Source of the DNA: Octopus bimaculoides
Lineage: Eukaryota
Assembly (NCBI RefSeq): GCF_001194135.2
Contig: NC_068989.1
Location: forward strand, 43,788,410-43,833,386
Direction: 5' to 3'
DNA: 44,977 nucleotides
Positions 1-44,977 of the stretch are shown one piece after another. A program made the translations under genes and the position numbers. The notes beneath the pieces are model-generated. The model was not told where the DNA came from, made no database searches, and was given only the letters and a program-made list of their open reading frames with translations. Within the stretch, counting starts at the first letter, position 1; every line of letters starts with the position of its first letter.

Positions 1-820
1 CACCACCACCACCACCACACCACCACCACACCACCACCACCACACAACCACCAGCACCAGCACCCCCACCCCCACCACTACCACAACCACCACATGACAA
101 CAGCAGCAACACTAATACTGCAATGACCAACATTGCCAGCACCCCCATGACCATCACCAAAATCCACCACCACTAAATACTACATCCATCACCACCACCA
201 CCAAATACTACCCAACCACGACAACCACTATCAAAACAATGACAATGACTACAACACAACTGCTTGCTGCCATCACTACTACCTCACTAATACTATTGCC
301 AATACCCATCATTACTAAATATCACTACCACCACCACCACCACCTTCTTTCCTACTACCAAATACCACCAAATATCACTACCACCAGTTACTATCAGCAT
401 CATCTCCACTACTACCACCACAACAATCACCACCATAATCACCACCACCACAATCACCACCACCACAATCAGCAGCAGCTGCAGAACCACCAACGCAACT
501 AGCAGCAGCAGCAGCAGAATCACCAGTACCATCTGCATTNNNNNNNNNNNNNNNNNNNNNNNNNNNNNNNNNNNNNNNNNNNNNNNNNNNNNNNNNNNNN
601 NNNNNNNNNNNNNNNNCCACCACCACCACCACCTTCTTTCCTACTACCAAATACCACCAAATATCACTACCACCACCACCACCACCAAATACCACTACTA
701 CAGGTTACCATCAACATCACCACCACAATTACCTCCCCCACACACAATCAGCACCACCACCACCACAACAACAACAACATAACATCAACAACAACAACAA
801 CAACAACAACAACAGCATCA
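1..820. repeat. (CAC)n/(CAA)n/(CAT)n low-complexity trinucleotide tract, interrupted by an N gap at 540-616
   Basis: Runs of caccaccac, caacaacaa and cagcagcag read directly. Confidence 0.95.
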
Positions 821-1429
821 TGCTATCTTTTCATGATGGAATCATTCCCTTCCTTTTTGTTTGGAATAAAGAATAGGTCAGTTATGGGTAAATGGAGGGT
901 GGAATGAGCGAAAAGAATGTGGGATGATGGTGGTGGTGGTGGAGACGGGTTTTGGGTGGAGTTTAGGTTTAGGGAACATTAAAGGTTGTACTCAGATTTG
1001 AAACCTTAAATTATTTGAGATAAGTGAGTGCACAAACACAAATAATAAAGATGAGAATGGAAGAAATGGTGATAGTCAAGCTACCGGTGCTTATTGTGGT
1101 AGTTGTTTGTGGCTGTATGTTACCTGGAGAAAGTAAGTTTGAAAGACATGTAGGCACACACACAATGTTTTGACATATAAGTTTCACCTGGTTGTCTTGT
1201 TGAACCAGTTTCAATGAAGAATCTGTCTGGCAACATTTAAAAGTCCTGGTCAGAATGGAATATATAATTAATTTCATACTGTCTCCAGTATTGTTTCCCT
1301 ACCAGTAAATATTTTTGTCATTATTCTTAAACTCACTTTAAAATAATAACCTTAATTTAACATGTATATACATACCTGCATACATACACACCTACATACA
1401 AATATATTATTATTATGTATACATATATA

Positions 1430-1826
1430 GGCACAGGTGTGGCTGTGTGCTAAGAAGCTTGCTTCCTAGCTACATGGTTCTGGGTTCAGTCCCACTGCGT
1501 GGCACCTTGGGCAAGTGTCTTCTGCTATAGCCTCGGGCCAACCAAAGCCTTGTGAGTGGATTTGGTAGACGGAAACTGAAAGATGCCCATCATATATATC
1601 TATATATGTATATGTTTGTGTGTCTGTGTTTGTTTCCCCACCATCGCTTGACAACCGATGTTGGTGTGTTTACGTCTCCGTAACTTAGCAGTTTGGCAAA
1701 AATTGGTCGATAGAATAAGTACTAGGCTTACAAAGAATAAGTTCTGGAGTTGATTTCTTTGACTAAAGGTGGTGCTCCAGCATGGCTGCAGTCAAATGAC
1801 TGAAACAAGTAAAAGAATAAAAGAAT
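1430..1826 (+). mobile_element. SINE family A, full-length (tRNA-derived head, internal TA/TG microsatellite, second module, tail aagtaaaagaata)
   Basis: A-box-like tggctgtgtg, B-box-like ggttcagtccc, body ccttgggcaagtgtcttc...gtgagtggatttggtagacggaaactgaaag, recurring more than 15 times in the window. Confidence 0.9.
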
Positions 1827-1877
1827 ATATATATATATGCATATGCATATACATACATCAAATATTTATATATGTGT

Positions 1878-2185
1878 GAAGGCATGTGGCTTAGTGATCA
1901 AGGTATTTGGCTCATGGTTGTAAGGTCGTGAGTTCAATTCCTGGCAATGCATTGTGTCCTTGAGCAAGACACGTTATTTCATGTTGCTCCTGTCCACTCA
2001 GCTGGCAAAAATGAGTAGTACCTGTAAATCAAAGGCCCGGCCTTGTCACATTCTGTGTCATGCTGAATCTCTCTGAGAACTACGTGTGTCTCTGGAGTTC
2101 CCGATCACTTGCATGTCAGTTTCATGAATAGGTTGTTCCACTGATTGGATCGACTGGAACCCTCATTGTTGTAACCAATAGAGCG
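1878..2185 (+). mobile_element. SINE family B (tRNA head + CORE-like domain), 3' variant i
   Basis: tggcttagtg A box, gagttcaattcc B box, ccttgagcaagacac...ccactcagctggcaaaaatgagt core; homologous to 26430-27150 and 21375-22915. Confidence 0.85.
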
Positions 2186-2867
2186 ATATATATATATATG
2201 AAGTGGTTAGATGTGTATGATGGTAAACAAATGAGTGAATGGATTCATAATTAAAAATAATTTATTCACTGGACTTAATTTGTCGTTGGTACACATAATT
2301 CTTCACTACATGTAAAATGTTGACAACTGTTACGAGTTGCTACAAATAGAAACAGGGTACATCTGTACAAATGATATATCACAAATGAATATATGTTTGT
2401 GTGTGTGTGTGTGTGTGTGTACGTTGTTCAACTGAGGCAGTAATCTACCATGGAACTTCGAACATTGCTCTGGTCCCTGAGAAAAGCTGTCATGTAGTAG
2501 ACGTTCCTCATTTGGCTGCCTAGGGCCTTCTCTCTCTTGTTGACCACTGAATTTATAAGAATCGTGGCAGCTAGAAGGACAGACATACTGCAGCAGAGTT
2601 TGTACCTAAATAGGTCAGCTCCTGTCCATTTGAACTTTGCCTGACATGGCCTTAAGTCGAAGGGAGATCATCAATCACTTTTTGACAGGACTAAAAAAAC
2701 TGTTTATGCGCCTGTTGATCATGAGAATTCTTAGATTCGGTTTCGAATCTAGGCTTGGAGAAGGAAGTGCTAATTTTTACACACATATATATATATATAT
2801 CTATATATATATATATATATATATGTATATTTTCAAAAATGAATGAGAAGCAGCCCAAGGGATATAA

Positions 2868-3103
2868 CAATATTGAGCACACATATACAAGGTATGTGTT
2901 TTGGCAGTTCATGGACAGGTTGCAATTTATAGGCTTAAAAAGATATAGTCTCATCAATTTGCCTCGTGTTAAAACACCTGGATGTCATAGACATGTGAGA
3001 CAACTCACATCAAGTCCCATTACAGGTGTGACAGACATTAATATCATTCTTGTGACTTGTCAATACCAACAAAACACATACCTTGTGTATGTGTTCAATA
3101 CTG
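2868..3103. mobile_element. MITE with about 36-bp terminal inverted repeats (Tc1/pogo-like CAGT...ACTG-TA end)
   Basis: caatattgagcacacatatacaaggtatgtgttttg (from 2868) is the near reverse complement of caaaacacataccttgtgtatgtgttcaatactg (to 3103), followed by TA. Confidence 0.7.
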
Positions 3104-3280
3104 TATTTTTTTTCTCTTTCATCTCTCTCACTATTATTATTAGTTATTTTTTCCTTTTTACAAGTTGCTTGTAAGTATCTGGTTTTTTCCCTATTACTCC
3201 TTTTGTATTCTCCTTTATAGTATCTTTATTTTAATTTACTTTATTTTATTAAACCTTTTTTGATGTCCTTCCAAAGATTC

Positions 3281-3385
3281 TTCACACTGATGAGAATGAC
3301 AATGCATAAATTTAATTATAATTACCATGATTATAATATTTTCTTGCATATTTGCATTGTCCTTTGAAATGCACATATGTATTGA
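3281..3385 (+). ncRNA. Decayed type I hammerhead ribozyme motif
   Basis: CTGATGA 3287-3293, 13-bp stem II with one mismatch (3294-3306 / 3353-3365), GAAA 3366-3369; stems III and I are degraded in a CpG-decay pattern. Confidence 0.55.
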
Positions 3386-3790
3386 ATCCTATTTTGTATT
3401 AAATCTAATTTTGATGCAACATCTTTTTCTCCTCCATTTTCCTATAATTATTTATGGTATATTTATACCTATAACGATCTTTTTCAACTACTATTTTCAT
3501 ATTCTTACTACTTGCTCTGGCTGTTATTTATGAATATGATGAATCTTTATTAGAAATTATTCTTTTTTTCTTTTCTCTCTTTTTGGACCTCTCAAAAAGT
3601 TTGAATTGTTCTTTTTTGAACTTATTTTTTTAACTATATGTGTATATATATNNNNNNNNNNNNNNNNNNNNNNNNNNNNNNNNNNNNNNNNNNNNNNNNN
3701 NNNNNNNNNNNNNNNNNNNNNNNNNNNNNNNNNNNNNNNNNNNNNNNNNNNNNNNNNNNNNNNNNNNNNNNNNNNNNNNNNNNATATAGA

Positions 3791-4147
3791 TGCAAGTGTG
3801 TGGCTGTGTGGTAAGAAGCTTGCTTCCCAACTAAATCGTTCTGGGTTCAGTCCCACTGCATGGCACCTTGGGTGAGTGTCTTCTACTGTAGCTTCAGGCC
3901 AACCAAAGCCTTGTGAGTAGATTTGGTCGATGGAAACTAAAAGAAGCCCGTCATGTGTGTGTGTGAGTGTGTGTATGTTTATATCTGTGTGTGCATGTGT
4001 TTTTCTGTGTTTGTCGCCCCATCACCACTTGACAACTTAGCAGTTCAGCAAAAGAAGAAGTCCTGGGGTTGATTTCTTCGATTAAAAGGTAGTGCTCTAG
4101 TATGGCCACAGTCAAATGACTGAAACAAGTAAAAGAATAAAAGAATA
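3791..4147 (+). mobile_element. SINE family A, internally deleted copy
   Basis: Same head, body and aagtaaaagaataaaagaata tail as 1430-1826. Confidence 0.85.
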
Positions 4148-4630
4148 TACATATACATACATACACATGCTCACATATCCACAAGCTCATTACACTCATG
4201 TCTATGTACAGACATATTCATTTACATACTTGTACCGTCACTACATGATAGACAGAAGACTACCGACATGCCCATTTACAAACAATCAGACACATACCTT
4301 CACACACACACACACACAAATACAAACACACCCACCTACACACATTCTCACATATGCATAAAACGGGTGTGGTATGAAAGCAAGGATATTTAAAGTTGGG
4401 ATTATAAATGTCAGTCTGTATTTGTCTGTATTTGGAATATCAGTGGGTGTTACTTTGAAATTCTAAATAAGACTAACATTAAAACTTTATGATAAAATCA
4501 GGGAAGATTAAACAGATTTAAAATGCAGCAGCCAGAAAATTCTTCTCTGATTTATTGGTCAATGTGTTACAATTCCATGAATGTTCAATTCTCAGTCAAT
4601 TTTGTTTCTTTTTTTTTTATCTTTTCTAAT

Positions 4631-4855
4631 TTATCTTTTACTTGTTTCATTTATTAGACTGTGGTCAAGCTGGGGCACCACCTTGACAAGTTTTGTGGAA
4701 CAAATAGATCCCAGCATTTATTTTTATTATTTTTTTAAAGCCTAGTGCTTAGTCAATTTGTCTCTTTTGTCAAACCACTAAGTTATGGAGATATAGACAT
4801 GTCAACACCAATTGTCAAGCAGTGGTAGGGGGACAAACAGAAACACAAAGACAGA
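4631..4855 (-). mobile_element. SINE family A, 3' module only
   Basis: Reverse complement of the A tail (tttacttgtttca...actgtggtca...ggggacaaac). Confidence 0.75.
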
Positions 4856-4954
4856 CACACATAGATATATGCACTCACACATACACACTCACACATACAA
4901 CACACACACAATACACACACACACACACACACACATTTGTCTGCTTGAGATCTA

Positions 4955-6644
4955 TCAGGTCATCCCATAAGTTCTGTCCGAATTTTGAATAAAGAAAACA
5001 AGTGATCAAATGTTATATTTAATTGAAATTTAATCATCAAAATACTTTCCTTGATTATCTATGACTTCCTTCCATCTATTTACAAGCTTTTTAATCCCAT
5101 CAATGTAAAACTCTTTTGGTTTCCAAGCGAAGAATTCTGAAATGTCAGTTTTGACCTCTTCCTGGCTTGCAAAAGTTATGTCCCCAAATGATTCTGTAAA
5201 CTACAAAACAAATGATAGTCTGAAGGAGCAAGGTTGGGAGAATAAGGTGGATGAGGAATTTTTTCCCAACCAAGCTCTTCGATCTTCTGTGATGTGNNNN
5301 NNNNNNNNNNNNNNNNNNNNNNNNNNNNNNNNNNNNNNNNNNNNNNNNNNNNNNNNNNNNNNNNNNNNNNNNNNNNNNNNNNNNNNNNNNNNNNNNNNNN
5401 NNNNNNNNNNNNNNNNNNNNNNNNNNNNNNNNNNNNNNNNNNNNNNNNNNNNNNNNNNNNNNNNNNNNNNNNNNNNNNNNNNNNNNNNNNNNNNNNNNNN
5501 NNNNNNNNNNNNNNNNNNNNNNNNNNNNNNNNNNNNNNNNNNNNNNNNNNNNNNNNNNNNNNNNNNNNNNNNNNNNNNNNNNNNNNNNNNNNNNNNNNNN
5601 NNNNNNNNNNNNNNNNNNNNNNNNNNNNNNNNNNNNNNNNNNNNNNNNNNNNNNNNNNNNNNNNNNNNNNNNNNNNNNNNNNNNNNNNNNNNNNNNNNNN
5701 NNNNNNNNNNNNNNNNNNNNNNNNNNNNNNNNNNNNNNNNNNNNNNNNNNNNNNNNNNNNNNNNNNNNNNNNNNNNNNNNNNNNNNNNNNNNNNNNNNNN
5801 NNNNNNNNNNNNNNNNNNNNNNNNNNNNNNNNNNNNNNNNNNNNNNNNNNNNNNNNNNNNNNNNNNNNNNNNNNNNNNNNNNNNNNNNNNNNNNNNNNNN
5901 NNNNNNNNNNNNNNNNNNNNNNNNNNNNNNNNNNNNNNNNNNNNNNNNNNNNNNNNNNNNNNNNNNNNNNNNNNNNNNNNNNNNNNNNNNNNNNNNNNNN
6001 NNNNNNNNNNNNNNNNNNNNNNNNNNNNNNNNNNNNNNNNNNNNNNNNNNNNNNNNNNNNNNNNNNNNNNNNNNNNNNNNNNNNNNNNNNNNNNNNNNNN
6101 NNNNNNNNNNNNNNNNNNNNNNNNNNNNNNNNNNNNNNNNNNNNNNNNNNNNNNNNNNNNNNNNNNNNNNNNNNNNNNNNNNNNNNNNNNNNNNNNNNNN
6201 NNNNNNNNNNNNNNNNNNNNNNNNNNNNNNNNNNNNNNNNNAGGAGCTTATCATCAAACTCAGCTGGACATCCTGTTCAATCTTCATCTTCAAGGCTGAA
6301 ATCTCCACTTCTGAATTTTGCAAACCATCTTCTGTAAGTTCTTTCATTCAAGCATTCTTTGCCATAAATTGAGTGTGTTTCGAGTCGCTTCGGCTGCAGA
6401 GTTTCCTTTTTTGTACTCATAAAGCATTATGTGCCTTAAATGCTCTTTGAATACTTCCATGTTAGAAAGGGTTTGAATCAAAGAAATTTTAATTCTATTA
6501 TTCTGTAAAATGATATTTAATTAGTTTAAATGTACACAAATGCATAAAAATAATTTTTAATTCCATTAGACATTCTAAAATACTATTAAATTTCATTCAA
6601 TTTTAAAAAAGGTAAAATCGGACAGAACTTATGGGATGATCTGA
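4955..6644 (-). mobile_element. Mariner DNA transposon, both ends present, centre lost in the N gap 5297-6241
   Basis: TIR tcaggtcatcccataagttctgtccga at 4955 and its reverse complement ending at 6644 (1 mismatch in 27 bp); TA on both sides (4953-4954, 6645-6646). Confidence 0.93.
5030..6460 (-). pseudogene. Disrupted mariner (DD34D-type) transposase
   Basis: N-terminus MEVFKEHLRHIMLYEYKKGNSAAEATRN from 6460; C-terminus KIEELGWEKIPHPPYSPNLAPSDYHLF...EFYIDGIKKLVNRWKEVIDNQGKYFDD* ending at 5030; stops and frameshifts present. Confidence 0.9.
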
Positions 6645-6664
6645 TAGTTCCATGCATGTGTATA

Positions 6665-6907
6665 TATTCTTTATTCTTCTATTCTTTCACATGTTTCAAC
6701 CCTAAGGCTGTGGCCACACACACACACACACACACATATATAAACAATGGACCTCTTTCAGTTTCTGTCTTCCAAATCCACTCACAAGGCTTTGCTTGGT
6801 TTGGGGCTATAGTAAAAGGCACTTGCCCAAGGTGCGACATAGTGGGACTGAACCCAGAACCATGTAGTTTGGAAGCAAAATTCTTACCACACAGCCATGC
6901 CTGTGCC
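6665..6907 (-). mobile_element. SINE family A, internally deleted copy
   Basis: ctctttcagtttctgtc...cttaccacacagccatgcctgtgcct is the reverse complement of the A head. Confidence 0.85.
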
Positions 6908-6961
6908 TATTTTATTAATTTTATTTCTTTCTTTCTTTATTTATCTTTTCATCAGGAAAGA

Positions 6962-7110
6962 AAGCAATGCCCATGATTCTTTCACAGGCTTTTGAGACTA
7001 GCAGGAAAGAGGGAGGAAGGTTACCTCAAATGGGTTACCTGGCCTGAGTGCTTACAGCAGAGTGGATTCTGATAAAGATGTCTATGATGCCAAGTATTGG
7101 TGCCAAACTG
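6962..7110 (+). mobile_element. Fragment of the upstream segment of D-type (RTE-tailed) elements
   Basis: gcaatgcccatgattctttcacagg...cttacagcagagtggattctgat is similar to 37315-37430. Confidence 0.55.
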
Positions 7111-7225
7111 GGTGACAGACTGAGTCCACTATTTATGTAGATCATGACAGGATTTCAAGTTAAGAACTTAAAGAGCTGGAACAAATACTGCAAAACATTT
7201 AGTCTGCTAGTCTCTTCCAGAGAGA

Positions 7226-7448
7226 ATGTGTGAATGTATTAGACAGACAGACAGAAAGACGGATGGACGGATGGATGGATGGATGGAGAAAAAAGAGAAG
7301 AATAGGAAGAAAGACGAGGAGGAGGAGGGTGAGAAGAAGAAGAAGAAGAAGAAGACGACGACCGTGACGATGGCGGCAACGACGATGACGGAGGCGACGA
7401 CAAAGGCAACAACGGTGAGGAGGAGGCGGAGGAGGAGGTGGAGGAGGA
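7226..7448. repeat. Mixed purine-rich microsatellites (GACA, GGAT, GAG, AAG, ACG)
   Basis: Read directly; runs into an N gap. Confidence 0.9.
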
Positions 7449-7588
7449 NNNNNNNNNNNNNNNNNNNNNNNNNNNNNNNNNNNNNNNNNNNNNNNNNNNN
7501 NNNNNNNNNNNNNNNNNNNNNNNNNNNNNNNNNNNNNNNNNNNNNNNNNNNNNNNNNNNNNNNNNNNNNNNNNNNNNNNNNNNNNNNN

Positions 7589-8149
7589 AAGTCTTGTTTC
7601 ATGAAGACAATTTGTGTATAGTTCTGCAAATTATATTGATTCTAGAACGTCTATGCTGATGAGAACATGGATATTATTACGCAAGTATAACGTTAATGTT
7701 CGAAACTGCAGTCCATAGATAACTCTTTATTCTGTATATTTCTCATTTTGTCCTGTTCTGGCGTTTCGCGAAATTTTTCTGGAGAACATTATTTTTCTTT
7801 GTGGTTGGGTCGTTGATGACCTCATTCTAGCATATTGGATGTCCACTTAGTAGTCATCCCTTATACACATGTAATACAATTTTTTCTGAATTTTCAGATT
7901 TTTTTTTATATGCTAGGTCACTTGGTTTTAAATTGAATTAATATTCAATTTATCGCCCTATCTATTTAAATAATAATTTAAATAGTTATGCTCTCCAACT
8001 GGCAACATATACTGCCGTGAATTATTCTCTGCAGAATTGTTTCTGGAATTTTTGAGCGCCAGAGCTGAGGCATTTTGAAAAGCAGCCCCAATGTAATCGG
8101 TAGAACTATATGCAAGTCTTGTTTCATGAAGACAATTCGTGTATAGTTC
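7589..8149 (+). mobile_element. Non-coding hammerhead-containing repeat unit (525-bp period), retrozyme-like or Penelope pLTR-like
   Basis: 36-bp direct repeat at 7589-7624 and 8114-8149 (1 mismatch), internal intact hammerhead, many perfect hairpins, no recognisable ORF. Confidence 0.65.
7649..7720 (+). ncRNA. Intact type I hammerhead ribozyme, predicted cleavage after GUC at 7713
   Basis: Stem I GUCUAUG 7649-7655 / CAUAGAU 7714-7720; CUGAUGA 7656-7662; stem II GAACAU 7663-7668 / AUGUUC 7696-7701; GAAA 7702-7705; stem III palindrome ACUGCAGU; GUC triplet. Confidence 0.88.
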
Positions 8150-8154
8150 AGAGT

Positions 8155-8245
8155 TGATAAAATGAGACAAGTTGAACACTGGGGGTCAATCTTATTGACT
8201 TAGCCCCTCCCCCAAAATTACTAGCCTTGTGCCAAAATTTAAAAC
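8155..8245 (+). mobile_element. SINE family C, 3' fragment
   Basis: gataaaatgag...actgggggtcaat...gccttgtgccaaaattt matches the 3' half of 27585-27802. Confidence 0.65.
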
Positions 8246-8246
8246 T

Positions 8247-8525
8247 AATGTCTGTCTTCCATGCTGGCACGGGTTGCAGAGTTTGACAAGATCTGAAAAA
8301 CTGGAGGACTACATTGAACTACATCTACTTTGGCATGGTTTCAATGGCTGGATGCCCTTTCTAATGCCAATCACTTTACAGAGTGTATTAGGTGCCTTTT
8401 TTGTGGCATTGACACTAGTGAGGTCACTAGATAATTTACAAGACAAGAACCCTCAACCGAGTGGAGATGTAGTATTGAAGGAGGTGGTTTTAAGCTAGGT
8501 GTTGAGAGGTTAAAGTATGATATGA
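8247..8525 (-). mobile_element. D-type element (RTE-LINE-type 3' module with upstream segment)
   Basis: ccatgctggcacgggttg...ggctggatgccctttctaatgccaa...gagaggttaaagtatga; homologous to 14915-15256. Confidence 0.75.
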
Positions 8526-9029
8526 CATAACTTAAAAAGAAAAAATTAACTGCTATTTCTTGCAGGCCTAACGACCTTATAAATGTGCCTTTATTATTTA
8601 ATGAATTGATATTATTTAATGATTTTGTGTTTTGTCCAAGATTAAAACATTTAAGTTTCAACTACCTAGGCCATTAAGGCCTCTAAGCTGTAAATTGATC
8701 TTGATGATAAACTTCAATAAAGTATCAAACACTGATGAATTTTAATGAAAGTGCAATCCATTAATAATTTACTCAATATTCAATTAGTTTGGAGCAATTA
8801 TCTATGGAAATTTTGCAGCCACGAGGCAGATCAGTGGTTTATATGTTGCCAATGGTACAACATTGTGCTCAAGGCATAAAGCAGTCCCACTAAAATTTGA
8901 GTGATGCAGCTTGTTTGTTTATTTATTTATCTATCTATTTTTTAAGTGAAGAGGGGAAAGCAAGACATTTGTTTTTTGTGGGGTCTGGGGGCTGCAAACA
9001 GAAGGGCCATCCCAGGCAGTACACACTCT

Positions 9030-9200
9030 AGAATGAAGAAGACACGGACCAAATGCTATCAACAGAGAGGACTCTGCCAATGTTGACACCATAAGATGGG
9101 TGACTATGTCTACCACCCAAGTAAGCTGTGGTAGGATTTGAACTCAGAGAGCAAAGGCTTGGAACAAATCCTGCAAAGCATTCTAAACAATGCTCTGTCA
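9030..9200 (-). mobile_element. Degenerate tRNA-headed SINE with a C-like head and different body
   Basis: ggatttgaactcagag (B box on the minus strand) and aagcattctaaacaatgctct resemble family C heads. Confidence 0.45.
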
Positions 9201-9319
9201 ACTCTATCAATAGGCGAGACATATACATACATATACACTTACATACATAAACACACACAAATCCATACATACATACATACATACATACATATGTATACAC
9301 ACACACACACACATAGACA

Positions 9320-9485
9320 CAGATGTGGCTGTGTGATATGAAGCTTGCTTCTCAACCATATGGTTCCAGGTTCAGTCCCACTGCATAACACCTCAGGCAA
9401 GTGTTTTCTACTATAGCCTTGGGCTGACCAAAGCCTTGTGAATGGATCTGGTATCTACTAGGCAGAAACTGAAGGAAGCCTGTTG
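9320..9485 (+). mobile_element. SINE family A, left module only
   Basis: gtggctgtgtgatatgaagcttgc...gaaactgaaggaagcc. Confidence 0.8.
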
Positions 9486-9509
9486 ATTTTATATATGTAT
9501 ATACATATA

Positions 9510-9916
9510 TAGGAGTGGCTGTGTAGTAAGTGGCTGTTTGCTTACCAACCACATGGTTCTAGGTTCAGTCCCACACCATGGCACCTTGACAGGTATCTTC
9601 CACTATAGCCTCGGGCCAACTAAAGCCTTGTGAGTGGATTTGGTAGACAGAAACTGAAAGAACTCTGTCATATAAGTATCTATATGTATATATATATGTA
9701 TATGTATATATATATGTTTGTGTGTCTGCGTTTGTCCCTCCACCATCGCTTGACAACCGATGCTGGTGTGTTTACATCCCTGTAACTTACTGGTTTGGGA
9801 AAAGAGACTGATAGAATAAGTACTAGGCTTACAAAGAATAAGTCTTGGTGTCGATTTCTTCAACTAAAAGGTGGTGCTCCAGCATGACCACAGTCAAATG
9901 ACTGAAACAAATAAAA

Positions 9917-9920
<4 letters not shown>
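9510..9920 (+). mobile_element. SINE family A, full-length
   Basis: Head, internal TA repeat, right module and aaataaaagaata tail. Confidence 0.9.
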
Positions 9921-9968
<48 letters not shown>

Positions 9969-9969
9969 G

Positions 9970-10125
9970 ATGGGCTTCTTTCAGTTTCTGCCAACAATCA
10001 AATCCACTTACAAGGCTTTGATCAGCCTGGAGCTATAGTAGAAAACACTTACCTAAGGTGCTATGCAGTGAGATTGAACCGAGGACCATATAGTTAGAAA
10101 GCAAACTTTCTAACTCACAGCCACA
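9970..10125 (-). mobile_element. SINE family A, left module, inverted relative to 9510-9920
   Basis: gggcttctttcagtttc...aactcacagccaca. Confidence 0.85.
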
Positions 10126-11139
10126 ATTTCAAATTACATTATTTAATATTTCTATATACAGTACATTTTTGCTTGATTTTGATATCAGTTTCTTAACAGG
10201 GGTTTGAATCCTGGATGTGTACTCAGTCCCAGTTGCATTTGAACTTAGTTAAGGTGCTACATGATAGAATTGAACTTGAAACCAGGTGACTGAAAAAAGA
10301 TTTCCTACCCACACAACCATATTTGGTCCTATATGAATATTACAAAATGTTTCCTCTCTAAAGATGAGGTTAATAGTTCAAAAAATGATAATCTCATGAA
10401 CAACAACTCATCTCAGACATTTAGACATTTTGCATACATTACATTTGAAAGAAGAAACCCGGATAAAGTGGTCCACCATTCTAGCTCAGTGGATAAAAAC
10501 ATTTTTATTGACAGGATACTTAAGTATTAAATGGTTGACATTTTCTAAATGTTTCTCTAGAGAATGGCTTCTATAGAAAAGGTTTTAAATATCAGGAGAG
10601 TTTTTTTTTTATATATATGTATATATATGTTGGGTTTATATGAATGTTACTAGCTTGTTCTTGCTGTTGTTGTTGTACTTGTTATTGTGTAGCCTCTGGT
10701 CAGCTTGGACTGATCAATCCTACAAAATGCAGGTAATCGACAAAATGGCTAAATGTGAGCCATATATCTGGGTTTTTTTCCTCCTAGTTGTACCATGTCT
10801 TCACATAACTCAGGGCAGTACTGTACTTAAGTTTATGTTACTTTAAGATCATTGCAGTTCACTTGACGCATTGTAGTACAGGAGTAAAATAATAAATGAA
10901 ATGCTGAAAAATTTTCCAAAAACTCTATATTTCAGGCACAAAGGCCCACCTTCAGAAAGATACAGTCAAAGAAATGGGTGTCTATGCAGATCCTCCCATT
11001 TTGGACAGCTTGATCAATTCTGTGAAGTGGGTGGAATTCTTCACATACAGTGTTGACATACAGTGTTGACTTTCTTGCTAATGGACTGATTATATCCACA
11101 AGGAAGCGACTCAGTGGATGACATGCTTAACCTCTACAG

Positions 11140-11878
11140 CTCACTATACCTGGATGTATTAATAACAGTATAACAGTATTAATAACATGCACCAAGTATG
11201 GATTCAGGACATCTGTATACTGCAAGCCGACCTTCACTGGACAATACCTCAACTTCAATTCCCACCGTCGATACAGTGTAAAGAGAGGGATTGTTCAGTG
11301 CCTAAAACAGCGAGCAGAGAATATAACTAGTGATTGTGATACACACTACAAAGAAATGATCAAGCTCAATAACAATCTATTAAGTAACAACTACCCCAAA
11401 AACATACTATCCACTCCAATTATGAAGAAAAGAGAGGATGAAACCAATAAACTGTCCACAGTCTGTCTATCCTATGTGAAAGGCCTCTCCGAAAAGATAC
11501 AAAAGATATGCGGCCCATATAACATCAGGACAGTATTCAAGAGTAATAAACACTTCGCAAATATCTCCTTCGAGTAAAACCACCAATAGAAGAGAATATG
11601 ACCAAAGACTGCGTGTACTCTATCCCATGCAGTTGTGGTAGGTTATACAAAAGCAAAACATGTTGCCCCCTCAAAATAAGGGTAGACAACATCGCAAAGC
11701 TATGACACGAGGAGATATCGATAAATCAGGTATAGCTGATCATGTATGGAAAAATGGAGACCACCTCCCCCTGTGGGATGAAGTTAAAATAATAGACAGA
11801 GAACACCACTGGAAAATACGAAAACTAAAAGAAGCAGCACATATGCTGGGACTGAGTGCAGATATGAGTAGCATATAG
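11140..11878 (+). pseudogene. Penelope-type RT C-terminus and GIY-YIG endonuclease, frameshifted
   Basis: Open frame about 11188-11577, frameshifts near 11550 and 11690, then ORF 11660-11878; no Cys/His zinc-knuckle linker visible, which suggests the Poseidon/Penelope group. Confidence 0.85.
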
Positions 11879-11949
11879 GAACGAGTATTAAGGAAGGATA
11901 GGAAAATATTAGATTTATAAGCCCCAAAATTCACTCCGTAATTGCCCTC

Positions 11950-12022
11950 GGACATATGGTATAGTGGTTAAGAGTGCGGGCTACTAACCCCAAGATTCCG
12001 AGTTCGATTCCAGGCAGTGACC
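11950..12022 (+). promoter_or_regulatory. tRNA-derived head with intact Pol III A and B boxes, followed by (AAT)n at 12025-12047
   Basis: A box TGGTATAGTGG 11957-11967; B box GTTCGATTCC 12002-12011; acceptor stem does not pair, so not a tRNA gene. Confidence 0.8.
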
Positions 12023-12096
12023 TGAATAATAATAATAATAATAATAACACTGAAAAATACCTTAGGAATGATAACCCAGGTTCGAAATTTCCCCAG

Positions 12097-12142
12097 GACA
12101 CCTGATGAAGGCTGAAAGGTATATCAGCCGAAACGTTGTGTT
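12097..12142 (+). ncRNA. Minimal Penelope-type type I hammerhead, predicted cleavage after GUU at 12137
   Basis: Stem I GACAC 12097-12101 / GUGUU 12138-12142; CUGAUGA 12102-12108 plus an extra A; stem II GGCUG 12110-12114 / CAGCC 12125-12129; GAAA 12130-12133; palindromic ACGU stem III. Confidence 0.8.
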
Positions 12143-12312
12143 AACAAGATGTGTTAACTAGATGAGGACAAATATCTGTCAAATATCTGTCANNNNNNNN
12201 NNTGTTAACTAGATGAGGACAAATATCTGTCAAATATCTGTCAAATGTGAATAATGTAAATAATGTACATAATTCCTCATCTCTTAAATATAGAACTTTG
12301 TGTGTGTGCGTG

Positions 12313-12585
12313 AAGGTATATGGCTTAGTGGTTAGGGTGTTGCACTCACAATTGCGAGATCATGGATTTGATTCCCAGACCGGGCATTGCATTGTGTTGT
12401 TGAGCAAAGCACTTCATTTCACGTTGCTCTGTGATTATTTTGTCATCTGACATGTGGCACATGGTGCACCTGTACAGGTAATGTCGATTTGTTGGAGGGA
12501 GCGAGCTTATGTGAGCACAAACGTTTGATCACTATAAACAAATTATCTGTGTGGTTGTTCGGCAAGGATTTGCTGAACCCTCATA
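12313..12585 (+). mobile_element. SINE family B, 3' variant ii
   Basis: tggcttagtggttaggg head and ttgagcaaagcacttcatttcacgttgctc core, followed by a 3' part unlike 1878-2185. Confidence 0.75.
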
Positions 12586-12610
12586 CATCATCTAATGATG
12601 GGAGAGTCCA

Positions 12611-12641
<31 letters not shown>

Positions 12642-12647
<6 letters not shown>

Positions 12648-12785
12648 GGTGTACTCAAAAGAAACTGGAATTTTGCAATATTATTTCATTCACTTAGTTT
12701 TACATGTTTACACTTTTATCGCTATCAAATTATTCTCCATTTGAAGCAATGCATCAGTCCAGATGCATTTTTCTAATGTTCAAAG
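12642..12785 (-). mobile_element. Mariner 3' end fragment (rest lost in the N gap)
   Basis: TA-TGAGGG terminus typical of mariner TIRs; minus-strand LNIRKMHLD*CIASNGE*FD matches the mariner transposase C-terminus. Confidence 0.7.
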
Positions 12786-13481
12786 NNNNNNNNNNNNNNN
12801 NNNNNNNNNNNNNNNNNNNNNNNNNNNNNNNNNNNNNNNNNNNNNNNNNNNNNNNNNNNNNNNNNNNNNNNNNNNNNNNNNNNNNNNNNNNNNNNNNNNN
12901 NNNNNNNNNNNNNNNNNNNNNNNNNNNNNNNNNNNNNNNNNNNNNNNNNNNNNNNNNNNNNNNNNNNNNNNNNNNNNNNNNNNNNNNNNNNNNNNNNNNN
13001 NNNNNNNNNNNNNNNNNNNNNNNNNNNNNNNNNNNNNNNNNNNNNNNNNNNNNNNNNNNNNNNNNNNNNNNNNNNNNNNNNNNNNNNNNNNNNNNNNNNN
13101 NNNNNNNNNNNNNNNNNNNNNNNNNNNNNNNNNNNNNNNNNNNNNNNNNNNNNNNNNNNNNNNNNNNNNNNNNNNNNNNNNNNNNNNNNNNNNNNNNNNN
13201 NNNNNNNNNNNNNNNNNNNNNNNNNNNNNNNNNNNNNNNNNNNNNNNNNNNNNNNNNNNNNNNNNNNNNNNNNNNNNNNNNNNNNNNNNNNNNNNNNNNN
13301 NNNNNNNNNNNNNNNNNNNNNNNNNNNNNNNNNNNNNNNNNNNNNNNNNNNNNNNNNNNNNNNNNNNNNNNNNNNNNNNNNNNNNNNNNNNNNNNNNNNN
13401 NNNNNNNNNNNNNNNNNNNNNNNNNNNNNNNNNNNNNNNNNNNNNNNNNNNNNNNNNNNNNNNNNNNNNNNNNNNNNNNNN

Positions 13482-13524
<43 letters not shown>

Positions 13525-13529
13525 ATACA

Positions 13530-14470
13530 TCAAAAACAGAGAGATGATAGATTTTGTAGGATAGCAGAGAAGGTGTTTCAGATGTGGAAGCAAGGTCTGG
13601 AATCAAAGGGCCTTTGAGTTAATTTAGTAAAGATCAGAGTCCAAGTAAGTAGGAAAGCAGGCAAATTACTAATCCCTTCAGGGAGATGGCCCTGATCCAC
13701 ATGTAGGAAAGGTGCAGATAGAAATTCCATACAGTTTACCCAGTGCAAGCTTTAGACACATAAGAGGTGCAGTGGTATCACAGGAAGGTTAATAGAGAAA
13801 GTAATTTTTGTGAGTGGCAGGTATGCAGGTACAATAAACATCAAGAATGTTTAGGAAATAGACTTCCTCAGATGTTCAGGTGGATCCTTAGAAATAGTAG
13901 AAAGCTTTTATTACCTAGGTGACCTAGTTAGCAGTGGAGGATGGTCTGAAAGCATAGTTACTAGAATAAGAACAGGCAGGGCAAAGTCCACAGAGTTGGT
14001 AGCAATGGGCCTATCCCTCAGAGTGAAAGGTAGAGTGTATAATACCTGTTTGGACAACTATGCTACATGGCAGTGAAACATGGGCTGTAATTGAAGAGGG
14101 CATGTGAAGGCTTGAAAGAAATGGTAGTGAATCATGGGCTATAATTGATGAAGGCATATGAAGAAACGAATGCTCTAGTGTGCATGTATGCCAAAGTGTA
14201 AGTGTTTTAAGAGAGATATTGAGTATAAGAGGCATCACATATAGTGTGCAAAAGAATAGACTCTACTGGTATGGTCATGTGATGTGTATGGATAAGGACA
14301 GCTGCATAAGGAAGTTCTGATCTCTTATTGTGAAGGGAACCTGTGGAATAAGCAGACAAAGAAAGATGTTGGATGAAGTGGTGAGAAATGGTCTTCAGAT
14401 GATGAACCTCACTGAGGAGACGACAAAGAAACAAGACTTCTGATGTCTTTCTGTGTCTAAGAAGACTCGT
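13530..14470 (+). pseudogene. Decayed RTE-clade LINE ORF2 C-terminal part with a PHD-like zinc finger
   Basis: WKQGLESKGL*VNLVK, ESFYYLGD, TMLHGSETWA, RLYWYGHVMCMD and VKGTCGISRQRK motifs; several stops and frameshifts. Confidence 0.88.
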
Positions 14471-14505
14471 GAAACTAAGTAATATCATGGCAGATCATGC
14501 TCCTT

Positions 14506-14553
<48 letters not shown>

Positions 14554-14914
14554 TGTCCCCTCTCAAAACTCCCCTAAAACCCTTCTTCCACAAACTCCCC
14601 CCACCCCACCACCCATGATCACTACTCACTGCAGTCTCCTTCTGTCTCAATTATGTGCATATCTACACTCTTTCCATGCCCTCACATATACATATACCAT
14701 ACCCACCACCGTCACCACCACTCCAATTTCTGTCACCATCACTTGCTATTGTCACCTCTTCTCCATCTCTAAACATCTCCCTTCACACTCTTATGGAACA
14801 TCCTTCTTTCCCCTCTGTACAATTTATACTCCCTCCTGTTACCTGAGGGTAGATTCCACCCCACCCCCCGATACATCTCCAACACCAATTATTTCTTTCT
14901 CTCTCATTCTGGGG

Positions 14915-15256
14915 TAGCTAAGTATCTTGTCTTTAGTAAGACACCTGTCTCTATTCCTCTGTTATGCTCTAACCTCTCACCTGGCACAAAGCCACATCCC
15001 TCAGTTCCACTCCCTCTCCCAGCTGAGAACTTTTCATCTCATGTGTTACTTGGTGATCCTACTACTGTTGGTGCCACATAAAAAAAGCACCCGGTACACT
15101 GTAAAAAGGTTGGCATTAGGAAGGGAATCCAGCCATAGAATCCATGTCAAAGCAAACAATGAAGATTGGTGCAGCTCTCAGGCTTGTCAGTTCCTGTCAA
15201 ACCCTCTAACCCATGCTTACATGAAAGACAGACATTAAATGATGATGATGATGATG
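14915..15256 (+). mobile_element. D-type element with (ATG)n tail
   Basis: ggtgccacataaaaaaagcacc...ggttggcattaggaagggaatccagcc...aacccatgc...acattaaatgatgatgatg. Confidence 0.85.
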
Positions 15257-15482
15257 GTGGTGTAAATTAGCACTGTTGTCTCCCAGCATCTTACTCGCCA
15301 CTACCACAGCTTCCACTACCACAGCTTCCACTACCACAGCTTCCACTACCACTGTTGCCTGCTACAATGAGGAACGTTACTATTGGCAACTACCACCTTG
15401 TCAACAACTATCTACAAGGATATATACCATCAATGCCTTCTCAAACTACCATGACACTTACCACCATCACCAACTATGAAAA

Positions 15483-15725
15483 AAAGTAAAGGTAAAGTTT
15501 CCTTCTTGAGTCATACTGACTCATAAGGGCCGATTTTCCAGTTTCCATGGCATACATATTCCCCCACCCCTGGACGGGATGCTGATCCATCACATCCATC
15601 ACAGGATTACTCATTTTTGCCAGCTGAGTGGACTGGAGCAACGTGAAATGAAGTGTTTTGCCCAAGAACACACGTCGCTCAGTCCAGGAACTGAAATCAC
15701 AAGCTTACAATCATGAGCTCAACTT
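15483..15725 (-). mobile_element. SINE family B, 3' variant iii
   Basis: actcatttttgccagctgagtggactggagcaacgtgaaatgaagtg core on the minus strand; tail ...cccttatgagtc. Confidence 0.85.
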
Positions 15726-15764
15726 AACTTTTAAATAACCTAATCCTTATCTACTGGCTGCAAA

Positions 15765-15950
15765 CATGTACCATAATAAGAGGTTCTATGCTACAAATAT
15801 TGGTTGGAGGGTATATATGGACCATGATAAGAAGGTCCAGTCATATGAATCTTAGTAGAAGGATCTATAAGGGTGAACCATGATAGGAGGGTCAGTCATA
15901 AAAACAATGATAGGAGGGTCTATACATATGAATCATGTTCAGAGGGTTTA
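15765..15950. repeat. Degenerate minisatellite of about 28 bp (accatgataggagggtctatacatatga-like), about 7 copies
   Basis: Recurrent catgatar-gagggtc motif. Confidence 0.6.
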
Positions 15951-15999
15951 ATCGCATATTAAGGTGGGTGGGTTTTTACTGCTGATGTTACAGGTGGCG

Positions 16000-16310
16000 A
16001 TACAATTGATGTTCTTACTGTTTTAGTTCATGTGGCACATGATGTTACTGATGGTGTCAAAGTTGGTGTTACATTTGATGTTGTTGTTGTTACAGTTGGT
16101 GTTACATTTGATGTTGCTGTTGTTACAATTGGTGTTACAATTGATACAACTGACAGAGTTACAGTTGGTGTTACAGTTACTGTTACAGTTGGTGTTACAG
16201 TTACTGTTACAGTTGACATTACTGATGGTATTACAGTTGGTGTTACAGTTGATGCTGCTGCCATTACAGTTAGTGTTATAGTGATTGCTGTTGTTATTGT
16301 TTTAATTGAT
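16000..16310. repeat. GTTACA/GTTGGT-based cryptic repeat
   Basis: Near-identical block repeated at 16559-16767. Confidence 0.85.
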
Positions 16311-16558
16311 GCTGCGGCTGATAGTAATGAAGATGAGGCAAAGGACGAAAAGTTCGATGTGGTGAAGGAAAGAGAATTTGAAATGCAATTATGTTAATTC
16401 GTGTTAAGAATTCTAATTATGGTATACTTAGAGCTAGAACTTTTCCTCTTTACCTCCTCTCTCTCTACCCCACTCCCTCTCTCCCCCCTCCCCCTCTCTC
16501 TCAGAAACTCTTCCTCATCACTGCCAACCACTGCCACCACCACCACAANNNNNNNNNN

Positions 16559-16767
16559 CAGTTACTGTTACAGTTGACATTACTGATGGTATTACAGTTG
16601 GTGTTACATTTGATGTTGCTGTTGTTACAGTTGGTGTTACATTTGATGTTGCTGTTGTTACAATTGGTGTTACAATTGATACAACTGACAGAGTTACAGT
16701 TGGTGTTACAGTTACTGTTACAGTTGGTGTTACAGTTACTGTTACAGTTGACATTACTGATGGTATT
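16559..16767. repeat. Second, circularly permuted copy of the GTTACA block (174-bp period), between two 10-N gaps
   Basis: gacattactgatggtatt at 16576 and 16750. Confidence 0.8.
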
Positions 16768-17477
16768 NNNNNNNNNNCACCACTGCTATTATTGTCCTCT
16801 TTCTCCTCATTATCATCGTTATTGTTATCATCATCAGTATCCTCATCATCATCCTCGTCACCATCATCATTCCCACCACCACTGCTGCAACCACTACCAC
16901 CACCACTACCACCATTATCATTGTAATCGTTATCATCATCATCATCATCATCACTATTACCACTACTGTTTTACTACCACAAATACCACCACCACTACTA
17001 ATATCATTATCATCATCATCATATAATGTCCAGATTAATCTTTACTTCATTGCATGTATTTGCATAATCATCAACATTGCCAAAGCTGTGTCGGAAAGAT
17101 AATACTTCCTTTTTTTTTTACTGAGTCGAAATGTCAGAGTCTACACCCTGCTGTAAAGAATAGATGTCGACATACTGAAACAAGGCCTCTGTTTATCTTT
17201 CATTTTCTGCCCCTGTCCTCCGCCCTATACCAATTATGATTGATTTATAACATAGGGACAAATTTAGTGGGAAAGATATAGCTGAATAGATTAGTTATTT
17301 ATTTCTCCAAACCTGGAAAGATGAACAGCAAATATGGCCCCAGGCATGATTTAAACAAAGATTGTAAAGGAGTATAATGAAATAGCACAGTGTGTTTTTC
17401 TTTGGTTCCTTTGCTTCTCATATTATTGGTTTCAAAATTTAGCACAAGGCTAGCAGTTTAAAGAAAAAAATAAAATA

Positions 17478-17728
17478 AATGCACCCTTTTAAAGCCTAGC
17501 CAGGCTCATGGGCCCGGTTTCCTGGTTTTAATGGCGTATGCGTTCCCCAGCTGGACGGTATGCCAGTCCATCGCAGCGTTACTCATTTTTGCCAGCTGAG
17601 TGGACTGGAGCAACGTGAAATGAAGTGTTTTGCTTAAGAACACAACGCGTCGCCCGGTCCAGAAATCGAAACCACAATCTTACGATCATGATGCTGATAC
17701 CCTAACCACTAAGCCACACACCTCCACA
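17478..17728 (-). mobile_element. SINE family B, variant iii, young copy with CpGs retained
   Basis: Intact core and head: cacaacgcgtcgcccggtccagaaatcgaaacc...ccctaaccactaagccac. Confidence 0.9.
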
Positions 17729-17904
17729 TGCAATTTAAAGAGGTGGGGGGTAAATCAATTACATCAGCCCTGGTACATAAATGGTAGTTATTTTTATCGA
17801 CCCTGAAAGGATGAAAGGTAAACTCCACCTTGACAGAATTTGAAGTTAGAACATAAAGATGGACAAAATACTGCTAAGCATTTTGCCTGGTATGCTAATG
17901 ATTC

Positions 17905-18185
17905 TGGCTCATAAGGGCTGGTTTCCTGTTTTCATTGGTGTATGGGTTCCCCCACCTGGATGGGATGCCAGTCCATCGTAGGTGAGCTGCTAGATGCAGG
18001 AAGAAAGGGTAAGAGAAAGTTGTGGCAAAAGAGTCAGCAGAAGTTCACCCTTAGCTTCTACCGGAGCCACATAGAGCTTAAGGGTTTCGCTCTTAAACAC
18101 ACACATCCCCCAGTCTGAGATTCAAAGCCGCAATCTTTCAACTGCTAGTCTGCTGCTCTGACCACCAGGCCATGTGCCTCCACAA
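17905..18185 (-). mobile_element. B-related SINE with a variant-iii tail and a different middle
   Basis: Shares ggctcataagggc...gccagtccatcg tail and accaggccatgtgcctccaca head end; lacks the CORE segment. Confidence 0.65.
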
Positions 18186-18204
18186 CTCACCACCTTAGTT
18201 CTTC

Positions 18205-18352
18205 CTATTGATTTCAAAATTTAGCACAAGGTCAACAATTTCAAAGGAAGGAATAAGTCAATTAAATTAACTCCAGTACTCAACTGGTACTTATTTTTAT
18301 CAACCCTTAAAGGATGAAAGGCAAAGTTGATCTCAGGGGAATTTGAACTCAG
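18205..18352 (-). mobile_element. SINE family C, 3' two-thirds
   Basis: caactggtacttatttttatc...aaggatgaaaggcaaag...atttgaactcag. Confidence 0.8.
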
Positions 18353-18533
18353 ATGTGGCTGTGCGGTAAGAAGCTTGCTTCCCAACAATATGGTTCCATG
18401 TTTTCAGTCCCACTGTGTGGCATCTGGGGCAAGTGTCTTCTACTAGAGCCTCGGGCCAACCAAAGCTTTGTGAGTGGATTTGGTAGACGGAAACTGAAAG
18501 AAGCCCATCGTATATATATATATATATATATAT
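18352..18533 (+). mobile_element. SINE family A, left module running into (TA)n and an N gap
   Basis: Standard A head and body. Confidence 0.88.
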
Positions 18534-18702
18534 NNNNNNNNNNNNNNNNNNNNNNNNNNNNNNNNNNNNNNNNNNNNNNNNNNNNNNNNNNNNNNNNNNN
18601 NNNNNNNNNNNNNNNNNNNNNNNNNNNNNNNNNNNNNNNNNNNNNNNNNNNNNNNNNNNNNNNNNNNNNNNNNNNNNNNNNNNNNNNNNATAACAAACTA
18701 AA

Positions 18703-19220
18703 CTTGCAAGGTACCGCACAAGTGAAAATATATAGGAAAGAGGGTTTGTAAATGCAGAGGTCTTTTAAAGATGTTTATTGACTTGACCGGTTTCACTTTT
18801 TTTAAAAAAAGATTATCAAAAGTACAAATGTAAAGCTTTGTAAAAGCTTTGTTGTGTTAAAAATTGGTTATCATAATTGTATTAAAATACAGTTATACAG
18901 TCTTTCATAACGATAAGAAAATGTTAAAAAATAGAATCTTTGACAATGATAAGAAAATGTTAAGAGGGTTTTTGGTTAAGCAGTTTACATGAAAGTGTTC
19001 AAAATAGGTAGTAAAATAAATTTATAATTATTTTAAGTTCATCAAGAATCATAGTTGTATAGAAGCATATATACAGAAGGAATCATATTTAAGTATTTAT
19101 ACAGGATTTTAGGGGAATGACCAACCAGTCAAGTCAATAAACATCTTTAAAAGACCTCTGCATTTTCAAACCCTCTTTCCTATATATTTTCACTTGTGCA
19201 GTACCTTGCAAGGTACCGCA
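18703..19220. mobile_element. Foldback MITE with about 90-bp inverted arms
   Basis: 18703-18792 is the reverse complement of 19123-19212 with 2-3 mismatches; AT-rich spacer. Confidence 0.85.
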
Positions 19221-19305
19221 TAAAAGGATGAAAGGCAAAGTCAGCCTCGGCAGAATTTGAACTCAGAACGTAGTGGCAGACGAAATTTCCAGCTCACCAC
19301 CTTAG
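19221..19305 (-). mobile_element. SINE family C, head and core fragment
   Basis: aaggatgaaaggcaaagtcagcctcggcagaatttgaactcagaacg...ccagctcaccaccttag. Confidence 0.8.
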
Positions 19306-19324
19306 CTCCTTGTATTATTATCAT

Positions 19325-19558
19325 CAGAATGGCAGCTGGTTAGCAAAACCATTAGCACATTGCACAAAATGCTTTGCAGCATTTCATCCATTTCACTAAT
19401 TTCTGAGTTCAAGTCCCTCCAAGATCAACTTTCCCTTTCATTCTTTTTGGGCGTGGATAAAATAAGTACCAGCTGTGTACTGGGGATTGACATAATCAAC
19501 CAGCCCAGTTGCCTCCAAAGTATCAGGTCTTGTGCCTGTAGTAGAAAAGATTATTAAC
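19325..19558 (+). mobile_element. SINE family C
   Basis: Head ggcagctggttagcaaaacc, ctgagttcaag B box, ctttcattc...gataaaataagtaccag core. Confidence 0.8.
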
Positions 19559-19744
19559 AGAACATCACATCAGAAGTTTACAGAAATACGCTACTTAGAA
19601 TTATTAATTTAACTTCAAGAGTTGCTTCGGAGTAATTCTTTCGGAGAAGAAAAAATGTTTTTGTGTTGTTGACTTAATTGTAGTTTCAGGTTTACACTAA
19701 CTTGTTATATTGGAAGTCATCAGAGATCTATTAGGGGAGTATAT

Positions 19745-20150
19745 GGTATTGGTGGCGGTGGTGGTGGTGGTGGTGGCGGTTGTAGTGGTGATGGTGGTTA
19801 CAGGTGGTGACTGTTGCTGTGCTGGTAGTTATGACTGTAGTGGTAGTTGTTTTCATGGTGGTAGCAATGGCATTAGAGGCGGTGGTGGAGGTGGTTGTTG
19901 TAGTGGTGTTGCTGGTTGTAGTGGTGGCGATGATGGTAGTGGTGGTGGTCGCAGTGATGTTGGTGCTTGTGCTAGTATGGTTATTGGTGTACTATTGTTG
20001 TTGTTGTCTTTGGTGGGGGTGGGNNNNNNNNNNNNNNNNNNNNNNNNNNNNNTGGGGTGGGGTGGGGTGGGGTGGGGTGATAATGATGGTGGTGGCAGCA
20101 GTGACAAGGCTAGTGGTGATGGTAGTGGCAGTCATAGTAGTGGTAATGCA
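19745..20150. repeat. (GGT)n/(TTG)n low-complexity tract with an N gap
   Basis: Read directly. Confidence 0.9.
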
Positions 20151-20851
20151 TAGATGTCTAATAAAGGGATTATTGAAATTGTGAAATTACTTCCATTCTC
20201 ACCACCATCACCATTACAAATTTCACCTTTAATATATTTCCTACATTTTTCAGCATGATAAACAAGTTCCCATGAACCTGAAATTACAATGGTCTGAATG
20301 TATATATTCCTCTATAAGAATTAACAGATAGTATTGTTTGTAAATGAATTAATAATTTCAAACCAGTATTATGTAAACCAGGAAACTCATTCCAGCATTA
20401 GTAACAAGTGGGGAAAAACAAATTTTAACCATACACCTACTTTTATTGATAAATTATTACTGACTCCATAACAAAAGCACATTTTTATGGCAGGCCTGTT
20501 ACCCTCTATCACAATTGTCCACAATGTTTAATTTACTATTAAACAAGACTGTCATAACAGTCTTACAGATCCCCAGGCAAGGTAATACATTGTGGCCTGT
20601 ATTACATTTCCCAGCATACAAATCGAATTTTTCTGACCAAAATTTAGAGCCAAAAAGGTTAGGTGAATTCCTACACCAAAACAGCATTGGAGGACTATAA
20701 ACTCTATGTGAAATGCAGCAGGATCTGGAATGATAATGGTGATGTTTGAATGTTTATACTTCAGGTTTACCACGATGGCATATAAAAAAAACTTCAATTC
20801 TTTGTTAGTTTTCTTTATACTTACTTTGTGTTCATATTGATGTCATTCATC

Positions 20852-21240
20852 ATTATCATCACCATTTAACATCTGTTTTCCATGCTGGTATAGTTTGGAT
20901 GGCTTGACAGGAACAAGCAAGGCCAGGGACCACACCAGGTTTCATAGTCTGTTTTGGCTTGGCTTCTACAGCTGGATGCCCTTCCGTTCACCAACCACTT
21001 TACAGAGTGTACTGGGTACTTTTTACGTGGCAACATCATCAGTGCTCTTTACATGGCACCAACACAAGTGCTTTTCAAGCGACACCAACACCTACACTAT
21101 TGCTTTGGTCTTCAGTCATATCTTGGTCCGCTGTCATTTCTTTTGTAAGGGTAAGCATTTTGAGATCAGCCTTCAATACTTTGTCCATTGTCTTCTTGGA
21201 TCTCCTTCTTCCACAACTTTCTTCCTGGTTATTGAGGAGA
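20852..21240 (-). mobile_element. RTE LINE 3' end: ORF2 C-terminal remnant + D-type 3' UTR + (ATG)n tail
   Basis: Minus-strand translation ESCGRRRSKKTMDKVLKADLKMLTLTKEMTADQD (about 21225-21120) parallels 14340-14440; continues into the D module ggctggatgcccttcc and the catcat tail. Confidence 0.8.
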
Positions 21241-21486
21241 ATAGCTATTTGGTAGAATGGTTATTCAGGAGAAAGGGGGTTGACTTATAGGAAGTGTGTA
21301 GACTTAAACATTGATTTTTTTAATGAAATATCTATCTTGTCTTATATATTACATCAGCTTGTATGCTGAAAAATGGCAACTGACACTGGTACTCTGTTCC
21401 ATCTAATCCAATCAATGGAACAGCTTACTTGTGAAATTAATGTGCAGATGGCTGAGCATGCCACAGACATGCATACTCTTAATGTA

Positions 21487-22718
21487 TCAGGCTGAGTAAA
21501 AAGTAAGCAATGTTTTGAAACATGAAATCCATCGCAATATATTTCAACAATGCAGAAATTTTATTCATCAAAGTAAGTGCCATTACTATCAACACACTTT
21601 TTCCAGTGAGTTACAAGTTTGTTTATTCCGGTGACATAAAAATCTGGAGCTCTGGAGCTGATGAACTCTTTGAATGCACTTTCAGCATCGGTTTGATTTT
21701 TGAACTCCTTCTCTTGCAGGAAACCATCAAGGTGCTTGAAAAAGTGGTAGTCGGTAGGAGAAAGGTCTGGGGAATAAATTGAGTGGGGAAGAACTTCATA
21801 GCCAAGTTCCCTCAACTTCTTGAGCATCATTAGTGAAATGTGTGGTCAAGATTGTCAGGAAGAATGATTGGTCCTCTTCTGTTGACCAATCTGGGATGGA
21901 GGAGTAGCAGATTTTCATTCATTTTGGCAATTTCATGGCAATATGTTTCTGCAGTAATGGTTTATCGAGATTTTTAGGAGTTACAGTGAATGAGTCCAGC
22001 AGTACACCACCAAACAGTCACCATAACCTTCTTTTTGAAGAGCTCAGGTTTAGGGAAGGTTTTCGGTGCTTCATTTTGGTCCAACCACTGCGAAGAACGT
22101 TTTTTATTATTGTACAGAATCCACTTTTTATTGCAAGTTACAATACAGTTGAGAAATGGATCAGTCTGGTTATGGAGAAGAAGCGATGAGCAAATTTTGT
22201 ATCTGTGCATTTTATGATTTTCATTCAAATCGTGTGGTACCCATTTGTCGAGCTTTTTGATTTTCTGATCGAAGTTCATTTGCCAGTTCTCAAGTGGTTT
22301 TACAAGGATCTTTCTCAATGACAGTTTTTAATTGACCGTCATTGATGATAGATGGACGTCCACTACACTCACCATCTTCAAGGCTCAGGTCTCCACTGCA
22401 AAATCATTTAAACCCTTTTTGAGCAGACCACTCACTAATGTTTCATTGATATTGCAAGCAATTTCAGCTGCTTTACGTCCTCTTTTGAAGTTGAATAGCA
22501 AAATTGCTGTAATATCACACTTTGATAGTACCATTTCGCATGATTGTAACAAAGGTGAAAAAAATATCAAAGTAAAAATATTGATACATATGGGCAAGTC
22601 TATGTTTGTTTTATCAGACAATTTTTTAAAAAATGTTTTTAAAAAATTCAAAACTCTGCAAAAGTCCAGTACAAAGTCTTCATGGTTCAAAACGTTGCTT
22701 ACTTTTTACTCAACCTAA
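21487..22718 (-). mobile_element. Full-length (1232 bp) decayed mariner, cecropia (Hsmar1-like) subfamily
   Basis: TIR tcaggctgagtaaaaagtaagcaatgttttgaa at 21487 and its reverse complement ending at 22718; TA TSDs at 21485-21486 and 22719-22720. Confidence 0.95.
21561..22545 (-). pseudogene. Mariner transposase pseudogene
   Basis: Motifs FNFKRGRKAAE, KKLDKWVPHDL, FLNCIVTCNKKWILY, KKVMVTVWW and YSPDLSPTDYHFFKHLD; first catalytic Asp replaced by Asn; frameshifts. Confidence 0.93.
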
Positions 22719-23954
22719 TAGTTCTTGAAGAGATTCAGCATGGCACAGAATGTGAGAAGGCTGACCCTTTGAATTACAAGTATAACTCATTTTTTCAGCT
22801 GAATAAACTGGAGAAATGTGATATAAAGCGTGTTGCTGAATGACACAACACACTGCCAGGAATAGAACTCACAACCTTATGATTGTGAGACGAATACCCT
22901 AACCACTACATCCATAGGTAAGTATTGGCCCCTAGACCCCTTGGGCCTCTTGGTAACTACACACTGTGCTCATATCTTAAGAAGGCACTACCATTAAGCT
23001 GTGTTCTCCGTTGCTTTCCCAATCACTTCACTGTCTCTACTTCAAATTTACTTATTCTTAGCCACCTACACTTAACATATTTTTCACATGTGACTAATAT
23101 CCATATGTTTCCCACATTCTAAAAATCCAGTATAGTCATTTATCCCATCTTTCTTTAAGATAAGTGCATTAGTCTAGAACTTCCACTTGTATGAAATGTT
23201 TTGAAATAACACTGTTTGTTTATACATATTGTAAGGTTTCACATATGTGAGACCCACCCATCCTTTTTTGGTACCTACTCATATCCCAATTGCTAACCTC
23301 CCTGTCACTCATTCCTTATCTGTCGCTCTCCCTACCATTCCTATCTTTTTGTGTCATTTCCCCTCATTAACTCTCTCACCACTCTCTTCTTTTTTTTGTT
23401 GTATTATTCCGTTGGAATAAGTAAAGAAGGCAGTCCCCAATACATTCTACTAACACCTTTTCTCTTCCTATGATTTACCATTTCTCCATCCATCTTCCCT
23501 TCTATTTGTTGTTTTATTCAACCTATGAAACTTAGGAAAGTTGCATGTGATACACCCTAACACCACTCTTTTTGTACTGCCAGTCATCACTCCCTCTCTC
23601 CTGAACCACAGGTGACGAGTATCCATCATTCACCTTTAACATTGTTCCCCCTCCACCTCCATTTCAATCCTCCTTTCTTACCCCAATCACTTCTCTCACA
23701 CCCCAATCACTCTGCTTCTACTCTTATACTCTTCTAGTTTTCAGTTCTGTTTCCAATTTCCTGATTCTTCCACTCTTATCACTTCTTCTTCTGTTCACAT
23801 TTTCAGATCTGTTGCTTGACTGAACAAACACATAACTGAGGAGTTAAGATTCAGTAACCTTACTGAGTACAACAAGGTAACTTCTCTAATGCCAGTACCA
23901 CAATAAAATACCTCTTGTACTTTTTCTAAAGTGATTGGAAAACAAGCAGATATG

Positions 23955-24142
23955 GGTGCAGGAGTGGCTGTGTGGTAAGTAGCTTACTTACCAACCACAT
24001 GGTTCTGGATTCATTCCCACTGTGTGGCACCTTGGGCAAGTGTCTTCTATTATAGCCTCGGGCCGACCAATGCCATGTGAGTGGATTTGGTAGACGGAAA
24101 CTGAAGGAAGTCTGTCGTATATATGTATATATATATATATAT
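23955..24142 (+). mobile_element. SINE family A, left module running into (TA)n and an N gap
   Basis: ggagtggctgtgtggtaagtagcttac...ggaaactgaaggaagtc. Confidence 0.88.
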
Positions 24143-24713
24143 NNNNNNNNNNNNNNNNNNNNNNNNNNNNNNNNNNNNNNNNNNNNNNNNNNNNNNNNNN
24201 NNNNNNNNNNNNNNNNNNNNNNNNNNNNNNNNNNNNNNNNNNNNNNNNNNNNNNNNNNNNNNNNNNNNNNNNNNNNNNNNNNNNNNNNNNNNNNNNNNNN
24301 NNNNNNNNNNNNNNNNNNNNNNNNNNNNNNNNNNNNNNNNNNNNNNNNNNNNNNNNNNNNNNNNNNNNNNNNNNNNNNNNNNNNNNNNNNNNNNNNNNNN
24401 NNNNNNNNNNNNNNNNNNNNNNNNNNNNNNNNNNNNNNNNNNNNNNNNNNNNNNNNNNNNNNNNNNNNNNNNNNNNNNNNNNNNNNNNNNNNNNNNNNNN
24501 NNNNNNNNNNNNNNNNNNNNNNNNNNNNNNNNNNNGTGTTGTAGTGTGCCCCTATTTTCAAGGTTAGACCACTTTATTTTAATAGAACAATGAATGTAAA
24601 ACTAATTAAATAAAAATATAATATAACTAATTAGTTTTCACTAATCGTAATTAGTGAATCTTATTAAGGCAGCTATATATATTGTGCAAGTGATAGTTAA
24701 GAAACTTTATTAA

Positions 24714-24935
24714 CCCTTTCGTTACTGTATTTATTTTGAGATGCTCTGTGTTTCTTTCAATTAATTTTAAATATAAGAAAGAATTTAGTAAAATAACTTA
24801 GTTATCATTAAGCTAGTGTCAGGAACATAAATTGTGACTAAGATTTAGTGGAAAATTTTAATTCAAAACTTATGAAAACAAGACACTTGTACTACCAAGC
24901 AAGAGCCTGTTTCAGCCGGGTTCGTAACGAAAAGG
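24714..24935. mobile_element. piggyBac-type MITE (222 bp)
   Basis: TTAA at 24710-24713 and 24936-24939; TIR ccctttcgttac / gtaacgaaaagg (1 mismatch). Confidence 0.85.
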
Positions 24936-25014
24936 TTAAGAGTGTAAAGCAGTGGTAATCATATGTAAACTGCTGAACCTGCTACTGTACAGTTAGTAAA
25001 TAGCAGGGTTCAAG

Positions 25015-25368
25015 AAGATATGACATAATAGATCTGGATGATGTGGCATAACAGGTTTGGCTGATAACAATTAACTGATCTGGCAGATGTGACATAGCAG
25101 ATCTTGCAGATATGGCATCAACACTTGCAGTATATGTGACACAACAGATTCAGCAGATATGACATAACAATCTTAGCAGAAGTGATATAACTGGTCTACT
25201 ATATATATGACTTAATAGTTCTAGCAGTTATGATACATATGTAGCAGATATGACATAATATATCTAGTATATATTATCTATAATATATGACATAATATAT
25301 CTAATATATGACTAACCAATCCAAGAGATATGACATAACAGATCAAGTAGATGTGACATAATAGATTT
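25015..25368. repeat. Minisatellite of about 23 bp (gcagatatgacataacagatcta-like)
   Basis: gcagat units at 25083 and 25106; about 15 degenerate copies. Confidence 0.8.
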
Positions 25369-25807
25369 AATACTCTTGAATCTAGGCCTTGCTCTTATAC
25401 TAAATTTACACATACACACACACATACAGGCTCATGCACAAATATTCTCTCTTCTTCACACATAAACAAACACTCATTCTTGCCCCCTTCTCTCCCCCCC
25501 ATCCCTTTTGCCCTCGCTTATTCCATGGTTCTATTTGTCTCTAAGATTTTGATAATATTTGAAACTTGGAACATTGGGGCATCATTTAAGAGTAATTCAA
25601 TGAAAGGCAAAGTATTTATTGAATTTTGTATGACTAATACTCTTTNNNNNNNNNNNNNNNNNNNNNNNNNNNNNNNNNNNNNNNNNNNNNNNNNNNNNNN
25701 NNNNNNNNNNNNNNNNNNNNNNNNNNNNNNNNNNNNNNNNNNNNNNNNNNNNNNNNNNNNNNNNNNNNNNNNNNNNNNNNNNNNNNNNNNNNNNNNNNNN
25801 NNNNNNN

Positions 25808-26125
25808 AAGCCTAGTACTTATTCTATTGATCTCTTTTGCCAAACCGCTAAGTTACGGGGATGTAAACACACCAGTATCGGTTGTCAAGCGATGTTGGGG
25901 GGGACAAACACAGACACACAAACACATATATACACATACACATATATATATATATATACATATATACGACGGGCTTCTTTTAGTTTCCGTCTACCAAATC
26001 CACTCTCAAGGCTTTGGTCGGCCCGAGGCTATAGTAGAAGACACTTGCCCAAGGTGCCCCACAGTGGGGACTGAACCTGGAACCATGTGGTTCGTAAGCA
26101 AGCTACTTACCACACAGCCACTCCT
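25808..26125 (-). mobile_element. SINE family A, 3' end in an N gap
   Basis: Reverse complement of the A head, internal microsatellite and right module. Confidence 0.88.
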
Positions 26126-26429
26126 CCTGTTCAATTATTAATATTTTATATTTTATTTTCATCTCTATTTATTCAGTTATCATCCCCCAACTGTATCTTG
26201 TTAGAGAAAATGTGTGCATTTTGATTGGCATAAGTAATCAAAGTGTTATCAGAACTAATTCAATATGTCGCAGTTTTAGCCATGGACTCTAATCATAGTC
26301 ACATAATTATTTATTTAATGCAGTTGATTACCAAAGTCATTAGAGTGTCAGAGTAATATTTCTCCATGGTAATCATTTCTGCTCTCTGCACCCAGAGTTC
26401 AAATCTAACTGGGGTCAACTTTGCCTTAA

Positions 26430-27150
26430 TGGTTAGGGCATTTTTCTCACAGTCGTAAGCTTGTGAGTTTCAATTTCTGGCAATGCATTGTGTTCTTGAA
26501 CAAGACACTTTATTTCACATTGCTCCAGTCCACTCAGCTGCCAAAAATGAGTCGTACCTGTAATTCAAAGAGCTGGGCTTCGTCACATTCTCTGTCATGC
26601 TGCATCTACCAGAGAACTACATTAAGGATACATACACGTGTCTGTGGAGTGTTCAGCTACTTATTCTTCTATTTGTTTCAGTCATTTGACTGTGGCCATG
26701 CTGGAGCACCACCTTAAAAGGTTTTTTAGTTGAAGAAATTGGCCCCAAGATTTATTCTTTGTAAGTCTAGTACTTATTCAATCAATTTCTTTTGCTGAAC
26801 TGCTAAGTTATGGGTACATAAACATATTAATATCAGTTGTCAAGTGATGGTGGGTGGGGGCAAACATAGATACAAAGACATACACATAAACATATACATA
26901 TATAATGGGCTTCTTTCAGTTTCCGTCTACCAAATTCACTCACAAGGTTTTGGTCAGCCTGAGGCTATAGTAGAAGACACTAGCCCAAAGTATCATGCAG
27001 TGGGACTGAACCTGGAACCATGTGGTTGAGAAGCAAGCTTCTTAACACACAGCCATGCCTGTGCCTACCTGCATATTAATTTTATGAGCCAGCTATTCCA
27101 TTGATCAGATCAACTGGAACCCCTCACCATCCTAACCAATGAAGTGCCAG
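26430..27150 (+). mobile_element. SINE family B (variant i) interrupted by a SINE A
   Basis: ...ggagtgttcagctactt (to about 26657) resumes as acctgcatattaatttt...actggaaccc (from about 27067). Confidence 0.8.
26658..27066 (-). mobile_element. SINE family A, full-length, nested in SINE B
   Basis: Complete head-to-tail reverse complement. Confidence 0.88.
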
Positions 27151-27584
27151 ATAAATAAATATATTACTAGTTCTGTACTGACATCAATTCTTCCATTTAT
27201 CTCTTTCTTCCTTCCTTGTTTCCAGTCTTTCTCTTCCTTGAAGAAATCATCTGTAGTTAGGTCTGGAGCAAGATGGGCTCTGCCAGGTGCACAATATGTC
27301 TAGACACACCTTTATTAATGTCATTACTCCTATGACATCATTAACCTGTTTGATACTAACTCACCTTGGTTATATGATATAAACTTTTCATTTTTTCATT
27401 TTTTAAAACATCTTTTCAATGGTGTGTACTCACAGCCAACCACAAGCTCAGACGACAATTCATTGTCTCTGATGTAGGAAATATTGAACAAAGCATTCAC
27501 TGATGTTGAAAATAGCTGCCCAGCTGATTAAAGATCTGGTATAAGCAATTAGGGTAGTATCACATTTAATGTATACATTCACAA

Positions 27585-27802
27585 GGATAAGTGAGCTGAC
27601 TGAATTGTTAGCATGCCGAGCAAAATGCTTAGAGGCATTTTGTCTGTCTGCATGTCCTGAGTTCAAATTCTGCCATGGTCGACTTTACCTTTCATCCTTT
27701 TGGGCATCGATAGAATAAGTACCAGTTAACCACTGGGGTCAATGTAATTGCTTTAATCCCTTCCCCCAAAATTGCTGGCCTTGTGCCAACATTTGAAATC
27801 AA
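27585..27802 (+). mobile_element. SINE family C, full-length
   Basis: gagctgactgaattgttagcatgccgag head; ctgagttcaaattc; ggtcgactttacctttcatccttttggg core; tail gccttgtgccaacatttgaaatcaat. Confidence 0.87.
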
Positions 27803-27819
27803 TGTATACATACACAACT

Positions 27820-28140
27820 GCAAGCTTGGCTGTATGGTAAGAAGCTTTCTTCCCAACTACTTAGTCCCACTGCATGACACCTTGGTCAAGTGTCTTCTAT
27901 AGTCTTGGGCTGACCAAAGCCTTGTGAGTGGATTTAGTAGAGAGAAACTGAAAGAAGCCTTTCGTGTGTATGTGTGTGTGCGTGTGTGTGCATGCACATG
28001 CGTGTGTGTCTGTGTCTGTGTCTGTATTTGTCTTCTACCACCACTTGACAACTGATGTTTGTGTTTACATCCCTGTAACTTAGCTGTTTGGCAAAAGAGA
28101 CTGATAGAATAAATACTAGGCTTAAAACCTAAGTCCTGGG
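27820..28140 (+). mobile_element. SINE family A, 3'-truncated
   Basis: Head, body and right module up to aagtcctggg. Confidence 0.85.
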
Positions 28141-28524
28141 TTCAGTTTATTAGACTGTGGCCATGCTGGGGCACTGTCTTGAAGAATTTTTTAGGAGAAT
28201 CACTCAACACCAATAATCATTTTTTTCTTTAAACCTGGTACTTATTCTATTGGTCTCTTTGCTGAACTGCTAAGTTGTAGGGATGTAAACACACCAACAC
28301 CAGTTGTTAAGCTCGTGGTGGGGGACAAACACAGACACAAAAACACACACATGCATGCATGCACATATATATATATGATAAGCTTATTTCAGTTTCTTCC
28401 TATTAAATCCACTCACAAGGCTTTGGTTGGCCCTAAGCTAATGTAGAAGACACTTGCCCAAGATGCCACACTGTGGGAATGAACCTGGAACCATGTGGTT
28501 GGGAAGCAAACTTCTTACCACAAC
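28141..28524 (-). mobile_element. SINE family A, directly abutting the previous copy in inverted orientation
   Basis: ttcagtttattagactgtggccatgctggg...aaacttcttaccac. Confidence 0.85.
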
Positions 28525-29779
28525 CATGTTTGTGTCTATGTCTTTGTTCTATAAGACAGTAAGAAATGGTTGTTTAAGGGTGATTTGCTGTTGGAAAGTT
28601 GTACTTCTTTGGCTGGGATTAGAAAAGTACTTTAATGTAGGGTATATTTGTGCCCTTTATAGGAAGAGAACACATATCAGGAAAGGTATTTTTCTGGCAC
28701 TGTAAAGGAAGCTAAGAACTGAAAGTTTTGGCTACATTAAAAAATGGGCAGTCGTTATCAAAAGACATGGAGAGATGTTAAGGTCAAGAATTTATAAAGT
28801 GTTTGGTGATTTTAGCAGTATTGTTCATCAGATGTGAAAATGTGAATTGTGGTTATATTTTCATAAAATATATAATCTTTGTATTGTAACAGTGTTGAAT
28901 GAAATTAGGTTGTGAATAACATGTGAGTGATGATTGAGTTATTGTATTGATAGAGTAAAAGTTCAAGGTAAAATTCATGAAAACACTAATGGATAAAAAA
29001 GAAGCTTCCGATGTAGCAATCAAGCTGATTAGTGGTGAATGGTCCCTGAAGACAGGTTGCTCTGTCATATTTCCAAAAGGCCTATTTTATAAAGAAAAAA
29101 AAAACCATGGGGCAATACATAACATTTGCTTTTGTGACGGGTCTTGAAAACAAGAGACCATTGTTGCAGGATGTAAATGAAATGATCTGGAGTAGGTTTG
29201 GCTTTAAGAGAAGTGATACTAGTGGTCGCAAAAAACAAGTTAAGAGATATCTTTTAGTTTTTTTTAACCATTTGGAGATGGAGCCTCATTTGGAGTTTCA
29301 GTGCCAAGAAGATGGAGCCCTTTTCACCAGCCCTACAGAGGGCACGGACTTATTTTTCAAAACCAATATAATAAAATAAAGTAATTACTTTACATATATA
29401 AAACTATATATATTCAGGTAAGAAATTGAATGAACTAATACAATCATCTTTGTCATTTGGCTTTTTGGCTGATAGATCAGCCCTGTCATCTCCTAAGGGT
29501 TAAACAAAGTAAATGAATTCATGAAATTTTAGATGCTTTACATATTTGTACTGAAAACAGAAGTAAACTTAATTTAGATCACTTTAAAACTGAAAGTTTG
29601 TAATATAAAACCAGGGGTGGCCTCAAGTGAGTTGATATCAAAAGGGTTAGACCATGTATTCATTGCTCATCAGGCAATTGTGCTACAATTAAGTACAACT
29701 TCTCATCACTTGTTAGCATCTATGGCTTAGTAATGTGCCATGCTTTTGCTAATTGTTTTAGATGCCTACAAAGTTACAA

Positions 29780-30025
29780 ACTGACATAGGCACCCTCTTG
29801 TAACCTCTCACCCTTGTTCTTGCAGAGCATCCAGGGAGTGACTGCTGAAAGGAGAGAAGACTGCATCAGCACTAGGCTGGTGCCCATTTACAGTTAAGTA
29901 GACTGAGACAGTACGAAATGAAATGCCTTGCTCAAAGATATAATGCATTGCCGAGTATAAGAATTGATCTCACAAACTTAAGATCATGAGCTGGACACCA
30001 TGACTACTAGGCATGCACCTTCAAG
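29780..30025 (-). mobile_element. Degenerate SINE family B
   Basis: cccatttacagttaagtagactgag...gaaatgaaatgccttgctcaaag core on the minus strand. Confidence 0.65.
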
Positions 30026-30147
30026 TCTCATAATTACACGACAGAGTATGGTTGGTTGACATTCAATCACATTAGTGGACCTGCATCTCTTTTCTGTTTC
30101 AAATTCGTGTTTATAATGTTTGATACCTTTATATTGAGACTATCAAG

Positions 30148-30318
30148 GCAGGCATAGCTGGGTGGTTAAGAAGTCTACTTCTCAACAATGTTGTTTTGAG
30201 TTCAGTTTCATTATGAAGTACCTTGAACAAATGTCATCTACTATACTATTATAACCCCAGGCTCAATCAGAGCCTTGTGAATGAATTTGGTGGATGGAAA
30301 CTGAAAAAGGAGTTCATT

Positions 30319-30320
<2 letters not shown>
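30148..30320 (+). mobile_element. Degenerate SINE family A, left module
   Basis: catagctgggtggttaagaag...gccttgtgaatgaatttggtggatggaaactgaaa. Confidence 0.75.
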
Positions 30321-30354
<34 letters not shown>

Positions 30355-30877
30355 AAAGAAGATTCAGGTAAAAACCTTGTAGTATACTATGTAAAGCTTG
30401 TCCACAGTTATTGGCTTCCTGATGTCATCATACAGTGGAAATTCTTGCTGCTAGGTGTACATCAGAAATACTATACTACCAGTAGAGTTTATACAAATAG
30501 ATATATGATAGGAATTGGAATGGACAACATTTTATATTGTTTTGACACATTGTTATTCTCATAGAACATTGGTAAGAAGTTATGTAATAATTATCAACCA
30601 TCCATGGTGTAAAATGCACCTCCTCAGGTGGTTGTTTAAATAAGTCCTTCATTAGATCCTACTGTCATTTCACTCGGTGTAAGACTATTTTCACACTGAA
30701 ATGTCTATGTTGGATGAATATCTGCTGCAAATGAGTCAACGTAAATGCTACGTTAAAGGACACAGAGGATACTCATCCAGCAGAACACGTCGGATTGGAA
30801 TTTAATGAGACTAATACTGTAATGAATAATTTTTAAAGATGTGTACTTCTCCATTCTTCTTTCTGATATATATATAT

Positions 30878-31258
30878 ACAGGCTTGCTGGTCACTTTTTT
30901 TCTGTCTTCTAAAGGGTTTTTAACAAATTTTCTAACTCGTCTTCACAGCCATTCTACATTCAAGAATTCCTTTATTTTCTGTAGAATACTGACTCATTTG
31001 GTGCTTCTAAGTTTGATTACAAAATGTTCTCACATTCCAAAAGTTATTATTTAGCATTATAAAATATGGTATTTGTTGTCAGGAGTCTCTTAATCTAATA
31101 ATACAGAGCACTCAGCCAGAATTTGAGTGGTGCAAGGTTCGTTTCTCTGTAGAGGCTTGCTGGCCACTTTTTTTCCATCTTCTAAAGGGTATTTACCTGG
31201 TTTTCTAAGCCGTCTTCACAGCCATCCTGCATTTGAGAATTCCTTTATTTTCTGTAGA

Positions 31259-31262
<4 letters not shown>
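30878..31262 (+). mobile_element. Tandem pair of SINE family F bodies (30878-30990 headless; about 31090-31262 with a tRNA-like head)
   Basis: Direct repeat of about 110 bp at about 272-bp spacing; agagcactcagccag...ggttcg and gctggccacttttttccatctt match 41060-41178 on the minus strand. Confidence 0.7.
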
Positions 31263-31296
<34 letters not shown>

Positions 31297-32314
31297 ACTC
31301 TGTGTGTTTGTTTAGATTTATGTTCATTTCTATGAAAGTCATGATCCATGTTCATTTTGTTGTCGCTTCTTCTGTCAACAAATTATCCACTCAGCTTGCT
31401 TTGCGGCTTCGAAGTTATGTGGAATAAAAGATTCCCTGCTTGAAAAATTGATAAAGACTAAGGCCCAAGAAGTACATAAATCTGTAAAACAAACTTTCTT
31501 AATAAAATATTCATCTAACTCATGCTAGCATGGAAAAACAGGAAATAAAAAATGAACAAACTAAATTATTTTATCAACTCTGCAGAGACAAAGGTAAAAT
31601 TAACTGTGACAAGATTTAATCTCAGAACAATGATATTCTGTGTAAAACTAGATTATCTGAGCAGCTAGTTTGAGAGTGTAATACCTCAGATATTCCCATC
31701 ATCTCCATTTCAGAAAGCCGATTCAATTTCTTTAGCTGTCTGTCAAGGTATCTTTCATGCCACTCTGACTGTGATATCTCAGTTATTTTATATATCTAGT
31801 TCATAAACTGTTGCTGAAGGGATGGTAAATCTAAGAATATTGTAATTAAGAACAGTAATTAGTGGAATTTTATGGTGCACTAGAAAGTCTTACTCAGAGA
31901 AAATTGAAAAAGAATCAAATCAGAACCAGTTGGTAATAAACTTTATTACTAACAGGAAATATTACCTCTTTTATATCTCAACATCTTCTAAATCTTTCCA
32001 AAATATCACTAAGCATTATAATTCATCATAAAACCTCAGCTGAAATCATGTTTGCTGTTGTTTAGCCCCAGGTTGGTACTAACTGAGTAGGTCTGTGATT
32101 GAAGCAATTTCAGCACTGTATATCTAAGAATTCACAATCTAATGTGACCTCATTTTCAAGATGGTAAAAGGTGAGAGCAATTTGTGAGAAAGGTTTGGTG
32201 TTAATACTAACATGCCAAGCAAACACATCAAGGATCTGGCTTTATTGCTATTGCTGTTGTTGTGGTTATTGTTAATGTTGTGACTGCTATTATCATTGCA
32301 GTGGTTGTTGTAAT

Positions 32315-32376
32315 ATCATCATCATCATCAGCAGCAGCATCGTTTAACGTCCGCTTTCCATGCTAGCATGGGTTGT
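32315..32376 (-). mobile_element. Very short D-type 3' end
   Basis: catcatcatc...atcgtttaacgtccgctttccatgctagcatgggttg. Confidence 0.75.
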
Positions 32377-32452
32377 AATTAATTATAGTTTAAATGTTAT
32401 AGAAAAGATGAAACTTTCTGCTGAGTGGCATCTTCTGTCTAGTTACATACTC

Positions 32453-32838
32453 TTTTACTTTTTTACTTACTTCAGTCATTTGACTGTGGCCATGCTGGAA
32501 CACCACCTTCAAGAGTTTTAGTCGAACAAATCAACTCTAGGACTTATTCTTTGTAAGCCTAGTATTTATTCTTATCGATCTCTTTTGCTGAGCCACTAAG
32601 CTACAAGGCCATAATCCCACCAGCACCGGTTGTCAAGCAATGGTGGTGGGGGGGGGGTGAACACATACACACACATGCACAAATATATACATATATTTAC
32701 AATGGGCTTCTTTCAGTTTCCGTCTCCAAATCCACTCATAAGGCTGTGGTCAGCCCAAGGATACAGTAGAAGACACTTGCCCAAGGTGTGATGCAGTGGA
32801 ACTGAACCCACAACCATGTGGTTGGAAAGCAAGCTTCT
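32453..32838 (-). mobile_element. SINE family A, full-length
   Basis: ctcttttactttt tail through cttaccacacagccacgcc head. Confidence 0.88.
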
Positions 32839-33139
32839 TACCACACAGCCACGCCTATGACTGCATACATAGTTATTTCACTATACTCACTTTGCTAATA
32901 TCCCTGACAAAAGGATGCATATCACAATAATCTCATTTTCTATTCTCTTGTAAGCTTTGAAGCTTATCCCACATAAGGTAAATGCAGATCTCTTATTCCA
33001 TGTGTTATTGCAATTGCTGAACCATCAGACAATTTGTTGAAGGAGAAAGAACAACAAAGTCATTGGTTGTAGTTCAGTGATTTTTTTTGGATAAGTGCAA
33101 ATGTAAGCAAGCACACAGACAATGACATACAGACAGACA

Positions 33140-33177
<38 letters not shown>

Positions 33178-33419
33178 TGCATGCATGAGCACGTGTGTGT
33201 GCATGTGTGTGTGTGTGTGTGTGTATGAGTGTGTATGTTTGTATGTATATTTGTATATCATCATTGTCATTATCGTCATTATTGTTTTAAAATGTACTTA
33301 TAATATCTACTGTTTCTACCTACCATGTACACTCACAAAGCTTAAGTCAAACCTGGGGCTACAGCAGAAGGAACTGAACCTGGAACTATTTGGTTAGGAA
33401 CTGTTCTACTCAACCACAT

Positions 33420-33458
33420 AGCCATGCGTATGTCTATACACACACATACACACACATC

Positions 33459-33507
<49 letters not shown>

Positions 33508-33517
33508 ATCTGTATGC

Positions 33518-33564
<47 letters not shown>

Positions 33565-34142
33565 TTGAGAAGCACAGCGACAATCACAAATTCAAGAAGC
33601 TTCTCTTGCATAACATCAAAGAAATGCTAACGTCAGCTCAATACACATTAACACATAATTTCGAAGATGAGGTCAAGTAGACATAGAAAGCACGATTGCT
33701 ACACTAAACTGGAAATATAATTATCCTAAACACAAAGGACAAGAGAGAGCTCATTAGAAAATATGAGAGCAAGAGAATTTAATATATCAAACTTATTTTC
33801 AATTCTTCTGTTGTATCTTTAATCAATCATTTCAGAAACAAAGCTGCTACCCATACTGATCAACACATAGACATGCACATGCACACACATACACACACGC
33901 ACGCACACACACACACACATATATATATTTGTATCTCTATATATGTAAATGTATATTTTCATATACTTTTATATATACCAATATATACATATGTATTTAT
34001 GTATATATGCATATGNNNNNNNNNNNNNNNNNNNNNNNNNNNNNNNNNNNNNNNNNNNNNNNNNNNNNNNNNNNNNNNNNNNNNNNNNNNNNNNNNNNNN
34101 NNNNNNNNNNNNNNNNNNNNNNNNNNNNNNNNNNNNNNNNNN

Positions 34143-34194
<52 letters not shown>

Positions 34195-34250
34195 TGCACA
34201 TAGACTGACAGACATGCACATACACACACAGGCAGGCATGTATATATACA
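33420..34250. repeat. Compound microsatellites (CA, TCTA, TA) with an N gap
   Basis: Read directly; a short unique spacer lies between the tracts. Confidence 0.8.
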
Positions 34251-34262
34251 CAGTATAAGCTT

Positions 34263-34499
34263 TAAGGCGGTGAGCTGGCAGAAACGTTAGCACGCCGGGC
34301 GAAATGCTTAGCGGTATTTCATCTGCCATTACGTTCTGAGTTCAAATTCCACTGAGGTCGACTTTGTCTTTCATCCTTTTGGGGTCAATAAATTAAGTAT
34401 CAGTTACGCACTGGGGTCGATCTAATCGACTTAATCCTTTTGTCTGTCCTTGTTTGTCCCCTCTATGTTTAGCCCCTTGTGGGCAATAAAGAAATAAGT
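34263..34499 (+). mobile_element. SINE family C, young copy with an alternative 3' tail
   Basis: aaggcggtgagctggcagaaacgttagcacgccgggcg head with CpGs intact; gtcgactttgtctttcatcc core; tail gccccttgtgggcaataaagaaataag. Confidence 0.9.
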
Positions 34500-34554
34500 A
34501 TAAGCTTTAACATACAACTGTATTTTCTATAGACATTATATATAGTCTATAGAC

Positions 34555-34763
34555 CAAGGGTTGGCAAACCAGGGTAAATTACCCGAAGTGGGGTAAAAAT
34601 GAAATTCGTGTGGGTAATGAGGATTCATTAGACAAAAATATAATTATATAAAAAATTTGTTTCTTATTATCTATGATTTTCTACCATTCGAATCAAGTGG
34701 GGTAACGTTGGTGTAAATAAATATATTTAGGGGTAATTGGTTAAAAAATTTCCCTAACCCCTG
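34555..34763. mobile_element. hAT (Charlie/Buster-type) MITE, 209 bp
   Basis: Perfect 8-bp TSD CTATAGAC (34547-34554, 34764-34771) with central TA; termini caagggttgg / ctaacccctg. Confidence 0.88.
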
Positions 34764-34884
34764 CTATAGACATGTCTATTTCTTAGCATTAAAGTTCACC
34801 TGTGATGCTGTATAACAGGATTCCTAACCTAAGGTGGAGAGTGACTGCAACTTCACTGCAGGGGAAGCTTAAAAACGTTTCATA

Positions 34885-35115
34885 ACTCTTTTACTCTTTT
34901 ACTCTTTTATTTGTTTCAGTCATTTGACTGCGGCCATGCTGGAGCACCGCCTTTAGTCGAGCAAATCGACCCCAGGACTTATTCTTTGTAAGCATAGTAC
35001 TTATTCTATCGGTCTCTTTTGCTGACCTGCTAAGTTACGGGGACATAAACACACCAGCATCGATTGTCAAGCTATGCTGGTGGTGGTGGTGGTGGGGGGG
35101 GGTTGACAAATACAG

Positions 35116-35152
<37 letters not shown>

Positions 35153-35305
35153 CATATATACGACAGGCTTCTTTCAGTTTCCGTCTACCAAATCCACTCA
35201 CAAGGCTTTGGTCGGCCCGAGGCTATAGTAGAAGACACTTGCCCAAGGTGCAACACAGTAGGACTGAACCCAGAACCAGGTGGTTGGTAAGCAAGCTACT
35301 TACCA
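34885..35305 (-). mobile_element. SINE family A, full-length young copy
   Basis: CpGs retained (gactgcggcc...gcaccgcctttagtcgagcaaatcgacc); tail ctcttttactcttttactc. Confidence 0.92.
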
Positions 35306-35321
35306 CACAGCCACTCCTGTG

Positions 35322-35590
35322 CCCATCATCATCGTCATCATCATCATCGTCATTCTTTAGCAGCCATTTTCCATGCTGGCATAGGTTGAACAGTTTGAGT
35401 GAAGCTGGCAAACCAGAGAGCTGCATCAGGTTCCAGTCTGATTTGGCTTGGTTTCTATAGCTGGATGCCCTTCTTAATGCCAACCACTTTATAGTGTGTG
35501 CTGGGTGCTGGGTGCTTTTAATGTGCCACTAGCACAAGTGACTTCTATGTGGCACTGACACAAGTGCTTCTTACATGGCACCAGCACAGG
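35322..35590 (-). mobile_element. D-type element with (ATG)n tail and upstream repeats of about 26 bp
   Basis: gctggatgcccttcttaatgccaacc; repeated gtggcac-cacaagtg units at 35520-35590. Confidence 0.8.
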
Positions 35591-36934
35591 ACTCTTGCAG
35601 GCCAATTCTCATTACCAGAGATAAAGGTAAAATAAATACTTTATTAAAATTGCTTTAGAGAATAAAATTATTAACTAACTCCTAAAAAATATAGTAGAAT
35701 AGACTTGCCCAAGTTGGGAAGCAAGCTTCTTACCCACTCAACTGCATGTACACCTATTTCTGTGGTTTTTATATGTTAGTATATGTACTGTACTGTGTGT
35801 GAAATCAAGGAATAATGAGTTTAATTTTTTTCTTGCATGGCAGACTGAAGAGATGGAGGAAATCAATCACTTTAATAGAATCAGTTAAACAATATTTGAT
35901 CTGCCAGCTGTTTAAGTTACATATACGGTCAAAATCACAGACTATGCTGGAGTTGGTGACCAAAAAAGTGAAATTTCATATTTAGTGGACAGTGTCAAAC
36001 CCTACTCCTGGCCCTGCACAATTTACAACACTCAGTCCTTCATTCTCAGAACTTTGGTCCACTGGAATTCCCACCTTGCTTGTGTTCTTCCAGCAGATGT
36101 TGGCTAACAAAGATTCAAGAGAAATATTAGTGAAATCAATCTCACTCATCTAGGAGACCTGTTATGGCATTGCCCCTTCTTCCAGACTCAGCAAGGGGTA
36201 AAAAAAAAAAAGAAAAAGGGAAAATGATATAGCTGTATGGTTAAGAAGTTTGCTTTTACAACTCCATCAAGCTATCTCACTGTATAACCCCTTCTGTGAT
36301 AGCTTCAGTTTGACCAAATCCTTGTTCATGAAATTTTGTTGATGGATATGGTATATAGGATAGCTAAAGGGACCATCCCTCTTAGATCAGTCATGGGCAA
36401 ACTGTTGCCTGCAGGACTTTCTGAATGGTAAGCCTAATGCAAAATTACCACGAATTTTTTCAACTAGTATGGCCTACCTGATGCAGCCCAATTCTCCGAA
36501 ATAACTTCCCATGCCTCCCTTACATAGTAGACTGAATACATCATCTGGTTTAACACAATGACCTGGCCAGTGTGTGCCTTTCGTAGAGTCTGTTACAACG
36601 TTTAGGCCGGGTCTCCACATTGAGAATAACTTCCAATCTTCTTGCCTTCACTTTCTGAGATTCAAAAACAACGAATCATGGATGCTGCTTTGCTTCCTCA
36701 AAGATATGGATAGTAGTGAGTAGGTTGAATGATTGCATGGTCCTTCTGACATATTTCACAGCAGCTCTAGGCATTGGTGACAACAGAAAACAGTGCTCTA
36801 TTCAATTACCCTGAAATAGCTGAACACATTTAAGCATGCACATATATACTCATATGTAAAAACTGACATAAATACGGGGAAAGGTTTTTAAAAATACTAG
36901 AAGTTCTATAATTCATCCCTCATTATCTAGTGGA

Positions 36935-37180
36935 GTTACTTGGCCTTGTGGTTAGTATTTTGCATTCATGATCACAAGATTGTAGTTTCAGTTCTCGGAC
37001 TGGGCAACGCACTGTGTTCTTGAGCAAAACAGTTCATTTCACATTGCCTCAGTCTGCTCAGCTGTAAATGAGTAACTCTGTGATGGACTAGCATTTCCTT
37101 TAAGGGTAATGTTGTGATCTCAGTCACTTATATGCCAAGGAAACTGGGTAACCAACCCTATGAGTCCTAGGACTTGAGGT
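36935..37180 (+). mobile_element. SINE family B, variant iii, degenerate
   Basis: tggccttgtggttag head; ttcttgagcaaaac...cagctgtaaatgagt core; ccctatgagtc tail. Confidence 0.75.
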
Positions 37181-37314
37181 AGTAATATTCATGTTCTTAA
37201 CATTCATTGTATCCTGTCCTTAAGATAAAGTTACTCTACTGGCATTTGATCTCAAGATCTAAAATATAGGATCTTCCTTTAATGTTGCTTTTATATCTTC
37301 TTAGCCAGGAGACA

Positions 37315-37855
37315 AAGCAGTGCCCATGACTCTTCACAGGGTTCTAAAAGAGGAAGAATGGCAGGAAGAAGGTATCCTCAAAGTGGAGACCCAACCCAAA
37401 TACTTACAACAGAATGGATTCTGATGAGAGACAGACACCTGTTCCTGTCTCTCAGTCTTACTATAACCTTTCATCATCTGATACAAGATCACCTCCTCCA
37501 ATTCCCCCTCCCCTCTCATAGGATCTTTGTCTTTCAAGTTACTTGGTGACCCTGTCAGTGCTGTTGTCACATAAAAAAACATCCAGTCCACACTGTAAAG
37601 TGTTTGGTGCTTGGAAGGGCATCCAGTTGTAAAAACCATGCCAAAACTGACCTCAGCTGTGCTTGTGCCACATAAAAGCATTCAGTCCACTTTGTTGGGT
37701 GGTTGATGTTAGGATGGGCATCCAGCTGTAAAGAATCTTGCCGAAACAGACACAGAAGTCTGTTGCAGTCTTCCACTTGGCCAGCTCCTGTCAACCCACC
37801 CAACCCATGCCAGTATGGAAGGTGGATGTTAAACAATGATGATGATGATGATCCA
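37315..37855 (+). mobile_element. D-type element with an internally duplicated module and (ATG)n tail
   Basis: gtcacataaaaa...ggaagggcatccagttgtaaa (37566-37635), then gccacataaaag...ggatgggcatccagctgtaaa (37667-37732). Confidence 0.82.
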
Positions 37856-38244
37856 AGGTGCCAAATGGTGGAGTTGAATTGGTAGATTAAGTCTATCACC
37901 CAAGTAAACCAAGGTGAGATTCAAACTCAAAATGAGAAGAGTTGGAATAAATATTGCAAAGGTATCTAGTCTGATGTTCTTATAGTATCACCAATCCACT
38001 GCCTTAGATCAGCACCTCTTTACTGGCAGAGCAAAATTGATATCAGTGGGATTTGAGCTCAGAATGTTGAGTATCAGAACAAACATCCTGAGGTATACAT
38101 TTACTGTTTATCCAGTTTCAGTCACAGGGTATCAAGTTGACTGGAGGTAATAAAATATGACATTTGCCCAAGCTGCCATACACTGGAATTGAGACTATGA
38201 CCTCATGGTTTAGAGGCCAACTTCTTAGCCATTCAGCCATACTG

Positions 38245-38345
38245 CACTTACTAATACTACTGCTGCTGCTGCTGCTGCGGCGGTGGCTGCTGCTGCTGCT
38301 ACAACTACTACTACTACTACTGCTACTACTACGACTACTACAACA
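38245..38345. repeat. (CTA)n/(CTG)n microsatellite
   Basis: Read directly. Confidence 0.9.
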
Positions 38346-38689
38346 TAAGAATATTTAAACAGCAAAAAGATCAAGAATATAAAAAAAGAAAACAAAAATA
38401 AGGATCAAAAGTTGAAAAATGTCTTTATCTAGGTAAATGACATGTAAGGTATTAGATATATTGTTATATAAATTGATTTCTAAAAAATAAAGAACAAACC
38501 AATCATTGCATTTGTGTTCAATAGATTTAAAATTTGAGTTTTCGGTGTTCAGAAGTCAGAAATGGAATATTAAAAGTGTGAAGTGGGAAAACTGTGCTAA
38601 AAATCTCTTCATATATGTATATAAATATATGAGTAAACTTAGTGGTGTGTGCATGTGTGTTTGTATGAATATAAGTATGTGTATACGTT

Positions 38690-38914
38690 TATGGTGTGTG
38701 TGTGTGTGTACATTTATGGTGTATGTGTAGATATATGGGTGAAAGTGAAGTGTATTCATTGTATTTAAAGAGTTTATGTTTTTATGTGTCTTGGTTATAG
38801 CAACCTTTTGGTAATCATCACACTGATTAATTAGTTAATATATAAACAAATACAGACATGGGTTTCGGAATGAGAATGTGTCTGCATTTGTATCTATGCA
38901 CACAAACACATATG

Positions 38915-38959
<45 letters not shown>

Positions 38960-38997
38960 TATATATATACATATATATATATATATGTGTGTGTATA

Positions 38998-39042
<45 letters not shown>

Positions 39043-39400
39043 NNNNNNNNNNNNNNNNNNNNNNNNNNNNNNNNNNNNNNNNNNNNNNNNNNNNNNNNNN
39101 NNNNNNNNNNNNNNNNNNNNNNNNNNNNNNNNNNNNNNNNNNNNNNNNNNNNNNNNNNNNNNNNNNNNNNNNNNNNNNNNNNNNNNNNNNNNNNNNNNNN
39201 NNNNNNNNNNNNNNNNNNNNNNNNNNNNNNNNNNNNNNNNNNNNNNNNNNNNNNNNNNNNNNNNNNNNNNNNNNNNNNNNNNNNNNNNNNNNNNNNNNNN
39301 NNNNNNNNNNNNNNNNNNNNNNNNNNNNNNNNNNNNNNNNNNNNNNNNNNNNNNNNNNNNNNNNNNNNNNNNNNNNNNNNNNNNNNNNTATATATGCATA
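38690..39400. repeat. (TA)n/(TG)n compound microsatellite with an N gap
   Basis: Read directly. Confidence 0.85.
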
Positions 39401-40231
39401 TACTATATTTGATGGCCTATAAGATGCACCCTAGCCCAGGCTATACTTTTGTAAAATAATTTACCACTAAAATGATGTTTTAATTCCTCCACTTACCTAT
39501 ATAACCTTATGTTATTACCGGTAATTATAAGCAATTTATTGCATCCACATTCGATATAAACATACCATAGGTGATTGTTCACTAATAGAGTTAGGCTAGG
39601 CTACTAGGCTACATCTATGTGACCTCTGATGTATAATTTTGGCCAGGAGTTGTGAGTTTTGAGCCTATATTGAGTGCATTGGACGCAGGGTAATTTTTAA
39701 AGCCATTTTGGGGGTAAAAAAGTTGCATGTTATAGGCCATCAAATACGGTATATGCATATATATAATGTGTGTGTGTGAAATGATTGTGCAAGCATACAC
39801 ATATGAGCATATTGCAGTGTAAGAGTTGTATATTTAAATATATTTTAAATATCTGATATAGAACTCAATTCTCTGGATAGATTGGATAGATATATTTATT
39901 GTCCTAAATGTTGACAGGCTTCTCAGAGATCTGCCCCAGGCAAAACAGCCCAGGCTTGGTCGAAAGTCAGAGAAGACAATCAAATTTTGATACAACATTA
40001 CACACACATATCCACACACACACACACACACACACACATACATGTATACATATATATATACACATATATGTGAGTAAAAGTGAGTATGCTGCAGTATAAT
40101 AATGTCACTAAGATTTTTGTCTCACTAGTTTTACTAAGAGTATTTTAGTTCAGTTAGTCATTAGTATTTTATTAAAGATGGTGTTTATTATTATCAAAGA
40201 AAATGTGTCAGAAAAGATCATTAACAATAAA

Positions 40232-40455
40232 TAATACATTGGTTTCAAATTTTGGCACAAGGCCAGCAATTTGGTGTGCAGAGTAAGTCAATTACATTGA
40301 TCCCAGTGTTCAACTGGTACTTATTTTATCAGTCCTGAAAGGATGAAAGGTAAAGGTGACCTTGGCAGAATTTGAACTTGAAACATAAAGACAGGCAAAA
40401 TGCCGCTTAAGCATTTAGCCTGACATACTAATGATTTTGCCAGCTCATTCCTTTA
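40232..40455 (-). mobile_element. SINE family C, full-length
   Basis: ggtttcaaattttggcacaaggccagc tail through gccagctcattcctt head. Confidence 0.87.
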
Positions 40456-40577
40456 GGAATAATATATTAAGAAATAGCAATTAATAAGAAAATTTAATTG
40501 TGTACTAATGAGTAGAATATTTCTAGGAATATGTTAAATGCTGTTATATGCTATTGGAAATAATGAATTAAGTCTTA

Positions 40578-41050
40578 TCTTTTATCTTTTACTTGTTTCA
40601 GTCATTAGACTGTGACCATGCTGGGGCACCAGCTTGAAGGGTTTTAGGTGAACAAATTGACCCTAGTACTTATTCTTTTCTTAAGCCTGGTATTTAATCT
40701 ATTGATCTCTTTTGCCAAACTGTTGAGTTACAGGAGTATAAACAGACCAACATCACTTATCAAGACAGACAAACACAAACACAAAGGCCCATACATACCT
40801 ACCTACCTACCTACCTACCTACCGACCTACTGACCTACCTACCTACCTACCTACCTACCTACCTACCTATATACATACAAACATACATACATACATATAT
40901 ATATATGATGAGCTTCTTTCACTTTCCATCCACCAAATCTGCTCACAAGACTTTGGTTGGCCCAGGGCTAAAGTAGAAAACACTTGTCCAAAGTGCCACA
41001 CAAAGTGCCAAGGCTGCATGGTTGGGTAACAAGTTCCTTTACTACTCAGT
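40578..41050 (-). mobile_element. SINE family A with an internal (CCTA)n expansion at 40795-40868
   Basis: A right module, microsatellite, then A left module. Confidence 0.82.
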
Positions 41051-41106
41051 CATACTTGTACCTATATATTATACCTTTACAAGATGGAAAACAAAAAGTT
41101 GCCAGC

Positions 41107-41178
41107 AGGTGGTTATAGGACTCGAACCCATACCCCTCAGATACTGGCTGAGTGCTCTAACCATTAAACTAAACAACC
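41107..41178 (-). ncRNA. tRNA-like cloverleaf (head of SINE family F), followed by T5 at 41093-41097
   Basis: Acceptor GGTTGTT/AACCACC (6 of 7 paired), anticodon stem CTCAG/CTGAG with loop CCAGTAT, T stem ATGGG/CCTAT with TTCGAGT loop; C at position 33. Confidence 0.6.
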
Positions 41179-41649
41179 CCCAAGAACAATTGGTATTTGT
41201 TTATATTTATTTTGTTATTGATATCTACAGTAAACATTTGTATGCTAGCATATAAGCTCCATTTTGAATTCTTTGCTTCTTCTCCACCTCCCATCCCCCC
41301 TACCCCACACCCCCATTTTCTATCAATATTTTGACTAATGTTTTGTTGTATTAAATAACCTCTAAGTTGTCTGTGAATTCTCATACTTTCAGTTCATTTT
41401 GTTTCTTGCTAATCTTACCTTCCCTTTTATATCGACTCACTAAATTATTGATATTTCTCTTTTTGGCGTAGCCCATCCAGTTGACTTATTATAGTGTGTG
41501 GTACAGAATATCTTTAAAAGATACAGCGATTACATCAATTGTTATATAATACACAAGAACCAGTCAATGACCTCCATTTCAAAAGTTCTTTCAGATAGAA
41601 TCAATCACTACGTAGTAACCTTTCAGATGTTTACTCTTAGAACACAGCT

Positions 41650-42052
41650 ATAAAACATGTAACATAACTGCCTGCACCTGTTTAGCATTGTTAATAAACT
41701 ACATGTTTACCAGAGTCTATTAACTACATGTTTACCACAGTTCATAAAATACATGTTTACCTCAGTACATAAAGTACATGTTTATCACAGTTCATAAACC
41801 ATGTGTTTAGCACTGTTCATAAACTACATGCTCAGTACAGTTTATAAACTACGTTTACTATAGTATATAAGGTGCATGTTAAACACTGCTTATAAACTGT
41901 TTAACACAACATATAAACTATATGTTCAGCACAGTTCATAAACTATGCTTACTACAGATTGTTAACAACATGTTTATCATAATTTATAAACTCCATGTTT
42001 GGTACAGTTTATAAATTCCATGTTCATTACGGTTTATAAACTACATGTTGGA
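41650..42052. repeat. Minisatellite of about 25 bp (ataaactacatgtttaccacagttc), about 15 copies
   Basis: Recurrent aaactacatgttt...cagttcat units. Confidence 0.85.
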
Positions 42053-42461
42053 TTATTATACTTCATATTTCTAGAACTATAGTGGGCATTAGAATTTCAG
42101 TCAGTTTTGCCAGGAACAGCAAGCTGCCAGAGTTTCTCTCTATGGACCACATGAAACCAGTCCTAGACTCTAAGTCTGAAGGAAAAAAATGTACCAGCAA
42201 AAAAGTCTTACATGTTTTGTTTACTTTTCACATACCTGAGTTACCATGATAAGTTCCAGGTGGAAGCAAGAAGTGTAAAGTTACCTACTTAACTAATTAC
42301 TACTAGTAATACTATATGTAAACCGTGTGTTGTTTTGAAGCAATGCAATTTGACTTTGAAATCAAGAATTTTCATGATATTTCTAATCATCTTATCCATA
42401 AACTTAATTTTGATAAATATTTAAGTTTGTTAATATTTCTGTTATAGATTACATTTATGTA

Positions 42462-42795
42462 AAGACCCCCATCACTCACAAAAGACCATGGGATTGCACC
42501 TAGAAAGTTCTCCTCTGAGGCACAGATATGAGCAAGGTTGTTTGTGGAAGACCAACAATCGCCCATACATACCAACCTCCCCTTTCCATGTCACCAATGT
42601 TGTCCAAGGGAAGGGCAAAGGCCAATACAGTTTGTCACCTGTGACCTCACAACTCATTCCTACAGCTGAGTGAACTGAAGCAACTTGAAATAAAGTGTCT
42701 TGCTCAAGAGCACAACACACAGCCTGGTCCAGGAATCAAACTCACAGCCTCACAATTGTAAGCCCAATGCCCTAACCACTGAGCCATGTACCTTC
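42462..42795 (-). mobile_element. SINE family B, 3' variant iv
   Basis: actcattcctacagctgagtgaactgaagcaac...gtgtcttgctcaagagcac core and ccctaaccactgagcc head, with a distinct 3' segment. Confidence 0.8.
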
Positions 42796-42899
42796 TAACA
42801 TTTACGTATTCTCTAATTAAATCAATGAAGTACTATCCTACTAAATGAATGTTGTATCAATTATATTCCCTTAACAATATACTCGTACCTGGCAAATAT

Positions 42900-43338
42900 A
42901 TAGGCAGTACTGTCATAAAACATGGATACACAAGGCAGCTGCCAGGAGATTCCATGTCTTAGGGGGTCCAGTACTAATCTATGTATAGTGTAGCTGTGCA
43001 TGTCATGGCTCCAGTGCATTGCTTTGCTCAGAGGAATGTTTGTAACAGTCATGAGAAAACAGCAGCCACCTTCCTCAGCACTACTTCCTCTCAGTTGAGG
43101 GGACCTTGTCATGTAAGTTGTTTGGTCACCCCACTGCTGCTGGTGCCACATAAAAAGCACTTGGTACACTTTGTAAACTTGGTTGGTGTTAGGAAGGGCA
43201 TTCACAGCTGAAGAAACCATTCCAAGCAGACAGTCAAGCATGGTGCAGTCTTCTGACTTGCTAGTTCCAGTCAAACAGTCCAACCCATGCCAGCATGGAC
43301 AATGGACGTTGAATGATGATGATGATGATGATGATGAT

Positions 43339-43373
<35 letters not shown>

Positions 43374-43411
43374 TGATGACGATGACGATGACGATGACGA
43401 TGATGATGACT
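42900..43411 (+). mobile_element. D-type element with an expanded (GAT/GAC)n tail (43314-43411)
   Basis: ggtgccacataaaaagcac...ttaggaagggcattc...aacccatgccagcatgg...ggacgttgaatgatgat. Confidence 0.8.
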
Positions 43412-44704
43412 ACTGAAAAAATAGTCTTTTCCATCAATTTAACTAGGAAGAAGATGTTCATATATTCTCTGATTATTTCTTAGTAAATTAGAGACAATTG
43501 TTCCATTGATGTTATAAGCTGAGAAAACAGAAAGATAGATATTGGGAAATTTAATTTTTTTTCTCATGTCTATATAATTTTGCTATTAAATTTATTGAAG
43601 TTTTAAGAATATTTCACACCTTTTAGACAATGAAGAATTTTCATTAAATGATTTACTTTATCCAAAGTTATTTTTTCTTCTGTTTTTTTGGGGGGGCGGG
43701 GGAGCATTCTGAAATTAAAACAAAAGCAACTAAAAATCACAAGGTGACCTTACTGCTCATGTATTATCTAATAATAATTCTATTATCTGAAGAATTTAGA
43801 AAGTAAATTTTTATTCACACCTTAACAAGAAGCATATAAAAAATATCCAATTTAGTCTTGGAAATAGAACTCAGAAATAGTAACAGTATTCTAACACTAG
43901 TTCTTCAAATCAGAAACATTCTTCACAATTGTATCATTTTCTTTAGTTCACTTCTCATATATCGTTTAATACATTTTTGAAATGAGATGAAATTATTTTA
44001 TGTCTTGTCTAGAAATTAAATATTTTAAAGCTCAAATCACTATTATAATTAATTATTAATAATTATAAATAATTCTTATAATTGCAAGTATCTCTTAAGA
44101 ACTTATTAAAAATTCAATATTGCAAACTTGTTAAATTGTGATGCTTGAATATGAATTATTAGATCAGAGACTGAATTACTCGATTGGAAATAAAGAGTTG
44201 TCCCCAAGCGACACACAAAATGGATATGGCAGGATCTAAACATGATTTTTAAGTTGGTGTATTGGCACATTAAGCAGTCTGCTACTATATCTGCTTGTTT
44301 TGAGCAACAGGAATAGTTTATGTTATGGAATAATGCATCATCATCATAATTTGCTCTATGTGGTTTACACACATACTCACACACACATATATATATACAT
44401 AAATATGCACACGTGTACACACATACATATACATATATATATATACATATATGTATGCATATACATGTGTATGTATATATAATTATATATAAATATAATA
44501 TATAATATATATGCTTATATATAGATGAATTTATGGATGTATGCGTGTATTTATGTTGAGCCACGTCCCTCAGAACTACATCTCTATTCAATCAAGTAGT
44601 TTTGTCTTATGAGGGGTTTGATAGCCTCACTAGTACTAGGGTCATCAAAAAAAGCCTGTACTCTCTGTAAAGTGAATGGCTTAAGAAAGGGCTTTAGAAA
44701 CTAT

Positions 44705-44830
44705 GTCGAAGCATAAATGGAGCTTGACATAGTCCTCTGGCTTGGAAGATCTTGCTGAACAGTCCAACAGATGATAGCATGGAAGACAGACATGAAAAGG
44801 TGATAATGACGATGATGATGATGATGATTA
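44705..44830 (+). mobile_element. Degenerate D-type 3' end with (ATG)n tail
   Basis: aacagtccaacagatgatagcatggaagacagacat...gatgatgatg. Confidence 0.6.
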
Positions 44831-44977
44831 CACAGACACACACGCACACAAACACATACATATTTATATGGAATAGGGATGGATACATTTGCATGTATAT
44901 ATAGATATGAATAAATGCAAAGGCATACATATGTGTGTGCATATTTATACATATACATATATATATATATATATATA

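What the first reader, a model, noticed from the sequence alone, without database searches (positions are those of the whole stretch)
7589..8149. 525-bp non-coding, highly self-complementary unit with a terminal direct repeat: candidate retrozyme-like circular RNA element
The hammerhead lies in a unit bounded by a 36-bp direct repeat (7589-7624 and 8114-8149, period 525 bp), the partial-tandem layout expected when a circular or multimeric RNA is reverse-transcribed and integrated. The unit has no recognisable ORF but many pairings: gttctggcgttt 7755-7766 with gagcgccagagc 8054-8065 (12 bp including G-U); ctagcatat 7827-7835 with atatgctag 7908-7916; 10-bp hairpins at 7929-7952 and 7962-7985; ggtcg/tgacc 7808-7821; ggatg/catcc 7837-7859. 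Hammerhead-bearing non-LTR retrozyme circRNAs are described in some animals (coral, mussel, axolotl); I am not aware of a description of this unit, and calling it a retrozyme is inference.
Basis: partly seen in the sequence, partly recalled or inferred. Interest (0 to 1): 0.85.

Follow-up and report, generated by a model that had tools for sequence, protein, structure and literature searches.

The report
Solo hammerhead-ribozyme retroelement copy
A 525-bp non-coding, strongly self-pairing DNA unit with one genuine type-I hammerhead ribozyme and a 36-bp end repeat, sitting against a truncated SINE, is most likely a dead single copy of an already known kind of ribozyme-bearing parasitic retroelement (an animal 'retrozyme' that depends on Penelope-like elements), not a new kind of element.

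Summary
The 36-bp direct repeat (7589-7624 / 8114-8149, 35/36 identical, period 525) is real, and so is every listed pairing. The unit folds far better than shuffles (circular + strand z = -6.6). Its hammerhead (7649-7720, cleavage after C7713) is genuine: 2 of 2000 window shuffles give an equal motif, and it aligns end to end with Rfam Hammerhead_1.

Three caveats apply:
- The left repeat copy starts at the first base after an N-gap, so 36 bp is a minimum.
- Only one hammerhead is visible, because the second repeat copy ends before it. This locus therefore cannot release a unit-length or circular RNA.
- No second copy was found in the window or in any reachable collection.

Two new findings bear on the interpretation. 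The right end is a true junction with a 5'-truncated tRNA-derived SINE, so the unit looks like a nested insertion. A decayed Penelope-like element with a textbook minimal hammerhead lies 3 kb away and shares no sequence with the unit.

Best reading (confidence about 0.5): a solo, 1.07-unit cDNA copy of a non-autonomous, Penelope-dependent hammerhead element, copied from a circular or multimeric RNA. This is a new member of a known kind, of modest interest.

The parts
7449..7588 (.). Assembly gap (140 N) hiding the left boundary of the element
   Evidence: The left flank is a (GGA/GAA)n-like microsatellite. The gap estimate of 140 is close to the roughly 115 nt of SINE head missing at the right junction.
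7589..8113 (+). One 525-bp unit: non-coding, 33% GC, highly self-paired (61% of bases paired in the circular fold)
7589..7624 (+). Left copy of the direct repeat; starts at the first base after the gap, so 36 bp is a minimum length
   Evidence: (D12).
8114..8149 (+). Right copy of the direct repeat (35/36 identical): start of a second unit that stops 7 nt before the first base of helix I (unit position 61, 7649)
7649..7720 (+). Type-I hammerhead ribozyme. Helix I 7649-7655 / 7714-7720. CUGAUGA 7656-7662. Helix II 7663-7668 / 7696-7701 with a 27-nt extension 7669-7695. GAAA 7702-7705. Helix III is A-U and C-G closed by UGCA, within the 8-nt palindrome ACUGCAGU 7705-7712. Predicted cleavage is between C7713 and C7714.
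   Evidence: Rfam RF00163 Hammerhead_1 aligns over model positions 1-45 at 22.6 bits, below the gathering score of 34, with E about 1e-3 on a 96-nt slice.
8100..8149 (+). Junction hairpin spanning the unit boundary. It is the copy of the 14-bp closing stem 7614-7627 x 8100-8113, with an inner hairpin equivalent to 7591-7608. The element ends 3 nt short of the full 3' arm.
   Evidence: Only 3 of 5000 random 20-mers of the window pair at 14 bp or more with 7589-7627. 15 of 500 shuffles of the rest of the unit reach 14 bp somewhere.
7755..8065 (+). Nested long-range helices that make the quasi-rod (7755-7766 x 8054-8065, 7770-7776 x 8046-8052, 7780-7785 x 7992-7997, 7826-7835 x 7908-7917) and local hairpins 7929-7952 and 7962-7985
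   Evidence: helix list.
8147..8252 (+). 3' part (about 100 bp) of a roughly 215-bp tRNA-derived SINE that begins at the element's right end. About 115 nt of its head are missing, and 3 bp (TTC) are shared at the junction.
   Evidence: alignment with copies at 27610-27805 +, 40236-40430 -, 18212-18400 -.
11012..12142 (+). Context, not part of the unit. A decayed Penelope-like element (RT thumb and GIY-YIG-like end at 11170-11851, with an inverted piece at 11012-11141) and its minimal hammerhead at 12097-12142. It shows that the presumed class of autonomous partner exists in this genome.
   Evidence: No nucleotide similarity to the unit.

Best explanation
The 561 visible bases are a solo, slightly longer-than-unit (1.07 units or more) DNA copy of a non-autonomous hammerhead-bearing retroelement. 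This is the class called animal non-LTR retrozymes, now viewed as non-coding derivatives of Penelope-like elements (PLEs).

Proposed cycle:
1. Master copies lying in tandem are transcribed into multimeric + strand RNA. Pol II is more likely than Pol III, because the + strand has nine T4-T9 runs.
2. Two neighbouring hammerheads pair through the palindrome ACUGCAGU to form an extended helix III, and cut after GUC (C7713).
3. The 525-nt monomer is ligated by a host RNA ligase into a highly base-paired circle.
4. A PLE reverse transcriptase/GIY-YIG endonuclease nicks a target and starts cDNA synthesis inside the stem-loop at the unit junction (unit position about 36). It copies the circular or uncleaved multimeric template for a little more than one turn. 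That yields an insertion with a terminal redundancy, here inside or next to a SINE.

This particular copy keeps one hammerhead only and is a dead end.

Shown: the hammerhead motif, the 525-bp periodicity, the strong fold, the junction with a truncated SINE, and a PLE in the same window.
Inferred: transcription, cleavage, circularisation, mobilisation by a PLE, and membership of a multicopy family.
For: - The hammerhead is genuine and of the classical type-I kind: strict descriptor met in 2 of 2000 shuffles, and a full-length alignment to RF00163. As a negative control, 14 string matches to the same core found in public metagenomes and genomes had helices of 2 bp or fewer.
- The 35/36 direct repeat with period 525 encloses no ORF.
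- The element's ends are not at the ribozyme cleavage site, so the template was circular or multimeric rather than a cleaved monomer (sequence).
- The fold is far better than shuffles on both strands. It is better on the hammerhead strand, with 18 G-U pairs against 10.
- The repeat is structurally tied to the unit's 3' end by a 14-bp stem, which argues that it is element sequence rather than a target duplication.
- The right end is a junction with a SINE lacking about 115 nt of head, and the gap estimate of 140 nt would hold that head.
- A PLE remnant with its own minimal hammerhead lies in the same window.
- Literature:
  - PMC7229834: features and life cycle of retrozymes.
  - PMC11167929: PLE reverse transcription starts internally, in a stem-loop, on multimeric RNA.
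  - 10.64898/2026.07.22.740005: retrozymes derive from PLE terminal repeats, and solo monomers are common.
Against: - Only one copy exists in 45 kb. No relative was found in any reachable collection. Repetitiveness, the core property of a transposable element, is therefore untested.
- One hammerhead and 1.07 units fail the published criterion for an active retrozyme.
- The left boundary and any target duplication are hidden by the gap.
- The hammerhead scores below Rfam's gathering threshold (22.6 against 34) because of a 31-nt insertion in stem II. Its active fold costs +5.5 to +7.1 kcal/mol over the minimum-energy fold.
- The neighbouring PLE shares no sequence with the unit, so no partner is identified.
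- Strong folding alone is not specific in this repeat-rich window (two controls fold better).
- The closing stem is only moderately unusual if its position is not specified (15 of 500 shuffles).
Confidence: 0.5

Rival explanations
1. Ordinary Penelope-like element debris. The unit is a terminal-repeat (pLTR) region, or an internally deleted copy, of an ORF-bearing PLE family. The 36-bp repeat is the usual partial-tandem or 'tail' signature (30-40 bp) of PLE insertions, not evidence of an independent circular-RNA element.
For: - PLE terminal repeats carry hammerheads, some with a small palindromic helix III (PMC4209133).
- PLE insertions form partial tandems with a 30-40 bp tail (PMC8557442, PMC3846280, PMC11167929).
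- Most PLE insertions are 5'-truncated, leaving one terminal repeat (10.64898/2026.07.22.740005).
- PLEs exist in this genome.
- The repeat length seen here (36 bp) falls in the tail range.
Against: - There is no RT or GIY-YIG similarity anywhere near the unit. The only PLE coding similarity in the window is at 11012-11851.
- The unit shares no sequence with that PLE's 3' region.
- The 525-bp period encloses no ORF, so the replicating unit itself is non-coding.
- The unit's hammerhead matches Rfam type I, whereas the PLE's own hammerhead in this window is the loop-less minimal type with a bulged base and has no Rfam match.
- In the PLE studied in vitro, the insertion ends downstream of the hammerhead (PMC11167929). 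Here it ends upstream of it.
Confidence: 0.2
2. Edge of a hammerhead-bearing satellite array, like newt satellite 2 or cricket pDo500, whose other units were collapsed into the assembly gap. Amplification would be mainly by unequal crossing-over rather than retrotransposition.
For: - The left repeat copy starts exactly at the contig start, which is what is seen whenever a repeat continues into a gap.
- Tandem repeats are commonly collapsed in short-read assemblies.
- The contig begins 24 nt before the only mismatch of the repeat. A k=25 graph assembler would give this if the upstream sequence of both copies were identical (inference, low weight).
- Hammerhead satellites of 330-500 bp are known (PMC2837043, PMC7229834).
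Against: - The gap is estimated at only 140 nt, about a quarter of a unit.
- The array would have to end inside a SINE at 8147-8150.
- No further unit sequence occurs anywhere else in the 45 kb.
- Such satellites are in any case now classed as retrozymes (PMC7229834), so this is more a variant than a true rival.
Confidence: 0.15
3. Not a mobile element. This would be a unique AT-rich stretch that happens to contain a hammerhead-like motif, with a 36-bp segmental duplication produced by replication slippage or end-joining.
For: - There is a single copy in the window and no relatives anywhere searched.
- The hammerhead is below Rfam's gathering score.
- AT-rich sequence easily forms helices, with the longest chance helix averaging 10.5 bp in shuffles.
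Against: - A hammerhead with the observed helices arises in 2 of 2000 shuffles of the whole window.
- It coincides with a fold z-score of -6.6, a 525-bp terminal redundancy, and a junction that truncates a SINE.
- The joint occurrence is hard to get by chance.
Confidence: 0.1
4. A 489-bp insertion (7625-8113) flanked by a 36-bp target-site duplication.
For: Direct repeats flanking an insert are the classical target-duplication signature. Larger duplications than in plants are mentioned for animal retrozymes (PMC7229834).
Against: - The right flank after 8149 is SINE sequence, but the 36-mer shows no SINE similarity beyond the 3 bp TTC. The 36-mer is therefore not the SINE target.
- It forms a 14-bp stem with the last 14 nt of the supposed insert.
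- PLE target duplications are 8-10 bp (PMC3846280).
Confidence: 0.03
5. An endogenised cDNA of an exogenous viroid-like or satellite circular RNA with a hammerhead in one polarity.
For: The size (525 nt), the quasi-rod fold, a single-polarity hammerhead and a greater-than-unit-length copy are all compatible with this. Many viroid-like circular RNAs are now known (PMC11721086).
Against: - No ribozyme was found in the other polarity.
- The hammerhead is the metazoan genomic type-I form with a palindromic helix III.
- AT-rich composition matches the host.
- Nothing similar exists in viral or metagenome collections.
- A host retroelement origin is far more parsimonious.
Confidence: 0.02

Closest known systems
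Animal non-LTR retrozymes (Cervera and de la Pena 2020, PMC7229834: coral, mussel, axolotl and many invertebrates)
   Same: Type-I hammerhead with a short palindromic helix III. A unit of a few hundred bp, low GC, no ORF, LTR, PBS or PPT. A highly self-paired predicted RNA. Co-existence with PLEs. Like the mussel family, no recognisable loop 1-loop 2 contacts, and the ribozyme is partly masked in the minimum-energy fold.
   Different: - Only 1.07 units and one hammerhead are visible, whereas retrozymes are defined on tandem dimers to multimers.
- At 525 bp it is above the 170-400 nt range typical of invertebrates. It is within the 51-972 bp range of vertebrate families (10.64898/2026.07.22.740005).
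- Stem II is unusually long, at 6 bp plus a 27-nt extension.
- No RNA evidence and no copy-number evidence.
Penelope-like element terminal repeats (pLTR) with 30-40 bp 'tail' (PMC8557442, PMC3846280, PMC11167929)
   Same: Partial-tandem layout with a short terminal redundancy in the tail size range. A hammerhead near the repeat. The 3' end lies in a stem-loop, as for the internal RT start sites of the anole PLE. A short microhomology sits at a junction, and the element is nested in another retroelement.
   Different: - No RT/GIY-YIG ORF lies between the repeats.
- No similarity to the PLE remnant in the window.
- The insertion ends upstream, not downstream, of the hammerhead.
- The hammerhead is classical type I rather than the loop-less minimal form seen at 12097-12142.
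Hammerhead satellites and SINE-like elements (newt satellite 2, Dolichopoda pDo500, Schistosoma Sm-alpha; PMC2837043, PMC2770079)
   Same: Rfam Hammerhead_1-type ribozyme embedded in a 330-500 bp non-coding repeat. pDo500 is of almost the same length.
   Different: No array is visible. There are no Pol III A/B boxes, and many T-runs argue against a Pol III SINE like Sm-alpha. No sequence similarity was tested or known.
Plant LTR retrozymes and viroid-like hammerhead circular RNAs (PMC4918200)
   Same: A non-coding, self-paired unit with the hammerhead partly blocked in the most stable fold. The inferred template is circular RNA.
   Different: Type I rather than type III hammerhead. No LTRs, PBS or PPT. 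AT-rich rather than GC-rich.

Membership tests
Hammerhead ribozyme, type I (Rfam RF00163) | Conserved core CUGAUGA ... GAAA ... with the cleavage triplet GUC (U16.1, H17) and a G10.1-C11.1 pair | tested here: met
   CUGAUGA 7656-7662, G7663-C7701, GAAA 7702-7705, GUC 7711-7713.
Hammerhead ribozyme, type I (Rfam RF00163) | Three helices around the core, with helix I open and helices II and III closed | tested here: met
   Helix I 7 bp, helix II 6 bp, helix III 2 bp plus UGCA. This combination occurs in 2 of 2000 shuffles of the window.
Hammerhead ribozyme, type I (Rfam RF00163) | Score at or above the curated gathering threshold (34 bits) | tested here: not met
   22.6 bits over model positions 1-45. 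The deficit comes from 31 nt in the stem II loop where the model has 6. No hit at gathering.
Hammerhead ribozyme, type I (Rfam RF00163) | Self-cleavage at the predicted site | not testable with these tools
   Needs in-vitro transcription of monomeric and dimeric constructs.
Animal non-LTR retrozyme | Tandem repeat with at least two consecutive units, each with a complete hammerhead (10.64898/2026.07.22.740005 Methods; PMC7229834) | tested here: not met
   1.07 units and one hammerhead. The second copy stops at 8149, before the motif. TRF lists no 525-bp array but could not have, since its longest period is 500. The gap could hide at most about 140 nt.
Animal non-LTR retrozyme | Non-coding unit of about 150-1000 bp with low GC and no LTR/PBS/PPT | tested here: met
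   525 bp, 33% GC, longest internal ORF 49 aa, no protein relatives.
Animal non-LTR retrozyme | Highly self-paired RNA | tested here: met
   Circular + strand fold -140.4 kcal/mol, z -6.6, 61% of bases paired.
Animal non-LTR retrozyme | Multicopy family in the genome | tested here: inconclusive
   No second copy in the 45-kb window.
Animal non-LTR retrozyme | Expressed as unit-length linear and circular RNA | not testable with these tools
   No transcriptome data available.
Animal non-LTR retrozyme | Co-occurrence with autonomous PLEs | tested here: met
   PLE remnant at 11012-11851 with a minimal hammerhead at 12097-12142. It is decayed, so only presence of the class is shown, not an active partner.
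Penelope-like element (autonomous) | ORF with reverse transcriptase and GIY-YIG endonuclease between the terminal repeats | tested here: not met
   No ORF and no tblastx similarity to PLE coding sequence in or next to 7589-8149.
Penelope-like element (autonomous) | Terminal repeats sharing sequence with a known PLE family | tested here: inconclusive
   No similarity to the only PLE in the window or to two PLE loci from another organism.
Pol III SINE-like hammerhead element (Sm-alpha type) | Internal A and B boxes and a transcript free of T4+ terminators | tested here: not met
   Only weak, wrongly ordered box-like matches. Nine T4-T9 runs on the hammerhead strand.

The most novel reading that the evidence does not exclude
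The unit represents an undescribed about 525-nt hammerhead circular-RNA family with an atypically long stem II. This locus would be a direct genomic footprint of rolling-circle reverse transcription: cDNA synthesis started in the junction stem-loop and ran 1.07 turns round a circle before integrating into a SINE. If other copies share the 3' end at unit position 36, that would map the reverse-transcription start site of a retrozyme for the first time from genomic data.
Probability: 0.25. Interest if true: 0.55.

Novelty: new member of a known kind. Interest (0 to 1): 0.3.

Why it matters
If confirmed as a family, the unit would add a lineage to the list of animals carrying hammerhead circular-RNA retroelements. 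It would also supply a hammerhead variant with a 39-nt stem II, and its ends could show where the helper reverse transcriptase starts on the RNA. That bears on the open question of how retrozymes are mobilised by Penelope-like elements. As a single decayed copy it has no evident function for the host. The practical value is mainly for repeat annotation, so that the unit is not mistaken for a gene or a regulatory RNA.

Tried and rejected
**Searches for relatives**
- A six-frame pseudo-protein of the unit against 5.8 billion protein clusters, hoping to catch spurious ORF calls on other copies: no hit.
- Exact-ORF look-ups of five ORFs in or beside the unit, to recover contigs that close the gap: none on record.
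- An exact hammerhead-pattern scan of metagenome and viral contigs: 0 hits.
- A looser pattern gave 8 and 6 hits in metagenome and prokaryote genome contigs. All were chance strings without helices, useful only as a negative control.

**Organism identification**
- This failed. The last protein search was swamped by mariner transposases at 58% identity or less. 'Cephalopod/mollusc' remains a guess and is not used as evidence.

**Penelope-like element checks**
- Pfam did not recognise the PLE thumb or GIY-YIG pieces, and the PDB had no relative. PLE identity rests on three things: homologues carrying RVT_1 and HTH_animal, tblastx, and the GIY-YIG-like motif read, which I recognise from knowledge of PLEs.
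- PLE loci from another organism (L001, L002) share only the PLE coding region with the window and nothing with the unit.

**Readings considered and rejected or left weak**
- The idea that the hammerhead is the 'minimal PLE type' was dropped. Short palindromic helix III is also the rule in classical metazoan type-I hammerheads (PMC4209133), and Rfam Hammerhead_1 aligns full length.
- Hammerhead architecture alone does not separate retrozymes from all PLE repeats.
- A Pol III SINE reading was rejected.
- A target-duplication reading was rejected.
- Inferring the assembler's k from gap flanks was inconclusive. There is a 41-nt overlap at one N10 gap, against the k=25 implied at 7589.
Full report
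**What the window is.** The window is a gappy eukaryotic scaffold with 14 N-runs and about 36% GC, crowded with tRNA-derived SINEs, microsatellites and transposon remnants. The source organism is masked and I could not identify it. Any taxon name would be a guess.

**The observation.**
- The repeat is real: 7589-7624 and 8114-8149 are 35/36 identical with a spacing of 525 (family D12).
- That structure also contains a 14-bp stem (7614-7627 x 8100-8113) and a 9-bp stem (7630-7638 x 8089-8097). These close the unit into a branched quasi-rod.
- The linear + strand folds at -142.6 kcal/mol against -107.1 +/- 6.2 for dinucleotide shuffles (z -5.7). The - strand gives z -4.4.
- Folded as circles, the z-scores are -6.6 (+) and -5.5 (-).
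- Among 43 other 525-nt pieces of the window (mean z -1.4), only two fold better. Both are inverted SINE pairs or TA repeats.
- The unit has no ORF above 49 aa inside it, and a six-frame query had no relative among 5.8 billion protein clusters.

**The hammerhead.**
- On the + strand, helix I is 7649-7655 / 7714-7720 and CUGAUGA is 7656-7662.
- Helix II is 7663-7668 / 7696-7701, with a 27-nt extension that forms its own imperfect hairpin.
- GAAA is 7702-7705. Helix III is only A-U and C-G, closed by UGCA. Cleavage is predicted after GUC at C7713.
- A loose structural descriptor finds one motif in the window against 0.057 expected.
- A descriptor as strict as the observed helices I and II (with helix III of at least 2 bp) is satisfied in 2 of 2000 shuffles of the window.
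- Fourteen exact matches to the same core strings in public metagenome and prokaryote contigs all lacked helices I and II, which shows what chance matches look like.
- Rfam finds nothing at gathering thresholds. On a 96-nt slice, Hammerhead_1 (type I) aligns over its whole length at 22.6 bits (threshold 34). The loss is due to 31 nt in the stem II loop where the model has 6.
- Positions 7705-7712 (ACUGCAGU) are an 8-nt palindrome. A short helix III with a palindromic loop is the rule in metazoan type-I hammerheads. It is thought to make them work as dimers in tandem transcripts (PMC4209133).
- The active fold is not the most stable one. It costs +5.5 kcal/mol in a 91-nt piece and +7.1 kcal/mol in the circular unit.

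- The left repeat copy starts at the first base after the 140-N gap, so 36 bp is a lower bound and the left boundary is unknown.
- The second repeat copy stops at 8149, 7 nt before the point where the hammerhead begins in the unit. The locus therefore has one ribozyme and cannot excise a unit-length RNA by itself.
- The right end is a true junction. From 8147-8150 onward the sequence aligns with the 3' 100 bp of a roughly 215-bp tRNA-derived SINE, present at 27610-27805, 40236-40430 and 18212-18400.
- Those other copies continue upstream with about 115 nt of SINE head that are missing here. Three bases (TTC) are shared at the junction.
- The simplest reading is that the unit was inserted into a SINE whose head lies in the gap. 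The gap estimate of 140 nt fits that reading.
- An alternative is a chimeric retrocopy, made when a reverse transcriptase copying the SINE RNA switched to the unit RNA. Both orientations agree with this. Either way the unit behaved as an insertion.

**A Penelope-like element in the window.**
- Positions 11170-11851 (+) encode, with frameshifts, the thumb region and a GIY-YIG-like end of a PLE ORF. The ORF is 54-62% identical to its seven best hits, ORF fragments from an ENA assembly (P0001-P0007); some hits and the called genes next to them carry RVT_1 and HTH_animal. A short inverted piece lies at 11012-11141.
- After an inserted tRNA-like SINE comes a textbook minimal PLE hammerhead at 12097-12142. 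It has helix I of 5 bp, a bulged A after A9, helix II of 6 bp, and GAAA-CG-UU with no loop 3 (descriptor features from PMC4209133). Rfam does not match it.
- This PLE shares no nucleotide similarity with the unit, and no PLE coding similarity lies near the unit.
- Two things follow. The genome hosts the presumed class of helper. The unit is not the terminal repeat of this particular PLE.

**Most likely mechanism.** I read the 561 visible bases as a solo copy, about 1.07 units long, of a non-autonomous hammerhead retroelement. This is the class called animal non-LTR retrozymes (PMC7229834), recently argued to derive from PLE terminal repeats (bioRxiv 10.64898/2026.07.22.740005).
- A 525-bp periodicity without an ORF says the replicating unit is itself non-coding.
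- The ends of the insertion are not at the ribozyme cleavage site. The template was therefore not the cleaved linear monomer but a circle or an uncleaved multimer.
- The 3' end lies inside the junction stem-loop, three bases short of its full 3' arm. This recalls the finding that a PLE reverse transcriptase starts internally, in a stem-loop of a multimeric RNA, giving the 30-40 bp 'tail' of PLE insertions (PMC11167929; PMC8557442).
- The closing stem ties the 36-mer to the last 14 nt of the unit. Only 3 of 5000 random 20-mers of the window pair that well with 7589-7627. A 14-bp helix somewhere in the unit is less rare (15 of 500 shuffles).
- More G-U pairs occur on the hammerhead strand (18 against 10), which mildly favours RNA-level structure on that strand.
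- Nine T4-T9 runs and the lack of A/B boxes argue against Pol III transcription.
- Transcription, cleavage, ligation into a circle and mobilisation by a PLE are all inferred, not shown.

**Rivals.**
- **Ordinary PLE debris (0.2).** It fits the tail-sized repeat, but there is no ORF and no similarity to the local PLE.
- **Edge of a hammerhead satellite array collapsed into the gap (0.15).** It fits the contig starting exactly with the repeat. The small gap and the SINE junction speak against it, and such satellites are now classed as retrozymes anyway.
- **A non-mobile stretch with a chance motif and a local duplication (0.1).** It is hard to square with the joint occurrence of a 1-in-1000 hammerhead, the fold, the redundancy and the SINE truncation.
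- **A 36-bp target duplication (0.03).** The 36-mer is not SINE sequence, and PLE duplications are 8-10 bp (PMC3846280).
- **An endogenised exogenous viroid-like RNA (0.02).** It has nothing specific in its favour.

**Comparison with known families.**
- As a hammerhead, the motif meets the core and helix requirements of type I but not Rfam's score threshold. Cleavage is untested.
- As a retrozyme, it meets the compositional and structural features and the co-occurrence with PLEs.
- It fails the defining requirement of at least two tandem units with complete hammerheads. Copy number and circular RNA could not be tested.
- I therefore call it retrozyme-like, a 'monomer/solo' copy in the terms of the 2026 preprint, and not a demonstrated retrozyme.
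- It is not an autonomous PLE and not a Pol III SINE of the Sm-alpha type.

**Verdict.** The element belongs to a kind already described in many invertebrate phyla, so it is at most a new member with a long stem II. Interest is modest (0.3). The decisive tests all need the source genome or wet-lab work:
- copy number and ends in the source genome;
- closing the gap;
- circular-junction reads;
- cleavage of dimeric transcripts.

Noticed in passing
window 11012-12142: Decayed, 5'-truncated Penelope-like element. The RT thumb and GIY-YIG-like end at 11170-11851 (+) carry frameshifts. A short inverted piece sits at 11012-11141. A tRNA-like SINE with an (AAT)n tail is inserted at about 11955-12050. 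A textbook minimal PLE hammerhead follows at 12097-12142 (bulged A, helix II GGCUGA/UCAGCC, GAAA-CG-UU, no loop 3).
   Followed up: partly
window 12152-12243: The 10-N gap at 12193-12202 is flanked by an identical 41-nt suffix and prefix (12152-12192 = 12203-12243). This is most likely two contig ends that overlap but were not merged. It lies in the PLE 3' region, so a real tail-like duplication is not excluded.
   Followed up: partly
window 8147-8252; 27610-27805; 40236-40430; 18212-18400: A roughly 215-bp tRNA-derived SINE family with at least four copies in the window. A second SINE family shares its 3' module. Inverted SINE pairs give extreme fold z-scores at about 28001 (z -19) and about 9601 (z -12.7).
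   Followed up: partly
window 8256-8520 and 14964-15237, 20953-21032, 35369-35508, 37456-37821, 43066-43299, 44561-44793: An uncharacterised dispersed repeat directly downstream of the SINE fragment. It has no Pfam match on its longest ORF.
   Followed up: no
window 21564-22327 (-): Mariner/Tc1-type transposase remnant in two ORF pieces (Pfam Transposase_1, E about 1e-15). Best database relatives are 58% identical or less.
   Followed up: partly
window 41105-41179 (-): A tRNA-Thr(AGU)-like sequence, the only Rfam hit at gathering (48.3 bits) and also called by ARAGORN. It could be a tRNA gene or the head of a SINE.
   Followed up: no
L002 17619-17667 (+): In a contig of ENA assembly ERZ21867824 (another organism), a hammerhead with an AT-only palindromic helix III lies about 590 bp downstream of an RVT_1 ORF (15876-17030). 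This is the usual PLE arrangement.
   Followed up: no

What the first reader, a model, noticed from the sequence alone, without database searches (positions are those of the whole stretch)
7649..7720. Fully intact type I hammerhead ribozyme outside any coding element
Every conserved core nucleotide is present (CUGAUGA, GAAA, GUC). Stem I has 7 bp (one G-U) and stem II has 6 perfect bp with a G10.1-C11.1 pair, extended by an inner hairpin capped by a GCAA (GNRA) tetraloop. Stem III is the palindrome ACUGCAGU, which could fold as 2 bp plus a tetraloop or pair between two molecules. Most neighbouring repeats are heavily mutated, so this perfection implies a young insertion or selection. Palindromic stem III type I hammerheads are established in Penelope-like elements and animal non-LTR retrozymes.
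Basis: partly seen in the sequence, partly recalled or inferred. Interest (0 to 1): 0.82.

Follow-up and report, generated by a model that had tools for sequence, protein, structure and literature searches.

The report
Hammerhead ribozyme in a small retroelement
The window really does contain a complete type I hammerhead self-cleaving RNA motif, and it sits inside a roughly 525-bp non-coding mobile repeat of the already known Penelope-like / animal "retrozyme" kind, so it is a sound but ordinary find.

Summary
Positions 7649-7720 (+) contain a full type I hammerhead: helix I of 7 bp, CUGAUGA, helix II of 6 bp extended by a hairpin with a GCAA loop, GAAA, a palindromic helix III (ACUGCAGU), and C17 at 7713. 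Shuffles and decoy cores predict about 1e-4 to 1e-5 motifs of this quality per window, which is still roughly one to several per gigabase-sized genome. Rfam Hammerhead_1 aligns over its full length but scores only 22.6 bits, below the gathering score of 34, because of a 31-nt insertion in loop II.

The context supports a real element. The motif lies in a non-coding, 33% GC unit of 525 bp whose first 36 nt (7589-7624) recur at 8114-8149 (35/36 identical). The copy ends exactly at the base of a 47-nt hairpin. No RT or GIY-YIG coding sequence occurs within about 3.5 kb downstream or 1.3 kb upstream.

My best reading is a 1.07-unit copy of a non-LTR retrozyme, a non-autonomous derivative of Penelope-like elements. 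Its hammerhead would cleave as a dimer in multimeric transcripts. This lone copy is probably inert.

No other family copies could be retrieved, so covariation is untested. I class it as a new member of a known kind, of modest interest.

The parts
7649..7720 (+). Complete type I hammerhead ribozyme motif (helix I open, helices II and III closed)
   Evidence: Sequence read; pairings checked; the only descriptor hit in the window; RF00163 full-length alignment at 22.6 bits, E=8e-4 in a local search.
7649..7655 (+). Helix I, 5' strand (GUCUAUG). Pairs with 7714-7720 (CAUAGAU): 7 bp, with the outermost pair G-U.
7656..7662 (+). Catalytic core, C3-A9 (CUGAUGA)
7663..7701 (+). Extended helix II. The basal 6 bp are GAACAU/AUGUUC (G10.1-C11.1). 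A 27-nt insert forms an irregular inner hairpin capped by a GCAA tetraloop.
   Evidence: Fold of the 39-nt segment, -7.3 kcal/mol. The insert is the reason for the low Rfam score (31 nt against 6 in the model).
7702..7713 (+). Core G12-A14 (GAA); helix III A15.1-U16.1 and C15.2-G16.2 with loop UGCA (palindrome ACUGCAGU, 7705-7712); C17 at 7713. Predicted cleavage between 7713 and 7714.
   Evidence: In a cofold of two 72-nt motifs, the palindrome forms an 8-bp intermolecular helix III (-37.9 against 2 x -16.0 kcal/mol).
7714..7720 (+). Helix I, 3' strand (CAUAGAU)
7589..8113 (+). One 525-bp non-coding repeat unit that carries the hammerhead. It is 33% GC with no protein-domain signal. The true 5' end is hidden by the assembly gap.
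   Evidence: Period of 525 nt from the terminal repeat; Pfam six-frame scan negative. The circularly permuted unit folds at -140.4 kcal/mol, against -102.6 +/- 6.5 for dinucleotide shuffles, z = -5.8. No second ribozyme on either strand.
7589..7624 (+). Left copy of the terminal direct repeat. It starts at the first base after the N gap, so it may extend further left.
   Evidence: 35/36 identical to 8114-8149
8114..8149 (+). Right copy of the terminal direct repeat. It extends the copy past one unit length, either as a Penelope-type 'tail' or as an overrun of reverse transcription.
   Evidence: Its length falls within the 30-40 bp reported for the PLE tail signature (PMC8557442, PMC11167929).
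8103..8149 (+). 47-nt hairpin whose 3' base is the last base of the element. It is a candidate site for initiation of reverse transcription.
   Evidence: Fold of 8085-8165: -16.6 kcal/mol, z = -2.2. Similarity to other interspersed repeats begins at 8147-8156.
7449..7588 (.). Assembly gap (140 N) that hides the 5' junction of the element
7241..7448 (.). Purine-rich microsatellite tract ((AGAC)n, (GGAT)n, (AGA)n, (GAG)n) flanking the gap on the left. It may be the insertion target.
   Evidence: PLEs are reported to favour microsatellite targets (PMC8557442). The link to this element is inferred only.
8150..8251 (+). Right flank: an old, 5'-truncated SINE-like repeat, not part of the element
   Evidence: Copies at 40236-40339 (-), 27709-27805 (+) and 18212-18310 (-) are 73-80% identical, and their consensus continues upstream where this copy stops.

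Best explanation
This is a genuine type I hammerhead ribozyme carried by a small non-coding retroelement of the animal non-LTR retrozyme kind, meaning a non-autonomous derivative of Penelope-like elements (PLEs). Here it is present as a single copy of 1.07 unit lengths.

Proposed mechanism. Steps 1 to 4 are inferred from the known biology of this family and are not shown here.
1. Master copies elsewhere in the genome, arranged head to tail, are transcribed into multimeric RNA.
2. Helix III of one motif has only 2 bp, but its sequence ACUGCAGU is palindromic. Two hammerheads can therefore pair to form an 8-bp helix III, a double hammerhead, and each cleaves after its C17.
3. The resulting 525-nt monomers carry 5'-OH and 2',3'-cyclic phosphate ends. 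A host tRNA ligase (RtcB) circularises them into a highly base-paired circular RNA.
4. The reverse transcriptase / GIY-YIG endonuclease of an autonomous PLE copies this circular or multimeric RNA into the genome.

What the sequence itself shows.
- The ends of the insertion do not coincide with the hammerhead cleavage site.
- The copy is longer than one unit: the first 36 nt or more recur at the end.
- The template was therefore not a linear cleaved monomer. It was a circle or an uncleaved multimer, copied for slightly more than one turn, starting at the base of the 8103-8149 hairpin.

The copy in this window has only one hammerhead and no partner within 45 kb. It is most likely a young, inert offspring copy.
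For: - All core nucleotides and three helices are present in type I topology.
- Expected chance hits are about 1e-4 to 1e-5 per window.
- Five metagenome matches to the core-plus-helix-III strings all lack helices I and II. That is what chance matches look like.
- RF00163 aligns over its full length, and its consensus also has an 8-nt palindromic helix III.
- Two isolated motifs cofold with an 8-bp intermolecular helix III. The dimer is 5.9 kcal/mol more stable than two monomers.
- The 36-nt terminal redundancy is 35/36 identical with a period of 525 nt.
- The element ends exactly at the base of a hairpin and abuts an older truncated repeat.
- The unit is non-coding and 33% GC. As a circle it is far more structured than shuffles, z = -5.8.
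- Its size and GC content fit published retrozymes: 150-450 bp and below 45-50% GC in PMC7229834; 51-972 bp with frequent monomers in 10.64898/2026.07.22.740005.
- A 30-40 bp tail is a PLE signature (PMC8557442, PMC11167929).
- Short palindromic helix III motifs that act as dimers are described in PMC4209133.
Against: - No second copy of the unit or the hammerhead could be found in the window or in the searchable collections. Multi-copy status and covariation are therefore untested.
- The Rfam score is below gathering (22.6 against 34), and whole-window scans miss the motif.
- The monomeric hammerhead fold is not the minimum-free-energy fold.
- In a modelled full-length tandem dimer, the double hammerhead does not appear in the MFE structure.
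- The left repeat copy is cut by an assembly gap, so the 5' junction, any target-site duplication and the true length of the redundancy are unknown.
- No autonomous PLE was seen in the stretch scanned. The rest of the window was not scanned by profile.
- The host organism was not identified.
Confidence: 0.72

Rival explanations
1. It is a remnant of an autonomous Penelope-like element: a solo or 5'-truncated pseudo-LTR with its usual hammerhead and 30-40 bp tail, rather than a dedicated non-autonomous retrozyme.
For: PLE pseudo-LTRs carry hammerheads of this type, and most occur genome-wide as single motifs from truncated copies (PMC4209133). The 36-bp terminal repeat matches the PLE tail length (PMC8557442, PMC11167929). 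The assembly gap on the left could hide more sequence.
Against: No RT or GIY-YIG signal appears in any frame of 6300-11200. The 489 bp between the two repeat copies are non-coding. The head-to-tail redundancy therefore belongs to the 525-bp unit itself, not to a pLTR-ORF-pLTR arrangement.
Confidence: 0.17
2. It is a chance hammerhead-like motif in AT-rich, repeat-rich DNA, with no catalytic or evolutionary meaning.
For: Extrapolated to a genome of gigabase size, one to several motifs of this stem quality are expected by chance. The Rfam score is sub-threshold, and scaled to the whole window its E-value is about 0.5. No homologues were found.
Against: The per-window expectation is only 1e-4 to 1e-5. 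True chance matches to the core strings have no helices. The motif also has the G10.1-C11.1 pair, a fully palindromic 8-nt helix III and a GNRA-capped helix II. It sits inside a unit with independent mobile-element hallmarks: terminal redundancy, an end at a hairpin base, and strong RNA structure.
Confidence: 0.07
3. It is a host-domesticated ribozyme that acts at this locus, for example by processing an intronic or untranslated transcript, as described for some amniote hammerheads.
For: The motif is intact, while the neighbouring interspersed repeats are 67-83% identical to one another.
Against: Its intactness is explained by youth (1 difference in 36 nt between the repeat copies). As a monomer the active fold is disfavoured. 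No gene context or orthologous conservation is available, and the surroundings are interspersed repeats and microsatellites.
Confidence: 0.04

Closest known systems
Metazoan non-LTR retrozymes: short tandem repeats with type I hammerheads, expressed as circular RNAs (Cervera & de la Pena 2020, PMC7229834; Li et al. 2026 preprint, 10.64898/2026.07.22.740005)
   Same: A type I hammerhead lies in a non-coding, low-GC unit of a few hundred bp. Helix III has 2 bp capped by a palindromic tetraloop, as described for invertebrate motifs. The unit is predicted to form a highly structured circle. Monomeric offspring copies are reported to be common. There are no LTR, PBS or PPT features and no ORF.
   Different: Only about 1.07 units and one hammerhead are present here, not a tandem array. 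The 525-bp unit is longer than the 150-450 bp of the first report, though it falls within the 51-972 bp range of the 2026 survey. Helix II is unusually long (39 nt), and no loop 1 / loop 2 contact is recognisable. Expression and circularity were not tested.
Hammerheads in the pseudo-LTRs of Penelope-like elements (Cervera & de la Pena 2014, PMC4209133; the Lunse, Weinberg & Breaker 2017 dimer study, known to me only from reference lists and memory)
   Same: The motif is type I with a small palindromic helix III, a conserved G10.1-C11.1 pair, a longer than usual helix II, and a predicted need to act as a dimer. The terminal 36-bp redundancy falls within the PLE tail range of 30-40 bp (PMC8557442, PMC11167929). 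A microsatellite lies next to the insertion.
   Different: There is no RT/GIY-YIG ORF next to it. It lacks the unpaired nucleotide between A9 and G10.1 that is typical of minimal PLE hammerheads. Helix I has 7 bp rather than 4-5. A real helix III with a tetraloop is present.
Rfam RF00163, Hammerhead_1
   Same: All 45 model positions align, every conserved core base matches, and the model consensus also has an 8-nt palindromic helix III.
   Different: The score is 22.6 bits against a gathering score of 34, because loop II is 31 nt where the model has 6. Standard Rfam annotation would not report this motif.
Newt satellite 2 and Schistosoma Sm-alpha hammerhead repeats
   Same: These are animal type I hammerheads in repeats of about 330 bp, with a weak helix III and dimer-dependent cleavage (as summarised in PMC7229834 and PMC4209133).
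   Different: There is no sequence similarity. No convincing Pol III A/B box pair is present in the unit. Helix II is much longer, and the classical loop-loop nucleotides are not evident.
Plant LTR retrozymes (PMC4918200)
   Same: Both are non-autonomous retroelements that use hammerheads to produce circular RNA intermediates.
   Different: The plant elements carry type III hammerheads inside real LTRs of several hundred bp, with PBS and PPT and high GC. None of these features is present here.

Membership tests
Hammerhead ribozyme, type I | Conserved core: C3 U4 G5 A6 N7 G8 A9, G12 A13 A14, the A15.1-U16.1 pair, and H17 (not G) at the cleavage site | tested here: met
   CUGAUGA at 7656-7662, GAA at 7702-7704, A7705-U7712, C7713
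Hammerhead ribozyme, type I | Three helices radiating from the core, with helix I open-ended and helices II and III closed by loops | tested here: met
   Helix I 7 bp, helix II 6 bp plus extension, helix III 2 bp plus a UGCA loop
Hammerhead ribozyme, type I | Score at or above the Rfam RF00163 gathering threshold | tested here: not met
   22.6 bits against 34. Detected only when an 82-nt stretch is searched, and absent from whole-window scans. The shortfall comes from the 31-nt loop II insertion, not from the core.
Hammerhead ribozyme, type I | Helices supported by compensatory changes among homologues, with an invariant core | not testable with these tools
   No homologue in the window, metagenome contigs, viral contigs or prokaryotic genomes. 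The source genome is not searchable here.
Hammerhead ribozyme, type I | Site-specific self-cleavage 3' of position 17 | not testable with these tools
   This needs in vitro transcription of monomer and dimer constructs.
Hammerhead ribozyme, type I | Tertiary contact between helix I (loop 1 or bulge) and loop II that gives fast cleavage at physiological Mg2+ | tested here: inconclusive
   With flanks included, helix I does not extend beyond 7 bp and shows no bulge. Loop II is replaced by a long hairpin. Some mollusc retrozyme hammerheads also lack the classical contact nucleotides (PMC7229834).
Metazoan non-LTR retrozyme | Type I hammerhead inside a short, non-coding, low-GC repeat unit | tested here: met
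   525-bp period, 33% GC, no Pfam domain in six frames
Metazoan non-LTR retrozyme | Head-to-tail tandem arrangement with two or more hammerheads | tested here: not met
   Only 1.07 units and one hammerhead at this locus. Published surveys count such monomers as derivatives of the family (10.64898/2026.07.22.740005). The assembly gap limits what can be seen on the left.
Metazoan non-LTR retrozyme | Multi-copy family in the host genome | not testable with these tools
   Only this 45-kb window is available. Exact-product look-ups of two ORFs from the unit found nothing.
Metazoan non-LTR retrozyme | Expressed as linear and circular monomeric RNA | not testable with these tools
   Only a prediction is available: the circular unit folds at -140.4 kcal/mol, z = -5.8 against shuffles.
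Penelope-like element (autonomous) | Single ORF encoding a telomerase-like RT and a GIY-YIG endonuclease, flanked by pseudo-LTRs | tested here: not met
   No RT or GIY-YIG hit in six frames of 6300-11200 at E<=1
Penelope-like element (insertion signature) | A 30-40 bp 'tail' extension that repeats the other end of the insertion unit | tested here: inconclusive
   A 36-bp repeat, 35/36 identical, fits the reported length. However, the left copy starts at the assembly gap and may be longer, so a partial tandem cannot be excluded.
Plant LTR retrozyme | Type III hammerheads within long terminal repeats, plus PBS and PPT | tested here: not met
   The topology is type I, and the repeat copies do not contain the hammerhead.
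tRNA-derived SINE with hammerhead (Sm-alpha type) | Internal Pol III A and B boxes | tested here: not met
   There is one A-box-like string and no B box, apart from a 2-mismatch match inside the hammerhead core itself.

The most novel reading that the evidence does not exclude
The unit represents an undescribed retrozyme family in this host lineage. I suspect a cephalopod mollusc, from memory of its SINE-like repeats, but I did not verify this. Its hammerhead has an extended helix II capped by a GNRA loop and escapes Rfam thresholds. If so, covariance-model censuses of animal hammerheads, such as the 235 Hammerhead_1 hits reported for the giant squid (PMC6962438), would systematically miss a class of active circular-RNA-producing elements.
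Probability: 0.4. Interest if true: 0.4.

Novelty: new member of a known kind. Interest (0 to 1): 0.3.

Why it matters
If confirmed, this adds one family to the large catalogue of animal type I hammerheads linked to Penelope-like elements and retrozymes. It may come from a lineage where such elements have not been described in detail.

Two points have some practical value. First, the motif scores below Rfam's threshold only because of a long helix II insertion, so model-based counts of eukaryotic hammerheads are likely underestimates. Second, the copy carries a readable record of how it was made. It is longer than one unit, its ends do not coincide with the ribozyme cleavage site, and its 3' end lies at the base of a hairpin. 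This fits reverse transcription from a circular or multimeric RNA with a defined internal start, which is a current question in PLE and retrozyme biology (PMC11167929).

It does not open a new category.

Tried and rejected
- **Rfam at gathering thresholds and whole-window E-value mode:** no hammerhead hit. The roughly 100 sub-threshold miRNA matches lie on microsatellites and are false positives.
- **Search for further copies in the window:** none found, by pattern with 3 mismatches, by a gapped core pattern (whose two hits on the minus strand at 19.3-19.7 kb are unrelated and lack helices), or by BLAST with word size 7.
- **Public collections:** the metagenome scan returned 5 matches to core plus helix III, all without helices I and II, so all are chance. 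Viral contigs and prokaryotic genome contigs returned nothing.
- **Exact-product look-ups** of two ORFs from the unit, tried in the hope of reaching other assemblies of the same genome: nothing on record.
- **Host identification** through the mariner-like ORF: only anonymous ENA proteins at 50-65% identity, so the organism remains unidentified. On that evidence I ran no further search on spurious ORFs of the unit.
- **Second ribozyme** on either strand of the unit, as in viroid-like or deltavirus-like agents: none.
- **Helitron reading of the 3' hairpin:** rejected. The hairpin is long and AT-rich, and the end is ...TAGTTC, not CTRR.
- **tRNA-SINE reading:** rejected, because there is no A/B box pair.
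- **Defining the 5' junction from a possibly split SINE:** unresolved. In another copy (18200-18533, reverse complement) two SINE parts are adjacent, whereas here they lie 1.25 kb apart around the element. Both families are abundant, however, so the adjacency may be coincidental.
- **MFE fold of a modelled full-length tandem dimer:** it does not show the double hammerhead. Only the isolated motifs do.

Full report
**1. The observation**

The sequence at 7649-7720 (+) reads GUCUAUG / CUGAUGA / GAACAU-(27 nt)-AUGUUC / GAAA / C-UGCA-G / U C / CAUAGAU. I checked each pairing by script.
- Helix I is 7649-7655 paired with 7714-7720: 7 bp, with only the outermost pair (G7649-U7720) a wobble.
- Helix II is 7663-7668 paired with 7696-7701: six Watson-Crick pairs, starting with G10.1-C11.1.
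- The 27-nt insert in helix II folds into an irregular inner hairpin closed by C-G around a GCAA tetraloop.
- Helix III is A7705-U7712 and C7706-G7711 around UGCA, so ACUGCAGU is a perfect 8-nt palindrome.
- C17 is C7713, so cleavage falls between 7713 and 7714.

Every statement in the finding is correct.

**2. Chance**

A hammerhead descriptor finds only this site in the window. It requires CUGANGA, GAAA, A15.1-U16.1, H17 and contiguous stems.
- On 56 Mb of Markov sequence with the window's dinucleotide content, it gave 0.91 hits/Mb at helix I >=4 and II >=3, 0.14/Mb at (5,4), and none at (6,5) or (7,6).
- The hit rate falls about 6.4-fold for each extra pair in both stems. That implies about 0.0035/Mb at the observed (7,6), or roughly 1.6e-4 per window, and about ten times less if helix III must be short.
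- As a control on the real sequence, 600 permuted decoy cores gave 0.042, 0.010, 0.0017 and 0 hits per core at the same four settings.

The motif is therefore very unlikely by chance in one window. A multi-gigabase genome would still produce roughly one to several such motifs. The motif alone is not decisive.

**3. Covariance models**

- Rfam at gathering thresholds reports only a tRNA in the window.
- A 201-nt local search lists only RAGATH-1-hammerhead, at 21.7 bits.
- An 82-nt search lists RF00163 Hammerhead_1 over all 45 model positions, at 22.6 bits against a gathering score of 34, E = 8e-4 for that small search. Scaled to the whole window, that E-value is about 0.5.
- All core positions match, and the model consensus also has an 8-nt palindromic helix III. 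The shortfall comes from 31 nt in loop II where the model has 6.
- Whole-window E-value mode does not recover the motif. It is dominated by microsatellite false positives.

**4. Folding**

- As a monomer, the hammerhead fold costs -10.5 kcal/mol. The minimum-free-energy fold is -16.0 kcal/mol and pairs the core CUG with the CAG of helix III.
- Two isolated motifs cofold at -37.9 kcal/mol, against 2 x -16.0. They form an 8-bp intermolecular helix III and helices I formed in trans. This is the double-hammerhead arrangement described for newt, Schistosoma, PLE and axolotl motifs (PMC4209133, PMC7229834).
- In a modelled full-length tandem dimer, the MFE structure does not show the double hammerhead. 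Thermodynamic prediction alone therefore does not establish it.

**5. Context**

- The window is an AT-rich, gap-ridden eukaryotic draft. It has 14 runs of N, many microsatellites, several SINE-like families, and mariner remnants.
- The hammerhead lies 60 nt to the right of a 140-N gap.
- The 36 nt at 7589-7624 recur at 8114-8149 (35/36 identical), giving a period of 525 nt.
- Nothing else in the window resembles the 7625-8113 interior.
- From 8147-8156 rightwards the sequence belongs to older interspersed repeats. Their other copies are 67-80% identical and extend further 5' than this copy does. The element therefore ends at 8149/8150.
- That end is exactly the 3' base of a 47-nt hairpin at 8103-8149.
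- The left flank beyond the gap is a purine-rich microsatellite tract.
- Six-frame Pfam scanning of 6300-11200 finds no reverse transcriptase or GIY-YIG domain.
- No second ribozyme occurs on either strand of the unit.
- There is no Pol III A/B box pair.
- The unit is 33% GC. Folded as a circle it reaches -140.4 kcal/mol, against -102.6 +/- 6.5 for dinucleotide shuffles, z = -5.8.

**6. Interpretation**

These features match the animal non-LTR retrozymes. Those are short, non-coding, low-GC repeats with a type I hammerhead whose 1-2 bp helix III is capped by a palindromic loop. They are expressed as monomeric linear and circular RNAs, and monomeric copies are dispersed in the genome (PMC7229834; 10.64898/2026.07.22.740005). 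The 2026 preprint argues that they are non-autonomous derivatives of Penelope-like elements.

A 30-40 bp 'tail' that repeats the other end of the unit is a reported PLE insertion signature. It is attributed to internal initiation of reverse transcription (PMC8557442, PMC11167929). The 36-bp redundancy here fits that length, with the caveat that its left copy is cut by the gap.

Two things follow directly from the sequence. First, the ends of the insertion are not at the ribozyme cleavage site. Second, the copy is longer than one unit. The template was therefore a circular or uncleaved multimeric RNA, copied for slightly more than one turn from a start at the hairpin base. It was not a linear cleaved monomer.

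The rest of the life cycle is inferred from the family: transcription of tandem masters, dimeric cleavage, RtcB circularisation, and PLE-mediated integration.

**7. Age and selection**

The two repeat copies differ at 1 of 36 positions, whereas neighbouring repeats are 17-33% diverged from one another. At such low divergence, a motif with about 43 constrained positions often stays intact by chance. Intactness therefore indicates youth, not selection at this locus. With no partner hammerhead within 45 kb, this copy is probably inert.

**8. Rivals**

- **Solo or truncated PLE pseudo-LTR.** This is the main alternative. It is disfavoured because the redundancy belongs to a non-coding 525-bp unit with no ORF in between.
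- **Pure chance.** This is unlikely given the per-window expectation, the extra features (G10.1-C11.1, a fully palindromic helix III, a GNRA cap), and the independent mobile-element hallmarks. Real chance matches from metagenomes lacked helices altogether.
- **A domesticated host ribozyme.** This has no support.

**9. What is missing**

No homologous copy could be retrieved. The window has none. The searchable collections are microbial, viral or metagenomic and returned only chance matches or nothing. Exact-product look-ups failed.

The host was not identified. I suspect a cephalopod from memory of the SINE-like repeats, but that is untested. In the giant squid, 235 Rfam Hammerhead_1 hits and Penelope elements have been reported (PMC6962438). 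I found no paper describing hammerhead repeats or retrozymes in cephalopods.

**10. Verdict**

This is a real type I hammerhead, correctly read by the first stage. It sits in a young 1.07-unit copy of a retrozyme / PLE-derived non-coding retroelement. I class it as a new member of a known kind. The notable variation is a long helix II that keeps the motif under Rfam's threshold. Interest is modest.

Noticed in passing
window 41105-41179 (-): A tRNA-Thr(AGU)-like sequence (Rfam tRNA 48.3 bits; also found by ARAGORN) lies among SINE-like repeats. It could be a real tRNA gene or the head of a tRNA-derived SINE.
   Followed up: no
window 21300-22700 (-) and about 6300-6450 (-): Degraded mariner/Mos1-type transposon remnants. 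The ORF at 21974-22318 matches Transposase_1 (PF01359) proteins at 50-65% identity. An HTH_48 fragment lies near 6300-6450.
   Followed up: partly
window 6703-6916, 25925-26138, 26861-27074, 28334-28547, 32657-32870, 35119-35332 and others: An abundant SINE-like family (core GGGCTTCTTTCAGTTTCCGTCTACCAAATCCACTCACAAGG...) whose copies are 60-83% identical, often preceded by (CA)n or (TA)n tracts. From memory it resembles an octopus SINE, but I did not verify this.
   Followed up: partly
window 6736-6897 and 8147-8244, compared with 18200-18533 (reverse complement): In the copy near 18.3 kb, two SINE-like parts lie 45 nt apart. Around the hammerhead element the same two parts are 1.25 kb apart. 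The element, together with the microsatellite tract, may have inserted into a composite SINE, but coincidental adjacency cannot be excluded.
   Followed up: partly
window 8103-8149 (+): A 47-nt hairpin (11-bp outer stem and 5-bp inner stem) ends exactly at the 3' boundary of the hammerhead element. Its 3' arm and loop form the 36-nt terminal repeat.
   Followed up: yes
window 41653-42069: A tandem array with a 25-nt period (ACATGTTTACCACAGTTCATAAA-like units), about 9 or more units in two blocks, close to the tRNA-like sequence.
   Followed up: no
window 16013-16780 and 19727-20142: Long imperfect 9-12-nt (trinucleotide-based) repeats that give long low-complexity ORFs (GT/GV-rich and H-rich). 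They are probably minisatellites rather than genes.
   Followed up: no
whole window, e.g. 33143-33224, 38931-39020, 44395-44482: In E-value mode Rfam lists about 100 sub-threshold miRNA and snoRNA matches (mir-3149, mir-297, mir-1277 and others). All lie on (CA)n, (TA)n or (GT)n microsatellites and are false positives.
   Followed up: yes
window 540-616, 3652-3783, 5297-6241, 7449-7588, 12786-13481, 24143-24535, 39043-39388 and 7 more: There are fourteen runs of N (10-945 nt), often next to microsatellites. The long 'inverted repeats' and 'ORFs' reported across them are artefacts of N matching N.
   Followed up: yes
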